From the NCBI GenBank assembly GCA_038046785.1, contig JBBSVM010000003.1, positions 211,228 to 275,227 of the forward strand: a DNA stretch of 64,000 nucleotides. The letters are read 5' to 3'. The translations under genes were made by a program, and so were the position numbers. This document shows positions 1 to 64,000 of the stretch, one piece after another. Numbering within the stretch: position 1 is the first letter of the stretch; every line of letters begins with the position of its first letter. The stretch comes from Thermoplasmatota archaeon (GTDB lineage Archaea; Thermoplasmatota; E2; JACPAO01; JAHFTW01). Below the pieces are notes generated by a model. That model searched no databases. It had not been told where the DNA came from and saw only the letters and a program-made list of their open reading frames with translations.

Positions 1-71
1 GACCGTCGAAATGGGTTCCTTCCAGCACGAATGCGCCGACGGGCTCGAACCCTAAAGGTATGCCCTCAGGG

Positions 72-1316
72 TCAACGCTTCTTGCCGCGGCCCTTGCGCA
101 CCGGGCGTTTGGCCGCCTTGCGGGCCTTGGCGGCGCGCTTGGCCGGCTTCGCCTTGCCGCCGTAGGGGACGACCTTCTCGATGAAGCCCTTTACGGTCTC
201 CGTCTCAGGCGGACCTTTGCGCGGCACCGGGATGGGGCGGCGGCGCATCTTCTGGGCCGCCTTGATCCAGGCCTTGGCGCGGCCTTCTTTGACGTTGCTG
301 CCGATGACGGAAGAGTCGAGGCTGGCCAGGTACTTGGTGACCTTCTTGGCGAGCGTCTTGGGCTCGCGCTTCTTCAGGTCGTCGATGCCCTTGACGCCGA
401 CGCGCGCCATCACCTCGGCGTACTGCGGGCCGATGCCCTTCGCCTTCATCATCTCCGCCATCGCTTGCCATTTCTTGACGACCTTGCGCGGCGCTTTGAT
501 GCGCTTGGCGAGCGGTCCCGCCTTCTCGAAGCGCAGGCGGCTCGACGTGTAGACGCCCTCTTTCTGCAGCCGCTTGGCGTAGATGGGGCCGATGCCCTCG
601 ATGTCGATGACCAAATGGTCGTCGCCGGGGAAGTCGCTGTGCGGGACGCGCGGCTTGCGGGCCTTCTTTTTGGCCGGCTTCGTGGCTGGCTTGGCAATTT
701 TGGGTTTGCGCGCCGGGCGGGCGCGGGGCGCGGTCTCACGCAGGACTACGCGCTTCGTCGGCGCACCCGGTTCCCAAGCTTCCTCCACAACGGTGGGTTG
801 GACAGGCGCTGGTTTGGTGTGAACGGGAATGACTTCGCGGTAGACGTGCTCCGAGGGCGTGGGTTCCTCGTCGGAGGCCACGACGTCCACGACCTCTTCG
901 CGCACGACGCGGCGCTCTTCCAACGCCACGTTGCGAATGAGCGGGTCCACGTCCGATTCGGGGTCGAACGGGCGCTCGCCGTGCGGGCTGGTGGTTGCGA
1001 ACTGGCGGCGGCCTTCCCCGTCGTAGGCGAGGACCTGGTTGCCGCGGTCAGTCTCATAGAGTGGGCGAGCCGAACGAGGAACCCGCGACGGCTCGGCAAC
1101 CTCGTCAAAGGCCAGCGGCGCCGACTCCGGCGCTTCCACCTGCCGCACCGGCTCCGGGGCAGGGGACCGCAGTTCGACGCCGTCGAAGTGGAGATGCTTG
1201 ACGTTGCCGCGTTCCAGCACCATTTCCATTGTTCCGGTGAGTGCCACGTCTTCGTCCGGCAACTCCTCGAACGGGGCATCCACAACCGCTTTGCGCCGAC
1301 CGCGTCCAAATGCCAT
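72..1316 (-). CDS. Helix-hairpin-helix (DUF4332-like) domain protein with acidic linker and a strongly basic Lys/Arg C-terminal tail
   Basis: Minus-strand ORF with two HhH-like motifs (IEGIGPIYAKRL, KAKGIGPQYAEVMARVGVKGIDDL) and a K/R-rich tail. The ATG at 1316 is chosen because the 5' part of the long ORF overlaps the confident DtdA gene on the plus strand. Start is uncertain (alternatives at 1229/1223). Confidence 0.5.
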   Translation of the reverse strand: MAFGRGRRKAVVDAPFEELPDEDVALTGTMEMVLERGNVKHLHFDGVELRSPAPEPVRQVEAPESAPLAFDEVAEPSRVPRSARPLYETDRGNQVLAYDGEGRRQFATTSPHGERPFDPESDVDPLIRNVALEERRVVREEVVDVVASDEEPTPSEHVYREVIPVHTKPAPVQPTVVEEAWEPGAPTKRVVLRETAPRARPARKPKIAKPATKPAKKKARKPRVPHSDFPGDDHLVIDIEGIGPIYAKRLQKEGVYTSSRLRFEKAGPLAKRIKAPRKVVKKWQAMAEMMKAKGIGPQYAEVMARVGVKGIDDLKKREPKTLAKKVTKYLASLDSSVIGSNVKEGRAKAWIKAAQKMRRRPIPVPRKGPPETETVKGFIEKVVPYGGKAKPAKRAAKARKAAKRPVRKGRGKKR

Positions 1317-1389
1317 GGCGCCAAACCATGGCCGGGGGGGTTGATAGACGAAGCGGCGAGGCCATGAGGCGCCGCCGGGTCGAGGTGCT

Positions 1390-2217
1390 GTGCGCATCCT
1401 GGTGGCGAACCGGTCCGACCCCGCCTCCTGCAACTTGCGCGACCAGCTCCTCGCCTCGGGGCGGTGGGAGGAGACGAACCGCACCTTCCGCGGCCATGCG
1501 ATGTGGTCGCAGAGCGAAGCGGTTCTGGTCCAGGTCGATGGGCCCGCCATTACCGACGAGGCGCTCGACGGCGACTTGCGCGCGACAGCGCTTCCGGTGC
1601 GCGACGTCTGGTTCCTCTCCAAGCACGCCGCCGCCTCCGGCATGCCGAGCCTCACCGTCCACCCGATTGGCAACCCGGGCGAGGCAAAGTTCGGCGGTCG
1701 CCCGGGCCAACTTGTCCCCGCTGCGGCGCGCGACATGGGAGCGCTGCTGCGCCGGATGCGCCACCACGCAACACGGCTCGGCCTGCCGCACCAGGTGGCG
1801 TATGAGGCGACACACCACGGCCCTTACCTCTCGTTCCCGTCTCTGTTCGTCGAGATTGGCTCCGACGACCGCTGGTACCGCGATGCCGCCTCGGGCGAAG
1901 CGGTCGCCTCCGCCATCCTCGACGTCCTCTCTGGTGAAGGCGCATCGCGCGCACCGGTCTGGGTCGGCATCGGAGGCGGCCATTACGCTCCGCGGGCCAC
2001 CGACATGGCGCTTGAGGGAGAGGCGGATTTCGGCCACCTCATCCCGAGCCATGCCCTCGAAGCGGCCGCCGACGGGCCAGCACTTCTGCGGCAAGCGTTC
2101 GCTGCGACGCCCGGCTGCGCTGGCCTTCATCTCCACCACAAAGGGATGAAGGGCGCTCTGCGCGCGCAGGTTCTGGCTTGGTGCGCCGAGGCGGGGCTCG
2201 CCGTCGCCAACCCGTGA
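1390..2217 (+). CDS. dtdA: D-aminoacyl-tRNA deacylase, archaeal type (DtdA)
   Basis: 275-aa protein whose length and N-terminus (MRILVANRSDPAS...) resemble archaeal D-Tyr-tRNA deacylases. GTG start at 1390. Confidence 0.75.
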   Translation: MRILVANRSDPASCNLRDQLLASGRWEETNRTFRGHAMWSQSEAVLVQVDGPAITDEALDGDLRATALPVRDVWFLSKHAAASGMPSLTVHPIGNPGEAKFGGRPGQLVPAAARDMGALLRRMRHHATRLGLPHQVAYEATHHGPYLSFPSLFVEIGSDDRWYRDAASGEAVASAILDVLSGEGASRAPVWVGIGGGHYAPRATDMALEGEADFGHLIPSHALEAAADGPALLRQAFAATPGCAGLHLHHKGMKGALRAQVLAWCAEAGLAVANP

Positions 2218-2240
2218 GAGCGTAAACGGGCATCGCACCT

Positions 2241-3209
2241 GTGCGAACACTTCCTGAAGTGGTCGCGCTTCCTCCCCGCGTTGTGGCCCAGCCCCGGACC
2301 CTTCTCCTCTCCGCCTTCGCGGCGGTCTATCTCATCTGGGGCAGCACCTACCTCGCCATCCTCATCGCCATCGAATCGATGCCACCGCTCCTGATGGCGG
2401 GCATCCGCTTCCTTGCCGCGGGCGCCATGCTCTGGCCGTTTGCTCGCCCCGGGCCTGGCGAAGCCGCGACGCCGACGCGGCGCGACTGGGCATGGGCCTT
2501 CCTGCTCGGATTCCTCATGTTCCTGATGGGCAACGGTTTCGTTGTTCTTGGCGAACAGTCCCTGCCAAGCGCCGTCGTCGCCCTTCTCGTCGGCGCCGTC
2601 CCGCTCTTCCTCGTTCTCTTTGAATCCATGCAAAAACGGCTTGCTCCCGGCCCCCTCGTGGTGGCGGGACTGGGTGCAGGCCTCGTCGGCGTTGCCCTGC
2701 TCGCCTCCGCCAAAGAGGGCTGGAAGGGCGATTTGGGGCTCTGGGCACTTCTCGGCGTGATGCTGGGAAGTGCTGGCTGGGCCGCCGGCTCGCTGCTGTC
2801 GCGCCGGAACCCAACGCGGCTGCCCCTCCTTCGCAACGTTGCCCTGCAGATGGTGGCGGGCGGCATCTTGCTCACTGTTGCGGCTCTCCTGCGCGGCGAA
2901 CACCGCGGCTTCGACCTCGCCGCCGTGACCGAGCGCAGTTGGCTGGCATGGCTCTACCTCGTTGTGTTCGGCGCCGTCGTCGCCTTCACCGCCTACGCCT
3001 GGCTGCTGCGCAACGTCGCCCCCGCCGTGGCGGGAACGTACGCCTTCGTCAACCCCATCGTCGCCGTCGTTCTTGGCGCCCTGTTTGCACGAGAGCCCAT
3101 TGGAGCGCGCACCGCTGCCGCCGCAGTCCTTGTCGTCGCCGCCGTGGCGCTCATCACACTCGACAAGGCGCGCGCCAGCCGCAAGGCAAAGCAGGACGCC
3201 GCCGCATAG
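2241..3209 (+). CDS. EamA/DMT-family transporter
   Basis: About 10 TM helices with a duplicated EamA-like architecture and typical motif AAVYLIWGSTYLAI. GTG start. Confidence 0.7.
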   Translation: MRTLPEVVALPPRVVAQPRTLLLSAFAAVYLIWGSTYLAILIAIESMPPLLMAGIRFLAAGAMLWPFARPGPGEAATPTRRDWAWAFLLGFLMFLMGNGFVVLGEQSLPSAVVALLVGAVPLFLVLFESMQKRLAPGPLVVAGLGAGLVGVALLASAKEGWKGDLGLWALLGVMLGSAGWAAGSLLSRRNPTRLPLLRNVALQMVAGGILLTVAALLRGEHRGFDLAAVTERSWLAWLYLVVFGAVVAFTAYAWLLRNVAPAVAGTYAFVNPIVAVVLGALFAREPIGARTAAAAVLVVAAVALITLDKARASRKAKQDAAA

Positions 3210-3278
3210 CCGAGGTTCCACAGGAAATCTTGCGATAGCCATCACCACCGTTATCCCCGCGACACCCATCCGTAGCGC

Positions 3279-5180
3279 GTGGCAGAGACCCTCGTTCCCG
3301 ACACCTCCGTGCTGGTGGATGGCCGCATCACCGAACTGGTGAAGGGCGGACAGTTCGCGGGCGCCAAGGTTCTCGTGCCGCTGGCCGCACTCTCAGAGCT
3401 GGAGGCGCAGGCGAACCGAGGACTCGAGACCGGGTTCGCCGGCCTCGACGAGTTGGCGGCGCTGCAGAAGCTCGCCGCGACCGGTGCCATCGCGGTGCAG
3501 TTCGTCGGCGAGCGCCCCTCGGCCGACGAGATTGAGCGCGCCAAGTCGGGCACCATCGACGCCCGCATCCGCGACGCCGCCGTGGCGGCCAAAGCGATCT
3601 ACGTCACTTCCGACCGCGTCAGCGCCCACGCCGCCGCCGCGCAGGGCATCCGTCACCACTACGTCCGCCCCATCGTGCAGGCAACACCGGACCTGACCGG
3701 CCTCAAGCTCTGGCAGTTCTTCGACGCGCAGACCATGTCGGTCCACCTCAAGGCGGACTGCGTCCCGATGGTGAAGCGCGGCCGCCCCGGCGAGGTCGCC
3801 TACCAGCCGCACGGCCCCGCCTCCAAGGAGATGGCGCACACCGAGCTGCGCGCCATCGTGCGCGAGTGCATCGAGCACTGCAAACGGGACTACAACTCCT
3901 TCATCGAGATGGAGAAGCACGGCTGCACCGTCCTGCAGGTCGGCCCGATGCGCATCACCATCGCGCAGCCGCCCTTCTCGGACGGCCTCGAGCTCACGGC
4001 AGTGCGCCCCATCACGAAGAAGCACATCGCCGACTACGAACTGAATGAGGACATCCTGGGCCGCCTGGAAGGGCACGCGCGTGGTCTCTTCATCGCCGGC
4101 CCGCCCGGCTCGGGCAAGTCCACCTTCGCCGCCGCCGTGGCGGAGCATCTGCACAGCCTCGCCCGTGTCGTGAAGACCATGGAGCAGCCGCGCGACCTGC
4201 AGGTTCCCAAGGAGGTCACGCAGTACGGCGCCCTCGACCGCGACATGAAGTGGACCGGCGACGTCATTCTGCTCGTTCGCCCCGACCATGTCCTCTACGA
4301 CGAGGTGCGCACCACCGAGGATTTCCGGACCTTCGGCGACATGCGACTTGCTGGTGTCGGCCTGATTGGCGTGACACACGCCAACCGCGCCATCGACGCC
4401 GTGCAGCGCCTGATTGGCCGCATCGACCTCGGCATGATTCCACAAGTGGTGGACACCGTCCTCTTCATCGACGCCGGCCGCATCGCCCAGATTCTCGAAC
4501 TGGAATACACGGTCAAGGTGCCCGACGGCATGGTCATGGAGGACCTCGCCCGCCCGGTCGTCGTCGTGCGCGATGTTCTTGCCGGCCAGCCGGTGTACGA
4601 ACTCTACACCTACGGCGAGCAGGTGGTCGTCATGCCGCTCAACCAGACGCAGGCGACCCGCGACCCCGCAAGCCAACTTGCCGAGAAGGAGCTGGAGCGC
4701 ATGCTGCGCCGCACCGTGCAGGGCCCGATGGAGGTCACCGTGCGCGGAGGAAAGGCCATCGTCAAAGTGGACGAGTCGGAGGTTCCGCAACTCATCGGCA
4801 AGGGTGGCCGCACCGTGCAGGGCTTGGAGCGCAAACTCGGCATCCGGCTCGACATCAAAGCGCTCACCGGCCCGCCGCGCGGCCGCGACGACGACCGCCA
4901 CCAGGGCGGTTGGGACGGCAAGCGGCCCGCATCCGCTGGCATGCGCGGCGCCGCCGGCGTCCCGCGCATCCGCGTCAAACGCGCCAGCACCAACATCTTC
5001 CTTCTCGTCGATGGCGCCAAGTCGGGCCAGGTGTACCAGGTCGAAGCTGAGGGCGCCATCATCGGCGAGGCGACCGCGAGCAACCAAGGGCGGCTGCGCT
5101 TCAAGCTGGATACCCCGGAAGGCATGGCGCTCGACCAGGCAGACAAGCGCGGACTGGTCCTCTCCGTCCAGGTTGCGTAG
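3279..5180 (+). CDS. PIN domain / PhoH-like ATPase / KH domain protein (archaeal PIN-ATPase-KH family)
   Basis: N-terminal PIN-like region, Walker A GPPGSGKST, C-terminal KH motif (LIGKGGRTVQGLERKLGIRLDI) and an extra ~100-aa tail. GTG start at 3279. Confidence 0.75.
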   Translation: MAETLVPDTSVLVDGRITELVKGGQFAGAKVLVPLAALSELEAQANRGLETGFAGLDELAALQKLAATGAIAVQFVGERPSADEIERAKSGTIDARIRDAAVAAKAIYVTSDRVSAHAAAAQGIRHHYVRPIVQATPDLTGLKLWQFFDAQTMSVHLKADCVPMVKRGRPGEVAYQPHGPASKEMAHTELRAIVRECIEHCKRDYNSFIEMEKHGCTVLQVGPMRITIAQPPFSDGLELTAVRPITKKHIADYELNEDILGRLEGHARGLFIAGPPGSGKSTFAAAVAEHLHSLARVVKTMEQPRDLQVPKEVTQYGALDRDMKWTGDVILLVRPDHVLYDEVRTTEDFRTFGDMRLAGVGLIGVTHANRAIDAVQRLIGRIDLGMIPQVVDTVLFIDAGRIAQILELEYTVKVPDGMVMEDLARPVVVVRDVLAGQPVYELYTYGEQVVVMPLNQTQATRDPASQLAEKELERMLRRTVQGPMEVTVRGGKAIVKVDESEVPQLIGKGGRTVQGLERKLGIRLDIKALTGPPRGRDDDRHQGGWDGKRPASAGMRGAAGVPRIRVKRASTNIFLLVDGAKSGQVYQVEAEGAIIGEATASNQGRLRFKLDTPEGMALDQADKRGLVLSVQVA

Positions 5181-5266
5181 ATAGTTCTCTATCCATTGCT
5201 AAGGGTCAGTAAACTGGACACCCTATACCCCCCCCGCTTCTGCATCACGCGGTTCTTGCCGCGCTG

Positions 5267-5698
5267 ATGAATATGCCGAAGAAAAATCTCTCCCGAACAT
5301 TCGGAACAGCAGCCATTGTCCTTCTGACCTTGGCATCCGTCGCGGCAACGACTCCCGCATCTGCTATGACATCAAGGGTTTGCGTGCCCGTTCCGGGTTT
5401 CGTGGAGGTTACGTGCGCCACGGCGACTGCCAACGGCTCCTGCACCTCAACCACTTGCTTCGCCAACGGTGGAGGAAAGGCTTTCGATGCCTTGAGCCCG
5501 GTTCAGGGCATTTTCCGAATTGTTATGTTCTCCACTTTGGAATTTTCGAACTGTAATGCCCCCGCAGCACTCGAATGCAGCACTCGAACCCACAGCGCGA
5601 GCAGCGGCATTTTGTCTGCTGGAACGATCTGTGCACAATCGGAAATGTGGGCGGTTGGCACGTCCAGCATTCGCGCCATGGCACAAGACCTCTGCTAA
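5267..5698 (+). CDS. Small Cys-rich secreted protein (hypothetical)
   Basis: Clear N-terminal signal peptide (AAIVLLTLASVAATTPASA) and more than 10 Cys in 143 aa. It lies in a locally low-GC patch, so the coding call is weak. Confidence 0.35.
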   Translation: MNMPKKNLSRTFGTAAIVLLTLASVAATTPASAMTSRVCVPVPGFVEVTCATATANGSCTSTTCFANGGGKAFDALSPVQGIFRIVMFSTLEFSNCNAPAALECSTRTHSASSGILSAGTICAQSEMWAVGTSSIRAMAQDLC

Positions 5699-5713
5699 GC
5701 GGCGAGACGACTC

Positions 5714-7141
5714 ATGCGATTCATTCTTGTCCTTCTCCTCCTTTCTCTCGCCATCGCCGGGTGCGCAGGAACCCCTCCACCACCCACCCCCACGGCGCCA
5801 TATTCTGAGACGATTGTTGGGCCGCGCCTCCACAGCTTCCAAGCCCAATATGCAAGCAAGGACGGCATCAGCATCGGCCTCGCCCTGTCCCAGCCACGGT
5901 TGATTGCAGACCATGATCTGAAACTGCGGACCGCCTGGCCACTGGATGTGATTCCGATTATCCCCGCTGGTCCTGACGAAGGACGCGAAGCCGTTGCGAT
6001 TCGGTACTGGCTCGATGGGGACCTCGACGTCGTGCGCATCGAAACAGGTCGCTGCCCAACGCGCCCTGTATCCGATTCGTGCAATCCCGACACTCAATCC
6101 TTTTTTGCCTATTGGGGCGCCCAGGGAAGTCTGCCCCCGTTCGGTCTTGACCTGCCCCGACGACTTGGAACAAGCACGGCCGTCGCGTACAGCCTAAACG
6201 GCCGCCCGTTTGACAGCGTTGTCGAGCGTGCAGAGGTCGGAGGCGTCCTTCAGCTCAAGATTCCCGAAGCCGCAGCCTCGGCGGTGATGGCGTTCCTTTC
6301 GCACGGAGCGACGTACGACTATGGCAACTCCTCGGACTGGTTGCCTACGAGAATATCAAATCTGCATTACTACCCGGCCCAGAAACTGCCTTCGGCTCCC
6401 CTCTCAACGCTCTTCCTTGTCCAGTATGAAGGCGGACCAGCCCTTGCGCCAATTGATGCTTGGCCAAAGCAGTCCGTAGCAGTGAGCGGAATCTATCAGC
6501 CCATCTACAACGGACAGAACGAGCCGTTCTTCGATCCGGGCTATACGACGGCCGAGGGATTGGAGTTTTTGGTCGATTCTCGCGACGAAGTTCGCCAGGC
6601 ACTTGAAAACGGCGGGTGCGTCCGGCTCCACGGCCTGAGTCCGGGCGGTTCCGGAAGTGTCATGGGAATCGAAACCAACGGCCGAGCCAACCTCTTCTAT
6701 GCGGTCGAGACGCCGACGGGGGAGATTCTTGAATGGGGCGTCGATCGCGATGTGAGTCTGGGCACTTTTGAACGGTATTCCATCTCGTCGTCCTCGCCAG
6801 AAGTGTACAAGACTAGGGCGGATGCTGGTTCTTGCCGCGACCTCAGCAACCTACCGGGGTCCGTGACGACAGGCGCACAGTTTTGGGAGGCCGTCAAGCA
6901 ACTGCCCATCCAATCGCAAGGGTACGAGTTGACCACATTCAGTTTTGGCAGCCTGCGACTTGGCCTTCTACCCGCCTCAGGGCTCGACATCGCACAGAGT
7001 TATTCCGGCGTCTACTTCCCGCCTGGCGGTGGTTTCGCTAGATTCGCGACCATGTACGGTGCAACCGGACGCTGGTCCGAGATGATTCTGGGACAAAACG
7101 ACCTCGACGCTATCGACCGTGGCGAACGTCTGACCCCGTGA
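5714..7141 (+). CDS. Hypothetical lipoprotein (lipobox IAGC)
   Basis: Signal peptide plus lipobox LAIAGCAG followed by a Pro/Thr linker. No recognisable domain. GC is somewhat lower than the surroundings. Confidence 0.55.
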   Translation: MRFILVLLLLSLAIAGCAGTPPPPTPTAPYSETIVGPRLHSFQAQYASKDGISIGLALSQPRLIADHDLKLRTAWPLDVIPIIPAGPDEGREAVAIRYWLDGDLDVVRIETGRCPTRPVSDSCNPDTQSFFAYWGAQGSLPPFGLDLPRRLGTSTAVAYSLNGRPFDSVVERAEVGGVLQLKIPEAAASAVMAFLSHGATYDYGNSSDWLPTRISNLHYYPAQKLPSAPLSTLFLVQYEGGPALAPIDAWPKQSVAVSGIYQPIYNGQNEPFFDPGYTTAEGLEFLVDSRDEVRQALENGGCVRLHGLSPGGSGSVMGIETNGRANLFYAVETPTGEILEWGVDRDVSLGTFERYSISSSSPEVYKTRADAGSCRDLSNLPGSVTTGAQFWEAVKQLPIQSQGYELTTFSFGSLRLGLLPASGLDIAQSYSGVYFPPGGGFARFATMYGATGRWSEMILGQNDLDAIDRGERLTP

Positions 7142-8223
7142 CGGCAAAGCCTTTCGCCCATCCCGTCTGGGCCCGGCCCATGCGTGGTTTGGCGTTCCTG
7201 TCCGTCTCAGCTCTGCTCCTTGCCGGTTGCGCCGGCTCGGACGATGCCGCCGCCCCCTCGACCGCCAGCCCGAAAGGCGCTTCGGCGAGCCTCGCCCAGA
7301 ACGACACCCTGGAGGCCCCGGCCTGGAAAGTCGGCCAGGCGTGGGACCACCGCTACACGATTGGCCAAGAGATTCCCATCGAGTTCCTGGCCTCCGTTGT
7401 GGTGGCCAAGGACGAGGGCGCCTCGTGGCGCGTCGCCTCTCCCGACAACCTGACCGCCGCCTTGCACGCCGTGGTGTATTTCCCCGACCTTGGCTCCTTC
7501 ACGAAGAGCGAACTGCTTGCCAGCGACGGCGAGCGCTCCACGCCCTGGTACGATTTCCCACTCACCGACGGCAAGACCTGGCGCGCCACGGAGAAGAACC
7601 TCGACTTCAACCTCCAGCCGGTGAACTACGACCTCGAGTGCACGGCGACCCTCCGGCCGGGCGCCAACGGCCAGCCCACCACGTACGGCATCACCTGCCT
7701 CTCCGGCGGCAACCTACGCTCCAAGTACGACTACGACCCGACCATCGGCTGGTTCTCCGAGTTCCGCGCCTACGACCCCGCCGCCGCGGCGGCCGAGGAC
7801 GCGTGGGACCTGCGCATCATCCATGAGCGGCTCTCGTTCAACAACACCGGCATGGCCTACGTCAGCACCGCGACGCAGGTCGCGAACCACATCAGCGTGG
7901 TCGCGCCGGATCCGTCCGCCATCGCCCCCAACCCGACCAGCACCTTCACGCTCACCCCCGATCACGACCGGCTGCTCGGCTTCCTCTTCAGCTTCGCCGC
8001 GACCGGCGTCGCGAACACGGAGATTTACGACCCCATGATGCGACGCGTCACCGGCTACCAGGCGGCCGAGACCCCGGCGGGCGCCTTCATGGATGGACCC
8101 GACCTCCTCTTCATCGACGGCGTCGCCGGCGAGTGGCGCATCGTTTCCTACGGCGCAGGCGTTGCCACAGGCGGCGGCTTCATCGCCTGGGGCGTCAGCG
8201 AAACGGAACTCGTGATTGGCTGA
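7138..8223 (+). CDS. Hypothetical lipoprotein (lipobox LAGC)
   Basis: GTG start overlapping the upstream stop (GTGA). Contains LLLAGCAGSDD. An alternative start is the Met at 7180. Confidence 0.55.
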   Translation: MTAKPFAHPVWARPMRGLAFLSVSALLLAGCAGSDDAAAPSTASPKGASASLAQNDTLEAPAWKVGQAWDHRYTIGQEIPIEFLASVVVAKDEGASWRVASPDNLTAALHAVVYFPDLGSFTKSELLASDGERSTPWYDFPLTDGKTWRATEKNLDFNLQPVNYDLECTATLRPGANGQPTTYGITCLSGGNLRSKYDYDPTIGWFSEFRAYDPAAAAAEDAWDLRIIHERLSFNNTGMAYVSTATQVANHISVVAPDPSAIAPNPTSTFTLTPDHDRLLGFLFSFAATGVANTEIYDPMMRRVTGYQAAETPAGAFMDGPDLLFIDGVAGEWRIVSYGAGVATGGGFIAWGVSETELVIG

Positions 8224-9675
8224 TCAGCCGACGCGGCCACCAAAGAGCGACGGGCCGGAGACAAGGCGAGCGAAGGCAAGCTGCTGGTCGCGCGAATCGT
8301 CGGGCGTCGCGTCGGGACCCTTGCACGCCTCGGAGATGCAGCCGTCCCCGAACGCGATGAAGAGCCGTCCGTCTGGGGCCACGACCATGTCGTTGTAGTT
8401 GAGCAAGTTCCGGCTCGGGTCTCCGCCGCCTCCTTCCCAGATGGGACCGACCTGGACCGGGTCGTTGTCTGATGTGACGCGGCGTGTCACGAAGGTGGGT
8501 GCCTCGCCGTCGGCGTCGAGGCTCATGCCGGCGTAGAGGTGCCAACGCGCCTCGGCGGGGGCGTTCGTGGCGTTGGGGACCTCGCCCGCGAACGGCGTGG
8601 TGTGGCCGAGGAATGACCAGGCGATGCGCCCCTCCGAGCCAGCCACCAAGGTGGGGAAGATGGTTCCAGAGACCTCGGGCGGGGTGATGTCCCACGGCCC
8701 GTCGAAGGTGACAAAACGGTCCGAGGAGCGCAGCAAGTGCATGCGCTGGTCGTCGCTGCGGTAGAGGTAGTATGCGGTGCCGTCCGTGGTCACGGCAACG
8801 GCGGGGTCAGCCTCGACGAGGGAGAAGCCCAAGCGGCGCGGCGTCCAGCTGAAACCGCCATCCGTGGAGACGCCGACGAAGGCGAGGCCGCAGTTGAGAC
8901 CGTACGGGACGTAGATTGTGCCGTCGGGGGCGTAGGTTTGGTGGCCGTTGAGGCCGCCGCAGCCGCGGTCGGTCGCGACGCCGGAACTGAACGTGTTGAT
9001 GTCGACGAGACCTTCATACACGAACGTCAGGCCGCCGTTCACCGAGATGGAGCAGAAGGTGCCGCCAATCTTGTTGTAGCACATCGAGACATGATTCGGG
9101 TACGCTGGGTTGCCGCTCGCGGGGGCGAACGGCGAGCCTGCGGCGTACGGTCCCGTGGCGATTTTCTGGTGGTCGATTCCGGGGGTGCCGCAAGAAACCG
9201 GGCTCTGAATCCAGGTCTCTCCCTCATCGTCGGAGGCGGAGAGCCAAGCGCAGGCAATGGTGAGCTGGTGCGCGAAGACGCGCCCGGTCACCTCGTCCAC
9301 CCAGAGCATCGTCTCGAAGGTGCTCGGGGAGCCGGTCGGATTGGCGAGCTGTTCCCACGTTGTGCCGCCGTCGGTGGAGCGCAAGACGGTCTGGACGACG
9401 CCGAGGGCGCCCGGCTCGAAGCCTGCCATGAACAGGGCGCCACTCGCGGCAATGCCCATCGTCGGTTCCGTGCCGGAGAAGCCGATGTTCTTCCAATCAA
9501 ACTCAAACCCGCCCTCGAACGCCGCGGGCAGGCCGGTCCCGTTCCCGAGGATCCTCAGGTCAGGGTCCACGGTGGTGGGCGCCTGTGTCGTCGACGCGAC
9601 CGGCTCCGGCGCAGGGGCGGCGCAGCCCGCAAGAACCACGAGGGCGACAAGAACAACGGACCGATGCACGCACAA
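8224..9675 (-). CDS. BNR/Asp-box repeat protein (sialidase/glycosyl-hydrolase-like beta-propeller), lipoprotein
   Basis: Three SxDxGxTW Asp-box motifs (STDGGTTW, SDDEGETW, STDGGFSW) and an N-terminal VLAGC lipobox. Confidence 0.65.
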   Translation of the reverse strand: MCVHRSVVLVALVVLAGCAAPAPEPVASTTQAPTTVDPDLRILGNGTGLPAAFEGGFEFDWKNIGFSGTEPTMGIAASGALFMAGFEPGALGVVQTVLRSTDGGTTWEQLANPTGSPSTFETMLWVDEVTGRVFAHQLTIACAWLSASDDEGETWIQSPVSCGTPGIDHQKIATGPYAAGSPFAPASGNPAYPNHVSMCYNKIGGTFCSISVNGGLTFVYEGLVDINTFSSGVATDRGCGGLNGHQTYAPDGTIYVPYGLNCGLAFVGVSTDGGFSWTPRRLGFSLVEADPAVAVTTDGTAYYLYRSDDQRMHLLRSSDRFVTFDGPWDITPPEVSGTIFPTLVAGSEGRIAWSFLGHTTPFAGEVPNATNAPAEARWHLYAGMSLDADGEAPTFVTRRVTSDNDPVQVGPIWEGGGGDPSRNLLNYNDMVVAPDGRLFIAFGDGCISEACKGPDATPDDSRDQQLAFARLVSGPSLFGGRVG

Positions 9676-9708
9676 CCGCTTCGATTTTCCAGCTTAAGCT
9701 TTGCGTCA

Positions 9709-11814
9709 TCACGGGTCGGATTGCTGGCGGTTTCGAGCCTTGCGATGCACTCCAATCGCCAACCCGATCGAAGCTGCACTCACAAGCAGGAAAGCCACCA
9801 GCGTGACGGCGAAACTTTTTGTCGCTTGCAGAGGCGTCTCAAACACGCCGTCCAATCGATAGAGGGTCTGGGCGGGGCTGTTGGGTTGGAATTCGCGCGC
9901 CAACGGAGTGAACACGTTGCATTTCCGCGACTCCAAACTGGAACGGTCAGAGTTGTCGTACTTCAACGTCCGAATCGTGCTTGCCGCAGCTCCGTTTGCC
10001 AGCGCGATGAGAGGAGCCTGCGGCGGGCAGGCCAAGTAGGCAAGGACCTGCTTCCATTCGGACGCGAGAAAATGGAGCGTGCTGCCGGGGGCGTCGTAGC
10101 TCATGGTGGAGGAGGCCTGGTTGGCGCGGTCGGCGGCGCTGTAGCCAAGCGTGCATTCGGGGATGTGGGTGTGGCAAAGTCCGAGCGTGTGGCCCAATTC
10201 GTGCAGGATGGTGGAGGCAAGGAAATCGGTTCCGACCCGGGCTCCGACTTGTTTCAATTGCACGCTCTCTCCGCTCCCAAACACGACGAGGGGCGCCGTC
10301 CTGAACCAAGATGGTTGCCAAGTAAGCGCTGCATCGTCCTGCGTCGATGCCAGAACGATTTTCCCATCCGAGGCGACGAAGCCGTCGTCGAATCCCTGCT
10401 CCTGAATGAGGTCGAGGCGGTTGCCACGCACGATTTCTTCGAAGAAGGGCGACAGCGTCACCCGTGCACCCGAGGGGGCTTCAAAGTCGACCACGACAAA
10501 CTGCCCGTAATCCACCGCTGCAAGGAGCCCCCGCAGAGGTGCCACTCCGGAGTGGGACGTTTCGCTCTGGTCATGCTGCGGGTTCAGGACCACCGTGGTC
10601 ACGTAGGGATTGCTCGAATAGGTCCCCCGTGCAAGGAGATTGGCATAGTACGGTTCCGTCGACGACGGGATGAGTGGAGGATCCACGTCCGGGCCGGTGC
10701 GAATGCGCGTCTCGACCCAACTCACATGGATGTCTTGTTCCAGCAGGAATGCGGTCGCGACCGCTTGGTAAGCCGCCGTGAAGTCGAGGAAACTGAACCG
10801 CGCCGAATCGCTGCCCTCGACGCGCAAATACTCGATGAGGAGATCCTTCTGCCCCGCCAGAGGTCGCAACGAACCCCAGACAATGAGCCCATCCGTGTTC
10901 TCCCAGCCGTCGGCGATGCCATCCTGGTCCGCATCCTTGGTGGGCGTCTGGCCCGCTTTCCTGAATGCCTCAGAGACGCCATCTTGAACGCCCGACCCAA
11001 ACGTGTCCGGACGGAGTGGATCGAAAATCGACTTGACCTCCGCGCCATCGTCGAGGCCATCTGCGTCGCAATCCTTGTTCCGGACGCAGGAGCTGCGGCC
11101 CTCAAACCCGTCGAGGACGCCGTCGCCATCCCCATCGGAGCTGCAGCGGTCGCCGATTCCTTCCAGCGAATCCTGGCGCCCATCCGCGTCGTCGTCGCTC
11201 TCCAGAATCGCGGCGAAGCCGTCCCGATCGCAATCTTGGGTGCCAGATTCTCCCCCATCGTACAAGCCGTCCCCGTCGCTGTCGTGCACGGCTGGGTTTG
11301 AGCGCTGTTCGATTTCCAGGTTGTCCGGGATGGTGTCGAAATCGCTGTCCAAGCGCTGTGCATTCAGGCCGCTGCGAGTTTCCCAACCATCGGCGAGGCC
11401 GTCTCCGTCCGAATCACCGACTGCAGGGTTCGTCCCATCACGCAGCTCGCTCCAGGCGGAGGCGCCATCGCGGTCCAGGTCAACCACAAGCCAGAGTGCG
11501 AACGAGGCGAACCAGAGCGCGCACCCGACAAGGAGTGCGGGCCAAACCGTCCCCATCCTGCGCTTTGGCGCTGGACTCCACGTCCCTCCCCAGGCGGACA
11601 GCGGTTCACTCGGAATCTCTTCCCAGACCGGAACAACCTCTTCTTGCGGCAGCGGCACACGGACCGCATCCGAATGATGCAGGGGATCGGAGGCGGGCGC
11701 AGCGCAGTCGGCACAGAGCGGCTGCCCCCAGCTCTTCGCGAGAAAACGCGCACACGCCGGACAGCGACGAACCACGGCAACGCAGGACGGAGACGGTTGA
11801 AAAGGTCGGCGCAA
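9709..11814 (-). CDS. Metzincin-type zinc metalloprotease with thrombospondin-type-3 Ca-binding repeats, N-terminal zinc ribbon and C-terminal TM anchor
   Basis: HELGHTLGLCH matches the HExxHxxGxxH metzincin signature. Repeated DxDxDGxxD motifs. CPAC...CADC N-terminal zinc ribbon. TM helices after the ribbon and at the C-terminus followed by HRKARNRQQ. Start is uncertain (alternative Met at 11556). Confidence 0.65.
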   Translation of the reverse strand: MRRPFQPSPSCVAVVRRCPACARFLAKSWGQPLCADCAAPASDPLHHSDAVRVPLPQEEVVPVWEEIPSEPLSAWGGTWSPAPKRRMGTVWPALLVGCALWFASFALWLVVDLDRDGASAWSELRDGTNPAVGDSDGDGLADGWETRSGLNAQRLDSDFDTIPDNLEIEQRSNPAVHDSDGDGLYDGGESGTQDCDRDGFAAILESDDDADGRQDSLEGIGDRCSSDGDGDGVLDGFEGRSSCVRNKDCDADGLDDGAEVKSIFDPLRPDTFGSGVQDGVSEAFRKAGQTPTKDADQDGIADGWENTDGLIVWGSLRPLAGQKDLLIEYLRVEGSDSARFSFLDFTAAYQAVATAFLLEQDIHVSWVETRIRTGPDVDPPLIPSSTEPYYANLLARGTYSSNPYVTTVVLNPQHDQSETSHSGVAPLRGLLAAVDYGQFVVVDFEAPSGARVTLSPFFEEIVRGNRLDLIQEQGFDDGFVASDGKIVLASTQDDAALTWQPSWFRTAPLVVFGSGESVQLKQVGARVGTDFLASTILHELGHTLGLCHTHIPECTLGYSAADRANQASSTMSYDAPGSTLHFLASEWKQVLAYLACPPQAPLIALANGAAASTIRTLKYDNSDRSSLESRKCNVFTPLAREFQPNSPAQTLYRLDGVFETPLQATKSFAVTLVAFLLVSAASIGLAIGVHRKARNRQQSDP

Positions 11815-11937
11815 CCGGCACTGAAATCCTGCTCGCTGCAGGTGCCCCCACGCGAGCTGCCGGGTGCGCCGCGGACGACCGCCGGTGCGACGGCAGTCGA
11901 GCCCAAGCCCATTCCGAGTGCTGACAAGATTCCTGGG

Positions 11938-14052
11938 ATGTCACCGCAGAGCCTATATCCCAATCACCGAAATGGCGCGCATTGGCGGGGCCACGCCGTT
12001 GAGGCGTGCCCAAGCCCGGTGACTTCCTTGCTGCGCCCAACCGCTGTCGTTCTGGTTTGCGCCGCAATTCTGGCGTTCGCGCTTCCTTCGACGCAGGGGC
12101 AGGGTGCTGGCGTGAGCTACGAGCTCATCCTGAAGTGCCCCGAGTCGCAGACCATCACGGTCAGCACGACCACCTCGCCGACGTCGGCGTGCCCGGTGCG
12201 AGCAATCGATGGCGATGACGCCATGGGCGACCCCTCGCTCTCGGTGGATCCTTTCGACGACCAGCACCTCGTCATGGGGAGCTTGCACGGTTCCGGCGAC
12301 AATTTCGGCGCCCCGTCGCCCAAGAGCCGCAGCGGCCAGATCTTCACGACGTTCATCTCGGAGGACGGCGGGGCGAACTGGTACGACAACCCGTTCGTCG
12401 CGCCCGACGAGGTGGGGTTCGACGCGTACGGCGAGCACCCCCAGGTCACCATCGACCCGTACGGACACGTCTTCGTCGGCTCGCTCTACTCGCAGCCGGG
12501 CGGCGACGGCAATTTCACTTCCGTCATCGCGTCGCAGAAGTTCACCAGCATTTCAAACGCTCTCGACAACCAGAATGGCGCGGGCGACTACCACGCGCAG
12601 TACATCGACCCGGTCTATCCCAACAACCGCATCGGCCAGATGTGGTTCCTCTTCAACCCCATCACCGACAACATGACCATGGTGTGGTACGAGCAGTTGG
12701 TGGAGGCACTTCCACCGCCGTGCGACGACCACGTTGGCCACACGACCGTCGGCGACCTCTACATCGTCTCGGGAGGCACGACCCAGCCCGAGGTGTGGCA
12801 GGAGTCGAACGGCCAGCCCAGCCTGCAGACCGACACCAGCTGCCCAGGCAACCCCGACACGCGCACCGCGGCCCAGCGCGCCGCCCCAGCTCGCGCACCG
12901 GCCTCCAGCGCCGGGCGCCTTCCCAACGTGGCCGGGATGCCCGCCGAACCGAAATCGGCTCCCGCCTCTTCGGTCGTTCCCCAGCACGCCGCAGCCCAGG
13001 CAGCCGCCCCCGCATTCAACCCCAAGACGCCGCGCAGCGTCATCGGCGTGGTCTGGACCGACACCTCGGTGAGTGGCGACTACTATTACCAAAATGCCGC
13101 CGACGCCATCGGCCCCTGCCTGCGCAGCACCAACCCGGTGCTCTACCGCGGATTCCTCTACATCGGCTGCATCGCGAACCCGGACGAAGGGCCTTTCCCG
13201 TGGCATCCCGAGACGACGCTCGGGACCGTTGAACTGTTCCGCATGCACCCCGACGGCGGCAAGCCGGAATACATGGGTGCCGCCCCCATCAGCGGCGCCA
13301 ACCCCAAGCTGGGCGTGCGCAGCGATGGCCGCATTGCCTTGGTCGCGGCGGACGCCGTGGACGGCACGCTTCAGATGCGCGCCATCTATGGCCGCTACGT
13401 CAACCAGACCGTGGGCATGGAGTGGGGCTCGATCATCAATCTCGCGGACAAAGTGACGCCCACCACGCCGGGCCTTCGCGTCGCGGCGGCGAACGTGCAA
13501 GACATGATTTACCGCGAACAGTCGGGCGCCCTCCACCTCATCCTGAAACTCATCCTCGAGCCGACCGGCTTGGGCCTTGCGACGGCCGAAGAGGTGGCGG
13601 CTCCGCGCATCCGCAAATCCATCGTCGCCTTGGACGAGACCTACGGCTTGCTGACCCAGCTGGTGCTTGACATCGGCAACCCGCTCAACCGCACCGACCA
13701 GACTCTTCTCACCCAGAGCGACGCTGTGTTCAATGACCTGTCGGACGATTTCCTGCAGATGCCCGCCGGCCCCTACAGCCACGACGGTCGGCCGCTGGGC
13801 GACGAGTACCAGCGCGAGTACTTCGCCGTCGCCGACTACGGTACCGTCCTCTTCGCCGAAGTGGTCGAAGTGACGGAGCTGCGCGCTCCCGGTGTCCCGC
13901 CCGCCCCAGCACCTCCCGTGCCGGTCGCCTCCCCCGCCGTCAGCCTCGCCGGAGCGGTGGCGCCCGCGGCCGGCCTCGCGGGAGCCGCATTCACCGTCGC
14001 CATCCTTGCCGCCAACCGGCGCAAAGCCCTCAACATGTCCAAGCGAGAGTGA
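11938..14052 (+). CDS. Secreted surface protein with C-terminal TM anchor (hypothetical)
   Basis: Internal ATG chosen because the upstream part of the ORF overlaps the metalloprotease gene. Signal peptide AVVLVCAAILAFALPSTQG. C-terminal Pro-rich linker, then a hydrophobic helix, then RRK. Confidence 0.55.
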   Translation: MSPQSLYPNHRNGAHWRGHAVEACPSPVTSLLRPTAVVLVCAAILAFALPSTQGQGAGVSYELILKCPESQTITVSTTTSPTSACPVRAIDGDDAMGDPSLSVDPFDDQHLVMGSLHGSGDNFGAPSPKSRSGQIFTTFISEDGGANWYDNPFVAPDEVGFDAYGEHPQVTIDPYGHVFVGSLYSQPGGDGNFTSVIASQKFTSISNALDNQNGAGDYHAQYIDPVYPNNRIGQMWFLFNPITDNMTMVWYEQLVEALPPPCDDHVGHTTVGDLYIVSGGTTQPEVWQESNGQPSLQTDTSCPGNPDTRTAAQRAAPARAPASSAGRLPNVAGMPAEPKSAPASSVVPQHAAAQAAAPAFNPKTPRSVIGVVWTDTSVSGDYYYQNAADAIGPCLRSTNPVLYRGFLYIGCIANPDEGPFPWHPETTLGTVELFRMHPDGGKPEYMGAAPISGANPKLGVRSDGRIALVAADAVDGTLQMRAIYGRYVNQTVGMEWGSIINLADKVTPTTPGLRVAAANVQDMIYREQSGALHLILKLILEPTGLGLATAEEVAAPRIRKSIVALDETYGLLTQLVLDIGNPLNRTDQTLLTQSDAVFNDLSDDFLQMPAGPYSHDGRPLGDEYQREYFAVADYGTVLFAEVVEVTELRAPGVPPAPAPPVPVASPAVSLAGAVAPAAGLAGAAFTVAILAANRRKALNMSKRE

Positions 14053-14056
14053 CCCC

Positions 14057-16084
14057 GTGACCCAAGCCAAGCCCGCTTCCAAGAGCCCCACCGAACCGAA
14101 CGCCCTCATCAGCGACCCGTACGAGTGGATTGCCAAGCAGACCGACATCCAGAGCTCCAAAGACATCCCGGTCTCCACTAAGCTCATCGAGCAGGTCATC
14201 GGGCAGGACCTCGCGGTCGCCGTGGCGCAGAAAGCCGCGACGCAGAAACGCCACCTGCTATTGATTGGCGACCCCGGCACGGGCAAGTCGATGATTGCCA
14301 AAGCGATGGCGGAGATGCTGCCCGCCGAGAAGCTGAGCGATCTCCTCGTCTACCACAACGTCAAGGACCCCAACCAGCCCGCCATCCTCACCGTCGACGC
14401 CGGCAAAGGCCCCGGCGTCCTCACGAAGATGCGCCACCGCGCCGCCCGCAAGCGCGTCGTCATCAAAACGGTACAGTGGCTGGCGCTACTTGGCATCGCC
14501 ACGGTCTCCGGCTACTACTTCCTGCAAGGCGAACAGGTGATGGCGCTCCTGACCGGCATCATCGCGCTCGCCTTCGTCTACCTCATCTTCAAGCAGGGCA
14601 AGAACCCGACCGCCTTCATGGTCCCGAAGCTCCTGATGGAGCATGACCCCAACAAGGAGACGCACGCCTCCTATGTCGAAGCGACCGGCAGCCACGCTGG
14701 CGCCCTTCTGGGGGATGTGCGGCACGACCCGTTCCAGTCCGGCGGTCTCGAGACGCCGACGCACGAGCGCGTCGAGGTGGGAGCCATCCACCGCGCCCAC
14801 AAAGGCATCCTGTTCATCGACGAGATCAACGTCCTGCGCCTGGATTCGCAGCAGGCGCTCCTCACCGCGATGCAGGACCGCCAGTTCGCCATCGTCGGCC
14901 AATCGCAGACCAGCTCGGGCGCCATGGTGCGCACCCAGCCGGTCCCCTGCGATTTCATTCTCATCGCAGCCGGCAACCAGGACGCCGTGCAGCCCCCCGA
15001 CGCTTCGGGCACCCGCGGCATGCACCCCGCCCTGCGCAGCCGCATCCGCGGCTACGGCTACGAAGTGTTCGTGAACTCCGTCATGGACGACACGCACGAC
15101 AACCGCCTCAAGCTCTGCCGTTTCGTGACCCAGGAAGTCAACCGCGACGGCCGCATCCCTCACTTTGCGCGCGACGCCATCGCCGAAATCATTCTCGAAG
15201 CGCAGCGCCGCAGCGGCGCGCGCGGAAAATTGACGCTTCGCCTGCGCGAGCTGGGCGGCCTTGTCCGCACCTCCGGCGACATCGCCCAGGGCGCCGCCCG
15301 CGACGAGGTGACCGCCGACGATGTGCGCCAAGCCAAACGGTTGAGCCGCAGCCTGGAGCAGCAGATGGCGGAGTCCGCCCTGGAATCTCGCCGCAAGCAC
15401 GAAGCGCTGCGCCCGACCGGCCAACTCGTCGGCATCGCCTCCGGCGTCGGCCTGGTGGGCAGCGGCGAAGTGGGCGAACCGGCTGGCCTCGTTGTCCCCA
15501 TCGCAAGCAGCGTCACGCCCCCGATTTCCCGCTCGCGCGGCGAAATTGTCTTCGGTGGCGGCATCGAGGTCAGTGCCAAGATGCAAACCGAAATCGTCGA
15601 GGCGCTGCTCAAGCGCATCGCCGGGAGCACGATTGCCGACAAAGACATCCATGTCCAGAGCGTCGTGCCGCAGGAATCGGTGGACGCCAACGCCACCGGC
15701 CTCGCCCTCGTCGTAAGCGCCCTTTCGGCGCTGGAGGGCATCCCGGTGCGGCAGGACACCGTTCTGATTGGCGGCATCACCGTCACGGGAGAGTTGCGCG
15801 CGGTGCGCGGCGTCACGCAGCAGATTGAGACCGCCGTCGACGTCGGCTTCACTCGCGCCATCGTCCCCGCGACCAACCGCAACGACGTCCTCCTCAACCC
15901 GACCTACCGCGGCCGCGTCGAGATTCTGTTCGCCAACGACCTGGTGGAGGCGCTGGGCTCCTGCTTGACGGGACCGCGGGCTGGCGCCGTTGCCACGCGA
16001 TTGGCGGGACTTGCCGCGACGGGCGGAAACGGCCACACCGGACGGGCCGAGCCGGCCGTGGCACGCACCCGGACGGGCCGCTGA
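14057..16084 (+). CDS. lonB: Archaeal membrane-bound ATP-dependent Lon protease (LonB)
   Basis: Walker A LLIGDPGTGKSM, two TM helices inserted in the AAA module, and a C-terminal Lon protease domain. GTG start at 14057 just after the upstream stop. Confidence 0.8.
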   Translation: MTQAKPASKSPTEPNALISDPYEWIAKQTDIQSSKDIPVSTKLIEQVIGQDLAVAVAQKAATQKRHLLLIGDPGTGKSMIAKAMAEMLPAEKLSDLLVYHNVKDPNQPAILTVDAGKGPGVLTKMRHRAARKRVVIKTVQWLALLGIATVSGYYFLQGEQVMALLTGIIALAFVYLIFKQGKNPTAFMVPKLLMEHDPNKETHASYVEATGSHAGALLGDVRHDPFQSGGLETPTHERVEVGAIHRAHKGILFIDEINVLRLDSQQALLTAMQDRQFAIVGQSQTSSGAMVRTQPVPCDFILIAAGNQDAVQPPDASGTRGMHPALRSRIRGYGYEVFVNSVMDDTHDNRLKLCRFVTQEVNRDGRIPHFARDAIAEIILEAQRRSGARGKLTLRLRELGGLVRTSGDIAQGAARDEVTADDVRQAKRLSRSLEQQMAESALESRRKHEALRPTGQLVGIASGVGLVGSGEVGEPAGLVVPIASSVTPPISRSRGEIVFGGGIEVSAKMQTEIVEALLKRIAGSTIADKDIHVQSVVPQESVDANATGLALVVSALSALEGIPVRQDTVLIGGITVTGELRAVRGVTQQIETAVDVGFTRAIVPATNRNDVLLNPTYRGRVEILFANDLVEALGSCLTGPRAGAVATRLAGLAATGGNGHTGRAEPAVARTRTGR

Positions 16085-18174
16085 TGGCACGCATTCCCGC
16101 CGTTGCATTCCTGCTGCTGGCCGCGGTCCTGTCGGGCTGTGTTGGCGACCTGGATGACTACCACACCTTCGACGCGGACGCCCAGTACCGCAACCCGGGT
16201 GTCTTCGAAGGATCGTACGTCTTCACGCGGGACGGCTCCACGGTGCTGAGCACCGGAGCGCTCTCGGCGACTCAGCCGGAAGTGGTTCGCCTGCGCTCCA
16301 CCCTGCCCGCCTACGCGGCGATGGCCGGCGAATCCTCGACAGACGCTGAAGTGACCATCACGATGGCCATCTGGCGCCCGGAGAATGTGACGACGCCGGT
16401 TCCCATCATCGTGGACGCCGGCCCCTACTTTGAGTACGACTCGCACTGCCGAGTTCCCGACCAGAACCCGTGCCGCGTCGAGCAGATTCCCGACGCCATC
16501 GACTACCCGGGCCAGACCACCCCGTTCTCCCTCAAGAATTTCCTGCCGCACGGATACGCCGTCGTACAGCTTGCGGTGCGCGGGACGGGAACCTCCGGCG
16601 GCTGCATGGACTTGCTGGGACCGGCCGAACAGCACGACCTCGACCAGGCCATCACCTGGCTTGGCGAGCAGCCCTGGTCGAACGGCAACATCGCCATGGT
16701 TGGCGCCTCCTACGACGGCTCGACCCCCTGGCTCGTCGCCGCCGCCGGCAATCCGCACCTCAAAACCATCGTCCCCACGTCGGGACTTCCCGACATCTTC
16801 GACTTGATGTTCCGCAACGGCACCGCCGAGACGCGCGGTTCCATCATGCACTCCCTGGTGTACTGGCCGTACGGGTTCTCGGATGGTTTCCCCTGGAACC
16901 GTCTGCCCGCTGCGGTGCCGCCCGGAACGCTGCCGCCATTCCCCGGCGCTGGCGCCAACGGCCGCGAGCAGTACCAGGATTTGCAGAACTTGGTCTGCCC
17001 GGAACTCTACCGCGGCGCGGCACAGGGACCGCTCGCCTCCGTGACCGGTTCCCGCCTCACCGAGGCGAGCGACTACTGGACCGTGCGCGACCATCAACAG
17101 GCGGTCCTCGACAACTACGAAGGGAGCATTTTCCTGGTGCACGGCCTGCAGGACTGGAACGTGGACCCCCATGTCGCAGTCCCGTTCAATGTCCAATTGC
17201 GCGCGGCGGGCATCGAGATGAAGGAGTGGTTCGGCCAGTGGGGCCACGCCTTCCCCGACTCCACCTGCGCCCGCACCGTGCCGGACTGGGTGACGCTGCC
17301 CTGCCGCCTCGATTTCGCCGAGGTGCTCCTGCGCTGGTTCGACCGCTACTTGAAAGACAATGCAACGGCCGATCTCGGCCCCGCCCTGCAGGTGCAGGAC
17401 AACGTCGGATTCTGGCGCAACGCGGACGCGTTCCCGCCCACCGACGCCGCCTGGCAGCCTTGGGCCTTGACCGGCGACGGCGCGCTGTCGAACGCTGCGG
17501 GCCCCGCATCGACCTTCACGCTCAACCCGCCGCAAACCGGTGCGCCCGGCAACACGCTGGAGCTGAAGAGCGCCGTCTTCGAGGAGGATGTCCGCGTCTC
17601 CGGCCTGCCCACACTCCACATCCCGTTCACCTCGACCGCCGGGGGCGGCATGCTGGGGGCGTGGCTGATGGACGAGGACGCCGACGGCAACGTGCGCGCT
17701 CCCTCTGCTGGACAGAATCTGGACGGCGACTGGGTTCCGTTTGGCATCCCAGTCGTTGGACACGCCCAGATGAACCTGCGCTACTACGCAGGGGGCGAAG
17801 AGGCCCAGACCCTGCGCCCCGACACCCAGTACGTCGCGCGCATGCAGTTCGAGCCGCTCGACATCCTGGTGCCGCGCGGCCACCGCCTCACCCTCTGGGT
17901 CTTCCAGTACGCCTACCCCGACCACCAGGCGTCGCTCACTCCCTCGCCCGTCGAGATTGCCCTCGGCGAGGGTGGCGCCGTGCTGAACCTGCCGACGATT
18001 GCGGTGGACGCACGCACCGTGTTCCCGGTTCCGGGAGCGCACTTCCCGAGCCGCGACCTGGTGGGGCTCATGTTTGTCCCCAAGCCTGCCCTCACCGCCT
18101 CGTCGCCGCTGCCCATTCCGGTGCCGCCCGCCTGCTCCGGCCTGCCGCAGACATTCTGCGACCAACATCTGTGA
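16084..18174 (+). CDS. S15 peptidase / CocE-NonD family hydrolase (X-Pro dipeptidyl-peptidase-like), lipoprotein
   Basis: Nucleophile elbow MVGASYDG (GxSYxG) and LSGC lipobox. Its start overlaps the lonB stop (ATGA). Confidence 0.7.
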   Translation: MARIPAVAFLLLAAVLSGCVGDLDDYHTFDADAQYRNPGVFEGSYVFTRDGSTVLSTGALSATQPEVVRLRSTLPAYAAMAGESSTDAEVTITMAIWRPENVTTPVPIIVDAGPYFEYDSHCRVPDQNPCRVEQIPDAIDYPGQTTPFSLKNFLPHGYAVVQLAVRGTGTSGGCMDLLGPAEQHDLDQAITWLGEQPWSNGNIAMVGASYDGSTPWLVAAAGNPHLKTIVPTSGLPDIFDLMFRNGTAETRGSIMHSLVYWPYGFSDGFPWNRLPAAVPPGTLPPFPGAGANGREQYQDLQNLVCPELYRGAAQGPLASVTGSRLTEASDYWTVRDHQQAVLDNYEGSIFLVHGLQDWNVDPHVAVPFNVQLRAAGIEMKEWFGQWGHAFPDSTCARTVPDWVTLPCRLDFAEVLLRWFDRYLKDNATADLGPALQVQDNVGFWRNADAFPPTDAAWQPWALTGDGALSNAAGPASTFTLNPPQTGAPGNTLELKSAVFEEDVRVSGLPTLHIPFTSTAGGGMLGAWLMDEDADGNVRAPSAGQNLDGDWVPFGIPVVGHAQMNLRYYAGGEEAQTLRPDTQYVARMQFEPLDILVPRGHRLTLWVFQYAYPDHQASLTPSPVEIALGEGGAVLNLPTIAVDARTVFPVPGAHFPSRDLVGLMFVPKPALTASSPLPIPVPPACSGLPQTFCDQHL

Positions 18175-18181
18175 GGTTGCC

Positions 18182-18805
18182 ATGGCTGCCGACGAAGTCT
18201 CTGGATGGGCTGGCGCAAGTGCCATCGTTGCGCTCGGCCTTGTGGCTGCGGCGTTCGCCTTGCCGTGGTTCAGCTACGAGTTCTCCTCGGGCCGTCAGAC
18301 CGCCCCCGGTGGATTCAACGACGCCAATGAGACCGGCGTGGAACGCCACACCCTCGAGGTCTATCCAACGCACACGACGGGTGACGTGCAGCCCACGCAT
18401 CCCGAGGATTTGCGCACGGCAACCGACCGCATGACCTGGGCGCTTGCGGCCGCCATCGTGCTGAGCGCGCTTGCCGCTCTGGCAGAGCTCCCGGGTGTTC
18501 GCCGCCTCCTTGTGCGGCGCGTCGTCCTGGGCATGGACCTGCTGGCCCTGGTCGCCATCGGCATCAGCCTTGCCGTGGCGTGGTATCACATCCCTGCAAC
18601 CCTGGACGGCTACGGTGTGCAGGATCCGTTCACCTCCTTCGTCGACCGCGACGCAGGGTACACCCGGACGACGATTGGGCCTGGCTGGGTGTTGGCCGCT
18701 GCCGGTGGCATCGCAGCGCTGGTGGCTTTGGCGTTCAAGTTCCAAGCCGGCTCGTCCGATGCGGCGCTCGTCGAGGAGCTGGCGGCTGCGTCACGCAAAT
18801 CCTAG
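18182..18805 (+). CDS. Hypothetical 4-TM membrane protein
   Basis: Internal ATG at 18182 just after the upstream stop. Four hydrophobic helices. Confidence 0.45.
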   Translation: MAADEVSGWAGASAIVALGLVAAAFALPWFSYEFSSGRQTAPGGFNDANETGVERHTLEVYPTHTTGDVQPTHPEDLRTATDRMTWALAAAIVLSALAALAELPGVRRLLVRRVVLGMDLLALVAIGISLAVAWYHIPATLDGYGVQDPFTSFVDRDAGYTRTTIGPGWVLAAAGGIAALVALAFKFQAGSSDAALVEELAAASRKS

Positions 18806-18849
18806 GTTCGAGACGCGACACCCACCGGAGCGCGCTGTGGTGCCGCTCG

Positions 18850-20076
18850 TTACTTGCGGGAGCGTTTGCGGAACCCGCTTTCGGCGACCGTGTCCATGGT
18901 GAGCTTGACCGCGACGAGGGCCACGGTCGCAACGCCCACGAGGCTCAACAGGACAACGACTCCGTTGAACTGCGGCGGCTCCGGAACCCCCACGACGCCC
19001 GCGACGATGTCGGCCGAGCTGCCGAGCCTTGACAAGCAATCAGCAAAGTCGCGCCGCGCTTGGACCCCGAGGCTGACGACGTCCCACCAGAGGTCCAGCA
19101 CGAACTCCGACGGCGGGGCCAGGTCGAGGGTGATGGAGTAGCTCCCGAGCGCCATCTTGCCTGCGACATCGACGCGGTAGGCGCCGAACTCGGTGAGCGG
19201 GAACTCGACCGTCGCCCCGTCGTCGGCCGCCAGGGCGGGCGCCACGGTCGCGTTGCCGAGGTTTGCGCCGCTGGCTGAGCGGAACGTGAAGGTGAGCTCG
19301 TTGAGCCCGGCGGGGGCGCGCGCCGTTGCGGTGATGGTCGCGGTGGCGCGGCCACCGAACTTGAGGTTGGGGAAGAGGTGCTGGCTGACGTAGGCGGGAT
19401 TGTAGGAGGTGGAACCATCGGGCAGGTCGCCGGGGGATGGGAAGACGAACTGCGCCGCAGTCGGCGCCGCATCTGGAGGCGATTGGATCTGGAGATGCAT
19501 TTCCCAGTCGCCATCTGCCGCCGTCTCGTCCGGCAGCGGTTCGAGAGCGTTGGCCGCCAACGGCTGCAACCGGCCATCGCCGTTGTCGCGGAATCCATGC
19601 GGGGTGACGAAGAACGAGGCGGTCACGTTCTCGCCGTCGCCGGTGGGGTCAGGGTAGGGCTGGCCATCGACGACGAGCTGCGCGGTGCCCCACGCCGCCG
19701 CGTCGGCAAACAGCTTGGGATGGCCACCTTCGACCGTCAGGTTGCGCGCTACGGGGCCTTGCGACCCTTTGCCGTCCACGAAGCTGTTCATCTCGATCTC
19801 GACCGTTGTGCCCTCGCCCTGTTCGGCATCGGGGCCGAAGATGCCCAGGACGTTGACGCGGCCGTTCTCGCGCTCCGGCCGCAGCTGTGCCATGGCGCAG
19901 CCGTCGTAGGGCAGGAGCTGCTGCGTCTCACCAAGACCGAGCGCCAGCGTCCCGTTCCCCAGAAGACCGTGCGAGAAATAGTAGGGAACGCCGTCGAAAT
20001 CCGCCACCGCGTTGGAGGGGCCCGTCAAGGAGCCCGTCAGCAGGAGCGCAGAGGTGGCAAGAAAGAGAAGCCGCAA
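18850..20076 (-). CDS. Secreted hypothetical protein with C-terminal TM anchor and basic tail
   Basis: Signal-like LRLLFLATSALLLTG. The C-terminus is a hydrophobic helix followed by GFRKRSRK. The annotated ORF start at 20226 lies inside a tandem repeat, so the real start is uncertain (TTG near 20076 is proposed). Confidence 0.4.
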   Translation of the reverse strand: MRLLFLATSALLLTGSLTGPSNAVADFDGVPYYFSHGLLGNGTLALGLGETQQLLPYDGCAMAQLRPERENGRVNVLGIFGPDAEQGEGTTVEIEMNSFVDGKGSQGPVARNLTVEGGHPKLFADAAAWGTAQLVVDGQPYPDPTGDGENVTASFFVTPHGFRDNGDGRLQPLAANALEPLPDETAADGDWEMHLQIQSPPDAAPTAAQFVFPSPGDLPDGSTSYNPAYVSQHLFPNLKFGGRATATITATARAPAGLNELTFTFRSASGANLGNATVAPALAADDGATVEFPLTEFGAYRVDVAGKMALGSYSITLDLAPPSEFVLDLWWDVVSLGVQARRDFADCLSRLGSSADIVAGVVGVPEPPQFNGVVVLLSLVGVATVALVAVKLTMDTVAESGFRKRSRK

Positions 20077-20183
20077 CCGAAGACCGACCCGAACCCAAGC
20101 GACTTTTGCTTGTGAAATAAGGGTTGTGGGGAGAACCGCGGAGGGATGCCACGCACGGCCGCTTCCGGCCCAGCAGGTGCGTT

Positions 20184-20386
20184 CAGTGCTGGTGCGGTTG
20201 CGACCTGCAGTCAGGTCGATCAACACGGGTGGGACCTTCGGCTTTCCAAGCCTCCGGCCCCACGCCAGCCCACTCAGTGCTGGTGCGGTTGCGACCTGCA
20301 GTCAGGTCGATCAACACGGGTGGGGCCTCCGGCTTTCCAAGCCTCCGGCCCCACGCCAACCCACTCAGTGCTGGTGCGGTTGCGTC
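20184..20386. repeat. Tandem direct repeat of about 90-91 bp: two copies plus the native 19-nt sdhB terminus
   Basis: Copies at 20184-20274 and 20275-20364 are near-identical (one 1-nt indel, 3 substitutions). Each begins with tcagtgctggtgcggttgcg, which is the stop codon plus the last 5 codons of sdhB at 20365-20383. Confidence 0.85.
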
Positions 20387-21126
20387 TCGGCCTTCACGAA
20401 ATCGGTGGTGCCGTACAGGATGGCTTTCTTGACGTCGCCAATGTGCTTCGTGATGTCGATGCCCTGAGGACAGGCTTCCACGCAGTTGAAGGCAGTGCGG
20501 CAGCGCCAGACGCCGGTGTAGTCGTTGAGGCGCTCGATGCGCTCGGCGTTGCCCTCGTCGCGCGAGTCAAAGAGGAAGCGGCTCGCCTGGACGATGGCGG
20601 CGGGGCCGACGAACTGGTCGTTGCTCCAGAACGATGGGCAGGAGGTGGTGCAGGCGGCGCACATGATGCACTTCGACTGGTCGTCAATCTTGGCGTGCTG
20701 CTCGGGCGACTGCAACCGTTCGCGGCCGGAGGGCTCGTGCGTCGTCACCTGGTAGGGCATGACCGACTTGTAGGACTCGAAGAATGGGTCCATGTCGACG
20801 ATGAGGTCTTTCTTCACGGCGAGTCCCTTGAGCGGCTCGACGGTGATGGTGGAGGGCAGGTCGCGCACCAGGGTCTTGCAGGCGAGGCGGTTCTTGCCGT
20901 TGATCTGCATCGCGTCGGAGCCGCAGATGCCGTGCGCGCAGGATTTGCGGAACGCGAGCGAGCCGGACTGCTCGCCTTTGATGCGCAGCAGGAGGTCGAG
21001 GACGCGGTCCATCGGGTTGACCTCGGTGAGCGTGTAGGATTCGGTGTGCGGCTTGGTGTCGCCCTTCTCCGGCTCGAAGCGGGAGACGCGCAAGGTCACG
21101 GTCTGGTTGGCCTGTTCGATGTTCAT
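20365..21126 (-). CDS. sdhB: Succinate dehydrogenase/fumarate reductase iron-sulfur subunit
   Basis: 2Fe-2S and 4Fe-4S cysteine clusters (CAHGICGSDAM, CIMCAACTTSCP, CVEACPQGID). ATG at 21126 overlaps the sdhA stop. Confidence 0.85.
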   Translation of the reverse strand: MNIEQANQTVTLRVSRFEPEKGDTKPHTESYTLTEVNPMDRVLDLLLRIKGEQSGSLAFRKSCAHGICGSDAMQINGKNRLACKTLVRDLPSTITVEPLKGLAVKKDLIVDMDPFFESYKSVMPYQVTTHEPSGRERLQSPEQHAKIDDQSKCIMCAACTTSCPSFWSNDQFVGPAAIVQASRFLFDSRDEGNAERIERLNDYTGVWRCRTAFNCVEACPQGIDITKHIGDVKKAILYGTTDFVKAETQPHQH

Positions 21127-22880
21127 CAGTAAACACGCTCCACGGGTTGGTACCGGGTGATGGTGACCGGCTTGTAATCGAGGGTGACGGCGTCGCCATT
21201 CAAGGTGGCCAGGGTGTGCTTGAGCCACGCCTGGTCGCTGCGCTTGGGGAAATCGTCGCGCGCGTGGCCGCCACGCGATTCCTTGCGGGCGAGGGCCGAC
21301 TCGACGACGGCAAGGCTGATGTCGAGGAGATAGCCCAACTCGAGCGCCTCCAGGAGCTCCGTGTTGAACAGCTTGCCCTTGTCGCTCACCGCGATTTTCT
21401 TGGCGCGGCCGCGCAGCACCTGGATGATGCCCTTGCACTGCGTCAATGACGCTTCGGTGCGGTAGACGCCACACAGGTCCATCATGGCGACCTGCATCTC
21501 CTCGCGCAGTTTGGCGACCGACTCGGTTCCCGCGCCAGCAAGCAGCGTCTTGAGTTGCCCTTCGGCAGCAGCCTGGGGGCCGACGGGGAGGCTGAGGTGC
21601 TCTGCTTTCTTGCAGAACTCCGCCATGCGGCGTCCGCCGCGGCGTCCGAAGACAACGAGGTCCAGCAACGAGTTGGTGCCGAGGCGGTTGGCGCCGTGCA
21701 CCGAGACGCAGGCGCATTCGCCGGCAGCGAACAGGCCGGTGACCGTAGTGCCCTTGTTGTCGAGAACGACTTCGGCTTCCACATTGGTCGGGATGCCGCC
21801 CATGGCGTAGTGCGCCGTTGGGGCGACTGGGATGGGCTCGGTCTTCGGCTCAATGCCGAGGTAGGTGCGGGCGAAGCCGGTAACCTCAGGGAGCTTTTTG
21901 TCGATGATTTCGGGGTCGAGGTGCGTGACGTCGCAGACGACGTACTGGTCGCCCTTGGGGCCGATGCCACGGCCCTCGCGAATCTCGGTGTAGATGGCGC
22001 GGCTCACGACGTCGCGCGAGGCCAGGTCCTTCATGGTGGGCGCATAGCGCGCCATGAACGCCTCACCGGTCGAGTTGCGCAGGATGCCGCCCTCACCGCG
22101 CACCGCTTCCGACAGCAGGACGCCGATGCGCCACAGGCCGGTGGGGTGGAACTGGTAGAACTCGGCGTCCTGGATGGGAATGCCGTGCCGCATCGCGATG
22201 GCGACCGCGTCGCCGGTGAGGGCGTGCGCGTTGGAGGTGACTTTCCAGGCGCGGCCGTAGCCGCCCGCCGCGAACATCGTCGCCTTGGCGTGGAAGGTGT
22301 GAATCTCTCCGGTCTCCATCTGGTAAGCAACGACGCCGGCGACTGCCTTCTTGCCCTTCGCGTCCTTCGCCTCGACGATGTCGAGGACCTGGTACTCGTT
22401 GAAGAAGCGGACACCGTTCTTCAGGCACTGCTGGTACATGGTGTGCAGCATGGCGTGCCCGGTGCGGTCGGCGGAGTGGCAGGCGCGTTCGACGGGCGCC
22501 TTGCCGTGGTCACGGGTGTGGCCGCCGAAGCGGCGCTGGCTGATTTTGCCGTTGGGCAGGCGGTCGAACGGGAGGCCCATGTGCTCGAGCTGGAGGATGG
22601 TCTCCGGCGCGTCGCGGCACATGATTTCGATGGCGTCCTGGTCGCCGAGGAAGTCGCTGCCCTTGACGGTGTCGTAGGCGTGCCACTCCCATTGGTCCTC
22701 GCCGACGTTGCCAAGCGCCGCCGAGATGCCGCCCTGTGCCGCGCCAGTGTGCGAGCGCACGGGGTAGAGTTTCGAGAGGACGGCGACGTTGAGCCCCTTC
22801 TCTTTCGACAGCTCATAGGCCGCCATGAGGCCGGCGCCGCCGGCGCCCACGATGATGGCGTCAAACTTGTGATAGGTCAT
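21126..22880 (-). CDS. sdhA: Succinate dehydrogenase flavoprotein subunit
   Basis: FAD-binding GAGGAGL, the covalent-FAD histidine region RSHTGAAQGG, and active-site HPTG. Confidence 0.9.
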   Translation of the reverse strand: MTYHKFDAIIVGAGGAGLMAAYELSKEKGLNVAVLSKLYPVRSHTGAAQGGISAALGNVGEDQWEWHAYDTVKGSDFLGDQDAIEIMCRDAPETILQLEHMGLPFDRLPNGKISQRRFGGHTRDHGKAPVERACHSADRTGHAMLHTMYQQCLKNGVRFFNEYQVLDIVEAKDAKGKKAVAGVVAYQMETGEIHTFHAKATMFAAGGYGRAWKVTSNAHALTGDAVAIAMRHGIPIQDAEFYQFHPTGLWRIGVLLSEAVRGEGGILRNSTGEAFMARYAPTMKDLASRDVVSRAIYTEIREGRGIGPKGDQYVVCDVTHLDPEIIDKKLPEVTGFARTYLGIEPKTEPIPVAPTAHYAMGGIPTNVEAEVVLDNKGTTVTGLFAAGECACVSVHGANRLGTNSLLDLVVFGRRGGRRMAEFCKKAEHLSLPVGPQAAAEGQLKTLLAGAGTESVAKLREEMQVAMMDLCGVYRTEASLTQCKGIIQVLRGRAKKIAVSDKGKLFNTELLEALELGYLLDISLAVVESALARKESRGGHARDDFPKRSDQAWLKHTLATLNGDAVTLDYKPVTITRYQPVERVY

Positions 22881-23273
22881 TTACGCGCCTCCGGTGGGGA
22901 GCACGAAGAGAACGGCGGTGCCCGCGGCGAGGAAGACGGTGAAGAGCACCAGGAGCAGGCTGAGCCAGAAGGCGCGCTGGCCCGGTTTGTGGACGCGGTC
23001 GTCGATGATGTGCTTGATGCCGTTCACGCCGTGGCCGAGGCCAAGGAACAGGATGAGGAAGTCCACGACGCGCAGGAGCGGGAAGTCCTGGAAGCGGCCG
23101 ATGACCAAATCGTAGCTGAGCGTCCCGACCTCGGTCTTGATGTGGTTGAGCCAGAGGTGGAACAGCACCAGGAAAGTGAGGAGGATGCCGGAGATGCGCA
23201 TGAAGTACCAGAGGCGCACCTCGCCCTTGCTGCTCGGCTTCGCGGAGCCGGAGACGTAGGACTGGCTGCTCAC
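22881..23273 (-). CDS. sdhD: Succinate dehydrogenase membrane anchor subunit (SdhD-like)
   Basis: Three TM helices. GTG start overlaps the sdhC stop (GTGA). Confidence 0.6.
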   Translation of the reverse strand: MSSQSYVSGSAKPSSKGEVRLWYFMRISGILLTFLVLFHLWLNHIKTEVGTLSYDLVIGRFQDFPLLRVVDFLILFLGLGHGVNGIKHIIDDRVHKPGQRAFWLSLLLVLFTVFLAAGTAVLFVLPTGGA

Positions 23274-23671
23274 GGGGCCACCTCCATGGCGGGGGCGGCG
23301 TGGGCGCTCTCCATCCACGGCCAGTGCGGGTAGTCGAGCAGCATGATCTTCGCGACCCAGAGACAGATGAGGGCGGAGATCAGCATGACGGCGTACCACA
23401 TCTGCTTCTGGTAGCGCGTGCTCTTGGACCAGAAGTCGATGGTGATGATGCGCAGGCCGTTGAAGGTGTGATAGACGACGGCGGCGATGAGGGCGAACTC
23501 GCCGAGGCGGAAGTACCAGGTGTCGTAGATGCCGATGGCGGCGTTGTAAGCGTCCCGCCCCATCAGCAGGAAGACGTTCTCCACGATGTGGACGAACAGG
23601 AACAGGATGACCGCGACGCCGGTGACGCGGTGCAGAATGTAGGCAATCTGGCCTTCCTTGAGCTGGTACAT
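23270..23671 (-). CDS. sdhC: Succinate dehydrogenase cytochrome b subunit (SdhC-like)
   Basis: Three TM helices with heme-ligand His residues. The ATG at 23671 is preferred because a TTTTATA box lies 28 nt upstream. Confidence 0.65.
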   Translation of the reverse strand: MYQLKEGQIAYILHRVTGVAVILFLFVHIVENVFLLMGRDAYNAAIGIYDTWYFRLGEFALIAAVVYHTFNGLRIITIDFWSKSTRYQKQMWYAVMLISALICLWVAKIMLLDYPHWPWMESAHAAPAMEVAP

Positions 23672-23698
23672 GCCCCTCACGCGCGGCACGAAAACCGC

Positions 23699-23707
23699 CT
23701 ATAAAAG
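23699..23707 (-). promoter_or_regulatory. Archaeal TATA-box-like element (TTTTATAGG on the minus strand) for a leaderless sdhCDAB transcript
   Basis: T/A-rich octamer in GC-rich DNA, 28 nt upstream of the sdhC ATG. Confidence 0.4.
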
Positions 23708-23770
23708 AGATTGAAGCCGACGCGCCGCCCGCGGGCGACCCATCCGCCTCACCTCGCCGCGCCGGAACCG

Positions 23771-24475
23771 CTACACTGGGGCTGCAAGGACCTCTGGAAC
23801 CGCTGGCTTTGCGGCCTTCTTGCGCGGCTTGTTCGGCGTCGCTTTCCTTGCCATCGATTTGCCTTCTTTGGCCTCGCGCACGAAGCTGGCAAGCCAGGCG
23901 TGGCCGCGGATGCGGTAGCCGGGAGCCACGAGGAAGCGCGCCTCGACGATGTCGTCAAGCTGCCAGCCGTCGCGGAAGCTCTCCATCAGTTCCGCCTGCG
24001 TGACGCGGCGCGGTCCGCCCCAGGCGGGGTCCTCCCAATCGCTCATGGCCATGACATGCAGGCGGGCTCCGGGCTGGGCCAGCTCCAGGAGCTGCTGCGC
24101 GTAGAGCTCGCGCTCCGGATCGCTCAACGCGTGGTAGAGCCCGCAGTCGAGAAGGGTGCCGAAGCTTCGCCCCAGGTGGGCCGCCTCAAGGACGTTGCCA
24201 ACGAGGAAGGTGGATTCCTTCTCCAGCCCGCGCAGACGAGCCTTGGCCCGCGCCTGGTCGATGGCGCGCGGCACGAAATCGACGCCCCACGCCTCATGGC
24301 CGCGCTCCGCCATCTCCATCACCAAGTCGCCGGTGCCGCAGCCGAGGTCCAACACCGAACCGGTGATGTGGCCCTGGTTGGCCAACTCCACGAACGCGGG
24401 CTGGGCGCGGCCGATGTCCCAGGGCGGCGTGCCGTTGTACGCCTCGAAGAAGATGGAATCGCGATCGTTGCTCAT
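23771..24475 (-). CDS. Class I SAM-dependent methyltransferase with basic C-terminal tail
   Basis: Motif I VLDLGCGTGD. Internal ATG at 24475. Ends KATPNKPRKKAAKP. Confidence 0.65.
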   Translation of the reverse strand: MSNDRDSIFFEAYNGTPPWDIGRAQPAFVELANQGHITGSVLDLGCGTGDLVMEMAERGHEAWGVDFVPRAIDQARAKARLRGLEKESTFLVGNVLEAAHLGRSFGTLLDCGLYHALSDPERELYAQQLLELAQPGARLHVMAMSDWEDPAWGGPRRVTQAELMESFRDGWQLDDIVEARFLVAPGYRIRGHAWLASFVREAKEGKSMARKATPNKPRKKAAKPAVPEVLAAPV

Positions 24476-24801
24476 CGGGAGGCGCGGGCTTCTGCCCGGG
24501 CTGCGCCCTCTTGGCGGCCGTTCCGACTCATCCATCGCAACCCCTTGGCTGCGATGCAACATAAAATCTGCTGCTCATGTCCGGACAAACGTTGCGAAAC
24601 GGGGAGCGGCGGTGGCAAACCTCATGGCATGGACCCGAGTCGCAAGCGCATGACTCCGACCAGCAGCAAGGAGAAGGCGGACGCCAAGGCGGCCCGCAAA
24701 GCGCTTGGCCTCCCGGTGCGCGGCGACGCCGAGGCTGGACGCGCCAAGACCCCTTACCCGCCCGCTGGCGGACGCAATGCGGGCGGACGCGGAGGTGGCC
24801 G

Positions 24802-25557
24802 ATGACGATTGAACGGTTCGTCGCCGCCATCCAGACCAAGGACGCGGCGGGCGTGCGCGCCAGCCTGGCCTCCACGTTCACGGGACGTGCCAACGGGCGC
24901 CCCCTCGACCTTGACGGCCAAGTGGCCATCCTGGACTCTTTCTTCGCCGGCTTTTCCGACGGCGCCTTCAAACTCGAAGCGACCGGCGGCTCCGGCCGGC
25001 ACGTCATCACCTGGACGTTTGCCGGAACGCACGACGGTATCTATCTCGGCATCCCAGCGACCGGGAAACCGTTCGCGCTGAGCGGCTACATCGTTGCGCA
25101 CTCCAGCCCGGCCGGCATCCTCTTCTTGGAATGGAAATGGGACACGAAGAAATTCATGCAGACGGTCATGGACCCCGAGATGGCCTTCGCGGCGCCTCGG
25201 CCCGACCCGGTGCGAAACTGGGGCGATGGCCGCCCCCAAAACCGACGCGGCCGCAGCGACGGGCGCAAAGGAGGAGACCGCAAACCCCGGAATGGCAAGC
25301 CCCGCGAGCCGCGCCAGCCGCGCGAACCCGGTGCCGCCGACCCGAACGCGCCCAACCCGTCTGGTAAGGCGGGCCAGGCTGCTCCCGCCGGAGCATCCGA
25401 CGCTCCGCAGCAGCCGCGCCAACCCCGTGAACGGCGCCAACGCAAGCCGCGCGACGCCGCCGCGACCGACGGTGCGCCGGCCAACACGCCGCCCGCGGAG
25501 AGTGCCGCGTCGGATTCACCTCCTGCACCAGTGCCCGACAAGCCCGCCGAGACCTGA
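24802..25557 (+). CDS. SnoaL-like / NTF2-fold (ester-cyclase-like) domain protein with long disordered Arg/Pro-rich tail
   Basis: About 130-aa N-terminal domain resembling predicted ester cyclases, then about 110 aa of low-complexity RGRSDGRKGGDRKPR... Start at internal ATG 24802. Confidence 0.5.
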   Translation: MTIERFVAAIQTKDAAGVRASLASTFTGRANGRPLDLDGQVAILDSFFAGFSDGAFKLEATGGSGRHVITWTFAGTHDGIYLGIPATGKPFALSGYIVAHSSPAGILFLEWKWDTKKFMQTVMDPEMAFAAPRPDPVRNWGDGRPQNRRGRSDGRKGGDRKPRNGKPREPRQPREPGAADPNAPNPSGKAGQAAPAGASDAPQQPRQPRERRQRKPRDAAATDGAPANTPPAESAASDSPPAPVPDKPAET

Positions 25558-25562
25558 ATCGC

Positions 25563-25939
25563 TCACGCGGCTTGAACAAACGCGCGGCGATTCCGGGCAG
25601 GCACGGCAAGCAAAAGGAAGACGGCTGCTGCGATGGCGATGCCGGCGGGACCCACCGCGTGGCGAAGAATCAGGAAATAGCCCAGGATGAAACCGGCCGC
25701 CGGGATGGCGACGATGAACCGGCGGCCCTGCCAGAGCCAGTGCGTTGTTCCCGCCAATACCGCTCCCGCGAGGAGCAGCGTCGAGCCAACGGCGAACATG
25801 AGCGCGAAACGGTTGTCGAGGCCGCCGCGTTCGGTGATGGCCGTGTTGGCGGACGCGATTGTGTGGACGAGGCCAGCTCCGGCGACGGTGACCCCCCACG
25901 CCAGGGCGGCGATGGCGCAGACGCGGTTCCAGGTCACCA
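25563..25939 (-). CDS. Small hypothetical membrane protein (2-3 TM)
   Basis: Hydrophobic helices. The long ORF would overlap the msrA start, so a GTG near 25939 is proposed. Weak call. Confidence 0.3.
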
Positions 25940-26022
25940 CAATCTGCAAGGTCAACGCGGTCGCTTCAGGCTGCCGATGCCCGGAAGCGCACGTTGATGC
26001 GCAACGAGCCGTTCGACGATGC

Positions 26023-26568
26023 ATGGCGAAGACGGAGTTGGCGACGCTCGGCGGCGGCTGCTTCTGGTGCATCGAGGCGCCGATGCGGGAGCTGCAGGGT
26101 GTCCATTCTGCCGTGAGCGGCTATGCGGGCGGTGTTGGAGCCAACCCGAGCTACGAGGCCATCTGCACGGGGCGAACCGGCCACGCCGAAGTGGTCCAGG
26201 TCACCTTCGACCCTGCCCTTCTCGACTATCGAACCATCTTGGAGGCGTTCTTCACGCTGCACGACCCGACCACGCTCAACCGGCAAGGAGCCGACCAGGG
26301 CACGCAGTACCGCAGCGTCATCTTCACCCACTCCGCCGAGCAGGAGGCGACGGCCAAAGCTCTCATCGCGGAGTTGACCAAGGAGAAGGTGTGGGACCGC
26401 CCCATCGTGACCGAGGTCGCCCCCGCGCCGACGTTCTATCCTGCCGAAGCATATCACCAAGACTACTACGCCAACAACCCGCTGCAAGGCTATTGCCTCG
26501 CGATCGTGCGGCCGAAACTGCAGAAGTTCCGCAAGGCGTGGCAGGCGAAACTGAAACCGGCGACGTAG
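26023..26568 (+). CDS. msrA: Peptide methionine sulfoxide reductase A
   Basis: Catalytic GGGCFWC motif and conserved 181-aa MsrA fold sequence. Confidence 0.85.
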   Translation: MAKTELATLGGGCFWCIEAPMRELQGVHSAVSGYAGGVGANPSYEAICTGRTGHAEVVQVTFDPALLDYRTILEAFFTLHDPTTLNRQGADQGTQYRSVIFTHSAEQEATAKALIAELTKEKVWDRPIVTEVAPAPTFYPAEAYHQDYYANNPLQGYCLAIVRPKLQKFRKAWQAKLKPAT

Positions 26569-26630
26569 CGGCGCCGGCCGCAACTGTAGCAGAGAAAACT
26601 TCATGGTGCCACCAGGATCTGCTGGGCTGA

Positions 26631-27608
26631 ATGCGGCCCACGGTGCCTGCCCTTCTCATCCTTCTTGCCGGCTGTCTCCAATCGCCGCAGGGCGAGCCCG
26701 GGCTGACGACGCAGGACCCTCTTTCCCTCCCCACTGTTGTCTCGGTGGACGCCCGCAACTTGACCTGGTCCGCCGCTCTCGAGGGCGACGTTGCCCTGCG
26801 CATCAACGTGGTGGGAGACACAACTTGCGATGCCTTCGCGGCTGCCACCGGTTCGATCCCGCGCCTCCAGCCGCCCTTCGTGGTGGGGTGGGATACGCCG
26901 AACGGCAACCGTTTCACGCTTGGCTCTGGGCAACGGACAGGCGAAGTCTCGGTGTCCGCGGAGGTGGCGGGAATCGGAGAAGATGCGGGTGTCGGCTATC
27001 CGTTCCAGTGGGCCGACCGTATCGGGGTGAACCTTGCCGTCGCGGGGTCTGCTAACTTCACGGTCGGCGCCGCCGGCCTGCATCTGCCGCCTGATGGCCC
27101 GCCGTTCTGGGCCGACGAAACGCTCGCCAATGCCACAATCGCTGTCCGCCTCGCCTGCGACGACCCCGTCGCGTGGTCGTTCTCCGGCAGCCGCGAAGCC
27201 GTCCTGTTCGGAGAAGGCTCGATGGGCCTCGTGCGCGCGCATACCGGACTTCTCGACCCCGCAGGGGCGAGCGTGGCGGGGCGTGTCGACGTGGACCTTG
27301 TGTCTCCTGAGGGTTGGCTGCTGCTTGATGCCGGCGGCGACCTGCTGCTCAACCGCGTCGGCATCGGCGTGGCGACCATCACGACCCCGGCCGCATCCGA
27401 CACCTGGGTCTTGCGCCCGCACCAGCTTCTTGTCGAGGACGCAGCGGGTATCTTGACGGAGTCGGACACCTTCCGCTCGTATCGAGCGAGCAGCGGACGG
27501 TACACAGTGGAGTTGACCTATGCTTCCGCGGAGCTGATGGCAGGATTCCAAGGAGCGGCCCTTGGCTTCGGCCCCCTTACATCACCGGATGATTTGCTGG
27601 CGGATTAG
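26631..27608 (+). CDS. Hypothetical lipoprotein (lipobox LAGC)
   Basis: N-terminus MRPTVPALLILLAGCLQSPQ. No recognised domain. Confidence 0.5.
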   Translation: MRPTVPALLILLAGCLQSPQGEPGLTTQDPLSLPTVVSVDARNLTWSAALEGDVALRINVVGDTTCDAFAAATGSIPRLQPPFVVGWDTPNGNRFTLGSGQRTGEVSVSAEVAGIGEDAGVGYPFQWADRIGVNLAVAGSANFTVGAAGLHLPPDGPPFWADETLANATIAVRLACDDPVAWSFSGSREAVLFGEGSMGLVRAHTGLLDPAGASVAGRVDVDLVSPEGWLLLDAGGDLLLNRVGIGVATITTPAASDTWVLRPHQLLVEDAAGILTESDTFRSYRASSGRYTVELTYASAELMAGFQGAALGFGPLTSPDDLLAD

Positions 27609-30415
27609 AGCAGCGTCGCAACCTTCGCCTTCGCCGCAGCGAGGCACTCCGGCACCTTCGCGGCATCCGTGCCTCCTCCTTGGGCGAAGTCGGGGCGGCC
27701 TCCGCCCTTTCCGCCCACCATCGGGATGAGCTCGCGAAGCAGCGCCCCCATGTCGACGGCGACGTCGGCGGAGCGCGCGAAGACGAGACGGACCCCGCCA
27801 TCGGTCGAGGCGAGCAGTGCGACCGTCTTGCCGGGCGCAACCATCTCTTGCGCCGATTTTTGGAGGACGGCTGATGGGATGGTGGCGACGATGAGCTTGA
27901 CGCCGTTCACGACCTGCGCATTGCTGGCCGCTTCCTTTCCTTCCAGTTCCGCGAGCCGAGCGTTGAGGGTCTCGAGCTGCTTGCGCTGCTCTTTCCATTC
28001 TCCGAAGAAACGCTTGGCGGAATTGGCGACCTCGCCGGGCGCGACCTGAAACTCCTCGGCCGCTTGGCGCAGCAGGGCGTCGGTGGCCTGCCAGCGCTGG
28101 ACGGCGTAGGGGCCGGCGCTGTACTCGAAGCGTTCGACGCCATCCTGAACGCGCTCGGTGCGCCAGAGCTTGACCGGGCCGACGTCGGAGGTGGTGTGGC
28201 AGTGCGTTCCACCGCAGTATTCGACATCGAACCAATCCTTCGCTTCGACGCCGTCCACTTGCTTGCCGTGAATCATGACGACACGCACGTCGCGGCCCTT
28301 CGGGACGCCGCCCTGCAGAAGTTGCAGGCCGTAGGTCGCCTCCGCCTGCTCGCGCTTGAGCCAGGTGCGGCTCACCTTGCGACCATCTTGGACAATCTCG
28401 TTGGCGAGCAGTTCGATGCGGGCGAGCTCCTCCGCGCTGGGGCGGCGCCAATGGGTCATGTCGACGCGGGCACAGTCGTTGGACTTCTGCGTCCCCGCCT
28501 GCCAGGAGTGAGCACCGAGAACGCGGCGCACGGCCTGGTTCATGATGTGGGTCGCGGTGTGACTGCGGGTGTGCTCCATGCGCAGTTTCCAATCCACTTC
28601 GCCGTGCACGGAGACGTTGACCGGGATGGGCTCCGAGACGTGGTGCAGGACATGCTTGCCATCCTTCGTGGTGTCAAGCACTTGAACCGTGCGTCCATCG
28701 AGCGTCTTGAGAACGCCGCGATCGCCGGGCTGACCGCCGGTCTCGGCGAAAAAGCAGCTCTTGTCGAGAACGACAGCCGGTTTGCCGTCGACGGGGCCCG
28801 ACCAGAGCACTTTGCCGGTGAAGCTGCGCTTGTCCTGCTCCTTGTAGTAGAGCAAATCCGTCTCGGGGAGGGCGAGGCCGAGCGTCTTCTCCTTGGCCTT
28901 GGCGGCCTTGCTGTGGCGCGCCGCGAGCTGCATGTCGAAATCGTCCGGGATGGCGATGGCGATGCCGAGCCGGGCTGCCGCCTCCGCGACCGTGTTGGGC
29001 GCGAGGCCGTGCGTGTCGTAGAGTTCCACAAGGTCGTCGCTGCTGAGTTCCTTCTTTTTCTGCAGGGTGCGCTCGACGAGCCGCAGCCCTTTGTCGCGCG
29101 AGTCGTGGTAGCGCTCCGTCTCGAGGGCGAAGATCTCCTTGGCGCGCGGGATGGCCGCTTTGAATTCCGGGAACTGCGGAACGAGCTTGTCGAGGTTCCA
29201 GGCAACCAGTTCGCCAAGAGGGGCGGAAACGCCGAGGACTTCCATGTAGCGGAGCGCGCGGCGCGTGACGAGCCGCATGAGGTAGCCCGCTTTGACGTTG
29301 GAGGGGACGATGCCGTCGCCCACCATGAACGAGAGGCAGCGCATGTGGTCGCACAGGCCGTACAGCGACTCGACCGGGCCCATGATGTCGTTGAGTTCGG
29401 CGACGTTGGTTTCGATGCCATGCTTGGCGAGTCGCTTCACGACCTCCCAGCGCAGGCCGTCGAGCTTCTGGCCGATGTCGAGGTTGAGGATGCCCTGGAC
29501 GCGGGCGTGCTCGGTGATGATGCGCTTTGCTTTCTCGTCGTCGCGCACCTTGGTGGCGGCGAGGCTCTTGATGTGCGCGATGGCCTCCGGGAAGACGGTG
29601 TCGTACGCCGTCGGAGTCCCGGTGGAGGCCCAGGCGAGGCGCTCGAGGCCCCAACCGGTGTCGATGATGCGCAGGTCCATCATGCGGTAGGTTTCGCCCT
29701 TGATGGTGTAGGTGGCCTCGCCCGGCTTCGCGTCGGCCGGCTCGATCTGCTCGAGGCACATGAACACCAACGTGGCCACCTCGAGACCGCCCGCGAACAC
29801 TTCGACGCAGGGGCCGGCATTGCCGCCGCCGTTCCAGGTGCCTTCCTTGAAGGTGATGCGCTGCTTGTCGAGACCGAGCGTCTTGGTGAGGAACTCGACG
29901 CCGTAGGCGACGCATTCCTCGGTCCAGTACTTCTCGCCCCACGCCTTGCTGTTGAAGGCGTGGTGGCCCATCATCTCGAACGTGCTGAAATGGCGGCCCG
30001 AGCGGCCGATGTTGGCGAGGTCGTTGAGGCGGATGCAGGGCTGGCTCACGACGAGCGGATTGCCGGGCGGCGGCACCTCGCCCGACGTCGTGTGCGGCTG
30101 GTAGTTCGCAATGCTTGCGATGTTGAGGTAGATGTCGTCACGCCAGCGCGCCACGACCGGTTGGCGGGGGACAATCTTGTGCCCCTTGGCCTCGAAGAAT
30201 TTCAGGAACGCCTTGCGCATCTCCGGCACCGACAGCGGCTTCGTGGTGAGCGGGTGGCCGAGGAAGTCATACTCGACGCAGTTGGAGTCGCCACACAGCG
30301 TGCGCTCGGCGTCGGTGGTCCAGAACGGGTCCTTGCAAGTCGGGCAAATCTTGCGCGTGTAGCCGTTGGCGTGGAAGTACTTCAGGTCCAGCATTTTGGC
30401 AAGAACCGGGTCCAT
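27605..30415 (-). CDS. alaS: Alanyl-tRNA synthetase, archaeal type
   Basis: N-terminus MDPVLAKMLDLKYFHANGYTRKICPTCKDPFWT is typical of archaeal AlaRS. The editing-domain HxxxH region and C-terminal DHHA1-like GGGRPDFAQGGG are present. Internal ATG at 30415 gives 936 aa. Confidence 0.9.
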   Translation of the reverse strand: MDPVLAKMLDLKYFHANGYTRKICPTCKDPFWTTDAERTLCGDSNCVEYDFLGHPLTTKPLSVPEMRKAFLKFFEAKGHKIVPRQPVVARWRDDIYLNIASIANYQPHTTSGEVPPPGNPLVVSQPCIRLNDLANIGRSGRHFSTFEMMGHHAFNSKAWGEKYWTEECVAYGVEFLTKTLGLDKQRITFKEGTWNGGGNAGPCVEVFAGGLEVATLVFMCLEQIEPADAKPGEATYTIKGETYRMMDLRIIDTGWGLERLAWASTGTPTAYDTVFPEAIAHIKSLAATKVRDDEKAKRIITEHARVQGILNLDIGQKLDGLRWEVVKRLAKHGIETNVAELNDIMGPVESLYGLCDHMRCLSFMVGDGIVPSNVKAGYLMRLVTRRALRYMEVLGVSAPLGELVAWNLDKLVPQFPEFKAAIPRAKEIFALETERYHDSRDKGLRLVERTLQKKKELSSDDLVELYDTHGLAPNTVAEAAARLGIAIAIPDDFDMQLAARHSKAAKAKEKTLGLALPETDLLYYKEQDKRSFTGKVLWSGPVDGKPAVVLDKSCFFAETGGQPGDRGVLKTLDGRTVQVLDTTKDGKHVLHHVSEPIPVNVSVHGEVDWKLRMEHTRSHTATHIMNQAVRRVLGAHSWQAGTQKSNDCARVDMTHWRRPSAEELARIELLANEIVQDGRKVSRTWLKREQAEATYGLQLLQGGVPKGRDVRVVMIHGKQVDGVEAKDWFDVEYCGGTHCHTTSDVGPVKLWRTERVQDGVERFEYSAGPYAVQRWQATDALLRQAAEEFQVAPGEVANSAKRFFGEWKEQRKQLETLNARLAELEGKEAASNAQVVNGVKLIVATIPSAVLQKSAQEMVAPGKTVALLASTDGGVRLVFARSADVAVDMGALLRELIPMVGGKGGGRPDFAQGGGTDAAKVPECLAAAKAKVATLL

Positions 30416-30456
30416 GGCGCGTTGCCCACCTGTCGCGGCCTGATAAGCGGTCGGGG

Positions 30457-30765
30457 TCAGTTGAAGGTCCGGATGGCCTGGATGAGGAGCACCAAGAAGG
30501 CCACGAACAGGAACGCGAGGAGCCCATTGACGGTCACGGCAAGCCGTGCCGGCCCGGGCCGCTCTTTCCGGCGCAGCGCCACGACGGCAAGGAGCACGCC
30601 CACAATGGCCGCAAGAGGAGCCCCCAGCAAGGCCGCGCCGCCCAACCGGTCGGCGAGGGGCGCCGGCGTGCGGAGCAGAACAATCGCCGCGGCAAACAGA
30701 ACCGGGGAGACGACAGCGAGGATGGCGGCCCGTTTTGTCCACGGTCCAAGCGGCTGCACGCACAC
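30457..30765 (-). CDS. Small 3-TM membrane protein (hypothetical)
   Basis: 102 aa with three hydrophobic helices, in the gap upstream of alaS. Confidence 0.4.
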   Translation of the reverse strand: MCVQPLGPWTKRAAILAVVSPVLFAAAIVLLRTPAPLADRLGGAALLGAPLAAIVGVLLAVVALRRKERPGPARLAVTVNGLLAFLFVAFLVLLIQAIRTFN

Positions 30766-30840
30766 CGCAAGATGGGCGGCCGTGAAACCTTGTCGGAGCC
30801 AACCTCAGGCATTATGTAGTCCAGCGAATGCTAGTCGCGT

Positions 30841-32460
30841 ATGCGGTGGTTCGCCCTTGCGGCGTCTCTCTTGCTCGTCCCCTTGGCCGGCTGTTTTGGT
30901 GCCTCGCAGTCCACGAGCGAATCGCCCGCCCCTTCTGCGCTCCCAACGTCAACGCCCACTCTGGAGCCCACCCCGCTTCCTGCCGAACCCGTTTTGCCCC
31001 ATTTCCCCAATGATGGAGCAAGCGAGCTCATCGAGTTGGAGCTGGAGTCGTTCGACGGCCACCTGATTCCCGTCACCGTGCACAAGCCGCTCATCGCCAA
31101 CGCGACCCAGCCGGTTCCGATGCTTCTGCACAGCCACGGCTTCACCGGCAGCCGCACCAAGGCGCAGGATGCCTTCAAGGACTACGTCGCGGCCGGGTTT
31201 GGCGTCGTCAGCTTCGATGAGCGCGGCCATGGCGACGCTCGCGGCAGTTCCGAAGTGCAGTTCATGAGCCCCGATTATGAGGTCAAGGATGTCCTGCGCG
31301 TCGTGGACGAAATCGCAACGTTCGACTGGATTCTGATGGAGTCTCCAGGTGACCCGGTGCTTGGCGGCATCGGCGGCTCCTACGGCGGCGCTTTCCAGAT
31401 GATGGGCGCCATCTTCGATCCGCGTTTCGACGCCATCGTGCCCGAGATCACCTGGAACGACATCGTGGACGCTTTGGCGCCCAACGGTGCCATCAAATCC
31501 GGTTGGGTGGACCTGTTCTACCTGGCGGGCAACACCATCAAGCCGATCACCTTCTCCAACGACTTCCACGCCGGCTGGACCTGGGCGACCGCAACCAACA
31601 CATTCCCCGCCGGCCAAGCCCCCGGCGTCCCCGACCTGGAGTCCAGCCTGCACGCTTCCAGCCCAGCCGCCTACCCCGAACGGCTCACCATCCCCACGTT
31701 GCTGATTCAGGGCATGCCCGACACGCTCTTCCCGCTCAACCAGGCGGTCGCCAACTTGCGCATCCTGGAGGCCAACAACGTCACGGCGGCACTCGCCACG
31801 CACCTGGACGGTCACATTCTTCACACCGCCTCGCAGGCGCCCGGGCAACTGCCCTACGACGTCGGCATCCAGGGTGTTGCGGGCGGCCACCCGTGCGGGA
31901 CGGTCAAGCAGCTTGGCATCGCCTGGCACCAGAAACATCTCCTCGGTCTCAACGTCTCGACCGGTCCGCGTGTTTGCATCTCCCTCGAAGATGAGACGGC
32001 GGTGACCGGCGAAACGTTCCCACTCGAGACAACGGTGGTGGAGAGCTTCGATGTGGGCGGACCGCTTGCCATCGCGCAGGCCCCCGCAGGGGCGAGCCTG
32101 TCCGTCGACCTGTTCACGGCTGAGGCAGACACCGTCGTCGCCGGCATCCCGCACTTGAAGGGGATGTTGACCGCGGCGGGCGCCGACGCCATCGTCTACT
32201 TCAGCCTGCAAGTGCCCAGCCGCAACGACCCGTTCGAATCCATCGTGGATGACCAGGTCTTCCCCATCCGCGTTGCCGGCCCGGTGACCGACTACGCGTT
32301 CGAATTGGACTTGGGCGGGGTCGGTGTTCGCCTCAAAGCAGGCGAGACTCTGACGCTTGTTGCGAGCACGGTGACGCCGATGTTCTTCGGCAACGCCGAA
32401 CGGCTTCCTGGCGCCGTCCTCCTCGACGAACTCGTCCTCGAGTTGCCAATCGTCAAGTAG
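30841..32460 (+). CDS. S15 peptidase / CocE-NonD family hydrolase, lipoprotein (second paralog)
   Basis: Nucleophile motif GGSYGG (GxSYxG), alpha/beta-hydrolase core, and PLAGC lipobox. Confidence 0.7.
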   Translation: MRWFALAASLLLVPLAGCFGASQSTSESPAPSALPTSTPTLEPTPLPAEPVLPHFPNDGASELIELELESFDGHLIPVTVHKPLIANATQPVPMLLHSHGFTGSRTKAQDAFKDYVAAGFGVVSFDERGHGDARGSSEVQFMSPDYEVKDVLRVVDEIATFDWILMESPGDPVLGGIGGSYGGAFQMMGAIFDPRFDAIVPEITWNDIVDALAPNGAIKSGWVDLFYLAGNTIKPITFSNDFHAGWTWATATNTFPAGQAPGVPDLESSLHASSPAAYPERLTIPTLLIQGMPDTLFPLNQAVANLRILEANNVTAALATHLDGHILHTASQAPGQLPYDVGIQGVAGGHPCGTVKQLGIAWHQKHLLGLNVSTGPRVCISLEDETAVTGETFPLETTVVESFDVGGPLAIAQAPAGASLSVDLFTAEADTVVAGIPHLKGMLTAAGADAIVYFSLQVPSRNDPFESIVDDQVFPIRVAGPVTDYAFELDLGGVGVRLKAGETLTLVASTVTPMFFGNAERLPGAVLLDELVLELPIVK

Positions 32461-32509
32461 CTTCACCCTGGCCGCGACCCTTGAAGAGGCGGCCGACGTT
32501 CGGCCAACC

Positions 32510-33943
32510 GTGGACCTTCCCGCCTCCTTCGCAGCCCGCGCCGCCCAGGGCGCCGGCTGGGTGCGTGAGCAAGGCGCCGCCGGCCGCACCGTGACCGTGG
32601 TCCACCACATCGACGCCGACGGCGTTACCTCGGGAGCCATCGCGGCGGAGGCGTTGGCGCGCGCCAAGGTGCCATGCCGCATGCGACCGGTGAAATCCCT
32701 CGACGCGCACCATGTTGCGCAGCTCCAGGACGAAGGTCACGCGGCGCTCTGGTTCTGCGACCTCGGCTCCACCGCCTACATGCACTTCCCGGCCACGCCC
32801 AAACTGGTGTGCGACCACCACCAACTGGTGCGCGACGGCGGCGAGGAGGCGTTCCCGCACGTCAACCCCCTGCTCGACGGCCTCGACGGCGGCGAGGTGT
32901 CGGGCGCTGGCTGCGCTTTCGTGGTCGCGCACGCCCTCGACGCGCGCAGCCTTGACTTGCTGCCGTTGGCACTGGTGGGCGCCACCGCGGACCGACAGGA
33001 CCGCCCGCTGCACGGCATCAACCTCCGCTACCTCGAAGCGGCCATCGCGGCGGGACTCGTTGAAGCCAGCATCGACTTGTCGTTCTTCGGCCCCGAGACG
33101 CGCGCCCTCACCAAGTTCCTGAGCCTCGCCAACGAGCCCGCCATCCCTGGTGTTGCCGGCGATGCGACCGGGGCCGAACGGCTCCTGCGCGACTGCGGCG
33201 TCGATGTGGCGGCCTCGCGGAGCTGGAGCACCCTTTCTGAGACCCAGCAACGCGCGGTGCGCTCTGCCCTGGCCGAGCGTCTCCTCGACGCAGGACTTGC
33301 CAGCGAGCTGCCGCGGCTCTGGCGCACCGTCATCCGCATCCGACGCGAACCGCACGGGCCGACGCGGGAGCTGCAGGAGTTCGGAACGCTGCTAAACAGC
33401 ACGGCGCGCTACGACCGCCCCGACGTCGGCATCGCGGTGGCGCGCGGCGACCGCGGCGCGATGTTCGAGGAGGCGCTCGACCTTCTCGACGGCCACCGCA
33501 AACACCTGGTTGGCGCACTCGATGCCCTCGCGAAACGGCCCATCCAGGAACTCGCAGGAGTGCAGTGGGTCCACCTCGAGGATGCCGTGCGCGACACCGT
33601 CGTCGGCATCGTCGCCGGCATGGCGCTCGGCGGCCCTCTCGGACTGCGCCAGGATCTCCCTCTCATCGCGTTCGCCTGGACACCGGATGGCCGAACGAAG
33701 GTCAGTTCGCGCGCCCCGAACGGGCTGAAGGGACGCATCGACCTCAGCGTGGCGCTGCGCGAAGCGGCGGCAAGCGTTGGGGGTGCTGGCGGTGGCCACC
33801 CGGGGGCGGCGGGGGCGACCATCGGGCGTGGAGAAGAGGCACGCTTCCTGGCGGCGCTCGACCCCATCGTGGCGCGGCAACTCGGCATCGCCATTTCGGC
33901 GCCGACGGCCCTTCGCCCCAGCCGGCAAATCCGCCTCCTGTAA
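32510..33943 (+). CDS. DHH/DHHA1 phosphoesterase, archaeal RecJ-like (GAN/HAN family)
   Basis: DHH motifs VVHHIDADGVTS and CDHH. C-terminal DHHA1 motif GGGHPGAAGAT. Confidence 0.75.
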   Translation: MDLPASFAARAAQGAGWVREQGAAGRTVTVVHHIDADGVTSGAIAAEALARAKVPCRMRPVKSLDAHHVAQLQDEGHAALWFCDLGSTAYMHFPATPKLVCDHHQLVRDGGEEAFPHVNPLLDGLDGGEVSGAGCAFVVAHALDARSLDLLPLALVGATADRQDRPLHGINLRYLEAAIAAGLVEASIDLSFFGPETRALTKFLSLANEPAIPGVAGDATGAERLLRDCGVDVAASRSWSTLSETQQRAVRSALAERLLDAGLASELPRLWRTVIRIRREPHGPTRELQEFGTLLNSTARYDRPDVGIAVARGDRGAMFEEALDLLDGHRKHLVGALDALAKRPIQELAGVQWVHLEDAVRDTVVGIVAGMALGGPLGLRQDLPLIAFAWTPDGRTKVSSRAPNGLKGRIDLSVALREAAASVGGAGGGHPGAAGATIGRGEEARFLAALDPIVARQLGIAISAPTALRPSRQIRLL

Positions 33944-33977
33944 AACGGGAAAATGCTTCTTCGCCCCGAACGTATCG

Positions 33978-33985
33978 CTTTTTAC
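33978..33985 (+). promoter_or_regulatory. TATA-like box (CTTTTTAC) upstream of the proteasome genes
   Basis: T-rich octamer 24 nt upstream of the psmB ATG, consistent with a leaderless archaeal transcript. Confidence 0.3.
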
Positions 33986-34009
33986 GAAGTTCTGACCTAA
34001 GCGGACGCA

Positions 34010-34630
34010 ATGACGACAACGGTCGGCATCAAGACGCCCGAGGGCATCGTCCTGGCGACGGACCGCCGCGCGACGATGGGCTACTACGTCGCGGACAAAG
34101 ACGTCGTGAAGATTGAGCCTCTCGACGACGACTCCGCCATCACCATCGCCGGCTCGGTCGCGCAGGCCCAGGCCTACGCCCACCTGCTGCGCCTCAACCT
34201 GGAGCTGTTCAAGACGCGGCGCGGCTGGGCGCTCTCGCCGCAGGAGCTCGCCAAACTCGCCTCCTACACCATCCAACGCTCGGGCGGCGTGTACGGCCAG
34301 TTCATCCTCGCTACGCGCGGCTCCGACGGCACGCACCTCTGGGACGTCGGCGGCGACGGCTCGCTCATCAGCAAGAAGGACTTCACCGTCACCGGCTCCG
34401 GCACCGGCCCCGCCGTCGGTGTGCTTGAGTCCGCGGACTGGGCCAAGATCAAGAACCTGAAGGACGCCGTGGAGCTGGCCAAGCGCGCTGTGCGCGCCTC
34501 GACGCAGCGCGATGTCGCATCGGGCAACGGCTACGTCGTCTTCGTGCTCCCCAACTCCGGCCCCTCCAGCCTGAAGACCTTCACCTTCAGCACCGAAGTC
34601 ACCGAAGACACGCTCGAGGTGAAATCGTGA
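34010..34630 (+). CDS. psmB: 20S proteasome beta subunit
   Basis: Sequence MTTTVGIKTPEGIVLATDRR with catalytic Thr directly after Met and a GSG motif. Confidence 0.85.
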   Translation: MTTTVGIKTPEGIVLATDRRATMGYYVADKDVVKIEPLDDDSAITIAGSVAQAQAYAHLLRLNLELFKTRRGWALSPQELAKLASYTIQRSGGVYGQFILATRGSDGTHLWDVGGDGSLISKKDFTVTGSGTGPAVGVLESADWAKIKNLKDAVELAKRAVRASTQRDVASGNGYVVFVLPNSGPSSLKTFTFSTEVTEDTLEVKS

Positions 34631-35289
34631 AGCCGCCCGTGGACATGGCCTACCTGCACTTCGACGAGTCGGGCGCTGTTCCCGCCATCAAGTTCGCCCG
34701 CATCGCCGTCAGCATGGGCCTCCCCATCCTCGCGGCCCGCAACGAGCAGGGCGTCGTCGTCGCCACCGTCAACCGCGAGGGCGCCCAGCTCTTCACCGGC
34801 GCCGACAAGGTCATCCGCGTCAGCAAGGACTGCGTCGTCCTCGTCACCGGCCACGGCGGCGACACGAACCAGATTCGCCAGACGCTGCGTGACCTCGCCG
34901 TGAACCACAAATTCCTGCTCGGCAGCGAAGTCTCCCCCAAGGAGGTCAGCCTCGCGCTCTCGGACTACCTGCACCAGCTTGGCATGAGCTACCGCCGCCC
35001 GCTCGGTGTCGGCATCATCGTCGCCGGCTTCGACCGCTACGGCCAGACCCCCGTCATCTACCACTGCGACGTCGACGGCAACGCCACCGACCGCGTCGGC
35101 ATCGCTCTCGGCAAGGGCGCCTCCGAGGCAGAGCATGTCCTCGCCGACGCCATCAAGTCGAAGAAGCCGCTCGAAGCCGCCCTGAAAGCGGCCGCCGAGG
35201 CGACCATCAAGGGCATGAAGGAAGGCAGCGTCGATTTGGCCTCGCAGAGCTTCCGCGTCGATGTGGAAGTCCTGAAGCCCTCGAAGTAG
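34627..35289 (+). CDS. psmA: Proteasome alpha-type (non-catalytic Ntn-fold) subunit, divergent
   Basis: Alignable to alpha subunits (FDESGAV~FSPDGRL, IKFARIAV~VEYAREAV) and has no N-terminal Thr. Overlaps the psmB stop (ATGA). Confidence 0.55.
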   Translation: MKPPVDMAYLHFDESGAVPAIKFARIAVSMGLPILAARNEQGVVVATVNREGAQLFTGADKVIRVSKDCVVLVTGHGGDTNQIRQTLRDLAVNHKFLLGSEVSPKEVSLALSDYLHQLGMSYRRPLGVGIIVAGFDRYGQTPVIYHCDVDGNATDRVGIALGKGASEAEHVLADAIKSKKPLEAALKAAAEATIKGMKEGSVDLASQSFRVDVEVLKPSK

Positions 35290-35300
35290 CGCCCTTCTTT

Positions 35301-35371
35301 GTCGCAGATGACGCAGATTTCTCAGATTGTTCCGGTTGTACGGAATCTGAGAAATCTGCGTCATCTGCGAC
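35301..35371. repeat. Perfect 28-bp-arm palindrome with 15-nt loop, built from CAGAT half-sites at about 10-bp spacing
   Basis: gtcgCAGATgacgCAGATttctCAGATt / loop gttccggttgtacgg / exact reverse complement. Confidence 0.9.
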
Positions 35372-35411
35372 AGGTCGTATCGCTTCGCAAGCCTGAAGGG
35401 CGCCTCCCGGA

Positions 35412-36083
35412 GTGGGCACTCCCATGCAAGAGGGCATCGGGCGGGGCGGCTATCGCATCCTCGCCATCGTCTTCCTGGTCGTCGGCCTGCTCGGCATCGC
35501 CGCGTTCGCCGTCGCCTACACCCGCAACAGTGCCGCCGCGTTTGCGCTTGGCTGCGGCCTGGTCGGCGCCGCTCTCATCGTTCTCTTCGCCATCGCTTTG
35601 CGCGGCGTGTCGGGACGCACTGCGTCCTCGAACGCTCCGGCTCCCGGACCCGCCGGGGCGCCGCGCCCAGTGCGCGACCTGAACGTGGAATACCTCGATG
35701 CCGAGGCGGACGCGGAGTCCGAACCGGAGCCGCCTGCCCGTCGCGCGCGCGGCGCCGTGCCGGCTCCGCCCAACCGCAACCTTACCCAGGACACGAAGGG
35801 CTGGCCGAGCCGCAAGGGGCCGACCGGTGTGACGCGCGGCGAAGCGCGCAAAGGCCCTGTCGAGTTCGCCTCCGTCGAGGCGGTCGCCGTGCCGCGCGCC
35901 AGCCTGCGCGCCCCCAGCGAGCCCCCCACCGTCTTGGCGCGCGAAGTGGCGCGCAACGCCAAAACGCCCGAGGGGATGGCGAAGGGAGCGTGCGGAACCT
36001 GCAACGCCATCCTCCTCGCCCCCAAGGTGCGGCCGCTCAAACTGCGCTGCCCCGCCTGCCAGAAAGTTACGCTGGTGGCGTGA
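35412..36083 (+). CDS. Membrane protein with C-terminal zinc-ribbon (hypothetical)
   Basis: Two N-terminal TM helices, a disordered acidic/basic linker, and C-terminal CGTC...CPAC. Confidence 0.45.
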   Translation: MGTPMQEGIGRGGYRILAIVFLVVGLLGIAAFAVAYTRNSAAAFALGCGLVGAALIVLFAIALRGVSGRTASSNAPAPGPAGAPRPVRDLNVEYLDAEADAESEPEPPARRARGAVPAPPNRNLTQDTKGWPSRKGPTGVTRGEARKGPVEFASVEAVAVPRASLRAPSEPPTVLAREVARNAKTPEGMAKGACGTCNAILLAPKVRPLKLRCPACQKVTLVA

Positions 36084-36121
36084 AGCGTCGCGGCTAAACC
36101 GGCCCGCCGACTCGCCCACCT

Positions 36122-37882
36122 GTGCCCCCCCAAGTCCAGGTCGCCTTCGACGTCACCCGCCCCGAAACGCATCTGGTGCGCGTCACGCTCAACTTCCCCG
36201 CCGCCCCGGGCAAGACGCGCACCTTCTCGATGCCGGCCTGGGTTCCGGGATCCTACAAAATTCGCGACTTCGGCCGGCACGTCCAGGACCTCACCGCCAC
36301 GGTGGCGGGCAAGCGGGTCCCGGTGGAGCAGCCGACGAAGGATTCCTGGGCGGTGCCCGCTGCCGGGAAAGCGGTCACGCTCACCTACGATGTCTACTGC
36401 CGCGAACTCACCGTGGACACCAGCCATGTCACGAGCGACCACGCCCATCTCTTCCCAGCCACCTTGGTTCTCTACGATGCTGCCAGCCGGCCGTTGCCGC
36501 ACAAGGTGACGCTGCGCAAACCCAAGCCGTGGAGCCAATGGTCCGGCTTGGAGACCGCGCGGCTCGACGGCACGTTCGCCGTGGCCGAGGACTACGACCA
36601 TCTCATCGACTGCCCCATCGAGGTGGGACCGGCTGCCGACTACGCCGTGCGCCGCTTCACCGTGGCAGGAAAACCCCATCGCCACGTCGTCTGGAAGGCT
36701 CCCGCCGGCGTCGATTGGGTCCGCGTGGACAAGGAGATGGCCGCCATCGCGAAGACGACCATTGCGGTCTGGGGCGAGGCTCCCTACGACCACTACACCT
36801 TCCTCAGCCACGTCGCAGAAGGGTACGGCGGCGGCCTCGAACACCGCAACTCAACGGTTCTCGGCATCGACCCGAGCCATCTGCTCTCAGACGAGAAACT
36901 GCAGACACGGTTCTACCCACTCGTCGCACACGAATTCTTCCACACTTGGAACGTCAAGCGCATTCTTCCCGCCGCCTTCCAGCCCTACCCGCTGCAGAGC
37001 GAGACCTACACGGACCTTCTCTGGCTCTTTGAGGGATTCACCAGCTACTACGAGCTGCCCCTCCTGCACCGCTCCAACGTGGTGGACGGCGCGTCGTGGG
37101 CCAAACTGGTGGGCGAAGACCTCGAGGGGTACCACAAGGCGCTCGGGCGCAAACGCATCAGCGTGGCACAGGCAAGTCGCCTCACTTGGACGCTGCTCTA
37201 CCAGCCGCACGAGCACAACGTCAACCGCAACGTCAGCTACTACGCCAAAGGCATGTGGGTCGGGCTCTGCCTCGATGCCGAACTGCGCCGCCGCAAGGTG
37301 AAGGGTGGCCTCGACGCGGTGATGCGGCACATCTGGCGCAAGCATGGCAAGACCGGCGTGGGTCTCACCGATGACGCGCTGCCCGACCTGGTCGAGCAGG
37401 CGACCGGCCTCAACCTCGGCGGCAAGATTGCACGCTGGGTGGACGGCACCGAGGAGCTTCCCATCGCCGCCGCCTTCCGCACGCTCGGCTGGACGATGAA
37501 GGCAGAGTGGAAGGATCCCAAGAAGAAGCTCGGCCTCGGCCTGGAGTTCAAGCCGGGGACGGCGCAGATTGCGCGCATCTGGGAGGACCGCCCAGCGGCG
37601 GGTGTTTTGCAGCCGGACGACGAGATTGTCGCCGCGCTCGGAACAAAATGGAATCCCGAGGCGTTCGCAGAGCGGGTCGCCAGCCGCAAGCCCGGCGACC
37701 GCGTCGAAATCGCCGCGTTCCGCGAAGGCCGTCTGCGCAGCTTCCAGGTCCCGCTCTCGGAATCCCCCAAAGAGACCTTCAAGCTCACGCCGACGAAGGG
37801 TTCCGCCGCAAAGCGCGCGCGCACGGCCTGGCTTGGCGAGGGCAAACCCAAACCCAAGAAGCCGGCCCGAAAGGGTCGCTGA
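36122..37882 (+). CDS. M61 family glycyl aminopeptidase with C-terminal PDZ domain and basic tail
   Basis: HEFFHTW...E zinc motif and the M61 architecture. Ends KPKPKKPARKGR. Confidence 0.75.
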   Translation: MPPQVQVAFDVTRPETHLVRVTLNFPAAPGKTRTFSMPAWVPGSYKIRDFGRHVQDLTATVAGKRVPVEQPTKDSWAVPAAGKAVTLTYDVYCRELTVDTSHVTSDHAHLFPATLVLYDAASRPLPHKVTLRKPKPWSQWSGLETARLDGTFAVAEDYDHLIDCPIEVGPAADYAVRRFTVAGKPHRHVVWKAPAGVDWVRVDKEMAAIAKTTIAVWGEAPYDHYTFLSHVAEGYGGGLEHRNSTVLGIDPSHLLSDEKLQTRFYPLVAHEFFHTWNVKRILPAAFQPYPLQSETYTDLLWLFEGFTSYYELPLLHRSNVVDGASWAKLVGEDLEGYHKALGRKRISVAQASRLTWTLLYQPHEHNVNRNVSYYAKGMWVGLCLDAELRRRKVKGGLDAVMRHIWRKHGKTGVGLTDDALPDLVEQATGLNLGGKIARWVDGTEELPIAAAFRTLGWTMKAEWKDPKKKLGLGLEFKPGTAQIARIWEDRPAAGVLQPDDEIVAALGTKWNPEAFAERVASRKPGDRVEIAAFREGRLRSFQVPLSESPKETFKLTPTKGSAAKRARTAWLGEGKPKPKKPARKGR

Positions 37883-37926
37883 ACGCTCTGCGGCAAACGG
37901 TTGCGGAAAATCGCCACAGCCCTTAA

Positions 37927-38577
37927 GTGAACGAGCGGCGCGGTTCGGTCGTGCGGTTCGCGATTGTCCCTCTCGCTCTGGCGCTCCTCCTGGCGGGCTG
38001 CGCATCGGTTCCGGCCGCACCGGTCGAGGCAGACACCGGTGCGGCGGGAAGCGTCGTCGCGTTGCGCGTCATCCCAGTCAACCACACCGTGAGCTGGAGC
38101 GGCAACTTGGGGGCCGAGCCGTGCGGCGTCCCAGGCACCACGACCTGCAGTCTCTTCGACGAGTCTTGGCGCCTCCTCGATTCCAACCTCCGCGACCCGA
38201 GCGTCCCGGAGCTCAACCCTGGCTTGGAAGCGCCGCCGATGGAGCGCACCGTGCACGACGCTGGCGCCCTGTTCTGGCGCCTCTCAGGCGAGTTGCGGCT
38301 GGAGTCTTCCACCGCGCGCTCTGAGGTGAACCTGCGCGTTTTCGTCCTCGACGGCGACGGCGGGGAGGGCCGCGAGGCGCTCTTCGTGCACGGCACCGAC
38401 CGCATCACCGTGGAGACGACCGACCTCTTCCTCGAGGAGGGCGAGCGCGACCTCCGATTCGTTCTGGAGTTGGCCGAGCAGGACGCCCGCACCCTCCTGG
38501 CCCCCGTCCGCGTGACCGGGGAGATTCTGGCACAGGCGTTCGTGGATGCCGGCGACGAGCCGGTGGTCCTGAGCTGA
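37927..38577 (+). CDS. Hypothetical lipoprotein (lipobox LAGC)
   Basis: N-terminal LALALLLAGCASVP. Confidence 0.5.
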   Translation: MNERRGSVVRFAIVPLALALLLAGCASVPAAPVEADTGAAGSVVALRVIPVNHTVSWSGNLGAEPCGVPGTTTCSLFDESWRLLDSNLRDPSVPELNPGLEAPPMERTVHDAGALFWRLSGELRLESSTARSEVNLRVFVLDGDGGEGREALFVHGTDRITVETTDLFLEEGERDLRFVLELAEQDARTLLAPVRVTGEILAQAFVDAGDEPVVLS

Positions 38578-38636
38578 GCGGCCTCCCGCACATCCCCCTC
38601 AACAACCTTTTTGCCGCCGGGGGCGACCGTGGAGCC

Positions 38637-40340
38637 GTGACGGTTCCCGCCGGCATCGACTGGAGACCGTGGGAGGCCGCGACGTTTGCCACGGCCCAGC
38701 GTGAGCGCAAACCCATCTTCGTTAACGTCGCAGCGGGGTGGTGCCACTGGTGCCACGTCATGGACAAGGAGACGTTTGGCGACCGCGCCGTCCAGGAAGC
38801 TCTGCGCTCCTTCATCGCCATCCGCGTCGATGCCGATGCGCGGCCCGACCTGGCGGAGCGCTACGGCGAATGGGGCTGGCCCGCCAACGCCCTGCTGACG
38901 CCGGATTCTGAGCCGTTCACCGAACTGCGCGGCTACCAGGAGGCGGCTCCGTTTCGCGAGCTGCTGCAGTCGGTGGCCGCCCAGGCGAAGGCGGGAACCC
39001 TGCGCCGCGCCGTCGTGCCGCCGGCTCGCCCCGCGGTGACGGGCGACCTGGTGGAACTACGCGACCAGGTCGCCGCATCGCTGCTGCGCTTCTACGACCG
39101 CAAGGTGGGCGGCTGGGGCGGCTTCCAGAAGTACCCCCATCCCGGACCGCTTGAGGCGTCCTGGCTGGAGGCGGCGCGCGGCAACGAGGCGGGCCGCCGC
39201 CGCGCCGAGCAGACGCTTGCGGGCATGACGCAACTTCTCGACCCGGTGTGGGGCGGCTGCTACCAGTACTCCACCCACCACGGCTGGACGACACCGCACT
39301 TCGAGAAGATCGCCACCGTGCAGGCCGCAAGCCTGGCGTCGTTCACCGAGGCGTGGCAACGCACCGGCAACGCGTCGTACCGCGACGCCGCCAACCGGCA
39401 GGTGCGCTACCTCACGACGTGGCTGCAATCCGCCGAGGGCCCCTTCTTCACCAGCCAGGACGCCGATGCGACCCGCCCCGATGGCTCCACCGTGAAGGGC
39501 GAGCGTTACTATGGGCAAAGCGACGCCAAGCGGCGCACCCTCGGGTTGCCGAAACTGGACCGCTCCATCTACGCCGACTGGAACGGCCAACTCCTGCACG
39601 CCCTCGCCCGCCACGCCGCCGCCACCGGGGAGACCAGCTCCTTGGTCGCAGCCGCCCGCGCCGCACGCCGCCTGCTCGCGACCCACCAAGAGCCGTCGGG
39701 CGCTTTCCGGCACGCCGAACGTCCGGATGCGATTCTTCACTTGCGCGACAACGCCGCAATGGGACGCGCCCTCCTCGCCCTCTCCCAGGGCTCCGGCGAC
39801 CCATCGTGGGCCGTCGAGGCGGAGCGGGTGGCGCGCTGGATGCTGGCGAACCTCCAGGCGCCGGAGGGCGGCTTCTGGGCGCACAGCAAAGACCCCGCCG
39901 CAGCAGGCGTGTTCGCCCAACGCCGGCGCCCGCTCGAGGAGAACGGTTTGGCGGTGCGCTTCCTCGTCGAGGTGGCATGGCAGAGCGAAGACGAGGCGCT
40001 TGCTGCCGCCTGCCGCACCGCCGCAGAACGGGCCGCGCGCGTCCTGGGCGATGCTGAACTTGTGGCCGCCGAAGGCAACCTGATTGGGCAGTTCCTGCTC
40101 GGCATCGAATGGCTCCTGCTCGAGCCCACCAAAGCGGTCGTCGTCGGTGCCGCCGCGGGGGAACCGCTGTGGCAGGCCGCGCTCGCTCTCGCCGCACCCG
40201 GCCTCGTGGTGCGCGCTCCTCACTCGGGTGAATATCCCCCCGTACCGAGCCCTGCCGTCTACCTCTGCCGCGGCAACGCCTGCAGCCGACCCGTCACCGA
40301 TGCGGCCTCTCTCGCCTCCGAGCTCGCACGAATGCTCTAA
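38637..40340 (+). CDS. Thioredoxin-domain (DUF255) protein with six-hairpin glycosidase-like domain (YyaL / SSP411-like)
   Basis: N-terminal thioredoxin-like CHWC, then about 400 aa of (alpha/alpha)6-barrel-like region. Confidence 0.7.
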   Translation: MTVPAGIDWRPWEAATFATAQRERKPIFVNVAAGWCHWCHVMDKETFGDRAVQEALRSFIAIRVDADARPDLAERYGEWGWPANALLTPDSEPFTELRGYQEAAPFRELLQSVAAQAKAGTLRRAVVPPARPAVTGDLVELRDQVAASLLRFYDRKVGGWGGFQKYPHPGPLEASWLEAARGNEAGRRRAEQTLAGMTQLLDPVWGGCYQYSTHHGWTTPHFEKIATVQAASLASFTEAWQRTGNASYRDAANRQVRYLTTWLQSAEGPFFTSQDADATRPDGSTVKGERYYGQSDAKRRTLGLPKLDRSIYADWNGQLLHALARHAAATGETSSLVAAARAARRLLATHQEPSGAFRHAERPDAILHLRDNAAMGRALLALSQGSGDPSWAVEAERVARWMLANLQAPEGGFWAHSKDPAAAGVFAQRRRPLEENGLAVRFLVEVAWQSEDEALAAACRTAAERAARVLGDAELVAAEGNLIGQFLLGIEWLLLEPTKAVVVGAAAGEPLWQAALALAAPGLVVRAPHSGEYPPVPSPAVYLCRGNACSRPVTDAASLASELARML

Positions 40341-40360
40341 CCACCGATGGGCCGCATTGG

Positions 40361-40428
40361 TCACAGATTTCTCAGATTCCTCAGATTCTACGCCAACAAC
40401 CAATCTGTGAAATCTGCGCAATCTGCGA
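40361..40428. repeat. Second, diverged copy of the CAGAT-array palindromic element
   Basis: The right arm aatctgtgaaatctgcgcaatctgcgac differs at 3 positions from the 35301 element arm. The left arm keeps 3 CAGAT sites at 9-bp spacing but has diverged spacers. Confidence 0.75.
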
Positions 40429-40486
40429 CTTCGTCGGTCGCTCTGCCCTCCGTAACTTCAAGCAGGGGAGCGGCGTCCAAGAGCCG

Positions 40487-41950
40487 ATGGCCCACGCGCC
40501 AAGCATCGTCCGCGCCCTGATTCAGGAAGCCAAACGGGGCGGCCGCCCCATGGTGTTCCTGCTGCGCGAGGCGCGCGCCATCGAGGAGCCATCGCACGCC
40601 GCCGAGGCGCTCTTTGCGCTCTCCGAATTCGTGCCCGAAGACCAAGCGGGCAACGTCCTTGGCGAAGTGGCCGGACTGGTCGGCCAAGTGGAACGTGGCT
40701 GGCGCCGCGCCGAGGTCATCGCCACTCTCGCCAAACGGGGCCCAAGCTGGCGCAACGGCGACGACATGGACGAAACGTTGGACCGTTTCCAGCGCTCGCT
40801 CGTCCGCCTCACGCTCGACCTGGAAGGGTCCGACCTTTCCGCAGCGCTGCCCAACGTGGCGCGCTGGTGCCCCGAAGACTTGATGGTGGACTTGCTGCGC
40901 CGCGCCCTGACTGCGGGCAGCAACCCGTTGGAGGACGGCAAGTGCGTTCTGGCGCTCGGCGAGAACGCCGGCCTGGTCGACCTCCTCATGAGTTGGCCCG
41001 ACGCCGCGCTGCGCTCGCGGCTTCTCGCTTACCACCACAACCACGCCGCGACCCCGCGCCTGGCCGACGCCATCGCAGAGTCCACGAAACTTTCCCCCAA
41101 GGGCCAAGTTGAGGTTCTGCGCGGCGTCATCGCCAGCCTTGCCGAGGCCGACCTGGAGACCGTCCACGCGGCCCTGCCCACCGACCCTGAAAGCCGCGCC
41201 CGACTGCTTGCCGCCCTCGCCGCTCGCGCCGACCGCCTGGGCGAGAAGGGCAAGGCGGCCGCTTGGTTCGCGGAGGGAACTGCGGTCGCTGCCGCAATTC
41301 CCGAGGAGAAGGCGCGCACCAACGTTCTCGCCAATCTTGCCAAAGGGACCGAGCGGCTTGTCACCGGCAAAGCTCCGGCGCCGCCCCCTTCGCGCCCGGA
41401 ATCCAACATCCGCATCACCGCTCCCGCCGCTCCGACGGCCGTCGGTCGCCCCATCCTCGCTCTCGTGGACACCTACGACGGAAATCTCGGCGAAACCCAC
41501 TTGCGTGCCATCGGCCGCGCCGCCCCGCTCTGCTGGGCGTTCGGCCTCGACCTCGCCCTCGTCGGCTTCCCCGGAACCCTCGAAGAGACAGTGAAAAAGG
41601 CGGCCAAGGAGACCCACATCGGCGAAGGCGAAGGCTACGTCACCGAGCTCGCGGGCGCCAGCCGCATCCACTGGGTTCCGGTCACCGGCGGACTGCCCAC
41701 CTGGCCCGGCCTTCCCATCGCCACGACGCCGAGCCCGGACCCTGCCAAGGCGGTGGATTTCCCGCGCGCCCAGGAGCTGGCCCGTGGCACCCCGCTCGTC
41801 GTCCTCATGGGGCTCGGTAAACGCGGTCTGCCTCCTGGTTGGCTCAAGGTTCTGCCGCACCACTTGGAACTCACCGGGCGGCGCGTCAGCCTGGAGACCG
41901 CCACCGCAATGGGCATCATCGCTGAGCGCATGCGGCAGCTGAAACCGTAA
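40487..41950 (+). CDS. Hypothetical protein; alpha-helical N-terminal domain plus SPOUT-like (DUF531-like) C-terminal domain
   Basis: C-terminal ...VVLMGLGKRGLP...SLETATAMGIIAERM resembles SPOUT motif III. Weak homology call. Confidence 0.4.
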   Translation: MAHAPSIVRALIQEAKRGGRPMVFLLREARAIEEPSHAAEALFALSEFVPEDQAGNVLGEVAGLVGQVERGWRRAEVIATLAKRGPSWRNGDDMDETLDRFQRSLVRLTLDLEGSDLSAALPNVARWCPEDLMVDLLRRALTAGSNPLEDGKCVLALGENAGLVDLLMSWPDAALRSRLLAYHHNHAATPRLADAIAESTKLSPKGQVEVLRGVIASLAEADLETVHAALPTDPESRARLLAALAARADRLGEKGKAAAWFAEGTAVAAAIPEEKARTNVLANLAKGTERLVTGKAPAPPPSRPESNIRITAPAAPTAVGRPILALVDTYDGNLGETHLRAIGRAAPLCWAFGLDLALVGFPGTLEETVKKAAKETHIGEGEGYVTELAGASRIHWVPVTGGLPTWPGLPIATTPSPDPAKAVDFPRAQELARGTPLVVLMGLGKRGLPPGWLKVLPHHLELTGRRVSLETATAMGIIAERMRQLKP

Positions 41951-41994
41951 GAGCACACTCAAACGAATGCCCCGAAAGGGTCAAAACGGCCCCC

Positions 41995-43194
41995 TTGGGT
42001 GTTCCTTTGGTTGCCGCCATGAAAAGCGCATCAATCGTTGCTGTCTCTCTGCTTGTCGCCCTTCTTGCCGGCTGCGTCGGCGGAGGAGGAGCGACCGCAA
42101 AAGGACTGCTCAGCATCGCCGACAACGCCGCAAACGCATGGGACGCGGACGCCCAGCTTGTGAGTGTTTTCGGCATTGAGGCGAACATCACGATTCCCCC
42201 CGCCGCCCGCATGGCTCTCCAAGAGGCAGCGAAAGAAGACGCGCGCGCCGACCCGGAAGCGCTCGTCGCCCTGCTCTCCGACGCTCGCGTTGGCGATGGC
42301 GTCGCCCCGGGCTGGGTCTACGCCTACTTCTCTCCCAAAGGAGTGTACGGCGTCATCGTCGGCGCCGACCGGCAGATTATCTTCGAGGAGCAGGTCGCCA
42401 ATATCACGGACATTGGCGATGCCGCAAAAGAGATTGCAGAGTTTGACCTCGAAGCGGCCTTCGGTGCATGGAACGTCGATTCCGACACCGCCGCCGCCAA
42501 CGTCGCCGCCGCCAACGCAACGTTTGCCGCCCAAGTCGGCAAGTCCGAACAGGTGCTCGCCTGGTTCATCAACCCCGTCGAGCGCACCTGGGAGATGGTT
42601 CTCACTCCGCTCCGCGATGGCATGGGCATCCATGCCACCGTGGACTACGAATCAGGTGAAGTGAAACGCGTCGAACTCAATCCGAGCTTCGGCGTCTCCG
42701 TTCCGGGCGTCGAGACCCCCGAGACGCCTGTCGTGGAGCCGCAACCGGACATCGACCAGGAAGCGGGCGCCGTGAATGGCCGCGTCTCCACCCTCGCGAC
42801 GACCGATGGAGGCTCCTTCGACATCGATGACCTCCACGACGTCGGCCGCCTGCTCATCTCCGCACAAGAACAAGCGGGTGCGGCCGGCCTGAGCGATGTC
42901 ACCGTGACCGTCACCGGCCCCGACGGCGAGGAATACAGCACGACGCTCAGCCCGATGCTCGGCACCGAGACCATCGTGGTGCCGTTCACGCCCGCCGTGG
43001 GCGAATGGCAGGTCGTCATGACCTCGGGCGGCGTGGCGCTCGGGACCTCGGTCACCGTCGAGTGGTGCACGGATGGCGACCCGACCCCGGACACGCTCAA
43101 CAACGGCGCCTGCCAAGATCTTCTTGGCTTCGGCGGCAGCGCAGGGTCCGCAAGCCCACTCAGGAGCTGGCTGCCTTTCGCAGCCGCTCCATGA
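41995..43194 (+). CDS. Hypothetical lipoprotein (lipobox LAGC)
   Basis: MKSASIVAVSLLVALLAGCVGGGG. The start may be the Met at 42019. Confidence 0.5.
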   Translation: MGVPLVAAMKSASIVAVSLLVALLAGCVGGGGATAKGLLSIADNAANAWDADAQLVSVFGIEANITIPPAARMALQEAAKEDARADPEALVALLSDARVGDGVAPGWVYAYFSPKGVYGVIVGADRQIIFEEQVANITDIGDAAKEIAEFDLEAAFGAWNVDSDTAAANVAAANATFAAQVGKSEQVLAWFINPVERTWEMVLTPLRDGMGIHATVDYESGEVKRVELNPSFGVSVPGVETPETPVVEPQPDIDQEAGAVNGRVSTLATTDGGSFDIDDLHDVGRLLISAQEQAGAAGLSDVTVTVTGPDGEEYSTTLSPMLGTETIVVPFTPAVGEWQVVMTSGGVALGTSVTVEWCTDGDPTPDTLNNGACQDLLGFGGSAGSASPLRSWLPFAAAP

Positions 43195-44128
43195 CGGCGG
43201 CGCCCAGGCCCGCCTCGGGAATCGCCTCGACGACGAGAGTGTCGTAGCCGCCCGCGTCGGCGTCACGCAGCGCCGCAAAGAGGCGACGCGCCCACCCGGC
43301 CGCATCGTGGCGCGAGGCGATGACGGTGACGTCGGGGCCGCGCAATCCCGACTCCGTGCTGACCAGCCAAGCGGTCCGAGTCGAGCGGCGCCGCTCCACC
43401 TCCCAGAGCGAACGCAGCGCCGCGGCGGCCACCACGCGCAGCGGTGTCGCGGGAGCGTAGTGGCGATACTTCATGCCAGGCGCGAGCGGCCGATCGCCCG
43501 GCGCGGCGTTGGCCAGCGGCCCGACGATGGCCTCCAGATCACGCACCGGGACGCCTCCCTGGCGCAGCAGAGTCGGGCGGCCATCCGGCCACCCCACCAC
43601 GCTGGACTCCAGCCCGACCGCGCAGGGGCCGCCGTCGAGAATCAGGATGGAATCGCCCAAATCGGCGGCGGCATCCGCGGCGCGTGTCGGACTGGGGCGG
43701 CCGCTCACATTGGCGCTTGGTGCCGCAAGGGCCAACCCGGAAGCGCGCAGGACCTGCTGGAACACGGTGTGCGCAGGAACGCGCAGAGCCACCGTGTCGA
43801 GACCCGCCGAGCAGGCGGGCGCGGTGACGTTCGAGCGTGGAACGACGAGCGTCAATGGACCGGGCCAGAACCGCTTCGCCAACTCCAGCGCACCGGGGGG
43901 CCACAACCCACTCACCGCCTGGGCGTGGGCGAGGTCGCGGCAGTGCACGATGACCGGGTTGTCGCTGGGGCGTCCTTTGGCGATGAAGATGGAGCGCACG
44001 GCCATCTCGTTCGCGGCGTCGGCGGCAAGACCATAGACGGTCTCGGTTGGAAGCACGACGAGCCCACCGGAGCCCAAAAACTTGGCCGCCTCCGCAACTG
44101 TGGCTGAGTCCGGAACGCGCACACTCAC
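43160..44128 (-). CDS. tsaC: L-threonylcarbamoyladenylate synthase (Sua5/YrdC/TsaC family)
   Basis: YrdC motif VVLPTETVYGL and a Sua5 C-terminal domain. GTG start at 44128, 4 nt after the purK stop. Confidence 0.8.
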   Translation of the reverse strand: MSVRVPDSATVAEAAKFLGSGGLVVLPTETVYGLAADAANEMAVRSIFIAKGRPSDNPVIVHCRDLAHAQAVSGLWPPGALELAKRFWPGPLTLVVPRSNVTAPACSAGLDTVALRVPAHTVFQQVLRASGLALAAPSANVSGRPSPTRAADAAADLGDSILILDGGPCAVGLESSVVGWPDGRPTLLRQGGVPVRDLEAIVGPLANAAPGDRPLAPGMKYRHYAPATPLRVVAAAALRSLWEVERRRSTRTAWLVSTESGLRGPDVTVIASRHDAAGWARRLFAALRDADAGGYDTLVVEAIPEAGLGAAVMERLRKAASS

Positions 44129-44132
44129 GGTG

Positions 44133-45263
44133 TCACCGCGCGGTTTGGAGGCGGCCGTGCAGGGCTTCAGCCGTCCGAAGGGCAGACGGGGCGTCGTCGG
44201 CGATGACCAGAATGTGGCCCATCTTGCGACCCGGCCGGGCCACTTTCTTTCCGTAGAGATGCAGGTGCGCTCCCGGCTCGGCGAGCACCGGGTCCCAGTG
44301 CGGCGGCCCGGAGGCGGGCCAGAGATCCCCAAGGAGATTCAGCATCACCGCGGGCCGCAGCCAACCCGCATCGCCAAGAGGGAGACCACAGATGGCGCGC
44401 AGATGCTGCTCGAACTGGTTCGTGGCCGCAGCGCCAAGTGTGGCGTGGCCCGAGTTGTGGGTGCGCGGTGCCACCTCGTTGATGAGCAGCTTGTCCCCGA
44501 CAAGGAACAGCTCGACGGCGGCGACGCCGACGTGGCCGAGCGCCGCAACGGTGCGTGTGGCGATGGCGAGCGCCTCGTCTGCGATGGCCTGCGGGACACC
44601 CGCCGGGACCTGCGTGGTGTGCAGGATGCCATCGCGGTGGACATTGCGCGCGAGAGGCCAGGCAGCGACCGCTCCGTCGGGGCTGCGTGCGAGGACGACG
44701 GAGAGTTCTGCGTCGAACGGAACGAACGCTTCGAGCACCGCGGGGTGCGGCTGCTTGGCCCAGGCGGCCTTCGCTTCGGCGACCGTTTTGATGCGGACCT
44801 GGCCCTTGCCGTCGTAGCCGCCCTTCCGCGTTTTCAGGATGGCCGGGGCTCCCACCTTGGCGAGACCGGACTCCAAGGATGCGAAGTCGTCCACGGCGGC
44901 CCATGCTGGCTGCGGCAGGCCGTGCGCTGCGAGGAACTTGCGCTGCGCGAGACGGTCGTTGATGTTGCGCAGAACCGACGCACCGGGGCGAACAACGCGC
45001 GTCTTTGCGAGCGCCTCCAGAACGTCGGCGGAGACATGCTCCGTCTCAATCGTGACGACGTCGCAGCCCTCCGTCAGGCGCAGAGCCGCCTGCACATCGG
45101 ACAAAGGTGCCGCGAGGAACTTGTCGGCGCGTGTCGCGCAGGGCGCCTCGGGGTCGGGGTCGAGGACGTGGACGCGGTAGCCCATGCGGCGCGCCTCGGT
45201 GAGGAGCATCGCGCCGAGCTGGCCGCCGCCCAGGATGCCGATGGTGGAGCCGGGCCGAATCAC
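44133..45263 (-). CDS. purK: N5-carboxyaminoimidazole ribonucleotide synthase
   Basis: ATP-grasp protein with N-terminus [12 protein letters not shown]. Overlaps the purE stop. Confidence 0.85.
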
Positions 45264-45742
45264 AGTTTCTCACCCAGGACGCGGTCCCGTTCCGCGTCGC
45301 GCCGCGCCTGCAGACGGGCGCGCAGCTTGGCATCGTGCAGGGCCAGGACTTGGGCCGCAAGGAGAGCTGCATTGGCGGCTCCGGCCGGGCCGATGGCGAG
45401 GGTGCCAACCGGAACACCCTTGGGCATCTGCACGATGGAAAGAAGCGAGTCCTGACCGCTGAGGGCTTTCGACTGGACGGGAACGCCAAACACCGGCACG
45501 AGCGTCATGGAGGCGGTCATGCCGGGAAGGTGGGCGGCACCGCCGGCGCCTGCGATGATGACTTGCAGCCCGTTCTTCTCGGCGGCACGCGCATACTCAA
45601 CCAGGCGTTCAGGTGTGCGATGAGCACTCACGACGTGTTTCTCGTACACAACGCCGAGCTCGTCGAGAATCTCCGCGGCCGCCTTCATGGTCTCCCAGTC
45701 GCTGGAACTGCCCATGATGATGCCGACGCGCGCGGAGGCCAC
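45260..45742 (-). CDS. purE: N5-carboxyaminoimidazole ribonucleotide mutase
   Basis: Motif [14 protein letters not shown] and AHRTP, characteristic of PurE. Confidence 0.9.
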
Positions 45743-45821
45743 GGTGGGCCACCGGCGGGCCGGTTAAAGAACACGGGGCTGACGAGCGCGAGACGGGGCG
45801 GGACGGGGGAGGAAGCGGTCT

Positions 45822-46028
45822 TCACCAGGAGGTGACGACCTTGACGTTGCCCGCGTTGTCGGCTTCCTTGATGGTCACGCCGTGCTGGTTCTTGGCGTGC
45901 GCCGTCGCCGCCTTGATGACCTCGTTGCGGTCGTGGCTGCGAAACAGTCCGGCACAGTCTACGCCGACGTCGGCGCAGGCAATCTGGTAGGCTTGGCGCT
46001 TGGGTTGGGATTTGCTGAACAGGCCCAT
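45822..46028 (-). CDS. DUF1059 family small protein
   Basis: 68 aa. The motifs CADVGVDCAGLF and AHAKNQHG match the DUF1059 pattern. Shares its MGLF N-terminus and upstream ATGTGACCAC context with the 49880-50182 peptide gene. Confidence 0.6.
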   Translation of the reverse strand: MGLFSKSQPKRQAYQIACADVGVDCAGLFRSHDRNEVIKAATAHAKNQHGVTIKEADNAGNVKVVTSW

Positions 46029-46105
46029 GGTGGTCACATGCCCGAGCGGGCGCAGGGGAAGGAAACCTTCTGCGGATGAACCCTTGGGCGCGGTTCCCAG
46101 GATCG

Positions 46106-47533
46106 TTAGTAGGAGTCGCGGCTGAAGCCGTGGCTGCCTTTCGAACTGCGGCCACCGCTGCTCCGTCCGCCGCTGCTGGCGCGTCCGCGGTTGAAGCTCG
46201 CCTTGGCGCGCGGGCCGCGACCGCCTTGCCGGCCGAAGCCGCCCTGCGGTCCGGCGCTCGGAGCTTTGCGTGCGTGGTGGCCGCCCTCGTGGGGCTGGCG
46301 GGTGGGCTGGGCGTGGCCTTGCGTTCCCTTGTAGTTCACGGCCGCTTTGCCCAAATCGGGACCAACGGGGCCTTCGGTGGGCAGCGGGCCGATGTCGTGG
46401 CGGGGAATCTGCAGGCCGGCGATGCGTTCGATGGTGCGCCAGTCGTGCGCCTCGTCGGACTGGACAAACGTGAACGCCTTCCCGGTGCGGCCCATGCGGC
46501 CGGTGCGGCCGATGCGGTGGACGTACGCCTCGGGCTCGTCGGGCAGGTCGAAGTTGATGACGTGTGTCAGCTCGGGGACGTCGATGCCGCGCGCCGCGAC
46601 GTCGGTGGCGACGAGCAGGCGGGCGTCGCCCTTGCGGAAGGCGTCCATGGCGCGCTCGCGTTGGCCTTGGCTCATGTTGCCCTGCAGCGGCACCGAGGTC
46701 CAACCCTTCGTCTGGAGCTGTTCGGCAAGCCGCTTGGTGAGGTGCTTGGTGCGGCAGAAGACGATGCCGCGCTCCGGCTGCTCCTGGTGCAAGAGAACGA
46801 GGAGGGCGCGGTTCTTGTCCACCTTTTCGACCTTGAGCATGCGCTGCTCGGTGAGCGTCGTGGTCTGCGGGCCGGACTCGACCTTGACCTTGACGGGATT
46901 CTGCAGCATCTTGTCGGCAAGCTTCTGGATGGGCTGCGGAACCGTTGCGGAGTAGAAGCCGGTCTGGCGTTTGGCCGGGAGGTGGCGCAGGATGCGTTCG
47001 ACGTCGTGCACGAAGCCCATGTCGAGCATGCGGTCCGCCTCGTCGAGGACGAGGATTTGCACCTGGTCGAGCTTGAACATGCCTTGGCCGAGGTAGTCGA
47101 TGAGGCGGCCGGGGGTGGCGACGAGGAGGACGGTGCCGCCGGCGCGCAGGTCGTGCGTCTGCTTGCCGTAGCCAACGCCGCCGTAGATTTCGACGACGCG
47201 GAGGCGGCTTGCCTTGGCAATCTCGCGGCACTCCTCAGCGACCTGAATGGCCAACTCGCGCGTGGGCACGAGGACGAGGCCGACGATGCCTGGGAGGGAG
47301 CCGCTGCGCAGGCGGTCCACGATGGGGATGCCGAAGCTGGCGGTCTTGCCGGTGCCGGTGCGCGCCTGCGCGAGAACGTCGCGGCCGGCGAGGAAGGGGC
47401 CGATGGCGGCCGCTTGGATGGGGGTCGGAGTCTCGTAGCCCATCGCAACGATGGCGTCGAGAGTTCCAGCCTGGAGAGGCATCTGGTTGAACGTGGCGAA
47501 GGTCGCGGTGGCGACGGAGGGGGTGGTGGACAT
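46106..47533 (-). CDS. DEAD-box ATP-dependent RNA helicase with Gly/Arg-rich C-terminal tail
   Basis: Q-motif, AQARTGTGKT, PTRELA, DEAD, SAT and HRIGRTGR motifs. Tail GGFGRQGGRGPR...SGGRSSGGRSS. Confidence 0.85.
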   Translation of the reverse strand: MSTTPSVATATFATFNQMPLQAGTLDAIVAMGYETPTPIQAAAIGPFLAGRDVLAQARTGTGKTASFGIPIVDRLRSGSLPGIVGLVLVPTRELAIQVAEECREIAKASRLRVVEIYGGVGYGKQTHDLRAGGTVLLVATPGRLIDYLGQGMFKLDQVQILVLDEADRMLDMGFVHDVERILRHLPAKRQTGFYSATVPQPIQKLADKMLQNPVKVKVESGPQTTTLTEQRMLKVEKVDKNRALLVLLHQEQPERGIVFCRTKHLTKRLAEQLQTKGWTSVPLQGNMSQGQRERAMDAFRKGDARLLVATDVAARGIDVPELTHVINFDLPDEPEAYVHRIGRTGRMGRTGKAFTFVQSDEAHDWRTIERIAGLQIPRHDIGPLPTEGPVGPDLGKAAVNYKGTQGHAQPTRQPHEGGHHARKAPSAGPQGGFGRQGGRGPRAKASFNRGRASSGGRSSGGRSSKGSHGFSRDSY

Positions 47534-47682
47534 GGGATTCCGGGTCGGCGAAGGGCGCCGCCCTGGCCCGGGAATCTCCCGTGTTGCAGACGTGCCTTCT
47601 GTCCCACCGAAGTGGAAAGCGAAGGGGCGGCGCCGTCTGCGGCCAACCTACTGACTTGGGCTCCGCCGCAGCGGGCGGCCCG

Positions 47683-48279
47683 TTAAGCCTGCCGGTCGGC
47701 CAAAGCGAGCACGCGCTCCACTTCAGGCCGGATGCGCGCTTCGAGAATGCGGTAGCCCGCCGCGTTGGGGTGGTAGCCGTCGCGCGTCGTGGCGGCATCG
47801 TCCAGGAGCCCAGCGATGGCGTCGAGGACGAGGCCGGTGCCGTGCCGCGCGGAGAGATCGCGAAGCGCCGCGTCGAAGTTCTCCTGGAACGCGGCGTAGT
47901 GGACGCCTACGAGGACGACCGGGATGCCTGCGAGCCGCGTCAGGATGGCGTCCAGCCCCGCCGCCGCCTCGGCAACGGTGTCACCGCGAAACGCCTCGTT
48001 CACGCCGAACTCGACGATGACGAGGCGGGGATTGTGGCGCAGAACATCGCGCTCCAAGCGGGGAAGTGCTTCGTGCGCGGTCTCGCCGAGCCGACCGGCG
48101 TTGACGACCGGAATACCCAGGCTCGCTTCCATCAAGGCGGGGAATGCCTCGCTGCGGCGCGCCGTGGTGCCCTCCGTGTAGGAGTCGCCGAACGCGACGA
48201 TGGGCCGATCGCTGCGCGAAGCGGCCAGCCCACTCGTGAACCAGCCCGAAACGAAGAGCAGGGCGAGGAGGACGCGCAT
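47683..48279 (-). CDS. Secreted SGNH/GDSL hydrolase (esterase)
   Basis: Signal peptide, then FGDSYTEG (catalytic Ser block I) and DGYHPN (block V). The start at 48279 is 4 nt after the upstream stop. Confidence 0.7.
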   Translation of the reverse strand: MRVLLALLFVSGWFTSGLAASRSDRPIVAFGDSYTEGTTARRSEAFPALMEASLGIPVVNAGRLGETAHEALPRLERDVLRHNPRLVIVEFGVNEAFRGDTVAEAAAGLDAILTRLAGIPVVLVGVHYAAFQENFDAALRDLSARHGTGLVLDAIAGLLDDAATTRDGYHPNAAGYRILEARIRPEVERVLALADRQA

Positions 48280-48283
48280 GCCC

Positions 48284-49033
48284 TCACGGTGCCAGAAGGC
48301 CGAGGCGGCGCAGGTCGCGCAGGCTGGTGCGGACTGCCTTGGCACCAAAGCGGGGGGCGAGGGCCGCGACGACCTGATCGGGGGTGCGTTTCCCGGTAGC
48401 TGCGTTGAGCAGACTTTCGGCGACCGGTTCCAGCTTGTACACCTCGACGTCGTCCGGTTCGCGGACCAAAGCAGTGGGGTAGCGGCCCTCCGGCGCTTCA
48501 AGGGTCACGCCGTGCAGAAGCTCATTGGGGTCGTGGCGCAATCGAAGCAGCACGATGCCCGGCGCTTTGGCAAGCTGCTGCGAGCGCTTCGGCTTGACGT
48601 AGGCGCGGTCCATCAACATCATGCCGCCTGCTTCGATGGCGGCAAGGTCGGCAAGCGGACGCGGGATTTTCCCCGAACGGGCCGCCTGCTGCGCCCAGAC
48701 CTTGAACTGCCGCACCTCGGCGCGCGGGTCCTCCTTGGCGTACGGTCGTTCGGTGAAGTAGGTGGCTTCGAGGCCGACGGCCGTGTCCACGGCGGCCACA
48801 CTCTTGGGCAGGTCGCCGCTCAGGTAGCTGAAGCGGTCGATGACGCGCCGGCTTGCGAAGTAGGCGGCGCCTTCCGAGGGCATCTCCGCCAGCAGTTTGG
48901 CGGTGGCTCCGGTGAGGCCGCGCCGCTTCGCGTAGGCGGCGGGTTTGGCCTGGAAGGCGGCGAGCTGGGCTGGCTCCATGAGGAGGGCAGCGAGGGCGGA
49001 CTGCAGCTTCGCAAGTTGCGCGTCTGGGGTCAT
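48284..49033 (-). CDS. DUF2063-family protein (partner of DUF692 MNIO enzymes; MbnC/TglI/BufC-like)
   Basis: 249 aa with N-terminus MTPDAQLAKLQSALAALLMEPAQ. Its start overlaps the DUF692 stop (ATGA). Assignment rests mainly on the near-universal DUF692-DUF2063 gene pairing plus N-terminal similarity. Confidence 0.55.
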   Translation of the reverse strand: MTPDAQLAKLQSALAALLMEPAQLAAFQAKPAAYAKRRGLTGATAKLLAEMPSEGAAYFASRRVIDRFSYLSGDLPKSVAAVDTAVGLEATYFTERPYAKEDPRAEVRQFKVWAQQAARSGKIPRPLADLAAIEAGGMMLMDRAYVKPKRSQQLAKAPGIVLLRLRHDPNELLHGVTLEAPEGRYPTALVREPDDVEVYKLEPVAESLLNAATGKRTPDQVVAALAPRFGAKAVRTSLRDLRRLGLLAP

Positions 49034-49872
49034 GCGCCAGCGGCTCCCTGCATGAGTTTGTCCGCTTTGCGCAGCTCGCCTTCGAGCCGTTTCAAGCTGC
49101 CGAACGTCTGGTCGCGCTCGATGAGGAGCGCGCGGACGTGGCTGGTGTCGATGACCTGCTTGGTGAGTTTCCACACCTCGGGGTGGACAGCAGCGCCGTG
49201 CGTGTCGAGGAGCTTGCCCGCGACCCACTCCGAACCGGCGAGGTGGAACTGCACGAGCCGCTCGAGCGGGAACTGGTCGAGGTAGCGCTGCGGGTCCCAG
49301 CCAAGATTGGCCGCGTTGTTGCGCAGGTTCGTGACGTCGAGCAGGACACCGCAGCCGGTTTTTGCCGCCACCTCGGCCATGAACTCCGGTTCGGTGAAGT
49401 CGTTGCCGGGGAACTGGAAATACTGGCTGATGTTCTCGATGAGGAAAGGGATGCCGACCGCATTCTGCACGGTCTTGACGTTGGCGACCACGGCGGCGAG
49501 ACTCGCCTCCGTGTAGGGGATGGGTGTGAGCTGGCCGATGGTCTGCTTGCCGATCTTGGTGAAGCAGAGGTGGTCGCTGCACCACGGCACCTTGAACTGC
49601 CGGTTGATGGGGACCATTTTGCGCAAGAAGCCGCGGTCGGGGCCGGTGGCGGTGCCAACACTCAGGGTGACACTGTGCGTCACGACCGGTCGGTCGCGGG
49701 TGTCCTCGAGAAGGTCCGCCTTGCCCGCCTCCGAGGTGTCGAGGATGTGTTCCGGCATCACCTCGAGGAAACCGAGTGGAATCCCGGGGAGGCGATAGAA
49801 ATCGCGAATGGCGCGCCGGTAACCAAGACCTGCACCAAGAAAAGGAAGGGAAGAGGGAGAAAGGGAGGGCAT
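49030..49872 (-). CDS. DUF692 / UPF0276 family multinuclear non-heme iron oxidase (MNIO; MbnB/TglH/BufB-like)
   Basis: 280 aa with family-typical motifs: PWCSDHLCF, TGCGVLLDVTNLRNN, HLAG, LLDTHG, ALLIERD, in TIM-barrel order. Confidence 0.85.
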   Translation of the reverse strand: MPSLSPSSLPFLGAGLGYRRAIRDFYRLPGIPLGFLEVMPEHILDTSEAGKADLLEDTRDRPVVTHSVTLSVGTATGPDRGFLRKMVPINRQFKVPWCSDHLCFTKIGKQTIGQLTPIPYTEASLAAVVANVKTVQNAVGIPFLIENISQYFQFPGNDFTEPEFMAEVAAKTGCGVLLDVTNLRNNAANLGWDPQRYLDQFPLERLVQFHLAGSEWVAGKLLDTHGAAVHPEVWKLTKQVIDTSHVRALLIERDQTFGSLKRLEGELRKADKLMQGAAGA

Positions 49873-49879
49873 GACAGCC

Positions 49880-50182
49880 TTACTTGGCCTTCTTGGCGGG
49901 GGCCTTGGCCGAGCCGCACGACTTGGCGCTGCCGCAGCTCTTCGCAGAGCCGCAGGACTTCGCCGAACCGCACGACTTCTCGGGGGCCTTGGCCGAGCCG
50001 CAGGACTTCGCCGAGCCGCAGCTCTTGGCGTCGCCCTTGGCGGAACCGCAGCTCTTGGCGGAGCCACAGGACTTCGCCGAGCCGCAGCTCTTGGCGTCGC
50101 CCTTCGCGCTACCGCAGCTCTTCGCAGAGCCGCAGGACTTGGCCTTGTCATCCTTCTTTTTGCCGATACCAAAGAGTCCCAT
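49880..50182 (-). CDS. Repetitive Cys-containing peptide (putative MNIO/RiPP precursor): MGLFGIGKKKDDKAK-(SCGSAK)11 with GDAK/APEK spacers
   Basis: 100-aa ORF whose stop lies 7 nt before the DUF692 start. 11 near-identical 18-nt repeats. GC3-rich codons on the minus strand. Start context shared with the DUF1059 gene. Confidence 0.6.
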   Translation of the reverse strand: MGLFGIGKKKDDKAKSCGSAKSCGSAKGDAKSCGSAKSCGSAKSCGSAKGDAKSCGSAKSCGSAKAPEKSCGSAKSCGSAKSCGSAKSCGSAKAPAKKAK

Positions 50183-50448
50183 AGTGGTCACATCCGTGTT
50201 GGCGACCCCATCCCGAAGGAGTGGGCCGGCAGAACGTTTGTCTGCAACCGAACGAAGTTGGGGTGGGTATGAAAGGCTTGAGGCGTGGGTACGGATTCCA
50301 CAGCGTTGTTTCCTCCTGGAAAACACTCCTTTCGTTGCGCGAAAAGAGCCATCGGGCTACGAAGTTCGTTTCGCTGGTTGCCGAGGGGAGCCGCTGGGCG
50401 TTTCCATCGTCCCCAAACCCTTCATCCCAACCTCGCCTCGGCCGCTTG

Positions 50449-51633
50449 ATGTGGGGCACCCCCGGCACGGCGAGCGCGCGCAGACTCCTGCTTCTTGGCT
50501 CGGGCGAACTGGGGAAAGAGGTCGCCATTGAGGCGCAAAGGTTGGGTCTTGAGGTCATCGCCTGTGACCGCTACGCCAACGCTCCCGCCATGCAGGTCGC
50601 GCACCGCAGCCACGTCCTCGACATGACCGACCCCGCAGCGCTGCGCCGCGTCATCGAAGCCGAAGACCCCGACTGGGTGGTGCCCGAGATTGAGGCCATC
50701 GCGACGGCCGAACTGGAACGGCTCGAGGGCGAAGGCTTCACCATCATCCCGACCGCGAAGGCGGCACGGCTCACCATGGACCGCGAAGGCATTCGGCGCC
50801 TGGCGGCTGAGACGCTCAAGCTGCCGACGAGCCACTACCGTTTCGCCTCGTCGCTTGCTGACGTTCAGGCCGCGGTGAAGGCGCTCGGCCTGCCCTGCGT
50901 CATCAAACCCACCATGAGCAGCAGCGGCAAGGGCCAGAGCGTCATCAAGACGGAAGCCGACGTCGCCAAGGCGTGGGAGTACGCCATGAAAGGCCGTGTC
51001 AACACGGGGCGCGTCATCGTCGAGTCGTTCATCCGCTTCGAATACGAGATCACGCTGCTCACCATCCGCCACCTCGACGCCGCAGGCAAACCGGCGACGA
51101 CGTTCTGTCCTCCCATCGGCCATGTCCAGATCGATGGCGACTACCGTGAATCGTGGCAACCCATGGCGATGAGCCCAAAGGCCATCGCGGCGAGCCAGGA
51201 CATCGCGCACAAGGTCACCGAAGCGCTTGGCGGCCGCGGCCTGTTCGGCGTCGAGCTGTTCGTCGCCGGCGACCAGGTCTGGTTCAGCGAGGTGAGCCCG
51301 CGACCGCACGACACCGGCCTCGTCACGCTTGGCAGCCAAGAGCTCAGCGAGTTCGCGCTCCACGTCCGCGCCATCACCGGCCTGCCCATCCCCGACGTCG
51401 GCGCGAAGGGGCCCTGGGCGAGCGCCGTCCTCCTGGCCACGGCGGAGTCGGCAGCGCCCACATTCTCGGGTGTCGAGGCGGCGCTCGCCGAACCGGGAAC
51501 CTTCCTGCGGCTCTTCGGCAAGCCCGCCGCGCACAAGAATCGCCGCATGGGCGTCGTGGTCGCTTCGGGCCGAACGACGGATGAAGCGCGTGACAAGGCC
51601 AAACGGGCAGCCGCGCGGCTCTCTGTCTCCTGA
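50449..51633 (+). CDS. purT: Formate-dependent phosphoribosylglycinamide formyltransferase
   Basis: ATP-grasp protein with [21 protein letters not shown] and strong PurT-like sequence throughout. Internal ATG at 50449. Confidence 0.85.
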
Positions 51634-51671
51634 CCGACGCAACGTTCAAGAAGTGAGGAAGGAAGCCCTTC

Positions 51672-52625
51672 TTGATGCGCTCGATTGCCGTCGCCCTCCT
51701 GCTGTTGCTGGCCTTGCTTGCCGGCTGTGCCACGAAAGCTCCCGCCGACCCGACCGCGGCGGCAGAACCCGCCGCAGCGGAACCGGTCACCGAGGAGCAG
51801 GCGTTCGCTGCGCAGGAGCCCGCCGCGCAGGAAGCCGCCAACAACGGCACGCTTGAGGGCGCGCGTGAGTTCTGCGAGAGCGCCGACGACTGCACCTACT
51901 GGGACAACCTGTACCACCAGTACGTCGTGTACGACCTTGACACCACCACGATTGATGTCGTGCTGGTTCCCCCCGTGGGCGCCCCCGACCAGATTGCCGC
52001 CCAGCGCCTCGCGGTGCAGCAGTGGGCCGACGGCATCGAAGCGCTCGCCGCCCCCTGGTTCCGCGACGCCTTCCAGGTCAACGTCTACGCTGTCGGCGTC
52101 GACATCCCCTCCATTGATGCGGTGTCGGACCCTGAAGTGGTCGTCATCTCCACCTCCGCCGTCGGCCTCGTCGGCATCGGCCTCGAGCCCAAGCAGCTCG
52201 CCTGCCAGATCATCGAAGGCGGCGCGATGCGCGCCGACTACGGCGGCCACAGCCACGACGGCAACGAAGTGTTCGCGGTGGACTGCACCGGAACCGGCTT
52301 CGTCTGTTTCGCCCTCAACGTCGGCGGCGCCGACGCGTTCGCCCTTTACGACCTGGTCGCCCACGAAGTTGGCCACTGCCTCGGCGCCGGCCACGTCGGC
52401 GACGCGCTCGACTTCCGCGCGCGCTACGCCCCGGTCGAGGACATCATGAGCTACCAGAACAACGCGACGAAGGTGCACTGCGTCAGCAACATGAACGTCC
52501 GCGTCCTCGAAGGCGTGTACGGCCACCTGCTCGGCCGCCACCCGGACGACCTCCTGCCGCGCGGCTCCTACTTCCCCTTCCCGCCCGCCCTCTACAAGCA
52601 GGCGGAGTGCGCCAACCCGGCGTAA
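51672..52625 (+). CDS. Metzincin-like zinc metalloprotease lipoprotein
   Basis: LLAGC lipobox and HEVGHCLGAGH (HExxHxxGxxH). Confidence 0.6.
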   Translation: MMRSIAVALLLLLALLAGCATKAPADPTAAAEPAAAEPVTEEQAFAAQEPAAQEAANNGTLEGAREFCESADDCTYWDNLYHQYVVYDLDTTTIDVVLVPPVGAPDQIAAQRLAVQQWADGIEALAAPWFRDAFQVNVYAVGVDIPSIDAVSDPEVVVISTSAVGLVGIGLEPKQLACQIIEGGAMRADYGGHSHDGNEVFAVDCTGTGFVCFALNVGGADAFALYDLVAHEVGHCLGAGHVGDALDFRARYAPVEDIMSYQNNATKVHCVSNMNVRVLEGVYGHLLGRHPDDLLPRGSYFPFPPALYKQAECANPA

Positions 52626-52664
52626 GGTCGGCAACTTCATACCGCATTCGGCGGCTGGCGCCGC

Positions 52665-53453
52665 ATGCCTCAAAGTGGGCACGACCCCGAGTGGCCGGAC
52701 AAGGCGATGTTCGCAGCGCTGCTGCTCATCGTGGGGGGCGCCATCGGCCTCCTCGTCGAGATCCTCCGCCTCGTCGCCACGGTGAATGAGCCGGTGGTCC
52801 CCGGCATCCTGGAGGATTACCCCACCTTCCTCTCCGCGCTCTTTGCTGGCCTCACCCTCCTCTTCGGCATCCTCGCCCTGCGCACCCACGCCATGCTGTG
52901 GGGCCTCCTCGGCGTCGCCACCGCGTTCGCCAGCCTCGCCTACTTCGGCTTCGTCCCGTTCCTCGGCCTGGTGGCGCTCGCCATGCTCATCAAGAGCAAA
53001 CTGGAGGGCGAGGAGACCCGCAACGACGGCATCACGCTGCACGCCTCGCAGTGGCCGGACAAGGCGATGGCGGCGAGCCTGTTCCTCTTCGTGGGCGGCG
53101 CCGTCATCCTGGTGCAAGCCATCCTCATCCTTCTCGACAACTTCCAGCCGGTCATCCTCAAAGGGATGGAGGCGTTCGTGGTCCCTCTCGACCTCGCCGC
53201 AGCGCTCTTCTGCTTTGGCGCCGCCCGCGAAGTGTACAAGCTGCGCCGCTCCTGGCTTGGCACCGTTGGCGCCATCGCTTGCATTGCGACCCTCGGCCTC
53301 TACGCGCTCGGACCCGCCTTGGGCGTGTTGGCCATCGTCCTGCTCCGCTTGGCCGACAAGGAAGGGGAGTTTGACCCGGAGCCCGTCGTGCGCGGGGAAC
53401 GGCAGCAAGAACGGCTCGCCAAGAAGGCGGCCCGCAAGGGCGCGCGCACCTGA
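52665..53453 (+). CDS. Membrane protein with internal tandem duplication (hypothetical)
   Basis: Two homologous halves, each starting WPDKAM-A-L-L-VGGA and followed by 3-4 TM helices. Confidence 0.5.
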   Translation: MPQSGHDPEWPDKAMFAALLLIVGGAIGLLVEILRLVATVNEPVVPGILEDYPTFLSALFAGLTLLFGILALRTHAMLWGLLGVATAFASLAYFGFVPFLGLVALAMLIKSKLEGEETRNDGITLHASQWPDKAMAASLFLFVGGAVILVQAILILLDNFQPVILKGMEAFVVPLDLAAALFCFGAAREVYKLRRSWLGTVGAIACIATLGLYALGPALGVLAIVLLRLADKEGEFDPEPVVRGERQQERLAKKAARKGART

Positions 53454-53504
53454 CGCACGCTCCTTCCCTCGGACCGGTCGGACTCCGATCCGCCCTCGAC
53501 AAGG

Positions 53505-54620
53505 CTACGCTGCGACCTCGAGTTCGCGCCGCCGTTTGGCCGGCAGCTGTAGCCGTTGCGCAAGCCGGTCCAGCATGGCCTGCTCACCAACACCGATGTT
53601 GCCATCCTGGCGCGCCGAATCGAGGGCCATGCGGTAGATGTCCTCCGCGCGGCGGTCGCGGTACGCCGCGTTGTCCTGCACGTTGGGCATGAGGCGGTCC
53701 ATGACCCGACGCGCTGCGCGCTGCAGCGGAACGATCGCGAGCGTCACCAACGCAGCGCCCACCAGGCCGGGGAGAAGGCCGTCGATGGGCAGCAGCGCCT
53801 CGACGGTTTCGCTCACGAGGAAGAACGCCACCGCGATGACGCCGACGACGATGGTGCGGCCGAGGCCGAGCTTCAGTCGCAAGTCCAGGCCGAGGACCTG
53901 GTGGCGCAGCATGCCGTAGGAGAGCACCAGGACCCACAGGATGAGGGAAATGGGTCGACCGTACAGGATGGTGGGCGTGACCCAACCGGCCCCGATGGCG
54001 GAACCGCCCTGGTAGACGATGGCGAGGATGGCGACGCGGTAGACGAAGTACAGGTCATGCAGGCCGAAGGCGAGCATGAACCAGAACGCCTGGTCGCGCT
54101 TCGGCGTCCCCTTCGGCGCCGAGACGAAGGCTTGGACCGCGACGGCGAACGCGACCAGGTAGAGCACCACGCTCAATTCGAACAGCACCAGCATCGGGAC
54201 GGTCAAGGCGTGCGAGACGCCCCCGAACACCCAGGGCTCCTGCGGGCCCAGGAAGACGTCGTGCGCCAGGAAGTACGGGGCGGCGATGGCGAGCGTGCCC
54301 GCGGCGAGCAGGACCTTGCCCACCGGCTGGCGCAACGGGCGCGACCAGGCGGCATCCAACGTGGCGAGGAACCAGATGGATGCGAACGGCAAGCTGAGCA
54401 GCGACAACAGATTGAGGGCGCTGATGCCTGCGGCGAAGCGCGCGGTCGGCATCAACGGAGTGAGCACCCAAACCGAGATGGCCACGCCGTGCAGGAAGAA
54501 GACGAGGGCGAGGCGGCGGTTGGCCCGCTTGGTGGGCCCTACGACGAGGACGAAGGCCGCCATGCCCCAGACGATGACCCAGGCGGCCCACGCCAGCCCA
54601 TAGACGACGGGGTACTCCAC
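53505..54620 (-). CDS. Polytopic membrane protein (about 7 TM) with cytoplasmic C-terminal domain (hypothetical)
   Basis: Hydrophobicity pattern. The start is 4 nt downstream of the preceding gene's stop (operon). Confidence 0.5.
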   Translation of the reverse strand: MEYPVVYGLAWAAWVIVWGMAAFVLVVGPTKRANRRLALVFFLHGVAISVWVLTPLMPTARFAAGISALNLLSLLSLPFASIWFLATLDAAWSRPLRQPVGKVLLAAGTLAIAAPYFLAHDVFLGPQEPWVFGGVSHALTVPMLVLFELSVVLYLVAFAVAVQAFVSAPKGTPKRDQAFWFMLAFGLHDLYFVYRVAILAIVYQGGSAIGAGWVTPTILYGRPISLILWVLVLSYGMLRHQVLGLDLRLKLGLGRTIVVGVIAVAFFLVSETVEALLPIDGLLPGLVGAALVTLAIVPLQRAARRVMDRLMPNVQDNAAYRDRRAEDIYRMALDSARQDGNIGVGEQAMLDRLAQRLQLPAKRRRELEVAA

Positions 54621-54624
54621 GCCC

Positions 54625-55752
54625 TCACGTCCGCCGGAAGGCGAGGAGCACCATCAGCGCCAGAAGCATCGCGACGAGTCCCAGGCCGGGACTTTTCTGG
54701 GCGCCCTCCGGCGCCTCGGTGGAGCCCCCGTCGGCGGGCACGGCGGGAACGTGGCTGGCGTCGGCGGGACGCAGGTCCACGGCGTGCACGTCGCCGCCGT
54801 TGTCCACCAGGAAGACCCAGCCGTCCCACGGGCCGAACCCGGTTGCGACGCGGGCCGACGTTGGCTCGGCGGCGGCCCCCGACAGCAGGATGCATTCCTC
54901 TCCGGTGGCGGGGTTGCCAAGCAGGAACTGCAGGCGGAAGTGGGCGGTGGCGACGATGCGGCCGTCGTCGAGGACGACGAAGTCGTCGACACCTTTGCTT
55001 TGAGCCGGGCCGACGCCAATCTTGAGGCCCGGCTGGTTGCCGGCGATGCTTGGCCCAGGATTGAAGCGGAACAGCACCTCGACGTCGCCCGTGGTGAGGT
55101 TGATGGCGCTGACGCCTTGTGCGGGGTCGCCGAACTGCGCGATGCCAAGCCGTCCATCGGGCAAGGCGACGACGCCGTTGACGGTCGGGTAGTTCCCGAA
55201 GACCGTGTAGGTGTCCTTCGCGGTGACCTGCCAGAGTTCCGTGCGGAACCCGTGCGCCAGGTACAGGTTGCCGTCGGAGCCCCATGCCATTCCGTTGGCG
55301 CCGTCGAAGCCGTCGGCGTAGACCTCGAACTCCGGCTGGCCAGGCACCGGGAAGCGCAGGATGCGCGCCGAGACCGGCGCGGGGATGGAGAGACCTTCGG
55401 AGACGTAGAGGGCGCCGTCCGGGCCGATGTCGGGCGACATGAAGGCGTTCGGGCGGTTGAGCTCGAGGTTCTCCTGCAACGGGATGGGGCGCTCATCCTT
55501 CGCGACGAACGCGACGGTGCCGTTGGGAAACGCTTGGTAGAGCCCGTTCTCGAACGCCGTCAAGAACAGGCGGCCGTGCCCGTCGAAGGCGAGGTTCTCG
55601 AAGCCGACGCCGTCGACGTGGGCAAACAACAGCGGAGCCGGGACGTCGCAGTCGGGAAGCTCGAGCGGCTCCGGGAGAACCGTGGTCTCCTGCGCCGCGG
55701 CGAGGGGCAAGAGCAACAGAGCGCCCAACAGGAGAGCGTGAAGCGAAACCAT
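54625..55752 (-). CDS. SMP-30/gluconolactonase/LRE-like six-bladed beta-propeller protein, secreted, with C-terminal TM anchor
   Basis: Signal peptide, SGL-like repeats (DGALYVSE, DGNLYLAH, DGRLGIAQ), and C-terminal LVAMLLALMVLLAFRRT. Confidence 0.55.
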   Translation of the reverse strand: MVSLHALLLGALLLLPLAAAQETTVLPEPLELPDCDVPAPLLFAHVDGVGFENLAFDGHGRLFLTAFENGLYQAFPNGTVAFVAKDERPIPLQENLELNRPNAFMSPDIGPDGALYVSEGLSIPAPVSARILRFPVPGQPEFEVYADGFDGANGMAWGSDGNLYLAHGFRTELWQVTAKDTYTVFGNYPTVNGVVALPDGRLGIAQFGDPAQGVSAINLTTGDVEVLFRFNPGPSIAGNQPGLKIGVGPAQSKGVDDFVVLDDGRIVATAHFRLQFLLGNPATGEECILLSGAAAEPTSARVATGFGPWDGWVFLVDNGGDVHAVDLRPADASHVPAVPADGGSTEAPEGAQKSPGLGLVAMLLALMVLLAFRRT

Positions 55753-55875
55753 CGGCTACGCGCCCAAGCTTCCCCGCGTGGAAAAAGCCTGCTACGCGGC
55801 GGCGGTTTCACCGTGCACGACGGCGTCCTCCACCGAAGGATGCCCCGGCGCTACGCACCCGGTTCCCCATTCCGC

Positions 55876-55920
55876 TTCGAAGTTTGCTTATTTTTTCGCA
55901 TACTTCGGGTGGAGACTCCG
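55876..55920. repeat. Degenerate duplicate of the atpB 3' end (encodes HPKYAKK-stop again)
   Basis: About 45 nt aligns to the real atpB terminus at 55983-56030 with synonymous differences and an indel after the stop. Confidence 0.6.
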
Positions 55921-55999
55921 GTCGTGCAAGCGCGACCGGAGCCATGCCTCGCCGCGTTGCGGCTCGGCCATCCAAACCACGCTCAGAAGTTCGCTGCGC

Positions 56000-57421
56000 T
56001 CACTTCTTCGCGTATTTTGGATGGAACTGCTTGATCGTCTTGGCGTCGATGCGCGTCAGCAGCTTCTCGTCCACGGTGGCGAGGAGTTCCCAGCCCAGGT
56101 CGAGGGTCTGCTCGATGGAGCGGTCTTCGTCGCGGCCCTGGCGGACGTAGCGGTTCTCGAAGAGTTCCGCGAAGTCGAGAACCTGCAGGTCGCGGCTGGA
56201 CAGGGCGTCCTTGCCGACGATGGCGACGAGGCCACGCAGATCGCGGCCCTCGGCGTAGAAGGCGTAGCACTGGTCGGAGACCTTCTTGTGGTCGTCGCGG
56301 GTCTTGTGGTCGCCGATGCCGGCGTTCATCAAGCGGCTCAGCGAAGGCAGAACGTTGATGGGCGGGTAAACGCCCTTGCGGTGCAGCTCACGCGAGATGA
56401 CAATCTGGCCCTCGGTGATGTAGCCCGACAGGTCGGGGATGGGGTGCGTGATGTCGTCGCCCGGCATCGTCAGGATGGGGAACTGCGTCACGGAGCCCTT
56501 CTTGCCCTTGATGTTCCCGGCGCGCTCGTAGAGGTTGGCCAGGTCGGTGTACATGTAGCCAGGGTAGCCACGGCGTCCGGGCACCTCTTCGCGGGCAGCG
56601 CCGATCTGGCGCAGCGCCTCGCAGTAGTTCGTGACATCGGTGAAGATGACGAGGACGTGCATGCCAAGGTCGAAGGCGAGGTACTCCGCGGCCGTGAGGG
56701 CGAGGCGGGGCGTCAGGATGCGCTCGACCGCGGGGTCGTCGGCGAGGTTCTGGAAGATGACGGCGCGTTTCAGGGCGCCCGTGCGCTCAAACTCGCCCAT
56801 GAACTTCTTGGCTTCCTCGTTGGTGATGCCCATCGCCGCGAAGACGACGGCGAACGACTCGTCCGTGCCGCGCACCTTGGCCTGGCGGGCAATCTGCAAC
56901 GCGATGTCGTTGTGCGGCAGACCGGCGCCCGAGAAGATGGGGAGCTTCTGGCCGCGCACGAGCGAGTTGTTGCCGTCAATCGTGCTGATGCCGGTCTGGA
57001 TGAAGTCGTGCGGCGAGGCGCGCGAGTAGGGGTTGATGGCGGCGCCGTTGATGTCGCGGCTGACCTCGGGGATGATCTCCGGCCCGCCGTCGATGGGGGA
57101 GCCGGCGCCCGAGAAGACGCGGCCGAGAATGTTCTTGGCGAGGCCGAACTGGATGGTCTCGCCGAGGAACTTCACCGTCGTCTTGTCGTTGTCGATGCCG
57201 GTGGTGCCTTCGAAGACCTGGACGACCACCTGCTTGTCGGAGGTGTCGAGGACTTGGCCGCGGCGGATGGCGCCGGAGGGGAGGCGGATCTGCACCAGTT
57301 CGCCGTACCCGACTGGGTGGGTCTTCTCGACGAAGACGAGGGGGCCCTTCACCGTCGAGATGGTGCGGTACTCCTTCTGCGTGGTCTGGGCGGTGGGCGC
57401 GGTCGTGGTCTTGCTCGCCAT
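56000..57421 (-). CDS. atpB: A-type ATP synthase subunit B
   Basis: Strong match to A/V-type B subunits throughout ([34 protein letters not shown]). Confidence 0.9.
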
Positions 57422-59184
57422 TAGGCAAACACCTCCTTCTTCGACTTGGCGGAAATCGTGTTGAATTCGGCCTCCATCTTGGCGAGGGCGGCGGCATACG
57501 CTTCGTCGAACTTCGCCTCGAAGCGGCTGCGCGCCATGTCGGTGACGGCGGCGAGGCCGGTGAGCTCCTTCGTCGTGGCACCCTGCTTGAGGGCAGCGCC
57601 GGCGAGGGTCTGGTAGCGCAGAATGGCTTTCCAGAGCTTGTAGTCCTTCTGCAGCGAGGAGTAGGCGTCCACTTTGTCGTAGGCGTTCTGCTGCAAGTAG
57701 ATTTCACGAATCAGGCGGGCGGTCTCCAGGGTGACCTGCTGCTCGGGCGGCAGGGCGTCGGAGCCGACGAGCTGGACGATCTCCTGCAACTCGGCCTCCT
57801 TCTGAAGAATCTCCATGATGCTGGCCTTCGTCTCGTTCCAGTCGGGGGCCGCCTTGGCGGAGTAGTACGGGGCGAGGTACTCGGGGTAGAGCGAGTAGGA
57901 CTGCAGCCAGTTGATGGCGGGGAAGTGGCGGCGCTGGGCGAGCTTGGCGTCGAGGGCCCAGAAGACCTTGACGATGCGCAGCGTCGCCTGCGTGACCGGT
58001 TCCGAGAAGTCGCCGCCGGCGGGCGACACGGCGCCGATGACCGAGATGGAGCCTTCGCCGCCGTTGAGGACGGTGCAGCGGCCAGCGCGCTCGTAGAATT
58101 CGCTCAGGCGAGCGGAGAGGTAAGCGGGGTAGCCTTCCTCGCCGGGCATCTCTTCGAGGCGGGAGCCGATTTCACGCATGGCTTCCGCCCAGCGGCTGGT
58201 CGAGTCGGCCATGAGGGCGACGTCGAAGCCCATGTCGCGGTAGTACTCGGCAATCGTGATGCCGGTGTAGCAGGAGGCCTCACGGGCCGCCACCGGCATG
58301 TTGCTGGTGTTGGCGATGAGGCAGGTGCGCGCCATCAGCGGGTTGCCGGTCTGCGGGTCCTCGAGGACGGGGAACTCGGTGAGAACCTCGGTCATCTCGT
58401 TGCCGCGCTCGCCGCAGCCGATGTAGACGACAACCTGGGCGTCCGAGTACTTGGCGAGGGACTGCTGCGTGACGGTCTTGCCGGAGCCGAAGGGGCCCGG
58501 GATGGCCGCGGTGCCGCCCTTGGCGATGGGGAACAGACCGTCGAGGATGCGCATCCCCGTGTTGAGCGGGATGGTCGGCAGCTGCTTCTCCGTGAAGGGG
58601 CGCGGCTTGCGCACGGGCCACTTGTGGTGCATGGCGACCTTGGCGCCGTTGTCGAGGGTGACGACGGTGTCGTCGATGGTGAACGAGCCCGACTTGACGT
58701 CGGTGACCTTGCCGCCCTGAACATCGGGGGGCAGCATGATCTTGTGCAGGATGGATTTGGATTCCTGGACGGTGCCGAGGACCTGGCCGGGCTTGACGGC
58801 GTCGCCCTTCTTGACAAGCGGCTTGAACTCCCAGAGCTTCTTGTGGTCGAGACCGGGGACGTCGACGCCGCGCAGGATGAAGTGACCCATCTGCGCCTGC
58901 AGGACCTCGAGCGGGCGCTGGATGCCGTCGTAGATGCTGGTCATGAGGCCGGGGCCAAGCTCGACGACGAGCGGCAGGCCGGTGTTCTCGACGGGCTCGC
59001 CGGGCCTGACGCCGGAGGTGTCCTCGTAGACCTGGATGATGGACTTCTCACCCTCGATCTGGATGACTTCGCCCATCAGGCGCTCGTTGCCCACACGCAC
59101 GATGTCGTACATGGCGGGCTTGATGCCGACTGCCGTGACGACGGGGCCGGAGACGCGGTACACAGTTCCCTTGAGGTTCACCAT
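57421..59184 (-). CDS. atpA: A-type ATP synthase catalytic subunit A
   Basis: P-loop GPFGSGKT and A-subunit non-homologous region. No intein. Internal ATG at 59184 gives 587 aa. Confidence 0.9.
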
Positions 59185-59477
59185 AGATCGACACCTACTG
59201 CTTGTTTGATTTTCTCTCGGAGGGTGTTGTCCTCCTCCAGGCCGACGGCGACCACCGTGGGCGAAACACTTGCCACCAGCTCGCCGCGGGTGCGGGCGCT
59301 GATGCGCTTCATGTCCCGGGTCTCCAGGACGAGAATGGAGACGCCATCGTCGCGGCGGGCGAGGGCGACGGCACGCTCGAGCTCCTCTTCGGAGGCGGCA
59401 TCCCACACCTTGCGGATGCCGGCGAGGCGGAAGCCGAGCGTGAACTCGGGGCGACCCACAACAGCGAGCTCAGCCAT
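59178..59477 (-). CDS. atpF: A-type ATP synthase subunit F
   Basis: 99 aa in the conserved operon position. Typical N-terminus [20 protein letters not shown]. Confidence 0.8.
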
Positions 59478-60547
59478 TACACAATCAGCTCCTTGAGGCG
59501 CTCGGTGGAGAGGCCAGCGGCTTTGCCACGCGCGATGGCGCGAAGCGTGGTGACTTCGCGGTGCTTGCGCACGAGGAACATCAGGATGGGGACGAGGCTC
59601 AGCGGGTTGGTGTGGCCGAGGCGGTCGAGGGCGGCGAGGTGGTTGCGCCAGACGGCGGCCTGGAACGGTCCAAGGCGGCCGGACTTGGCGGCGGCCTCCA
59701 CGCCCTCCTGGAGCCCCTTGAGTTTGGTGGCGCCAAGCGCCTCGGCGAAGCCGGCGAGGCTCTTGCTGCGGGAGAGGGTGAGGAGGTCGGCGACCGACAG
59801 GCTGCGGCCGCCCGGGATGATGAAGGGGGTGAAGTCGCCCGTCTCGTTGGCGGCCACCCAGCGCGCGGCATTCAGGATGTTGCGGTTGTCAACCTCGCGG
59901 CGCGCGAATTCGAGGACGACGGTGACGCCCTTCGCACCGGAGGCCTCCAGACCGGTGAGGAGGCTGTGGAAGTACGCTTTGTCGAGAGCATCCTCGTAGC
60001 GCGACAGCGGTGAGCCAGCAGGGACCTTCTGCAAGGTGGCGGCCCACGCCTTGGCCTGCCCGCCCTGGTTGGCGAGCGCCGTGGTGACATCGGTCACCGA
60101 CTTGACGTCGTCTCCCAGGAGCGGGGCGAAGAGGTCGTAGGTGGCCTGGTTCTCGAGGACCATCTCGCGCAGCAGCTCGGCGCGCGTGGCGCCCGATGCC
60201 TTGCCGCGCAGGAGCGTCTTGAGGTCTGCGACGTGGTAGCGGTCGAGGAAGAGGGCGATGAGGGCGCCCGCCTCTCCGCCCACCATGGAGCGGATGGACT
60301 CGTAGGTGCGCTCTTCGTTGACGGTGAGGGCGGCTTCGAGCAGGTCGAGGCCGGAGAACTTCGTGGAGAGCTCGTCCACTTCGGCCTTGTAGGCGGACTC
60401 CTGGATGAACAGGGTGATTTCCGGGACATCCATCTGCAGCGCCTTGGCGTAGTCGAGGTCGTCGAGCAGCTTGGCGCGCTTCGCGGCGACACGGGCCACG
60501 GCGTAGGGGAAGTTGCTGGGGCCCCTGCGCAGAAGCTGGAGCGCCAT
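59477..60547 (-). CDS. atpC: A-type ATP synthase subunit C
   Basis: 356-aa helical protein in the C position, coupled to atpF by an overlap. Confidence 0.8.
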   Translation of the reverse strand: MALQLLRRGPSNFPYAVARVAAKRAKLLDDLDYAKALQMDVPEITLFIQESAYKAEVDELSTKFSGLDLLEAALTVNEERTYESIRSMVGGEAGALIALFLDRYHVADLKTLLRGKASGATRAELLREMVLENQATYDLFAPLLGDDVKSVTDVTTALANQGGQAKAWAATLQKVPAGSPLSRYEDALDKAYFHSLLTGLEASGAKGVTVVLEFARREVDNRNILNAARWVAANETGDFTPFIIPGGRSLSVADLLTLSRSKSLAGFAEALGATKLKGLQEGVEAAAKSGRLGPFQAAVWRNHLAALDRLGHTNPLSLVPILMFLVRKHREVTTLRAIARGKAAGLSTERLKELIV

Positions 60548-60554
60548 GAGTCAC

Positions 60555-61109
60555 CTAGGCGAGAAGTCCCGCTTCGGCGCGCAAGATGGTGCGCCAGGCG
60601 TCGTCAAGGAGCGTGGCGTAGGCGAGGTCGAGGCGGGCGTCGCCCGTCTCCGATTCCACCAGGATGCCGCCCGCGATGGAGGTGGCACCGGCGTAGCTGT
60701 AGGGCTTGGCCTTCTCAAGCGTCGCAGCGTCCGCCGCAGCGCCCCAAACTTTACCGGCCGGGATGACCGCCTCGGCGCGGGCAAGCAGCGCCTTGAGGTG
60801 GGCTTGGCGGCTCTTGGCAGGTGCCGCTTCGAGGGCTGCGAGGATGGCGCCCTTGAGCTGGGTGCGCAGGGCGGCCTCACCGGAGAGGGTGACCTTGCGG
60901 GCCTCCGACTCGGCGCGGCTTGCGACCTGGCTGGCGACCGCTTCGGCCTGGCGGCTGGCGTCGGCAAGGCGGGCCGTCTCGTAGGCGGCAGCCTGTGCGC
61001 GCGCGGCGCTGAGAATCGAGGCTGCCTCGCTGCGGGCGGCCGCCACGAGGGTGGCGGCGCGCGTCTCGCCGTCGCGGCGGACGTCGGTGATGACCTCCGA
61101 GAGACCCAT
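60555..61109 (-). CDS. atpE: A-type ATP synthase subunit E
   Basis: 184 aa with an Ala/Glu-rich coiled-coil N-terminus and conserved C-terminal domain. Confidence 0.75.
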   Translation of the reverse strand: MGLSEVITDVRRDGETRAATLVAAARSEAASILSAARAQAAAYETARLADASRQAEAVASQVASRAESEARKVTLSGEAALRTQLKGAILAALEAAPAKSRQAHLKALLARAEAVIPAGKVWGAAADAATLEKAKPYSYAGATSIAGGILVESETGDARLDLAYATLLDDAWRTILRAEAGLLA

Positions 61110-61123
61110 GGGGATCCGCTCGG

Positions 61124-61348
61124 TTAGACCATCTTGCCCATCAGCAGGAAAGCGATGACGAACCCGAAGAGAACGATGGTCTCCGGGATGACGGTGAGGG
61201 TCAGGCCCTTACCGAAGTTCTTCTCGTCCTCGGCGGTCGCGCCAACGGCGGCGGCGCCGATGCTGTACTGGGCGATGGCCGTGCCAATGCCTGCGAGACC
61301 GACCGCGAGGCCGGCGCCGATGCCGATGAGTCCAGATTCGATGGCCAT
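61124..61348 (-). CDS. atpK: A-type ATP synthase proteolipid subunit K (c)
   Basis: 74-aa two-helix hairpin with Gly-rich helix 1 and a conserved Glu in helix 2. Confidence 0.8.
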   Translation of the reverse strand: MAIESGLIGIGAGLAVGLAGIGTAIAQYSIGAAAVGATAEDEKNFGKGLTLTVIPETIVLFGFVIAFLLMGKMV

Positions 61349-61425
61349 GGTGGTGTGCTCCTTGTGTGGTGGTGGGGGAAGAGGGGTGGGAGGAGGGTCC
61401 GTTTGGCGCCCGGTTCAGGAGGCCA

Positions 61426-63573
61426 TCAGGAGGATTGTTTTGCGCGACGCCCGAACGGTACATAAGGCCGTCCGCCGCCCTGGTAGAACTTTCCGAAGAA
61501 CTCGACGAACTGCAGACGGAGGGACTGCAGCGTGCCGGCGATGATCGAGAGGACCAGGATGAGGCTGAAGGCGAGGATGTAGACGACCCAGCCAAGGATG
61601 CTGGCCGTGTTGGCGACACCGTCGTGGCCAGCGATGACGACGAAGGCGATGTTGCCAAACGCGATGGCCATGCCGGCCTTCGAGGCGCCGATGGCGGCCA
61701 GACGCGTGTAGGAGAGGACGTTGCCCGCGAGGCCGGGAATCTCGAGGAGCGCGATGAAGCCGACGCCGATGACGTGCGCGGCGCCCATGTAGAGCAGAGC
61801 GACGGAGGCGACGGCGAGGCCGACGCCGAGGTAGCCGAGGATGGAGCCCCAGGCGAAGAAGGCGGTGGCACCGCCCGCCATCAGAAGGAGCCAGGCCCCC
61901 TTCTCTTGGATGGCGAGCTTGTGGCCGTGCGCCTTGGCGACGTTGCGGTAGCCAAGGATGAGGCCGAGGATGATGTGGACGAGACCGATCAGCATGCCCC
62001 AGACGAGGAGGGCGAGCGTGTCGTGCACCTTCGAGTAGTAGCCGAGGTTGACGATGCCGGCGAGGCTCAGGTGGGTGTCGCTGTGGGGCGCGAGGATGCC
62101 GACGAGGCCGGTCGTCTCAGAGGCGTGGGTGGCCATCGCTCCGGCGGCCGCCTCTCCCGCTGCGGCCAGGTGTTCGCCGCCCGTCTTGTAGAGGAAGCCG
62201 TGGTCCGGGATGTGCAGGCCGAGGATGTTCTCCCAGGACAGCTCGCCCGCGGCGGCGGCATGGGAGTCCACGACGAAGTGGATGCCAAGCGCCTCGCCAA
62301 AGACAAAGAGGCCAACGATGGCGCTCATCAGGCCGCCCATGAAGATGCCGCGACCGACAGCGGGGCCGCCGATGCCAAAGACGTGGTTCTTCTTGAGGAA
62401 CAGGCCGATGGCCATGATGAGCAGGCCGACGGCGACGTCGCCCACCATGAGGCCGAAGAAGAGCGGGAAGAAGACCAGCATCAGCTTGGTCGGGTCAATC
62501 TCCTGGTAGCGCGGCTTTCCGAGAAGGCCGAGGAAGAATTCGTAGGGACGGGCGATGCCCTTGTTGACGAGGTGGACGGGGGCTTCCTCGGCCGAAGTGG
62601 CGGCGTGGTGCGCTTCGGCGTGGGCATCGCCGTGGCCCTCTGCGCCGTGCTCCGCCTTGTGCTCGCCGTGGCCGTGGTGCTCGGCGTGGGCCGGCATCGG
62701 CGCGTCGCCGAGGTTCTCCAAGTAGAGCTGCTCGCCAAACTTGGCCTTGAGGGCAACACGAACGGTGTCGAGGCTCGCCACGGGAACCCAGCCCTCGATG
62801 TGGAACGTCGTCTTGGTGAGACCGAACTGCAGCGGCGCCTGGGTCTGTTCGACCTGGGAAGAGAGCTGCGCCTCCAGGGCGGCGAGGCGAGGGGCCCAGG
62901 CGGCGCGCAGGAGAGCGGTTTCGCCCTCCGCCTTGGCGAGGTCGGCGACGAGGGCGATGCGCTGCGCTTGCAGAGCGGCAAGCCGCTGCGCCGGAACACC
63001 TGTCCCGGCTGGGACGGTGGCGGCGGAGAAGCCGGCGGCGGCGAGCGCCTTCTCGGTGGCGGCAGCCTGCGACAGCGGAGCGACGACGGCGAGGACGGCG
63101 CCGCTGCGGGTCGCCTCGGCACCGGAGGGGATGAGTGGCTCGCTGCGCGTGGAGCCGACGAAGAGCTTCACCGAACGCAGGCTGGCGGCGAGGCCCAAAT
63201 CGAGGTCGAGGCCGGCGAGTGGGCGCAGCGTCGACTCCTCGGAATCGAGGGTGGACAGTTTGGTGCGCAGCGTTGCAGCGCGGTCGAGGGCCGGCTGGAG
63301 CGCCGCCTGCGCCTCGGCAAGCGTGGTGGAGGTGGAGCCGGGGGCCGCACCGTCGGCGCCCATCGCCTTGGCGAGGCCGCGCAGGGCGACCAGGTCGGCG
63401 CTCGCCGACTCGCCCGCCGCAAGCGGCGTGCCCATGCGGGTGGTGCCCGTGGGGTCGGCGTACTCTTCGATGTGGAGGACACCCTGGGCGTGCAGGGTCT
63501 CGATGGCGCCGGCGAGATGGCTCTGGTGGCCTCCAATCAGGAGACGGGCCATGCGGGCCGGCAGGAAGGACAT
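61426..63573 (-). CDS. atpI: A-type ATP synthase subunit I (a)
   Basis: 715 aa with a soluble N-terminal half and about 7 TM helices in the C-terminal half. His-rich insert (HAEHHGHGEHKAEHGAEGHGDAHAEAHH). Confidence 0.85.
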   Translation of the reverse strand: MSFLPARMARLLIGGHQSHLAGAIETLHAQGVLHIEEYADPTGTTRMGTPLAAGESASADLVALRGLAKAMGADGAAPGSTSTTLAEAQAALQPALDRAATLRTKLSTLDSEESTLRPLAGLDLDLGLAASLRSVKLFVGSTRSEPLIPSGAEATRSGAVLAVVAPLSQAAATEKALAAAGFSAATVPAGTGVPAQRLAALQAQRIALVADLAKAEGETALLRAAWAPRLAALEAQLSSQVEQTQAPLQFGLTKTTFHIEGWVPVASLDTVRVALKAKFGEQLYLENLGDAPMPAHAEHHGHGEHKAEHGAEGHGDAHAEAHHAATSAEEAPVHLVNKGIARPYEFFLGLLGKPRYQEIDPTKLMLVFFPLFFGLMVGDVAVGLLIMAIGLFLKKNHVFGIGGPAVGRGIFMGGLMSAIVGLFVFGEALGIHFVVDSHAAAAGELSWENILGLHIPDHGFLYKTGGEHLAAAGEAAAGAMATHASETTGLVGILAPHSDTHLSLAGIVNLGYYSKVHDTLALLVWGMLIGLVHIILGLILGYRNVAKAHGHKLAIQEKGAWLLLMAGGATAFFAWGSILGYLGVGLAVASVALLYMGAAHVIGVGFIALLEIPGLAGNVLSYTRLAAIGASKAGMAIAFGNIAFVVIAGHDGVANTASILGWVVYILAFSLILVLSIIAGTLQSLRLQFVEFFGKFYQGGGRPYVPFGRRAKQSS

Positions 63574-63890
63574 TACAGCCGCTCCTCAAACAGCTTGACC
63601 GAGCGCTCGACGGCGGCGGGCAGGCCCGCCTCGACGCGCTTCTTGGTCTCGGCGGCTTTCTTCTGGCCGGCGGCAACGGTCTTGGAGGCCTCCGCCTCGG
63701 CCGCTTTGCGGGCGGCCTCGATGCGGGACTGGTGGGCGAAGTCCGCCTGGGCGCGCCCTTCGGCCAGGATGGCTTCGGCTTGGCGACGGGCGTCGGCGAC
63801 GATGGCCTTGGCCTCCGCCTCGGCGGCAGCGACGCGGCTGTCCGCCTCCGATTCGGCCGACTTGATCTTGAGCAGCAGGTCGCTCTTCAC
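63573..63890 (-). CDS. atpH: A-type ATP synthase subunit H
   Basis: 105-aa Ala/Glu/Lys-rich coiled coil at the first position of the operon. GTG start with GGAGAGGG 8 nt upstream. Confidence 0.7.
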   Translation of the reverse strand: MKSDLLLKIKSAESEADSRVAAAEAEAKAIVADARRQAEAILAEGRAQADFAHQSRIEAARKAAEAEASKTVAAGQKKAAETKKRVEAGLPAAVERSVKLFEERL

Positions 63891-64000
63891 AGGCCCTCTC
63901 CGAGCCGCGCCAGAGAGGGGGGTTATTTCAGCGCTTAGGCGAGCGGCGCCATTTCCTGTGGACGCAACGGCCCTTGACCGACACCGCTCAATAGACTCAT

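Follow-up and report, generated by a model that had tools for sequence, protein, structure and literature searches.

Casposons are kilobases long, carry genes for Cas1 and a polymerase, possess terminal inverted repeats and produce a fixed duplication of 14-15 bp. They were reportedly first characterised in the Thermoplasmatota archaeon Aciduliprofundum boonei. The MIRU minisatellites of mycobacteria consist of tandem units of 40-100 bp located directly after a stop codon, with each unit re-creating the stop-codon context. The integrative elements of archaea use att sites of 8-243 bp, for which the 3' ends of tRNA genes are preferred and whose 5' limits are variable (PMC8371274). These elements also use protein-coding genes and allow tandem integration, and an integrase with homology-dependent activity has been documented among them (PMC8371274). 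Displacement of gene ends is known from the orphan modules of T6SS effectors and CDI/Rhs systems, in which a new gene end recombines in via conserved upstream sequence and the old end persists downstream as an orphan (PMC5361080).

Here we describe a tandem array directly downstream of sdhB in a 64-kb stretch of archaeal DNA, hereafter the window, whose SdhB is 100% identical to NCBI MEK6985422.1 from a Thermoplasmatota MAG. On balance, the array is probably a small non-coding mobile element that has no enzyme of its own, is present in two tandem copies and was inserted att-style at the sdhB 3' end by recombination within a copy of the gene end.

The tandem array at the 3' end of sdhB

The Fe-S subunit of succinate dehydrogenase is encoded by sdhB (20365..21129, minus strand), the last gene of sdhCDAB. 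All of these genes were confirmed by Pfam, with Fer2_3 and Fer4 matches in SdhB, and sdhB is collinear with that of a relative (L001). Immediately beyond it, TRF identified positions 20183-20384 of the window as a single tandem array with a period of 91, 2.2 copies and 97% matches. A second repeat search agreed, placing the 91-bp units at 20183-20273 and 20274-20364. In the sense of sdhB, on the minus strand, the layout is A-B-A-B'-A, in which A is CGCAACCGCACCAGCACTGA, the final 20 nt of sdhB including the TGA, and B and B' are 71 nt each. Three positions differ between the units, all of them inside the B part. Exact copies of A occur three times in the 64-kb window, at 20183, 20274 and 20365 with a spacing of 91 nt; none arose in 100 shuffles, and the hairpin sequence of B likewise never arose in 100 shuffles of the window. 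Pattern searches with up to three mismatches and nhmmer found neither A nor the hairpin elsewhere in the window. The copy number of two at this locus is that of the one source assembly.

All parts of the array are given here on the minus strand, beginning at sdhB. The in-use gene-end copy, A1 (20365..20384), is the genuine sdhB terminus, encoding ..T Q P H Q H and the stop. Element copy 1 (B, 20294..20364) abuts the stop codon of sdhB. It contains hairpin 1 at 20322..20352, identified by its pattern (GGGGCC-GGA-GGCTT-GGA-AAGCC-GGA-GGCCCC) and predicted fold, and a 3' module at 20292..20316 that comprises TGTTGATC, hairpin 2 (GACCTG-ACTG-CAGGTC) and a G, and that overlaps the next gene-end copy by 2 nt. 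This middle copy of the sdhB end, A2 (20274..20293), is again the exact 20-mer. Element copy 2 (B', 71 nt, 20203..20273) carries three substitutions relative to copy 1, and its GGTCCC variant is common to the copy at L004, one of the other loci described below. Its hairpin 1 (20231..20261), also a pattern match, has one G-C pair changed to G-U and one change in an internal loop, and its 3' module (20201..20225) is identical to that of copy 1 in the alignment. The array ends with A3 (20183..20202), the distal, displaced copy of the sdhB end and likewise an exact 20-mer, which is joined to the native downstream flank.

Each B is predicted to form a long GC-rich hairpin followed by the second hairpin, and the predicted folds of single units have z-scores of -3.4 to -4.0. 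The hairpin is followed by CCCGTGTTGATC and no T-run, unlike an intrinsic terminator of the bacterial type. Nor is this a CRISPR array, since both alternating parts repeat and there are no variable spacers. Apart from one tRNA in L006, no match at the Rfam gathering score was obtained in the window or at the other loci; across 20050-20450, Rfam gave nothing up to E=10, and the 64-kb window contains no detected tRNAs or Rfam families. Inspection by eye for a bulge-helix-bulge intron, a tRNA-like structure, a K-turn, a hammerhead, an integron attC site or an IS200/IS605 end revealed none that fits across copies.

The initial annotation had described two near-identical 90/91-bp copies in tandem after sdhB, each re-creating the sdhB end and containing a nested GC-rich hairpin. 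The tandem repeat is real, with the two repeat searches in agreement, and the re-created end is an exact 20-mer that includes the stop codon and is present three times. The two near-identical units stand, but both are 91 bp, with three differences. The nested hairpin is predicted as described, but a second hairpin located 3' of it had gone unmentioned.

The element is open in five of its six reading frames, and the array thereby gives rise to several spurious ORFs of 58-328 aa. These include 20146-21132 and 20012-20467 on the plus strand and 20183-20359 on the minus strand.

The downstream gene and its surroundings

The gene downstream of sdhB (18850..20076, minus strand) encodes a protein of 408 aa with a signal peptide, a C-terminal membrane anchor and no Pfam match, and it starts with TTG at 20076. 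Residues 1-408 of its closest homolog, P0243 (84% identity, 408 aa), align to residues 51-458 of the long ORF, and the repeat-encoded residues of the long ORF are matched by 0 of 78 homologs. Judged by these alignments, the start at 20226 is spurious and adds a false 50-residue N-terminal extension to the downstream gene. A TATA-like block, CCCCACAACCCTTATTTC (20114..20131, minus strand), is identical in the window and in a close relative, L016, despite the diverged spacer around it and is the probable promoter of the gene. The initial annotation had placed the 5' end and promoter of this gene inside the array, which is refuted by the homolog start at the TTG and by the lack of any homolog covering the repeat residues. 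The related proposal that the array had created the promoter also fails, for both the TATA-like block and the start region are outside the array and are conserved in L016. For annotation, such arrays yield spurious ORF extensions, as with the 20226 start, and can be mistaken for terminators or assembly errors.

The window is collinear with L001, whose SdhB is 87% identical, until the sdhB stop codon, beyond which the gene order departs. In L001, sdhB is followed directly by DUF6159 and then by BNR2. In the window, about 10.5 kb (9,700-20,180) encoding secreted proteins, an S15 peptidase and LonB precedes BNR2, and DUF6159 is absent. Downstream of sdhB, the gene order of L016 is that of the window rather than that of L001. 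No partner element or repeat was found at the far end of the segment not shared with L001 (~9.7 kb), which holds LonB and peptidases and is thus no obvious island.

In these Thermoplasmatota, the SdhB tail after the conserved ..GTTDF is 10-25 residues long and different in every relative (P0001-P0013). With the exception of one long-tailed sequence, these tails end in His (..HQH, ..HPH, ..HDH, ..HAH, ..HGH, ..MQH, ..PAH, ..PSH). Elsewhere in the window, at 49904-50161, eight degenerate repeat copies with a spacing of 18/30 nt are located at the 5' end of the ORF at 49030-50172 (minus strand) or slightly upstream of it. If translated, this repeat would form an Arg/Ala/Pro-rich N-terminal extension of that ORF.

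Empty sites in related genomes

L016 is a Logan contig from a different sample and has the same gene order as the window, with sdhB followed by the 408-aa gene, a 208-aa gene and an S15 peptidase. Its spacer between sdhB and the neighbouring gene is only 101 nt and contains neither B nor a duplicated A. Instead, ..CCGCACCAGCACTGA runs straight into the native flank, and it is this flank, directly after sdhB in L016, to which the sequence past A3 of the window aligns. Pairwise alignment of the window with L016 leaves one clean gap of 182 bp, equivalent to two units. L016 is thus free of both B and the duplication despite its shared gene order, and the window carries an insertion of 182 bp. Comparison with the region downstream of sdhB in a relative had been proposed in the initial annotation as a check, and the copy number in L016 is zero. 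At the level of sequence, the comparison demonstrates an ancestral arrangement of the sdhB stop, a spacer of ~100 nt and the promoter of the next gene, to which the lineage of the window added 182 bp, that is, twice a 71-nt element plus a 20-nt copy of the sdhB end.

Element-free sites also exist for nucS, which is followed by a related element in another genome (L002). This element and both of its flanking copies are base-identical in the SPAdes, MEGAHIT and Logan assemblies (L002, L008 and L009). The nucS orthologs of L014 and L015 are element-free, with spacers of 10 and 7 nt, respectively. Those of L010-L013 also have no element and contain an unrelated MITE-like insert instead. In these four JGI samples, the 158 nt after nucS form an insert of lower GC content with inverted termini, CCACTG../..CAGTGG, and the direct repeat TTGTCC on both sides. 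This insert resembles a conventional MITE, and the spacer between nucS and its neighbour seems to be an insertion hotspot.

A dispersed family at gene ends

An exact 24-mer of B matches two other MAGs, one containing L002 and the other containing both L003 and L004, and a 22-mer of B matches two 40%-GC contigs from one metagenome, L005 and L006. A third metagenome match, L007, was rejected as a chance match to the coding sequence of a bacterial binding protein (..ALIDLTAGQ..). There are six loci in total, and all were retrieved by exact 22-24-mers of B, so the constancy of the 3' module is in part a product of the search. In L002, from the Thermoplasmata MAG nzgw65, a version of the element with a shorter hairpin lies 3' of nucS. 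In L003, a GT-like gene on the opposite strand has the element at its 5' end, and in L004, from the same MAG, the element is 3' of a thyX-like gene. This MAG is labelled 'bacterium', but its NucS marks it as an archaeon of the same broad group. The element of L006 is directly 3' of an intron-containing tRNA gene, and that of L005 follows a partial tRNA 3' end, beside small ORFs that include a CcdA-like antitoxin.

At five of the six loci, the element is bracketed by direct repeats of the adjoining gene terminus, which range from 19 to 72 nt, and the outer boundary of the repeat falls 0-4 nt beyond the stop codon, start codon or tRNA end, again at five of six. The repeat measures 20 nt at the sdhB 3' end in the window, ~27-30 nt at the nucS 3' end (L002), 36-39 nt at the 5' end of the GT-like gene (L003), 66-72 nt at the 3' end of the thyX-like gene (L004) and 25-26 nt at the tRNA 3' ends (L005 and L006). 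Although L005 and L006 are distinct loci, their repeat boundaries are identical. In L006, the repeat is found between the two element copies, but the second copy is followed only by GGG, and the expected distal repeat is missing. Doublets of the form A-B-A-B-A are present at three of the six loci, namely the window, L003 and L005.

The 63-nt cores of the copies in the window, L003 and L004 are 94-98% identical. The core of the proximal window copy (copy 1) is 98.4% identical to that of L003a, compared with 96.8% identity to its own tandem neighbour. In contrast, identity in NucS is only 67% between the L003/L004 MAG and nzgw65, and 88% between nzgw65 and the window genome. The high identity of the cores relative to this divergence points to a recent horizontal spread of the element. 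The last 25 nt of the element, TGTTGATCGACCTGACTGCAGGTCG, are the same in the GC-rich and AT-rich versions; 22 of these nt were demanded by the search, and the run is the 3' module described above. The sequence of hairpin 1 differs entirely between the GC-rich and AT-rich groups, yet it is still predicted to fold. A diverged copy, L006_B1, has a different hairpin in place of hairpin 2. The distance from the gene end to hairpin 1 is 10-21 nt in the GC-rich copies; the 3' end of the element is invariant, and its 5' part varies.

Further members were sought in several ways. Searches with nhmmer and a structural regular expression detected no diverged copies in the window or the retrieved loci, and peptides translated from the element gave no match at E <= 10. 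Three different sub-patterns of the element had 0 matches in viral and proviral contigs, and nothing relevant to the element was found among annotated phages and plasmids. Limited full-text searching of the literature found no description of such an element. The family is rare and apparently undescribed, and it occurs at gene ends in several archaeal genomes.

Other features accompany some of these loci. To the left of the array in L005 (positions 1-3130) are small ORFs without a known family, the CcdA-like antitoxin (E 7e-8) and a weak AbrB/MazE-like match. This region, which ends at the partial tRNA 3' end, could be the edge of an integrated mobile element, and the array may thus sit in an att-site region. 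The L003/L004 MAG has a separate REP-like family, at 3970-4192 of L003 and 3149-3315 of L004. It consists of tandem units of ~100-121 nt with GC-rich hairpins of different stems, each followed by CGTAGCGC, and it is intergenic and without duplication of gene ends.

In-use and displaced gene ends

Over 129 nt at three protein-gene loci, the in-use and displaced copies of the gene end differ at 10 codons, and all 10 differences preserve function (seven are synonymous, two exchange one stop for another and one exchanges one start for another). Only about one random substitution in four would be synonymous, so each of the two copies seems to have evolved while serving as a functional gene end. The displaced end of nucS (AGC.. 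TTC GGC TGA) agrees with that of L010 and L014, two of the three orthologs without the element. The in-use end (AGT.. TTT GGT TAG) contains rare codons, at 0-6% of their families in that genome (GC3 0.93), and its TTT GGT is natural in the related element-free lineage L015. In L003, the in-use start reads ATG AGA and the displaced start TTG CGC; none of the genes sampled from that genome uses AGA. Codon usage in both L003 and L004 agrees with a foreign in-use end and a native displaced end. This polarity, with the displaced copy as the native one, is backed by orthologs at nucS only and elsewhere by codon usage. In the window, the A copies are all identical and thus give no information on polarity; the copies of L005 are also identical. 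The differences are partitioned as a single crossover predicts: in the in-use copy the left part is host and the right part foreign, and in the displaced copy this order is inverted. In the L003 doublet, the copy in the middle is of the foreign, or 'element', type throughout.

Several other readings were considered and rejected. Ordinary drift after duplication does not account for displaced copies that have hardly departed, if at all, from the native sequence. Selection merely to lower the identity of the repeats should have altered the unconstrained copy more often. A tract of AT-ending codons upstream of the repeat was considered as imported DNA, but gene tails are generally richer in AT3 (0.17 vs 0.13 in 37 window genes) and the tract was not significant. 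Finally, homology of the element 5' part to the native flank, as in a longer and diverged duplication, was not supported by local alignments against shuffles (p = 0.05-0.98).

Origin of the array

In an att-style integration, the incoming unit would carry its own copy of the target gene terminus and would recombine with the chromosomal gene end through a single Campbell-type crossover, catalysed by either a trans-acting recombinase or host homologous recombination. The element-side copy would then complete the gene, and the original end would be pushed downstream of the element to lie beside the native flank. Doublets could form by a second integration into the regenerated site or by unequal crossing-over between the flanking repeats. 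Because sdhB and the promoter of its neighbour stay intact, the insertion is probably near-neutral, and the only predictable effect would be the addition of two very stable hairpins to the 3' region of the sdh transcript.

This reading had been raised in the initial annotation as att-site-like repeats left by integration at the sdhB 3' end, and it is largely borne out by the empty site in L016, the dispersed core and the gene-end repeats. As in att elements, gene-end repeats bracket the insert in the window and in L002-L005, and on one side in L006, and there are single-copy empty sites for sdhB (L016) and nucS (L014 and L015). Several observations count against it. As a double-stranded circle serving as a recombination substrate, a unit of 91-146 bp would be very small. 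Since the same core is found with different gene-end copies, the element must also be able to switch its target homology. At the window, the A copies are identical, and the evidence for an element-borne copy comes only from other loci. Moreover, L006 is without the distal repeat, and L015, although element-free, shares TTT GGT with the in-use copy of nucS. No integrase, transposase or reverse transcriptase is encoded in the 20 kb around the window array or among the listed ORFs of the 4-11 kb loci, and no cognate integrase was found inside the non-coding element or in the Pfam-scanned ORFs of the adjacent ~10-kb segment.

A serious rival, albeit one that we regard as rather unlikely, is a transposition-type origin combined with recombinational spread. 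A transposon- or retroelement-like insertion would have produced long and variable target-site duplications, through staggered breaks or target-primed synthesis, and the occupied alleles would then have spread by homologous recombination, giving rise to the differences between copies. The variation in repeat length from 19 to 72 nt fits such an origin, as do the invariant 3' end next to a 5' part that varies in length and sequence, the identity of the A copies in the window and in L005, and the failure to see an element-specific recombinase. A SINE-like, target-primed retroelement would show a constant 3' end, 5' truncation and duplications of varying size; the copies keep their 3' end and vary in their 5' part and duplication, and no reverse transcriptase was found at the examined loci. 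However, random staggered cuts would not place the boundary 0-4 nt past a gene terminus at five of six loci, and L005 and L006 have the same repeat boundaries. Neither a reverse transcriptase nor a transposase was found near the copies, and differences that only preserve function, together with a native-like displaced copy at nucS, require an extra recombination step.

The remaining alternatives are less probable still. The element could be real and its tandem arrangement in the window an assembly artefact, with a population of A-B-A alleles carrying two variants of B that were joined through the 20-nt repeat. B and B' differ by only three SNPs, A is close in length to a small k-mer overlap, and the window array is known from one assembly alone. 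This explanation is nevertheless improbable, for doublets are also found in L003 and L005, from other assemblies, the single-copy element at nucS was reproduced exactly by three assemblers, and the joining of B to B' would presumably need reads spanning B-A-B' at a final k >20. It is very improbable that B and the downstream gene-end copy form a functional RNA, with scaffold and guide, whose RNA-guided nuclease cuts unoccupied alleles and drives copying of the element while the in-use end is recoded to escape. The hairpin and the displaced gene-end copy are indeed just 1 nt apart, which recalls guide RNAs whose scaffold is 5' of the guide, and the in-use copies are synonymously changed while the displaced copies keep the native sequence. 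Nevertheless, the upstream sides of the targets have no motif in common, the differences cluster at the far end of the repeat rather than in the hairpin-proximal 20 nt, and the copies in the window and in L005 are not recoded. In addition, B falls far short of known scaffolds in length, and no gene for a nuclease was found. Replication slippage expanding the terminator hairpin of sdhB itself, which the initial annotation had offered as an origin, is contradicted and scarcely credible. The head-to-tail units do begin with the last 20 nt of sdhB and contain a stable hairpin. However, the empty site in L016 is without any copy of B, B is also present at unrelated loci (nucS, thyX-like, GT-like and tRNAs) in other genomes, and no T-run follows the hairpin. 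In archaea, to which the host belongs, termination depends on oligo-T and not on hairpins. The increase from one unit to two could nonetheless be due to slippage or to unequal crossing-over.

Comparison with known systems

Beyond the att-style origin of the window array itself, we tentatively suggest, with considerable reserve, that the loci are the first examples of a new class of archaeal integrative element, miniature and without an enzyme of its own. These would be two-hairpin cassettes of ~55-90 nt that travel with a function-preserving copy of the target terminus and insert at gene ends (the 3' ends of protein genes, one 5' end and the 3' ends of tRNAs), displacing the native end. The 25-nt terminal hairpin module, identical in Thermoplasmatota of 67-70% GC and archaea of 40% GC, would be the recognition site of a recombinase or nuclease. 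If so, att-style integration at gene ends would not be confined to viruses, plasmids and islands of kilobase size but would extend to a non-coding cassette of ~70 nt, which would have moved recently between distantly related archaea. It would also imply a recombination activity acting in trans, for which the 25-nt hairpin offers a concrete handle for finding the enzyme, and would explain orphan copies of gene termini and small tandem arrays beside core genes.

Like MITEs and REP/REPIN sequences, the element is short, non-coding, hairpin-forming, extragenic and non-autonomous, and it shows presence/absence polymorphism. Unlike MITEs, it has no consistent terminal inverted repeats when the aligned copies are inspected by eye, and its duplications are variable and 19-72 nt long, compared with a fixed 2-10 bp. 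It differs from REP/REPIN in its very low copy number, with no other in the 64 kb, and in the presence of flanking duplications. Casposons also integrate at the 3' ends of tRNA and protein genes in archaea, through Cas1 (PMC5137440). They regenerate the target and can form tandem arrays. In contrast, the element described here is 71 nt and non-coding, with a duplication of 20 nt in the window and 19-72 nt across the family.

The array also resembles the MIRUs, in that tandem units directly after a stop codon re-create its context. However, the whole unit of a MIRU is family sequence, whereas the family sequence here is confined to B, with a 20-nt part that is specific to the locus. The displacement of 3' ends in T6SS and CDI/Rhs systems is comparable, since an old gene end is moved downstream by a new end that recombined in. 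Those systems exchange toxin/immunity modules of hundreds of bp, whereas here the same residues are encoded and the hairpin element is the sole 'cargo'.

The array most clearly invites comparison with integrative elements of the tyrosine-integrase type that use att sites at the 3' ends of tRNA or protein genes, and with their enzyme-less, cis-mobilisable derivatives, which accrete in tandem. In both, gene-end direct repeats bracket the insert and extend to the gene end or slightly beyond it, which restores the gene; its in-use end need not match the displaced original, and empty sites and tandem arrays occur, with repeats that fall within the range of 8-243 bp (PMC8371274). Unlike those elements, the insert described here is ~55-90 nt and non-coding, with no cargo, integrase or known recombinase partner, and near-identical cores are paired with different target genes.

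Follow-up and report, generated by a model that had tools for sequence, protein, structure and literature searches.

Why a 64-kb stretch of Thermoplasmatota DNA (herein referred to as the window; all coordinates are window positions) should contain a perfect palindrome built of repeated CAGAT pentamers, together with a second, diverged copy about 5 kb away, is the question raised by this locus. The analysis indicates that both palindromes are gene-less members of a widespread and apparently undescribed family of elements bounded by inverted arrays of a 9-bp unit, and that the same arrays frame genes for predicted nucleases of the GxxExxY/PDDEXK_3 family. The membership of the two palindromes in this family is well supported, whereas the mechanism of mobilization is inferred. 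The following features were distinguished in the window:

35300-35372, no strand: copy 1, a complete ORF-less palindrome with two 29-nt arms and a 15-nt spacer
35300-35328, plus strand: left arm of copy 1, three tandem 9-bp units (TGTCG-CAGAT GACG-CAGAT TTCT-CAGAT T), with GTC-G-CAGAT as the terminal unit
35329-35343, no strand: spacer (loop) of copy 1, GTTCCGGTTGTACGG, in which inner TTCCG/CGGAA pairing lengthens the stem across a 3-nt bulge
35344-35372, minus strand: right arm of copy 1, the exact reverse complement of the left arm
40360-40429, no strand: copy 2, a decayed ORF-less element with 29-nt arms and a 12-nt spacer
40360-40388, plus strand: left arm of copy 2 (GTCA-CAGAT TTCT-CAGAT TCCT-CAGAT TC)
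40401-40429, minus strand: right arm of copy 2, with the reverse complement GTCG-CAGAT TGCG-CAGAT TTCA-CAGAT TG

The observation made in the initial annotation was confirmed, with small corrections. The arms of copy 1 are 100% complementary over 29 nt, one base pair more per arm than the 28-bp arms at 35301-35371 that had been reported. The right arm of copy 2 is 89% identical to the right arm of copy 1 (25 of 28 positions), in agreement with the three substitutions stated previously, and its left arm differs from the left arm of copy 1 at 5 of 28 positions. The two arms of copy 2 differ from each other at 6 of 29 positions, all outside the CAGAT cores. The start-to-start spacing of the cores is exactly 9 bp in every case, not 9-10 bp as had been proposed, and is thus less than one helical turn. 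The pattern CAGATN4CAGAT has 8 exact matches in the window, all of them in these two elements, and a ninth hit with one mismatch inside the proteasome gene. None of 100 shuffled sequences reached the observed count of 9 (shuffle mean 1.7). As RNA, copy 1 folds at -59.2 kcal/mol (z = -12.7), while copy 2 folds at -23.8 kcal/mol (z = -3.7) and essentially only its cores pair.

The gene context was also as described previously. Copy 1 is located between a proteasome subunit gene (34627-35289) and an ORF with no Pfam match (35412/35424-36083), and copy 2 between a DUF255/Thioredox_DsbH gene (38637-40340) and a DUF531 gene (40487-41950). All four genes are on the plus strand. The window has a G+C content of 63-71% and contains no tRNA, no rRNA, and no Rfam match. 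The proteasome protein has no exact match on record, and its closest homologs carry Thermoplasmatota/Thermoplasmata names.

To determine whether the palindromes are conserved sites or insertions, the window was compared with contigs from four relatives (L167, L168, L170, and L172; numbers with the prefix L denote contigs or loci of the analyzed set). These contigs keep the gene order DHH, proteasome beta, proteasome alpha, unnamed ORF, M61 peptidase, unnamed ORF, DUF255, and DUF531. Copy 1 is absent from the orthologous spacers of L167, L168, and L172, and copy 2 is absent from those of L168 and L170. At the first site, the BLAST alignments break at 35292-35385, and the window has about 92 nt where L167 has about 10 nt and L168 has about 22 nt. 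At the second site (40330-40450), the window has about 119 nt where L168 has about 4 nt and L170 has about 56 nt. No CAGAT arrays were found anywhere in about 78 kb of these relatives. The nearest relative, L167, is only 83-87% identical at the nucleotide level, and therefore the ends of the insertions cannot be placed to the base. The four genes between the two copies are syntenic in relatives that lack the copies, which excludes a composite transposon formed by the pair.

The same architecture was searched for in one genome per species (GTDB) with the pattern CAGATN4CAGAT-N8-38-ATCTGN4ATCTG, which admits only gaps of 8-38 nt between the inner cores. It was found in at least 119 genome contigs, and additionally in 47 viral contigs. 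According to the record names, the hosts include Acidobacteriota, Chloroflexota, Verrucomicrobiota, Planctomycetota, Bacteroidota, NC10, Nitrospirota, Ignavibacteriae, Cyanobacteria, Alpha- and Gammaproteobacteria, and a CPR bacterium, in total more than ten bacterial phyla, as well as two archaeal MAGs (L013 and L022). Cultured carriers are Gemmatirosa kalamazoonensis, Asticcacaulis biprosthecium, Geothrix fuzhouensis, and Flavobacterium artemisiae, among others. Nearly all hits show the same design, although a few look like chance or unrelated repeats (e.g., L045, L058, L060, and L103). Each arm has 2-4 tandem 9-bp units, the most common arm pairings being 2+2, 3+3, 2+3, and 3+2, and the two arms are inverted around a short, non-conserved spacer. 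The unit consensus derived from 178 elements is TWCR-CAGAT. At variable positions, the arms of one element are 63% identical, against 43% between elements. Thus, the cores are the constant feature, and perfect pairing, as in copy 1, is not general. The remark in the initial annotation that the CAGAT array persists where complementarity is lost is therefore correct, and it holds for the family as a whole.

The window copies match this design in unit length, core, number of units (three per arm), and inverted orientation. Their outermost units have a form that is rare in the family. All four window arms end in GTC-R-CAGAT, with one C instead of CC, while the more than 600 arms examined are dominated by the ends ATCC, AACC, and GTCC. 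Complementarity stops 5 nt beyond the outermost unit, as in the family. In some bacterial copies the outer unit, TTATCCACA-GAT, resembles a DnaA box; this identity was rejected because the internal units do not match and, by inference, because archaea are not known to have DnaA.

The elements lie mostly between genes. Among the 119 loci, only generic families, such as response regulators, SDRs, and ABC ATPases, recur next to them. Sites between convergent genes are somewhat enriched and sites between divergent genes somewhat depleted (31 and 15 observed, respectively, where the background is roughly equal), but these counts rest on crude gene calls. Searches against Rfam 15, at gathering and at permissive thresholds, of the window and of 18 bacterial loci that carry the element gave only generic hairpin (miRNA-model) hits far below threshold. 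Full-text literature searches with 13-14-mers of the repeat found only unrelated primers. No match was found in 5,426 Escherichia coli genomes or in GenBank phage records, and among plasmids the element was found only on the Gemmatirosa megaplasmid.

Several features of the family are signs of mobility. In three loci (L030, L064, and L068), one element sits in the loop of another that has a different end type and different variable positions. Distinct elements in the same locus share the end type in 65% of cases, against 30% between loci. Many copies sit at contig ends. Target-site duplications, which the initial annotation had proposed to look for, were not found: 0 of 97 well-bounded copies have a direct flank repeat of 4 bp or more, repeats of 2-3 bp occur at chance level, and none is visible at the two window copies. 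No transposase ORF was found between any pair of arms in about 1.3 Mb of loci. A search for long-range pairing of arms that could reveal an insertion sequence with a transposase found only housekeeping genes lying between separate hairpins (e.g., L068, 2759-3853).

The only coding cargo found between arms is a gene for a GxxExxY protein. In L077 (Candidatus Thiosymbion oneisti), at 3275-3755, the arrays frame a 129-aa ORF (3348-3737) that matches TIGR04256 "GxxExxY protein" (2e-41) and PF13366 PDDEXK_3 (3e-38). The link was tested from the side of the gene with 80 metagenome loci encoding relatives. A forward array within 200 nt upstream was found in 57 of these loci, a reverse array at the 3' end in 59, and both in 47. 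Any array within 250 nt was found in 74 of 80 loci, against 9 of 330 control windows located more than 400 nt away, and inverted periodic 5-mers were found in 59 of 80 loci, against 0 of 59 shifted controls. Every periodic motif found in the latter test is part of the CAGAT-type unit. Array positions peak sharply at the two gene ends, and the typical cassette is about 440-480 bp long. Short palindromes and cassettes occur side by side in the same loci, for example in L077, L175, L179, L181, and L212. No GxxExxY gene was found in the window or in the archaeal loci L013 and L022, and a partner in this genome is therefore unproven.

The encoded protein, of about 125 aa, is predicted to be a nuclease. 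A first AF2 model, built from 32 close homologs, was poor (pLDDT 54), but a model from 89 diverse sequences (pLDDT 93.8) has a Cas4/RecB-like nuclease fold with an intact D-E-K triad. The residues D67, E77, and K79 are at least 90% conserved in the 89 sequences. The nearly invariant C-terminal tail NLRESA is the translation of the right array itself, AATCTGCGnGAATCTGCG, and is disordered in the model. A PDB sequence search found no relative of the family, PADLOC gave no defense-system match, and a scan of viral contigs with the Thiosymbion protein alone found no relatives. The family comprises at least 7,994 clusters at 90% identity and 26,188 clusters at 50% identity (E of 0.001 or lower), and many members lie on contigs of about 1 kb. 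Its function is listed as unknown, with multiple transfers between Bacteria and Archaea (PMC3424549), and full-text searches for its names found no paper describing the arrays. More distant GxxExxY genes on viral contigs (31-52% identity) are framed by arrays with altered cores: CGCAGAA, CACGGAT, ACGGAAT, and CCGGATGAA. This is a first hint of co-variation, but it rests on few cases and is also explicable by common descent.

A similar architecture was found around a second type of gene. Four-helix-bundle genes (PF05635/PF22296, Avd-like) were retrieved on 31 viral-contig loci. None of these has CAGAT 9-mers, but by eye nearly all are framed by inverted arrays of other 7-8-nt tandem repeats, for example ACTGTTGG (L272), GTAGTCTG, GGAGTCT, CGTTACAC, and AGGAACTA. 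With a strict exact test the count is 12 of 25 loci, against 0 of 24 shifted controls. Thus, a small gene between inverted stacks of short tandem repeats is a recurring design with at least two cargo families, although homology between the two kinds of element is not shown.

With moderate confidence, both palindromes are interpreted as non-autonomous, MITE/REPIN-like members of a large family of selfish intergenic elements, the full-length members of which carry the GxxExxY gene between the arrays. In this view, the two copies were inserted into permissive spacers just after stop codons, after this lineage split from its sequenced relatives. What the analysis demonstrates is that the window palindromes belong to the family, that they were inserted in this lineage, and that the arrays of the family frame GxxExxY genes. 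Everything concerning mechanism, including nuclease activity and binding or cleavage of the arrays, is inference. The 9-mers would be recognition sites, read by the nuclease of the element as a row of identical sites on each arm; the two arms would be brought together as a DNA hairpin/cruciform or as synapsed ends; the nuclease would make the breaks that let the unit be copied or moved without a target-site duplication; and gene-less copies would be acted on in trans, by this nuclease or another trans factor, as REPINs are by RAYTs or MITEs by their parent IS. The association could equally mean that the gene invades pre-existing hairpins. Additionally, intermediate-size elements (90-430 nt between the arms) contain no recognizable remnant of the gene, and origin of the short forms by its deletion is therefore not shown. 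When transcribed within the operon, copy 1 will form a 29-bp RNA stem that could be a processing or stability site, as the stems of 23S rRNA intervening sequences are, but no conserved service to the neighboring genes is indicated.

Of the four roles proposed in the initial annotation, only the mobile palindrome is supported, so that its interpretation was right in part. The leading rival, although doubtful, reverses the direction of dependence: the short palindromes would be the primary elements, spread or generated by some other process, and the GxxExxY gene would be a homing-endonuclease-like parasite that cuts empty palindromes in the loop and is copied in by repair, with the arrays as homology arms. 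The window copies would then be unoccupied homing sites. This fits the insertion of copies into loops, the position of the gene always between the arms with its 3' end fused to the right array, and the absence of gene remnants in intermediate elements; moreover, PD-(D/E)XK homing endonucleases such as I-Ssp6803I exist, and I-Bth0305I appears among weak fold matches. However, this reading, for which no cleavage data exist, does not explain how ORF-less palindromes reach new loci, such as the two window sites, and 28-nt arms are short for recombinational repair. A host-exapted, REP-like structural role, as a stabilizer, processing site, pause site, or attenuator in the transcript, or as a binding site for a nucleoid or topology protein, is also unlikely; it cannot be excluded, but the data do not call for it. 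The very stable hairpin of copy 1, the position of both copies between co-directional genes just after stop codons, the orientation bias described above, and the cleavage of 23S rRNA IVS stems by RNase III (PMC4990558) speak for it. Against it, relatives with the same operon lack the copies, copy 2 has lost most of its pairing while keeping the cores, nothing is conserved apart from the 9-mers, and most archaea are not known to have RNase III.

The classical-MITE, operator, terminator, and small-RNA readings each fail a direct test. A classical MITE, derived by deletion from an insertion sequence with a DDE transposase and moved by cut-and-paste, would agree with the terminal inverted repeats, small size, non-coding content, and multi-copy, lineage-specific insertion, but it is very unlikely given the absence of target-site duplications and of any transposase between arms. 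An operator array co-regulating the proteasome, peptidase, and thioredoxin-like gene cluster is the least likely reading. Two copies in one cluster and the retention of cores where pairing is lost would fit it, and arrays of short direct and inverted repeats are typical of ribbon-helix-helix repressors. Nevertheless, the sites are not conserved in the four relatives with the same gene order, the identical motif occurs next to unrelated genes in more than ten phyla, and the 9-bp spacing puts successive sites on different faces of the helix. An intrinsic or archaeal oligo-T terminator is not supported, since no T-run follows either hairpin (AGGTCGTATCG after copy 1 and TTCGTCGGTCG after copy 2), and a small structured RNA gene has no support from Rfam. 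IS607-type subterminal repeats were rejected because that family is not known to have terminal inverted repeats.

For this window the finding is locally ordinary: two insertions of a repeat element, with no evident role for the proteasome gene cluster. The family does not appear in the searchable literature, and the context it provides for an abundant orphan protein family gives GxxExxY proteins a testable role as selfish-element nucleases. It also explains a class of perfect intergenic palindromes that break metagenome assemblies, and warns annotators not to read such palindromes as local regulatory sites. The parallel architecture around four-helix-bundle (23S IVS/Avd-like) genes makes the origin and mobility of rRNA intervening sequences directly testable. 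A broader reading, tentative and rather unlikely but of high interest if true, is that the palindromes belong to a pan-prokaryotic class of mobile element not recognized as one class, which could be called inverted tandem-array cassettes. In this class, a tiny gene for either a GxxExxY PD-(D/E)XK nuclease or an Avd-like four-helix-bundle protein would sit between inverted stacks of 7-9-nt repeats and spread, with gene-less hairpin derivatives, across bacteria, archaea, and their viruses without target-site duplications. It would unite the 35-year-old puzzle of 23S rRNA intervening sequences, possibly the cyanobacterial STRR repeats, and the two most abundant orphan small-protein families of environmental genomes, and would imply a new mobilization chemistry based on a Cas4-like nuclease reading a row of repeats.

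Among known systems, the cyanobacterial STRR sequences are reported to be intergenic runs of 7-nt tandem repeats of unknown function (Mazel et al., 1990). Some of their motifs, reportedly including CAACAGT, resemble arrays seen beside four-helix-bundle genes (ACTGTTGG in L272), a link that is only a tentative lead; STRRs are described as simple tandem runs and not as inverted pairs around a gene. MITEs share with the window elements the small size, non-coding content, terminal inverted repeats, lineage-specific presence, and a longer coding relative with the same ends, but the elements described here have no target-site duplication, no transposase of a known family, and ends built of tandem sub-repeats whose number varies from 2 to 4.

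The 23S rRNA intervening sequence of Coxiella burnetii is described as a 444-nt selfish element bounded by a 28-bp inverted-repeat stem that is cut by RNase III, with one ORF for a four-helix-bundle protein (S23p) and three tandem GACAGAT heptamers in its 5' part (PMC4990558). IVS elements, found in Leptospira and Coxiella, resemble the present family in the cassette of about 440 nt, the stem of about 28 bp containing short tandem repeats (a 29-bp stem of three 9-mers in copy 1), the single ORF of about 120 aa with unknown function, the status of a selfish element of unknown mobility, and the existence of ORF-less short forms. However, the window elements lie in spacers between protein-coding genes and not in rRNA helices, the cargo family differs (PDDEXK_3 versus PF05635/Avd-like), the unit length is 9 rather than 7-8 nt, and the motifs differ.

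REP/REPIN elements and their RAYT genes, which are domesticated IS200/IS605-type Y1 transposases, are likewise short intergenic palindromic repeats dispersed in many copies without target-site duplication, with genome-specific subfamilies and a small single gene, itself flanked by the repeats, as the presumed mobilizing enzyme. In the family described here, the arms are stacks of 9-bp units with a CAGAT core and not a single imperfect palindrome with a conserved 5' GTAG, which is absent, and the flanked gene belongs to PF13366, with a predicted PD-(D/E)XK (Cas4/RecB-like) fold instead of an HUH/Y1 fold. REP sequences are species-specific, whereas the CAGAT motif is shared across many phyla and both prokaryotic domains.

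In L170, a contig from a relative of the analyzed archaeon, the spacer equivalent to window positions 35290-35411, which holds the first palindromic copy of the element (copy 1) in the window, is occupied instead by a HicA/HicB toxin-antitoxin pair. This pair was found at positions 4687-5151 of L170, on the opposite strand. Thus, the gap after the proteasome gene is a repeated landing place for insertions. The 20-nt stretch TCGCAAGCCTGAAGGGCGCC, at window positions 35385-35404, lies about 20 nt upstream of the ATG at 35424, and copy 1 sits just upstream of this stretch. It is largely conserved in two contigs from relatives, L167 and L168 (about 17-19 of 20 positions), but not in a further one, L172, while the rest of the spacer is not conserved. 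This stretch may be a promoter-proximal or leader signal of the downstream gene. The listed ORF for this gene starts at GTG 35412 (window 35412-35426). However, the alignment with relatives is conserved only from the ATG at 35424 (ATGCAAGAGGGCATCGG), which is the more likely start.

In the outer element of a nested pair in the locus L030 (7658-7826), the CAGAT cores are spaced at 10 bp instead of 9, while the inner element keeps 9 bp. The unit length is therefore not absolutely fixed. In the locus L039 of Flavobacterium artemisiae (953-1663), a head-to-tail series of modules of about 160-180 bp was found. Each module holds a forward and a reverse two-unit arm about 90 nt apart, so the element is tandemly amplified. 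In the locus L104, two nearly identical palindromes (754-826 and 2127-2199), with identical flanks on both sides, lie 1.37 kb apart. A four-helix-bundle-like ORF (2407-2958, minus strand) lies just downstream of the second copy and has its own, different tandem array. The repeated unit in this locus is larger than the palindrome.

At least seven GxxExxY cassettes, found in the metagenome loci L189, L192, L195, L198, L200, L207, and L208, sit in one shared gene spacer. Judged from the sequence alone, the putative flanks of this spacer are a metK-like 3' end and an ahcY-like 5' end. This location suggests one old insertion inherited vertically in a clade. One 2.2-kb stretch of the locus L077 of Candidatus Thiosymbion oneisti (1672-3893) holds a 480-bp ORF-less element, a truncated left end, a possible toxin-antitoxin ORF pair (inferred from the sequence alone), the GxxExxY cassette, and a short palindrome. 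This stretch is a local hot spot.

Genes for the four-helix-bundle proteins (23S rRNA IVS protein / Avd-like) in the viral contigs L253-L283 are framed by inverted arrays of 7-8-nt tandem repeats, the motif of which differs from locus to locus. Several of these genes lie inside larger genes or between phage genes.

Follow-up and report, generated by a model that had tools for sequence, protein, structure and literature searches.

A three-gene MNIO cassette with a cysteine-repeat peptide in Thermoplasmatota: a candidate archaeal RiPP-type system

Background

Does the MNIO (DUF692) enzyme of an archaeon act on the cysteine-repeat peptide encoded directly before it, and what would it make of such a peptide? 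The question is raised by a locus within a 64,000-nt stretch of Thermoplasmatota DNA (here called the window), in which genes for a repeat peptide, an MNIO, a partner protein and an SGNH hydrolase follow each other. MNIO-made thiooxazole peptides are coming into view as a means of coping with copper stress that is very widespread among bacteria (more than 24,000 reported loci), and to our knowledge they have so far been described only in bacteria, only as Sec-exported products and only with DUF2063 partners. An earlier note on this DNA had called MNIO systems essentially uncharacterised in archaea, and in the literature that could be searched we likewise found no report of such a system.

Organisation and conservation of the locus

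The four minus-strand genes (Table 1) are separated by spacers of 7, −4 and 4 nt, as tightly coupled as previously described, and an ATGA overlap couples translation of the partner gene to that of the MNIO gene. Exact protein matches at NCBI (MEK6985449-51) come from a MAG of a Candidatus Thermoplasmatota archaeon, and an A-type ATPase operon and proteasome subunits are also encoded in the window, which confirms the archaeal origin supposed for the locus. The host is given as a soil or groundwater archaeon.

Table 1. Features of the cassette and its upstream region (window positions)
Feature	Position	Strand	Description
SGNH/GDSL hydrolase	47683..48279	-	hydrophobic signal-like N-terminus; PF13472 E 3e-22; 4-nt spacer
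MNIO partner, 249 aa	48284..49033	-	helical DUF2063-like part ~1-141; C-terminal RRE-type winged helix ~155-249
MNIO (DUF692) oxidase, 280 aa	49030..49872	-	TIM barrel, full multi-iron ligand set
Precursor gene, 100 aa	49880..50182	-	N-terminal recognition-like MGLFGIGKKK, 11 x (K)SCGSAK, Lys-rich C-terminal tail
Shine-Dalgarno-like GGATGTGA	50188..50195	-	5 nt before precursor ATG
Second hairpin, variable sequence	50203..50228	-	CGGC...GCCG-type stem in relatives; directly after the first
Conserved block CGTTCGGTTGCAGACAAACGTTCTGCCGG	50226..50254	-	invariant columns in 8-locus alignment
Inverted repeat GCAGAC-N5-(G/T)TCTGC	50229..50245		inside conserved block
TATA-like TTTCATA	50268..50274	-	~20 nt upstream of conserved block; function inferred from position only

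The precursor, MNIO and partner genes strictly co-occur among the loci examined, in the order which is the commonest arrangement of MNIO clusters (PMC12452194), and the gene order around this cassette is kept in relatives (purT / cassette / DEAD helicase / purE). Because the GC content of the cassette is ordinary and this synteny is conserved, recent horizontal transfer was ruled out, and the cassette is, as judged from its genomic context, vertically inherited within the Thermoplasmatota lineage. Among the approximately 40 window ORFs inspected, no copper, DoxX, transporter or protease genes were linked to the cassette, and no copper genes were found anywhere in the 64 kb. No conserved transporter adjoins the cassette in seven loci. 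In one relative (L001) an MFS transporter gene lies three genes downstream of the cassette, grouped with sugar-phosphatase and glycosyltransferase genes and missing in the other loci.

The fourth gene had been counted as part of the system, encoding a secreted SGNH esterase. The fold family and the hydrophobic N-terminus were recovered, but membership of the system did not hold, as none of the six relatives examined (L001, L066-L070) has the gene behind its partner gene, not even the one which is 88% identical, and its place is taken by S6PP, DEAD helicase, purE or NYN genes. Because of this absence the SGNH gene is probably a passenger, and a role as tailoring enzyme was rejected since it is not conserved with the cassette.

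The repeat peptide and its relatives

The precursor peptide starts MGLFGIGKKKDDKAK and contains exactly 11 SCGSAK units; its earlier description was right about the length of 100 aa and the number of units. The units do not run on without interruption but form blocks of 2+3+2+4, split by GDAK, GDAK and APEK and followed by APAKKAK. Repeat periods of 18, 30, 48 and 66 were detected in the gene (TRF), far above chance. The high-GC DNA of the window yields many long spurious ORFs in all frames, and a look-up of exact sequences in protein collections (three alternative starts, seven relatives) returned no precursor, as one would expect if the repeat ORF were open by mere chance in repetitive DNA of high GC content. 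The nucleotide changes argue strongly against this: the 11 copies come in nine different DNA versions, and all differences are synonymous, including two-step serine codon switches between TCN and AGC. Because nine DNA versions give one hexapeptide, the peptide is under strong protein-level selection. Furthermore, 17 peptides share the frame, the N-terminus, the motif and the C-terminal KKK despite diverged DNA, a Shine-Dalgarno-like site is present at a fixed distance, and the precursor ORFs were called by gene callers in ENA, JGI and NCBI assemblies, so that the empty look-up of exact sequences carries no weight here. This sequence evidence effectively refutes a chance frame, to which we assign a negligible probability, and the coding status of the ORF in relatives, on which the earlier note had made its proposal depend, is thereby supported.

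A homology search with the peptide in 5.8 billion proteins gave one match only (P0133), a sparse yield which is probably due to the low complexity of the precursor, and reading the upstream ORFs directly from the fetched loci of relatives was more informative. In all 16 archaeal loci having upstream sequence, a homologous peptide is encoded 6-22 nt 5' of the MNIO gene or overlapping it, and the architecture of this precursor stays the same while MNIO identity falls from 84% to 47%. The archaeal precursors are 41-154 aa long with 3-15 Cys sites each, and every one of the 101 cysteines in the 17 peptides is located in a single motif, K-S/D-C-G/S-S/T-x-K, in which Lys is found at -2 of the Cys in 86% and at +4 in 75% of cases and never adjacent to it, while the Cys is followed without exception by a small residue (G, S or A). 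Repeat peptides thus do recur beside DUF692 genes in related archaea, in line with the earlier proposal of the upstream peptide as the candidate substrate.

The peptide might instead be no MNIO substrate at all, and act as a stand-alone metallothionein-like protein or Lys-rich polyanion binder, with the MNIO acting on another peptide or a small molecule. Unmodified Cys repeats are able to bind metals alone, and the Lys/Ala/Pro-rich tails of the precursors resemble a histone H1-like model faintly and below significance (E 0.05), but we consider this explanation improbable: the peptide co-occurs and is translationally coupled with the MNIO in 16/16 loci, the RRE of the partner is a peptide-binding domain, no other conserved small Cys-bearing ORF was found near the cassette, and the precursor-MNIO-partner order is that seen most frequently in MNIO clusters. 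The repeat peptide is the evident substrate candidate of the MNIO, and we infer its substrate role on these grounds.

A hydropathy scan found no signal peptide or hydrophobic segment in the precursor peptides (maximum 12-residue hydropathy of −0.23 for the window precursor, versus 2.2-2.7 in bacterial Sec-type relatives), consistent with the earlier reading of a peptide with neither a signal peptide nor an adjacent transporter. The precursor has no Pfam or NCBIfam match and lacks the EGKCG motif, and none of ten precursor peptides from archaea and bacteria had a significant match to an NCBIfam family. The neighbouring DUF1059 protein starts with MGLFSK, which resembles the N-terminal motif of the precursor; this is a coincidence, as the motif is not kept in its L066 and L068 homologues.

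The MNIO enzyme

The second gene had been assigned to DUF692 from the motifs PWCSDHLCF, TGCGVLLDVTN, HLAG and DTHG, all of which are present, and its product covers positions 1-262 of the 263 of PF05114 (MbnB_TglH_ChrH) with 255 bits (cut-off 25, E 8.9e-76). Its nine ligands (H66, H101, E146, D179, N182, H210, D223, H225 and E252) align with the MbnB iron ligands H54, H90, E133, D163, N166, H192, D208, H210 and E239 (PMC9060507). For H66 and H54 the pairing was taken from the alignment with cpMbnB (7dz9) and from the numbering offset, since the OB3b alignment begins only at residue 73. All nine positions are invariant in 27 clade members and 19 further relatives. The AF2 model (pLDDT 94.4, pTM 0.92) matched 3BWW (E 1.3e-20), TglH (TM 0.84) and MbnB (TM 0.78) in Foldseek. 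Given the PF05114 score, the nine conserved ligands and the match of the model to these three structures, the second gene product is a bona fide MNIO, and the iron-ligand set expected from the earlier assignment is complete. Residue D254 is conserved in every clade member checked, aligns with the Asp of ERD/EWD, and may be taken as the counterpart of FonB-D249, the proposed catalytic base (PMC13097082). The residue following the catalytic Asp is Gln in the window MNIO, where the Lys-Cys group has Phe and the Cys-Lys group has Asp (PMC13097082), a difference which counts against the mechanism proposed below.

The top NCBIfam models were BufB (NF050167, 215.3 bits, cut-off 310) and HvfB (NF003818, 178.5 bits, cut-off 360), with neither equivalog cut-off reached, and the MbnB and ChrH models scored far below these (41 and 42 bits, respectively). 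Other archaeal clade members reach 223-233 bits with the BufB model, and bacterial Sec-type relatives 256-352 bits. A rough NJ tree places the archaeal MNIOs as sister to the MNIOs of leader-type bacterial clusters with PME-type 2 partners, and not to the Sec/PME-type 1 thiooxazole group, and they form a separate clade below the BufB and HvfB cut-offs.

The partner protein

The third gene had been labelled DUF2063, which was not borne out by its signature: neither DUF2063 (PF09836) nor NGO1945_C (PF22106) matched the window partner or ten other archaeal partners at E ≤ 0.01, whereas seven of the ten partners of bacterial Sec-type relatives exceeded the DUF2063 cut-off. A sequence profile search of the PDB gave nothing meaningful for the partner (best E 0.09, a phage adaptor), and the C-terminus showed a weak PqqD/RRE match below the cut-off (E 1.2e-3), so that the relationship came out by fold comparison only. 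The high-confidence structure model is most similar to TglI and NGO1945 (3DEE), with the RRE domain present, at a sequence identity to TglI of only ~13-16%; the DUF2063-like fold thus comes without the DUF2063 signature and is closest to TglI. The position directly after the MNIO gene, the missing DUF2063 signature and the NGO1945/TglI-related fold are those of the PME-type 2 partner class defined by Antoine et al. 2025 (PMC12452194), and by these features the protein is a TglI-like member of this class. A correlation of signal-less precursors with PME-type 2 partners has been reported (PMC12452194), and the window cassette fits this. The related statement that all characterised systems use a DUF692/DUF2063 pair is also too broad, since MbnC, TglI and ApyI lack the DUF2063 signature (PMC12452194).

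Comparison with known MNIO systems

A repeat-type substrate had been thought highly unusual, but Cys-repeat precursors are the third-largest family of MNIO precursors, with Buf_EGKCG/oxazolin comprising ~2,000 proteins with up to 58 Cys (PMC12452194), and tandem Cys-repeat precursors have been characterised experimentally for HvfA (PMC11252979) and FonA (PMC13097082). The closest comparison is with these captophorins (HvfABC of Haemophilus influenzae, FonABC of Fontimonas thermophila, and gonophorin), in which the MNIO and an RRE partner also come right after a small Lys-rich precursor, and the many Cys, which sit in short tandem repeats and directly before a small residue, are processed iteratively. 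Captophorins are bacterial (mostly Pseudomonadota), with a Sec signal peptide, a PME-type 1 DUF2063 partner and often DoxX, whereas the window cassette is archaeal, without signal peptide or DoxX, and with a partner lacking the DUF2063 signature. The repeat motifs differ as well: Lys is directly next to Cys in captophorins (Lys-Cys as in EGKCG, or Cys-Lys), and at -2 and +4 in the archaeal motif. Of the combination of MNIO and PME1 which marks captophorins (Gadgil et al. 2026, PMC13097082), the window contains the MNIO, while the partner is not PME1 by signature. Set against the precursor types of that study (DUF2282, Lys-Cys repeat and Cys-Lys), the window precursor is Cys-rich and repetitive, with Lys never adjacent to Cys, and it has neither the Sec signal peptide nor the E-G-K-C-G repeats of the Buf_EGKCG/oxazolin precursors. 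The MNIO itself scores ~100-180 bits below the cut-offs of the captophorin families and is placed on another branch of the tree.

Bufferins (BufABC) share with the cassette the best-scoring MNIO model and a protein-sized product, in which Cys are converted to Cu-binding heterocycles, but their precursors (DUF2282, Buf_6/12Cys) are folded, Sec-exported and without tandem repeats, and their partners are DUF2063 proteins. Methanobactin (MbnABC) has a signal-less leader-type precursor, the same nine-ligand MNIO and a Cys-derived Cu ligand, but differs in MbnC, which is of another family, in having two Cys per short core, and in its dedicated export, import and tailoring genes. In the TglHI system (pearlin/3-thiaglutamate, Pseudomonas syringae), TglH excises the beta-carbon of a single PEARL-added C-terminal Cys, whereas the window cassette has no PEARL gene and its Cys are internal and numerous. 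The nearest non-archaeal MNIOs (~40% identity) are those of the leader-type PME-type 2 clusters of Streptomyces and other bacteria (L071-L073), on whose characterisation or chemistry nothing was found in the searched literature. Their precursors lack a signal peptide and their partners likewise have no Pfam signature and a similar N-terminal sequence, but the precursors combine a long leader with one compact Cys-rich core (CGCGYCYCGGGGCHCAMC or CIICIVCIICVVC, with CGCGYCYC... or CIICIVC... in these sister precursors) instead of tandem Lys-rich repeats, and a glycosyltransferase is linked.

Proposed mechanism and product

We think it fairly likely that the precursor, MNIO and partner constitute a RiPP-type cassette, with the SGNH gene as passenger, and that the product is a cytoplasmic poly-thiooxazole soft-metal buffer. 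In this scheme the RRE domain of the partner would bind the N-terminal MG-phi-phi...[F/W]-G-x-K-K, the sole conserved non-repeat segment of the precursor, and the helical domain would dock on the MNIO by analogy with TglHI, MbnBC and HvfBC. At 10-15 residues, the leader is short for RRE recognition, which counts against this step. MNIOs require O2, which likewise weighs against the scheme; with it the multi-iron enzyme would perform a four-electron oxidation of each repeat Cys, iteratively along the peptide. The likeliest product per Cys would be a 5-thiooxazole, at −4 Da each and up to −44 Da for the window peptide.

The thiooxazole reading is supported by BufB and HvfB, both thiooxazole-forming, being the best-scoring curated models, and oxazolin chemistry itself has been revised from oxazolone/thioamide to 5-thiooxazole (PMC13097082; bioRxiv 10.64898/2026.06.05.730506). 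FonB prefers a small residue after the Cys (PMC13097082), which the archaeal motif fits. The transfer of this chemistry is less safe because the archaeal clade groups with the leader-type bacterial MNIOs and not with the thiooxazole group. The same cassette and substrate could undergo other MNIO chemistry, such as oxazolone/thioamide formation as for methanobactin, beta-carbon excision as by TglH, cross-linking or another Cys oxidation; the reactions known for MNIOs are diverse (PMC12452194, Table 1), and the TglI-like partner fold, the uncharacterised sister clades and the scores below both equivalog cut-offs are in keeping with this. On the other hand, TglH needs its PEARL-added Cys, the enzyme fits the BufB and HvfB models much better than those of MbnB or ChrH, and internal Cys with a small neighbour in Lys-rich repeats are the thiooxazole substrate pattern (PMC13097082), which makes a different chemistry rather unlikely.

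Because there is no signal peptide and no protease or transporter in the cassette, the poly-thiooxazole product would remain in the cytoplasm at full length, or sit on anionic surfaces through its Lys-rich ends, and would act as a poly-dentate buffer of a soft metal, probably Cu(I). That the 64-kb window has no copper gene counts against this reading. The host presumably has no periplasm. No characterised thiooxazole peptide works in the cytoplasm (PMC12452194, PMC11252979), methanobactin precursors leave the cell through dedicated transporters without having a signal peptide, and the MFS gene of L001 might be a route, so that the modified peptide could be exported by an unlinked or unknown pathway, as a chalkophore-like or protective extracellular metal binder comparable to bufferins and oxazolin in the periplasm of bacteria. 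We regard export as rather doubtful, given that the precursors have no hydrophobic segment, that neither a conserved transporter nor a leader protease accompanies the cassette, and that the L001 gene belongs to a sugar-phosphatase/glycosyltransferase group which is missing elsewhere.

No new principle is involved, since the family of the enzyme, the fold of the partner and the idea of a repeat substrate were known before; what is new is their combination with an archaeal host, a signal-less precursor, a type-2 partner, a separate MNIO clade and a new motif, together with the missing DoxX or transporter genes nearby and a conserved upstream inverted repeat. If the proposal is true, it would extend MNIO thiooxazole chemistry to archaea, would show that the repeat-substrate design is separable from Sec export and a DUF2063 partner, and would add a RiPP class to the short archaeal list. 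The compact three-gene system would also be convenient for studying iterative multi-site MNIO processing and type-2 partner recognition.

Upstream elements

In 11 loci the inverted repeat within the conserved block keeps its six pairs, including a form changed in both arms (GCAGAA/TTCTGC), and the block is a candidate operator or the first hairpin of a 5'-UTR. No second convincing copy was found in the 64-kb window, so that the idea of a regulon is unsupported, and Rfam gave no family for the upstream region (only a chance mir-26 match, E 0.27). As a wider and more tentative picture, which we see as possible rather than probable, the Thermoplasmatota lineage would make a non-exported, protein-sized poly-thiooxazole peptide for the buffering or storage of Cu(I), or of some other soft metal, within the cell, with expression under control of the inverted repeat at the transcript start. 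The enzyme and partner, as part of the leader-type PME-type 2 lineage, would have arrived independently at the tandem Lys-rich Cys repeats of the Sec-exported bacterial captophorins. If this is true, no earlier MNIO RiPP would be known from archaea, and no earlier cytoplasmic case of the chemistry. GGAGRTGA-like sequences are found at equal distance from the precursor start in most of the 16 archaeal loci, which supports the ATG at 50182 as the start over the GTG at 50326. In relatives, the TATA-like element reads GAAATA, GATATA, TGAATA or CTTAT.

Archaeal Cys-repeat peptides next to MNIO genes

The four tightly coupled minus-strand ORFs described in the earlier note were recovered at the same coordinates with spacers of 7, -4 and 4 nt, and the first three (precursor peptide, MNIO and partner genes, together the cassette) represent, among Cys-repeat MNIO peptide systems, the first version that is archaeal, has no signal peptide and uses a PME-type 2 partner. 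The finding itself and its core inference, oxidative modification of a co-encoded Cys-repeat peptide, were sound, but its unusualness was overstated and two of the four gene assignments had to be corrected.

All 11 SCGSAK copies are present in the precursor, arranged in blocks of 2, 3, 2 and 4 with the linkers GDAK, GDAK and APEK between them, and Tandem Repeats Finder gave periods of 18, 30, 48 and 66. The 11 identical hexapeptides are encoded by 9 DNA versions with exclusively synonymous nucleotide differences, and both serines are written with TCN as well as AGC codons; such a pattern is expected only from a precursor frame that is both translated and under selection. A Shine-Dalgarno-like sequence (GGATGTGA) is located 5 nt 5' of the ATG, with similar sites at equal distance in most relatives, and because of this placement in both its own locus and the relatives, the 100-aa reading is preferred to a 148-aa GTG-started ORF.

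The comparison covered 16 non-redundant archaeal loci with sequence available 5' of the MNIO gene. Each of the 16 has a small ORF that is located 6-22 nt upstream of the MNIO gene or overlaps it by 4 nt, and that encodes an MG-phi-phi...[F/W]-G-x-K-K N-terminus, 3 to 15 repeats (KSCGSAK, KDCGSAK, MSCGSAK, KSCSSGK or QKSCSTA) and a Lys-rich tail with KKK as last residues. Every Cys in 17 peptides (101/101) lies in the motif K(86%)-S/D-C-G/S/A-S/T-x-K. None of the 17 archaeal peptides contains a hydrophobic segment (12-residue hydropathy maximum ≤ 0.34), while the same maximum is 2.2-2.7 in bacterial Sec-type relatives. The partner gene follows the MNIO gene in all archaeal loci with downstream sequence.

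Coordinates of the cassette and associated features (window positions unless a locus handle, L001-L073, from another genome is given)
Feature	Location	Strand	Remarks
Precursor peptide gene	49880-50182	-	100 aa: MGLFGIGKKKDDKAK, then 11 SCGSAK units, end APAKKAK
MNIO (DUF692) gene	49030-49872	-	
Partner gene	48284-49033	-	
SGNH/GDSL hydrolase gene	47683-48279	-	
Conserved leader	50203-50274	-	Highly conserved; also in L003, L004, L005, L052, L066-L069, L006, L008
Conserved non-coding block	50226-50254	-	5' of precursor gene
DUF1059-type gene	45822-46028	-	68 aa, starts MGLFSK; between DEAD helicase and purE
Metallopeptidase gene	51672-52625	+	Adjoins purT, opposite strand to cassette
Region of 65-70% GC	44082-47686		Also elsewhere in window
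Spurious ORF over DEAD helicase	46076-47686	+	
Spurious ORF over DEAD helicase	45822-47231	-	
KSCSS-subgroup upstream element	L007 3780-3830; L009 2125-2175; L064 900-950; L053 3780-3830		Approximate
FIST and sensor kinase genes	L066 1740-4559; L068 1650-4500; L069 829-3735		Same strand as precursor gene
Leader-type bacterial clusters (MNIO ~40% identity)	L071 2838-3050; L072 401-694; L073 3020-3268		

The MNIO enzyme and its partner protein

The DUF692 identity proposed for the second gene product was confirmed, with PF05114 matched end to end (E 8.9e-76). A profile built from 27 clade members matched the PDB entries 3BWW (DUF692 family protein, E 4.5e-50), 8HCI (TglH, E 7.7e-33), 7DZ9 (MbnB, E 2.3e-18) and 7TCR (MbnB, E 1e-10), and an AF2 model (pLDDT 94.4) superposes on 3BWW, TglH and MbnB. 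The nine iron ligands of MbnB (H54, H90, E133, D163, N166, H192, D208, H210 and E239; PMC9060507) align with H66, H101, E146, D179, N182, H210, D223, H225 and E252, where the H66-H54 pairing comes from the cpMbnB alignment and a numbering offset, the OB3b alignment beginning only at residue 73; all nine positions are invariant across the clade. D254 is also invariant and aligns with the Asp of the ERD/EWD motif, which we regard as the counterpart of D249, proposed as the catalytic base in FonB (PMC13097082). The next residue is Gln in the archaeal enzyme, and is Phe or Asp in two bacterial selectivity groups (PMC13097082). The top curated NCBIfam models were BufB (215 bits, cut-off 310) and HvfB (178, cut-off 360), both well under cut-off, followed by ApyH (119, cut-off 400), ChrH (42, cut-off 600) and MbnB (41, cut-off 325).

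The DUF2063 label given to the third gene product had to be dropped, as neither this protein nor ten other archaeal partners passed the DUF2063 and NGO1945_C Pfam models; the DUF2063 cut-off was passed by 7/10 partners of bacterial relatives with Sec-type precursors. The archaeal partner is PME-type 2 (lacking the DUF2063 signature and TglI-like in fold) in the sense of Antoine et al. (PMC12452194), who reported that such partners accompany signal-less precursors. The family is small, with only 52 representative clusters at E ≤ 1e-3 among 1.84 billion representatives.

The nearest non-archaeal MNIOs (~40% identity) are from Streptomyces and other bacteria, in clusters with leader-type precursors having CGCGYCYCGGGGCHCAMC or CIICIVCIICVVC cores; the compact Cys cores in the L071-L073 precursors are CGCGYCYCGGGGCHCAMCLA and CIICIVCIICVVCS. 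These three clusters each encode a partner without Pfam signature and a large glycosyltransferase, and each has a second small conserved ORF. At ~31-38% identity follow MNIOs from Bdellovibrionota, Obscuribacterales and other bacteria, with Sec- or lipoprotein-signal precursors containing KKCSG-like repeats and mostly DUF2063 partners; these score 256-352 bits against the BufB model, versus 214-233 bits for the archaeal and leader-type groups. In a rough NJ tree the archaeal MNIO clade is monophyletic and has the leader-type group as sister, the Sec/PME-type 1 group standing separate. The enzyme and partner thus belong to the leader-type lineage, with a substrate design resembling that of the Sec-type repeat precursors. 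Among the bacterial loci, those of Bdellovibrionota (L013-L031) encode precursors with a Sec signal and (E/D)KKCSG repeats. Four bacterial metagenome loci (L055, L057, L058 and L065) represent a lipid-anchored repeat variant, with lipoprotein-signal precursors (…AVACGG…) carrying GKSSCSAGG or KKSCSG repeats; here the MNIO scores with the BufB model and the partner is of the DUF2063 type.

Known systems and proposed product

Calling a repeat substrate highly unusual was an overstatement, since tandem Cys-repeat MNIO substrates are known: HvfA has three AEGKCGEGKCG repeats with six Cys modified by HvfBC (PMC11252979), the Buf_EGKCG/oxazolin family comprises ~2,000 proteins that carry up to 58 Cys (PMC12452194), and FonA gains seven 5-thiooxazoles, with the oxazolin structure now revised to thiooxazole and >24,000 MNIO-PME1 loci classed as captophorins (PMC13097082; bioRxiv 10.64898/2026.06.05.730506). 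All these systems are bacterial whereas the present cassette is archaeal, and the precursors described for bufferins and oxazolins are Sec-exported, unlike the signal-less archaeal precursor. No archaeal MNIO system was found in the landscape paper on MNIOs with its supplements, in a survey of archaeal RiPPs or in full-text searches.

The best-supported mechanism is that an MNIO-partner complex, guided by the leader, would oxidise each repeat Cys iteratively in a four-electron reaction. The per-Cys product would most probably be 5-thiooxazole, and the end product a full-length, non-exported, poly-dentate peptide binding soft metals; the cassette itself is supported by the comparison of loci and by the placement among MNIOs, and we infer this chemistry, and likewise the recognition, location and metal function, by analogy. 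The chemistry is the main uncertainty, since for the closest relatives, the leader-type L071-L073 clusters, no characterisation was found in the searched literature.

Upstream region and genome setting

The non-coding block 5' of the precursor gene is more conserved than the proteins. It has the invariant sequence CGTTYGGYTGCAGACRAACGKTCTGCCGG, with GCAGAC-N5-(G/T)TCTGC as an inverted repeat whose complementarity is preserved in one double change (GCAGAA/TTCTGC). A TATA-like element is located 5' of the block, and in most loci another hairpin, variable in sequence, lies directly 3' of it. The block matched no Rfam family and is single-copy within the window; candidate roles are an operator overlapping the transcription start and a 5'-UTR structure. 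The more distant KSCSS-repeat archaeal subgroup has another conserved element at the equal position, CGTTCGG-N9-CCGAACGTTCGGCC, which includes the perfect palindrome CGAACGTTCG. In three relatives, genes for a FIST-domain protein and a PAS-PAS-HisKA-HATPase sensor kinase immediately precede the precursor gene; this pair, absent from the window, may form a regulatory module.

At 100% identity, the partner, MNIO and SGNH proteins match MEK6985450, MEK6985451 and MEK6985449, respectively, which are encoded on a 379-kb contig in the MAG of a Candidatus Thermoplasmatota archaeon; the window also contains an A-type ATP synthase operon and two proteasome subunits, and the closest loci belong to groundwater and soil MAGs of Thermoplasmata or Thermoplasmatota. 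The assignment of the host to the archaea holds. The position of the cassette between purT and the DEAD-helicase/purE genes is conserved and its GC content is unremarkable, which argues for vertical inheritance. No copper genes, DoxX gene, transporter or protease were linked to the cassette among the window ORFs checked.

Membership of the SGNH esterase in the operon was not borne out, as the gene following the partner in relatives is DEAD helicase, purE, S6PP or NYN. Of the genomes examined, this one alone has the SGNH gene inserted between cassette and DEAD helicase, and the spacer of 4 nt suggests that the gene is co-transcribed with the cassette despite the non-conservation. The Cys-containing DUF1059-type protein is syntenic in L066 and L068; its N-terminal likeness to the precursor is not conserved in those homologues and is probably coincidence. 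The metallopeptidase is a predicted lipoprotein-like, secreted protein with a lipobox-like signal (LLAGC) and the metzincin motif HEVGHCLGAGH; its match to Reprolysin_4 is weak (E 1e-4). Finally, the high GC content gives many long spurious ORFs opposite real genes; ORF length alone is no gene evidence in this window, and real frames were told apart by GC3 >0.8.

Follow-up and report, generated by a model that had tools for sequence, protein, structure and literature searches.

A cysteine-repeat peptide gene beside an MNIO enzyme and its partner: a candidate archaeal RiPP-type operon in Thermoplasmatota

Gene content of the locus

We analysed a 64,000-nt stretch of the genome of an uncultured Thermoplasmatota archaeon (contig JBBSVM010000003.1, positions 211,228 to 275,227; hereafter the window) that contains a minus-strand ORF built from repeated SCGSAK units. 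This ORF occupies exactly 49880-50182 and lies directly upstream of a gene for a DUF692 protein, a multinuclear non-heme iron oxidative enzyme (MNIO), which is followed by the gene of a two-domain partner protein (Table 1). As the preliminary description of this DNA had reported, the precursor-type gene and the DUF692 gene are separated by 7 nt (49873-49879, DUF692 ATG at 49872). The partner ATG in turn overlaps the MNIO stop codon (ATGA), giving the order precursor, 7-nt gap, MNIO, partner.

The precursor peptide consists of (I) the leader MGLFGIGKKKDDKAK, (II) eleven SCGSAK units grouped 2, 3, 2 and 4, with GDAK, GDAK and APEK as the spacers between the groups, and (III) the tail APAKKAK; relatives have longer, AP/AK-rich tails ending in KKK. 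Its net charge is +17. Judged from sequence, no signal peptide is present in the precursor, the N-terminus MGLFGIGKKKDDKAK being without a hydrophobic segment, and the same holds for all archaeal relatives.

Table 1. Positions of the features described in the text, numbered along the window.
Feature	Position	Strand	Remarks
Precursor ORF, 303 nt, 100 aa + stop	49880-50182	minus	ATG 50182-50180, TAA 49882-49880
N-terminal leader MGLFGIGKKKDDKAK	50138-50182	minus	residues 1-15
Core array, eleven 18-nt SCGSAK units	49904-50137	minus	
SCGSAK units, block 1 (2)	50120-50137, 50102-50119	minus	
SCGSAK units, block 2 (3)	50072-50089, 50054-50071, 50036-50053	minus	
SCGSAK units, block 3 (2)	50006-50023, 49988-50005	minus	
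SCGSAK units, block 4 (4)	49958-49975, 49940-49957, 49922-49939, 49904-49921	minus	
12-nt spacers	GDAK 50090-50101, GDAK 50024-50035, APEK 49976-49987	minus	
C-terminal tail APAKKAK + TAA stop	49880-49903	minus	Lys/Ala/Pro-rich
MNIO (DUF692, MbnB/TglH/ChrH family), 280 aa	49030-49872	minus	GenBank MEK6985451.1; PF05114
Partner protein, 249 aa	48284-49033	minus	helical DUF2063-like domain + C-terminal winged-helix RRE domain
Shine-Dalgarno-like GGATGTGA	50188-50195	minus	5 nt upstream of ATG
Conserved 25-nt element CGTTCGGTTGCAGACAAACGTTCTG	50230-50254	minus	dyad GCAGA-N7-TCTGC; between putative TATA box and start codon
Putative archaeal BRE/TATA-like box AAGCCTTTCATAC	50267-50279	minus	assigned by position and conservation only
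Shadow ORF, 133 aa	49871-50272	plus	GC3 0.49 vs 0.82-0.89 for real genes here; crosses the precursor's conserved promoter region
Shadow ORF, 215 aa	49884-50531	plus	antisense frame with shared wobble positions; in-array GC3 0.889; crosses divergent promoter region into PurT start

The precursor gene is apparently unannotated. Every form of its sequence tested was without a match in a 15-billion-protein collection, while a word-index protein search recovered one true relative, P0001. When 1.84 billion representatives were searched exhaustively with HMMER, 37 matches came back; among the 36 others, the 11 examined are repeat proteins without kinship to the precursor, most of them of the xGNAxV hexapeptide type. 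Related loci were therefore not gathered through the precursor protein but collected via their MNIO and partner genes.

Alignment of these relatives reveals a leader with the family consensus M-G/A-[LI]-[FMLI]-x0-3-[FW]-G-x-K-K-K, and the first Cys always falls at residue 15-30. In relative L003 the first 30 nt of the leader are identical to those of the window, although the MNIO genes are only 83.6% identical in nucleotides. We infer that the leader is the recognition sequence for the RiPP recognition element (RRE) domain of the partner.

The tight precursor-MNIO-partner order is found in all relatives examined, the genes being -4 to 24 nt apart (in L035 a 4-nt overlap joins precursor and MNIO), and it is kept even where the outer neighbours differ (FIST/HisKA, PKD, NYN, methyltransferase). 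No metal-related gene is conserved near the operon in the loci compared, and we found no protease or exporter gene for the precursor. A reprolysin-like metallopeptidase (51672-52625) was considered as a maturation protease and rejected, as it is not conserved beside the operon in relatives. We note that synteny extends to the PurT and DEAD-box helicase genes that flank the operon.

Upstream of the precursor, Shine-Dalgarno-like GGAGGTGA variants stand 4-6 nt before the ATG, the same site in relatives reading GGAGATGA, CAGGTGA, GGACGTGA or GGAAGTGA. The copy in the window, GGATGTGA, presumably pairs with the 3' end of the archaeal 16S rRNA. Further upstream lies the 25-nt element, with one occurrence in the window (0 expected) and conserved counterparts in 10-12 archaeal loci; it may act as an operator or form a 5'-UTR hairpin. 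The consensus RNA fold of the upstream region contains a weak 5-bp helix (-2.5 kcal/mol) with one covarying pair; since this helix is so weak, we do not claim a riboswitch or structured leader. Alignment of the upstream regions gives AAsCCTTGAATAC as the family consensus of the putative BRE/TATA-like box. The whole window has no Rfam match and a tRNA search found none; bacterial promoter and terminator scans are uninformative, the host being archaeal.

Strand, frame and start codon

Comparison of the reading frames shows that the minus-strand frame is the coding one. In this frame all eleven units are identical, whereas the units read in the plus frame of ORF 49884-50531 vary in their amino acids (AEPHDL, ALPQLF, AEPQDF, AEPQLL). 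Aligning related loci had been proposed as a check, and in 16 of them (MNIO identity 47-96%) it is the minus frame, and not another frame or strand, in which the leader and the S-C repeat core (D-C in one locus) are kept; the stop position is also conserved. The MGLF start, which had been pointed out as shared with another gene, does recur at 46028 in the DUF1059 gene, where the 10 bases upstream of it, ATGTGACCAC, are identical too.

The GC3 argument for the minus strand, in contrast, falls away. GC3 is 0.889 in the plus frame of ORF 49884-50531 and 0.890 in the precursor frame, and it cannot settle the strand because the antisense plus frame shares wobble positions with the precursor frame. 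In fact, within the array that plus frame has GC1/GC2/GC3 values of 0.69/0.41/0.89, of which GC1 and GC2 are even more gene-like than those of the minus frame. This profile, and the antisense ORFs called by public gene callers on L029 and on the P0015 contig, would fit a locus in which one of the two plus ORFs is the real gene or the region is non-coding. However, such a locus would account neither for the identical minus-frame units and the Shine-Dalgarno-like motif ahead of the minus-strand ATG nor for the conserved leader, repeat motif and stop position; moreover, the plus ORFs cross the conserved promoter-like region and the PurT start, and ORF 49871-50272 has a GC3 of just 0.49. We regard this alternative as practically negligible. 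Both plus ORFs exist and are shadows, as had been proposed, and the minus-strand ORF is very probably a real gene and the substrate of the adjoining MNIO-partner pair.

An upstream GTG at 50326, which would yield a 148-aa version, was rejected as the start: what relatives share ahead of the ATG is DNA sequence, and the frame in which it lies differs from one to the next. We place the start at the ATG at 50182 because the MG[LI] start with its Shine-Dalgarno-like motif is conserved.

The repeat at the peptide and DNA levels

The preliminary description had read the gene as eleven near-identical 18-bp tandem repeats. The eleven units are there and are identical as peptide, but the DNA array is not near-perfect, 9 of the 11 units being distinct. 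Pairwise DNA identity of the units averages 78% (range 56-100%), neighbours match at 12-15 of 18 nt, and all differences among the 18-nt units are synonymous. At period 18, Tandem Repeats Finder reports 66-69% matches with 11-12% indels, and its top array has a period of 66 (2.4 copies, 90% matches, 49988-50144). When SCGSAK was back-translated eleven times with the genome's own codon usage, the resulting null identity was 0.752 ± 0.023, compared with 0.782 observed (P = 0.11). The peptide repeat is thus far beyond chance, while repetition in the DNA does not exceed what the peptide imposes, with the exception of a single exact repeat of 38 nt at offset 66 (null 21 ± 4 nt, P ≈ 0.006). One block duplication, marked by this exact repeat, looks recent.

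Unit identities of about 77% in nucleotides and about 100% in amino acids are found in all relatives too. High identity had been taken to imply recent expansion or concerted evolution, which these data do not bear out: the units are at synonymous saturation, here as in all relatives, and we therefore conclude that the repeat is kept by selection on the peptide.

Some observations nevertheless fit a DNA tandem repeat that has expanded recently or evolves in concert and is hypervariable (contingency-type) between strains. Besides the 38-nt repeat, L015 contains a 72-nt exact repeat, and the close relative L029 (MNIO 96% identical in amino acids, 91% in nucleotides) differs from the window by a unit-multiple indel, with three consecutive units before APEK where the window has GDAK and two units. 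In addition, seven short-read contigs are broken within the array or at its end (L029, L030, L031, L033, L034, L038 and the P0015 contig), and copy number ranges from 3 to 15 over the family. With unit identity at the null level, however, DNA homogenisation is not operating, and the Ser codons alternate between AGC and TCN, which no single synonymous step interconverts. Every length change is in frame, so that no on/off switching results. Finally, L035 and L036, two contigs of one population, are identical over 3.8 kb, and 22 further contigs were collapsed as same-neighbour. We therefore consider a homogenised or hypervariable DNA array improbable. Of the earlier suggestion that repeat number is variable, the part concerning relatives holds (3, 3, 3, 4, 4, 5, 5, 5, 6, 6, 6, 7, 7, 11 and 15 Cys in the full-length family genes), whereas for strains it is a conjecture.

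The MNIO enzyme and its partner

The MNIO protein matches PF05114 at E = 8.9e-76 (255 bits against a cut-off of 25) over profile positions 1-262 of 263. All nine iron ligands of TglH (H71, H107, E151, D184, N187, H216, D229, H231 and E258; PMC10880893) have aligned counterparts, namely H66, H101, E146, D179, N182, H210, D223, H225 and E252. The best NCBIfam profiles are BufB (215.3 bits, cut-off 310; E = 1e-63) and HvfB (178.5 bits, cut-off 360; E = 1e-52), followed by ApyH at 1e-34 and by ChrH and MbnB at 1e-10. The enzyme thus scores below the curated cut-off of every named subfamily and outside the BufB and HvfB equivalogs, and consequently their chemistry cannot be transferred to it with confidence.

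The surrounding MNIO clade comprises about 86 clusters, beyond which identity falls sharply from 45% to 41%. Sampled loci below this drop carry other precursors, such as the CGCGYCYC-type core of L041 and the DUF2282 bufferin precursors of L025 and L026. The locus and these roughly 86 clusters of related enzymes point to a coherent branch in archaea that has a precursor type of its own: the leader is short, a signal peptide is lacking, the S-C core is repeated and, in most members, each unit contains a Lys.

Adjoining the MNIO gene, the partner combines a DUF2063-like helical domain with an RRE domain. Its likeness to DUF2063 is in fold only, as Pfam DUF2063 gave no match at E ≤ 0.01, and Pfam, NCBIfam and PDB sequence searches returned only marginal PqqD/ApyI matches. 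Fold comparison reveals a resemblance to TglI and NGO1945; TglI is nearer in structure than are the DUF2063 partners of thiooxazole systems. PME-type 2 partners have been defined by an NGO1945/TglI-related structure, no Pfam DUF2063 signature and precursors without a signal peptide (PMC12452194), and all three features are found here.

Comparison with known MNIO systems

Among the closest parallels are the captophorins, i.e., oxazolin (HvfA/HvfB/HvfC, Haemophilus influenzae), fontiphorin (FonABC) and gonophorin, with which the window's precursor shares short tandem Cys repeats, Lys and a Cys-Gly dyad. HvfBC and FonBC iteratively modify such Lys-containing repeats, each Cys losing 4 Da (PMC11252979, PMC13097082). 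In captophorins this iterative modification is carried out by an MNIO and a two-domain partner (helical plus RRE); the same gene set is present here. Both have minimal gene clusters and copy numbers that vary within the family, with up to 58 Cys reported (PMC12452194), and HvfB is the second-best NCBIfam profile for the enzyme studied here. However, the motif is the 6-mer K-S-C-G-S-A rather than the 5-mer E-G-K-C-G, and Lys stands at -2 and +4 of Cys (K-S-C-G-S-A-K) instead of forming Lys-Cys or Cys-Lys. Unlike captophorins, the locus also lacks a Sec signal peptide and a DoxX gene, its partner is without the DUF2063 sequence signature of PME-type 1, its MNIO falls under the HvfB cut-off (178 of 360), and its host is an archaeon; the captophorin survey was confined to Pseudomonadota (PMC13097082).

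Bufferins (BufA/BufB/BufC; DUF2282, 6/12-Cys precursors) share the top MNIO profile, BufB, and Cys as the modification target, which here is inferred. They are copper chelators (PMC11626156, PMC12452194), and their copper buffering is the model for the function proposed below. In contrast to the peptide described here, bufferin precursors form folded domains that lack repeats, are exported by Sec and go with DUF2063 partners. The enzyme of the window, moreover, stays below the BufB cut-off (310). True bufferin loci are exemplified by L025 and L026, with 33-34% MNIO identity to the window's enzyme.

TglHI (3-thiaglutamate, Pseudomonas syringae) is similar in that TglH is the second-best solved relative of the MNIO, the precursor has no signal peptide and the partner is of PME-type 2 in the sense of PMC12452194. 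TglH, however, removes the beta-carbon from one Cys at the C-terminus, which a peptide-aminoacyl-tRNA ligase has attached, whereas here eleven Cys are internal and no such ligase is present.

Compared by description and not by sequence, the putative "Adjamnio-I" precursors have the same order of precursor, MNIO and PME-type 2 partner. Their Cys count (8-21 Cys, no known signature, 122-293 aa; Antoine et al. 2025, PMC12452194) fits, while lengths in the archaeal family run from 41 to 154 aa, the 100 aa here being outside the published range; the text of PMC12452194 mentions no archaeal Adjamnio-I members. Finally, Polyangia (myxobacterial) loci (L010-L012, L014, L018-L022 and L028; MNIO 35-37% identical) share the S-C core motif, with 2-3 repeats of K-(S/A)-S-C-S-A or K-K-S-C-S-G. 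Their precursors start with a lipoprotein-type signal peptide (...AVACGG, ...TAACGG), unlike the short cytoplasmic-type leader and 3-15 repeats of the archaeal ones.

Proposed function and alternatives

We propose that the locus is an archaeal RiPP-type operon of three genes, for precursor, MNIO enzyme and partner, in which the ORF supplies the substrate. The leader (MGLFGIGKKK...) would be bound by the winged-helix RRE domain of the partner, which would form a complex with the multinuclear non-heme iron enzyme. Working along the unstructured core, the enzyme would then carry out a four-electron oxidation of each of the eleven Cys, which share an identical K-S-C-G-S context, turning it into a heterocycle that contains sulfur. 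The likeliest such ring is the 5-thiooxazole of oxazolin, fontiphorin and bufferins. In those systems HvfB and FonB make 5-thiooxazoles on Cys, with BufB1/BufB2 in the same group (PMC13097082). The product may be a polydentate peptide binding soft metals, probably Cu(I). It would probably stay full-length in the cytoplasm as a metal buffer because no signal peptide, protease gene or exporter gene was found. Peptide selection rather than DNA homogenisation would maintain the repeat, and copy number, and hence capacity, would shift over evolution through occasional in-frame block duplications and deletions. For this reading as a whole, from RiPP-type operon and Cys-derived heterocycles to a cytoplasmic soft-metal buffer under peptide selection, our confidence is modest, somewhat above even; the specific thiooxazole chemistry and the copper-buffering role are held more tentatively, at slightly less than even.

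Part of this caution concerns the reaction itself. The same operon and substrate could give rise to another chemistry, such as the formation of oxazolone-thioamides, the linking of adjacent units by thioether or other bonds, or rearrangement of the backbone, with a product that is not primarily a copper chelator and may be redox-active, antimicrobial or structural. MNIO reaction types are diverse (PMC12452194), including beta-carbon excision, oxazolone-thioamide formation, macrocyclisation and C-terminal rearrangements. The position of the enzyme under all equivalog cut-offs, the drop to 41% identity or less that sets its clade off from bacterial subfamilies, and a partner nearer to TglI than to NGO1945 point the same way. 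So do the K-S-C-G-S flanks, which differ from EGKCG in that Ser, not Lys, directly precedes Cys; tests of FonB variants show that Cys-flanking residues can abolish turnover (PMC13097082). On the other hand, BufB and HvfB are by far the best profiles, internal Cys with a small residue after it, in short tandem repeats, fits known thiooxazole substrates, and the C-terminal Cys that the TglH type needs is absent. Another chemistry is in our judgement unlikely, though to be taken seriously.

The lack of a conserved metal-related gene nearby also counts against the proposed reading, as does the strongly cationic character of the peptide, which could serve another role. Eleven free thiols, the charge of +17 and the AK/AP-rich tails would suit a peptide that works unmodified, either as a metallothionein-like Cys-rich sponge or as a histone-H1-like nucleic-acid-binding polycation, with the MNIO adjacency incidental. 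The missing signal peptide, protease gene and exporter gene would agree with this, and the shared PurT and DEAD-box helicase genes reveal that part of the neighbourhood is ordinary genome synteny. However, the precursor-MNIO-partner order recurs in every relative examined, including those with other outer neighbours, and the precursor type changes together with the MNIO clade. Furthermore, every member has a conserved leader, some 15 residues long, ahead of its first Cys, a trait of RiPPs and not of metallothioneins. An unmodified peptide is therefore very improbable in our view.

Implications

MNIO-modified peptides are described as bacterial in surveys (PMC12452194, PMC13097082), with precursors across the eubacterial tree (PMC12452194). 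With methanobactins, bufferins, oxazolin and fontiphorin, they form a growing class of metal-binding natural products. The locus may represent the first recognised archaeal family of such peptides, a possibility to which we give a little less than even weight: a cytoplasmic, leader-dependent metal buffer of multiple thiooxazoles (or a related heterocycle), present in Thermoplasmatota and Halobacteriales MAGs, with its capacity set by the number of K-S-C-G-S copies (3-15). If so, the peptide would amount to a "RiPP metallothionein" assembled after translation and would stand apart from the bufferins and oxazolins that bacteria export. If the Cys do become thiooxazoles, the system would be modular, with the number of metal sites set by repeat number, and a candidate intracellular copper-buffering mechanism in archaea. 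Such a family would be largely invisible to annotation, since gene callers overlook a small repetitive gene or put it on the opposite strand. In fact, the missing precursor in the 15-billion-protein collection and the frequent short-read assembly breaks suggest that genes of this kind are systematically under-counted.

We further note two points of method. Where an antisense frame has its wobble positions in common with a sense frame, GC3 is no help in choosing between the two, and a perfect peptide repeat in a high-GC genome takes on the look of a DNA repeat even at synonymous saturation.

Gene, strand and frame of the precursor

The putative precursor encodes, in order, MGLFGIGKKKDDKAK, two SCGSAK units, GDAK, three units, GDAK, two units, APEK, four units and APAKKAK. 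Reading the ORF directly, we find exactly eleven units, and the preliminary description is correct in its coordinates, number of units, spacers and 7-nt distance to the DUF692 start. Four forms of the precursor protein were searched, with no match among 15 billion proteins.

Coordinates of the features in the window
Feature	Position	Strand	Remarks
Precursor ORF	50182-49880	minus	ATG to TAA, 100 codons
SCGSAK units	49904-50137	minus	eleven
Precursor stop codon	49882-49880	minus	7 nt from MNIO ATG (49872-49870)
TATA-like box AAGCCTTTCATAC	50267-50279	minus	conserved across archaeal loci; consensus AAsCCTTGAATAC
25-nt element CGTTCGGTTGCAGACAAACGTTCTG	50230-50254	minus	dyad GCAGA-N7-TCTGC (N6/7 across loci); ~12 nt downstream of TATA-like box
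MNIO gene	49030-49872	minus	PF05114 (MbnB/TglH/ChrH), E = 9e-76, whole profile
Partner gene	48284-49033	minus	start overlaps MNIO stop codon (ATGA)
Shorter shadow ORF	49871-50272	plus	GC3 = 0.49
Longer shadow ORF	49884-50531	plus	wobble positions common with precursor; units vary in amino acids
DUF1059 gene	45822-46028	minus	68 aa, N-terminus MGLFSKS
Metallopeptidase-like gene	51672-52625	plus	317 aa
A/V-type ATP synthase operon	56000-63573	minus	A, B, C/AC39 and I subunits
DUF531 gene	40487-41950

The minus-strand assignment had been argued in part from GC3-rich codons. This argument does not discriminate, since the longer plus-strand ORF has the same wobble positions: GC1/2/3 is 0.42/0.69/0.89 in the precursor frame and 0.69/0.41/0.89 in the plus frame, the latter being closer to real genes here (0.65-0.75/0.42-0.50/0.82-0.89). 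The assignment itself holds, and is decided by other evidence. Read in the minus frame, all eleven units give one and the same peptide; in the longer plus-strand ORF they read AEPHDL, ALPQLF, AEPQDF and AEPQLL. Alignment of orthologous loci shows the same frame, and its product, kept in every relative, and all loci have a GGAGGTGA-like motif 4-6 nt 5' of the ATG. DNA upstream of the ATG is also conserved, but in a frame that differs by relative (ADKRSAG, CRQTVCF or LQTNVLP), which rules out an upstream GTG at 50326 as the start. Both plus-strand ORFs are shadows, as had been proposed.

The repeat is conserved as peptide, not as DNA

The array had been described as a near-perfect 18-nt tandem repeat, implying recent expansion or concerted evolution. 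The near-perfect repeat is not borne out: 9 of the 11 units are distinct, pairwise identity averages 78% (range 56-100%), and adjoining units have 12-15 of 18 nt in common. All differences are synonymous (Ser AGC/TCC/TCG/TCT, Gly GGC/GGT, Ala GCG/GCC, Cys TGC/TGT). At period 18, Tandem Repeats Finder gives only 66-69% matches with 11-12% indels; its best array has a period of 66 (2.4 copies, 90%). When SCGSAK was back-translated eleven times with the codon usage of 28 confident window genes, unit identity was 0.752 ± 0.023, and the 0.782 seen in the array is within expectation (P = 0.11). Identical peptides and high-GC codon bias thus force the apparent DNA repeat, and the array bears no sign of unit homogenisation. 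What stands of the expansion claim is one fairly recent block duplication, marked by a 38-nt stretch that recurs exactly at offset 66 (KGDAKSCGSAKSC; null 21 ± 4 nt, P ≈ 0.006). Units of relatives likewise show ~77% nucleotide and ~100% amino acid identity, with occasional long exact repeats (e.g., 72 nt in locus L015). The SCGSAK repeat is ordinary in nature, with selection acting on the peptide and not on the DNA.

Relatives and copy number

The window MNIO is MEK6985451.1, and the partner is 100% identical to AABX89_03585, encoded on a 379-kb contig of a Candidatus Thermoplasmatota archaeon. Searches with both proteins retrieved loci (numbered with the prefix L) in metagenomes and in MAGs of Thermoplasmata, Thermoplasmatota and Halobacteriales. 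All of these loci carry a small co-oriented gene directly upstream of the MNIO, encoding a ~15-residue leader (MG[LI]F...FG.KKK), tandem repeats and a Lys/Ala/Pro-rich tail. The repeats are built on S-C, replaced by D-C in a single locus, and in most members read KSCGS, KSCSS or KSCST. Among full-length precursor genes, the number of cysteines varies: 3 (L001, L006, L039), 4 (L007, L016), 5 (L004, L027, L040), 6 (L003, L005, L037), 7 (L015, L035), 11 (window) and 15 (L008 = L017).

The variation is seen between relatives, including a close one. In L029, the closest (MNIO 96% identical in amino acids, 91% in nucleotides), three consecutive units precede APEK, compared with GDAK and two units in the window, a unit-multiple indel; L035 and L036, two contigs of one population, are identical. 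The L029 contig begins within the array, and seven independent short-read contigs (L029, L030, L031, L033, L034, L038 and the P0015 contig, the last with gene positions without DNA) end inside the array or at most 40 nt from its 3' end, as expected from the effect of a repeat on assemblers. For 2 of the 7, public gene calling wrongly chose the antisense shadow ORF. Precursors of this kind are systematically lost or mis-called.

We note that precursor nucleotides are more conserved than the adjoining MNIO gene. When window 49880-50045 is compared with L029 1-165, the last 111 nt of the precursor match throughout; mismatches number 1-4 over 147-165 nt, as against 70 over 839 nt for the MNIO gene (P = 0.0002-0.005). 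A 30-nt leader stretch is identical between window 50153-50182 and L003 3760-3789, two loci with 83.6% identity between their MNIO genes. Possible causes are constraint at the mRNA level, recombination or bias in the alignment.

The MNIO clade comprises ~86 clusters at ≥45% identity, followed by a sharp fall to ≤41%. Loci sampled below this drop carry different precursors: DUF2282 bufferin precursors in L025 and L026, and a CGCGYCYC-type core in L041. The latter putative precursor (L041 401-694; dense Cys core NDCGCGYCYCTGGGCSCAMC) lies before a 41%-identical MNIO together with a second small ORF, and is a distinct type of MNIO substrate, apparently one not yet characterised. At 35-37% MNIO identity, loci of Polyangia/Deltaproteobacteria MAGs and metagenomes (L010-L012, L014, L018-L022, L028) encode lipoprotein-type precursors, with 2-3 K-S-S-C-S repeats in Polyangia. 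A lipoprotein-type signal peptide with a lipobox-like AVACGG or TAACGG precedes the 2-3 K-S-S-C-S-A or K-K-S-C-S-G repeats, and these precursors may be exported, lipidated cousins of the archaeal family.

A minimal MNIO cluster and its proposed chemistry

The operon is organised as a minimal MNIO RiPP cluster. Alignment with TglH, in which the nine iron ligands were defined (PMC10880893), reveals all nine in the window enzyme (H66, H101, E146, D179, N182, H210, D223, H225, E252). The partner has an RRE domain; against Pfam it shows no DUF2063 match and, at its C-terminus, only a marginal PqqD/ApyI match. Only nine partner clusters were found among 5.8 billion.

In HvfABC (oxazolin) and FonABC (fontiphorin), an MNIO-partner complex converts each Cys of EGKCG repeats into a 5-thiooxazole, with -4 Da each (PMC11252979; PMC13097082). 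By analogy to these systems, the conserved leader would be recognised by the partner's RRE domain, after which the MNIO would work through the K-S-C-G-S modules, oxidising each of the eleven Cys in turn. The modified peptide would be a polydentate binder of thiophilic metal (copper), as was shown of bufferins (PMC11626156; PMC12452194). Since the precursor lacks a signal peptide, we infer that the modified peptide would act in the cytoplasm.

The window system would thereby work like the repeat-type captophorins, yet it differs from them in three tested features: enzyme equivalog, DUF2063 signature and signal peptide. The main alternative is that the same substrate undergoes a different MNIO chemistry. 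The best NCBIfam profiles, BufB (215 bits) and HvfB (178 bits), score well below their curated cut-offs (310 and 360), and the enzyme reaches no subfamily cut-off; the partner is closest to TglI; and Cys is preceded by Ser, in contrast to Lys in EGKCG repeats. Thiooxazole formation is our preferred reading. The system may overlap the undescribed adjamnio-I set (PMC12452194), with a precursor of 8-21 Cys, an MNIO and a PME-type 2 partner. A full-text literature search returned no paper describing archaeal MNIO clusters, and a survey of archaeal RiPPs makes no mention of DUF692/MNIO.

Upstream elements and neighborhood

The 25-nt element occurs once in the window, and both it and the TATA-like box are found at the same positions in L001, L003-L007, L015, L016, L027, L035, L037, L039 and L040. 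Because it sits over the expected transcription start, the element is a candidate operator, possibly of a metal-responsive regulator. RNA structure support for the element is weak, as is the predicted hairpin.

The preliminary description also noted an MGLF start context shared with another gene. This is the DUF1059 gene, which has in common with the precursor the MGLF codons and the 10 nt before the ATG (ATGTGACCAC); MG[LIV][FML] matches only three times when the 64-kb window is translated in six frames. The likeness may reflect a translation-initiation cassette common to both genes, an N-terminal motif or coincidence.

Beyond the three-gene operon, synteny extends only to PurT (divergent) and a DEAD-box helicase; remaining neighbors vary, and no conserved protease, exporter or metal-homeostasis gene was found across the relatives' neighborhoods. 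In L001 (4793-6799), L037 (1-2059), L039 (3130-3846) and L040 (1-1122), but not in the window, the operon is bordered by FIST-domain and PAS/HisKA sensor-kinase genes, which may indicate a regulatory association. Just beyond PurT, the window encodes a secreted-looking protein with a zinc-metallopeptidase motif (HEVGHCLGAGH) and weak Pfam matches of the Reprolysin-like kind, not conserved beside the operon in relatives. The ATP synthase operon and DUF531 gene are consistent with an archaeal (Thermoplasmatota) origin of the contig.
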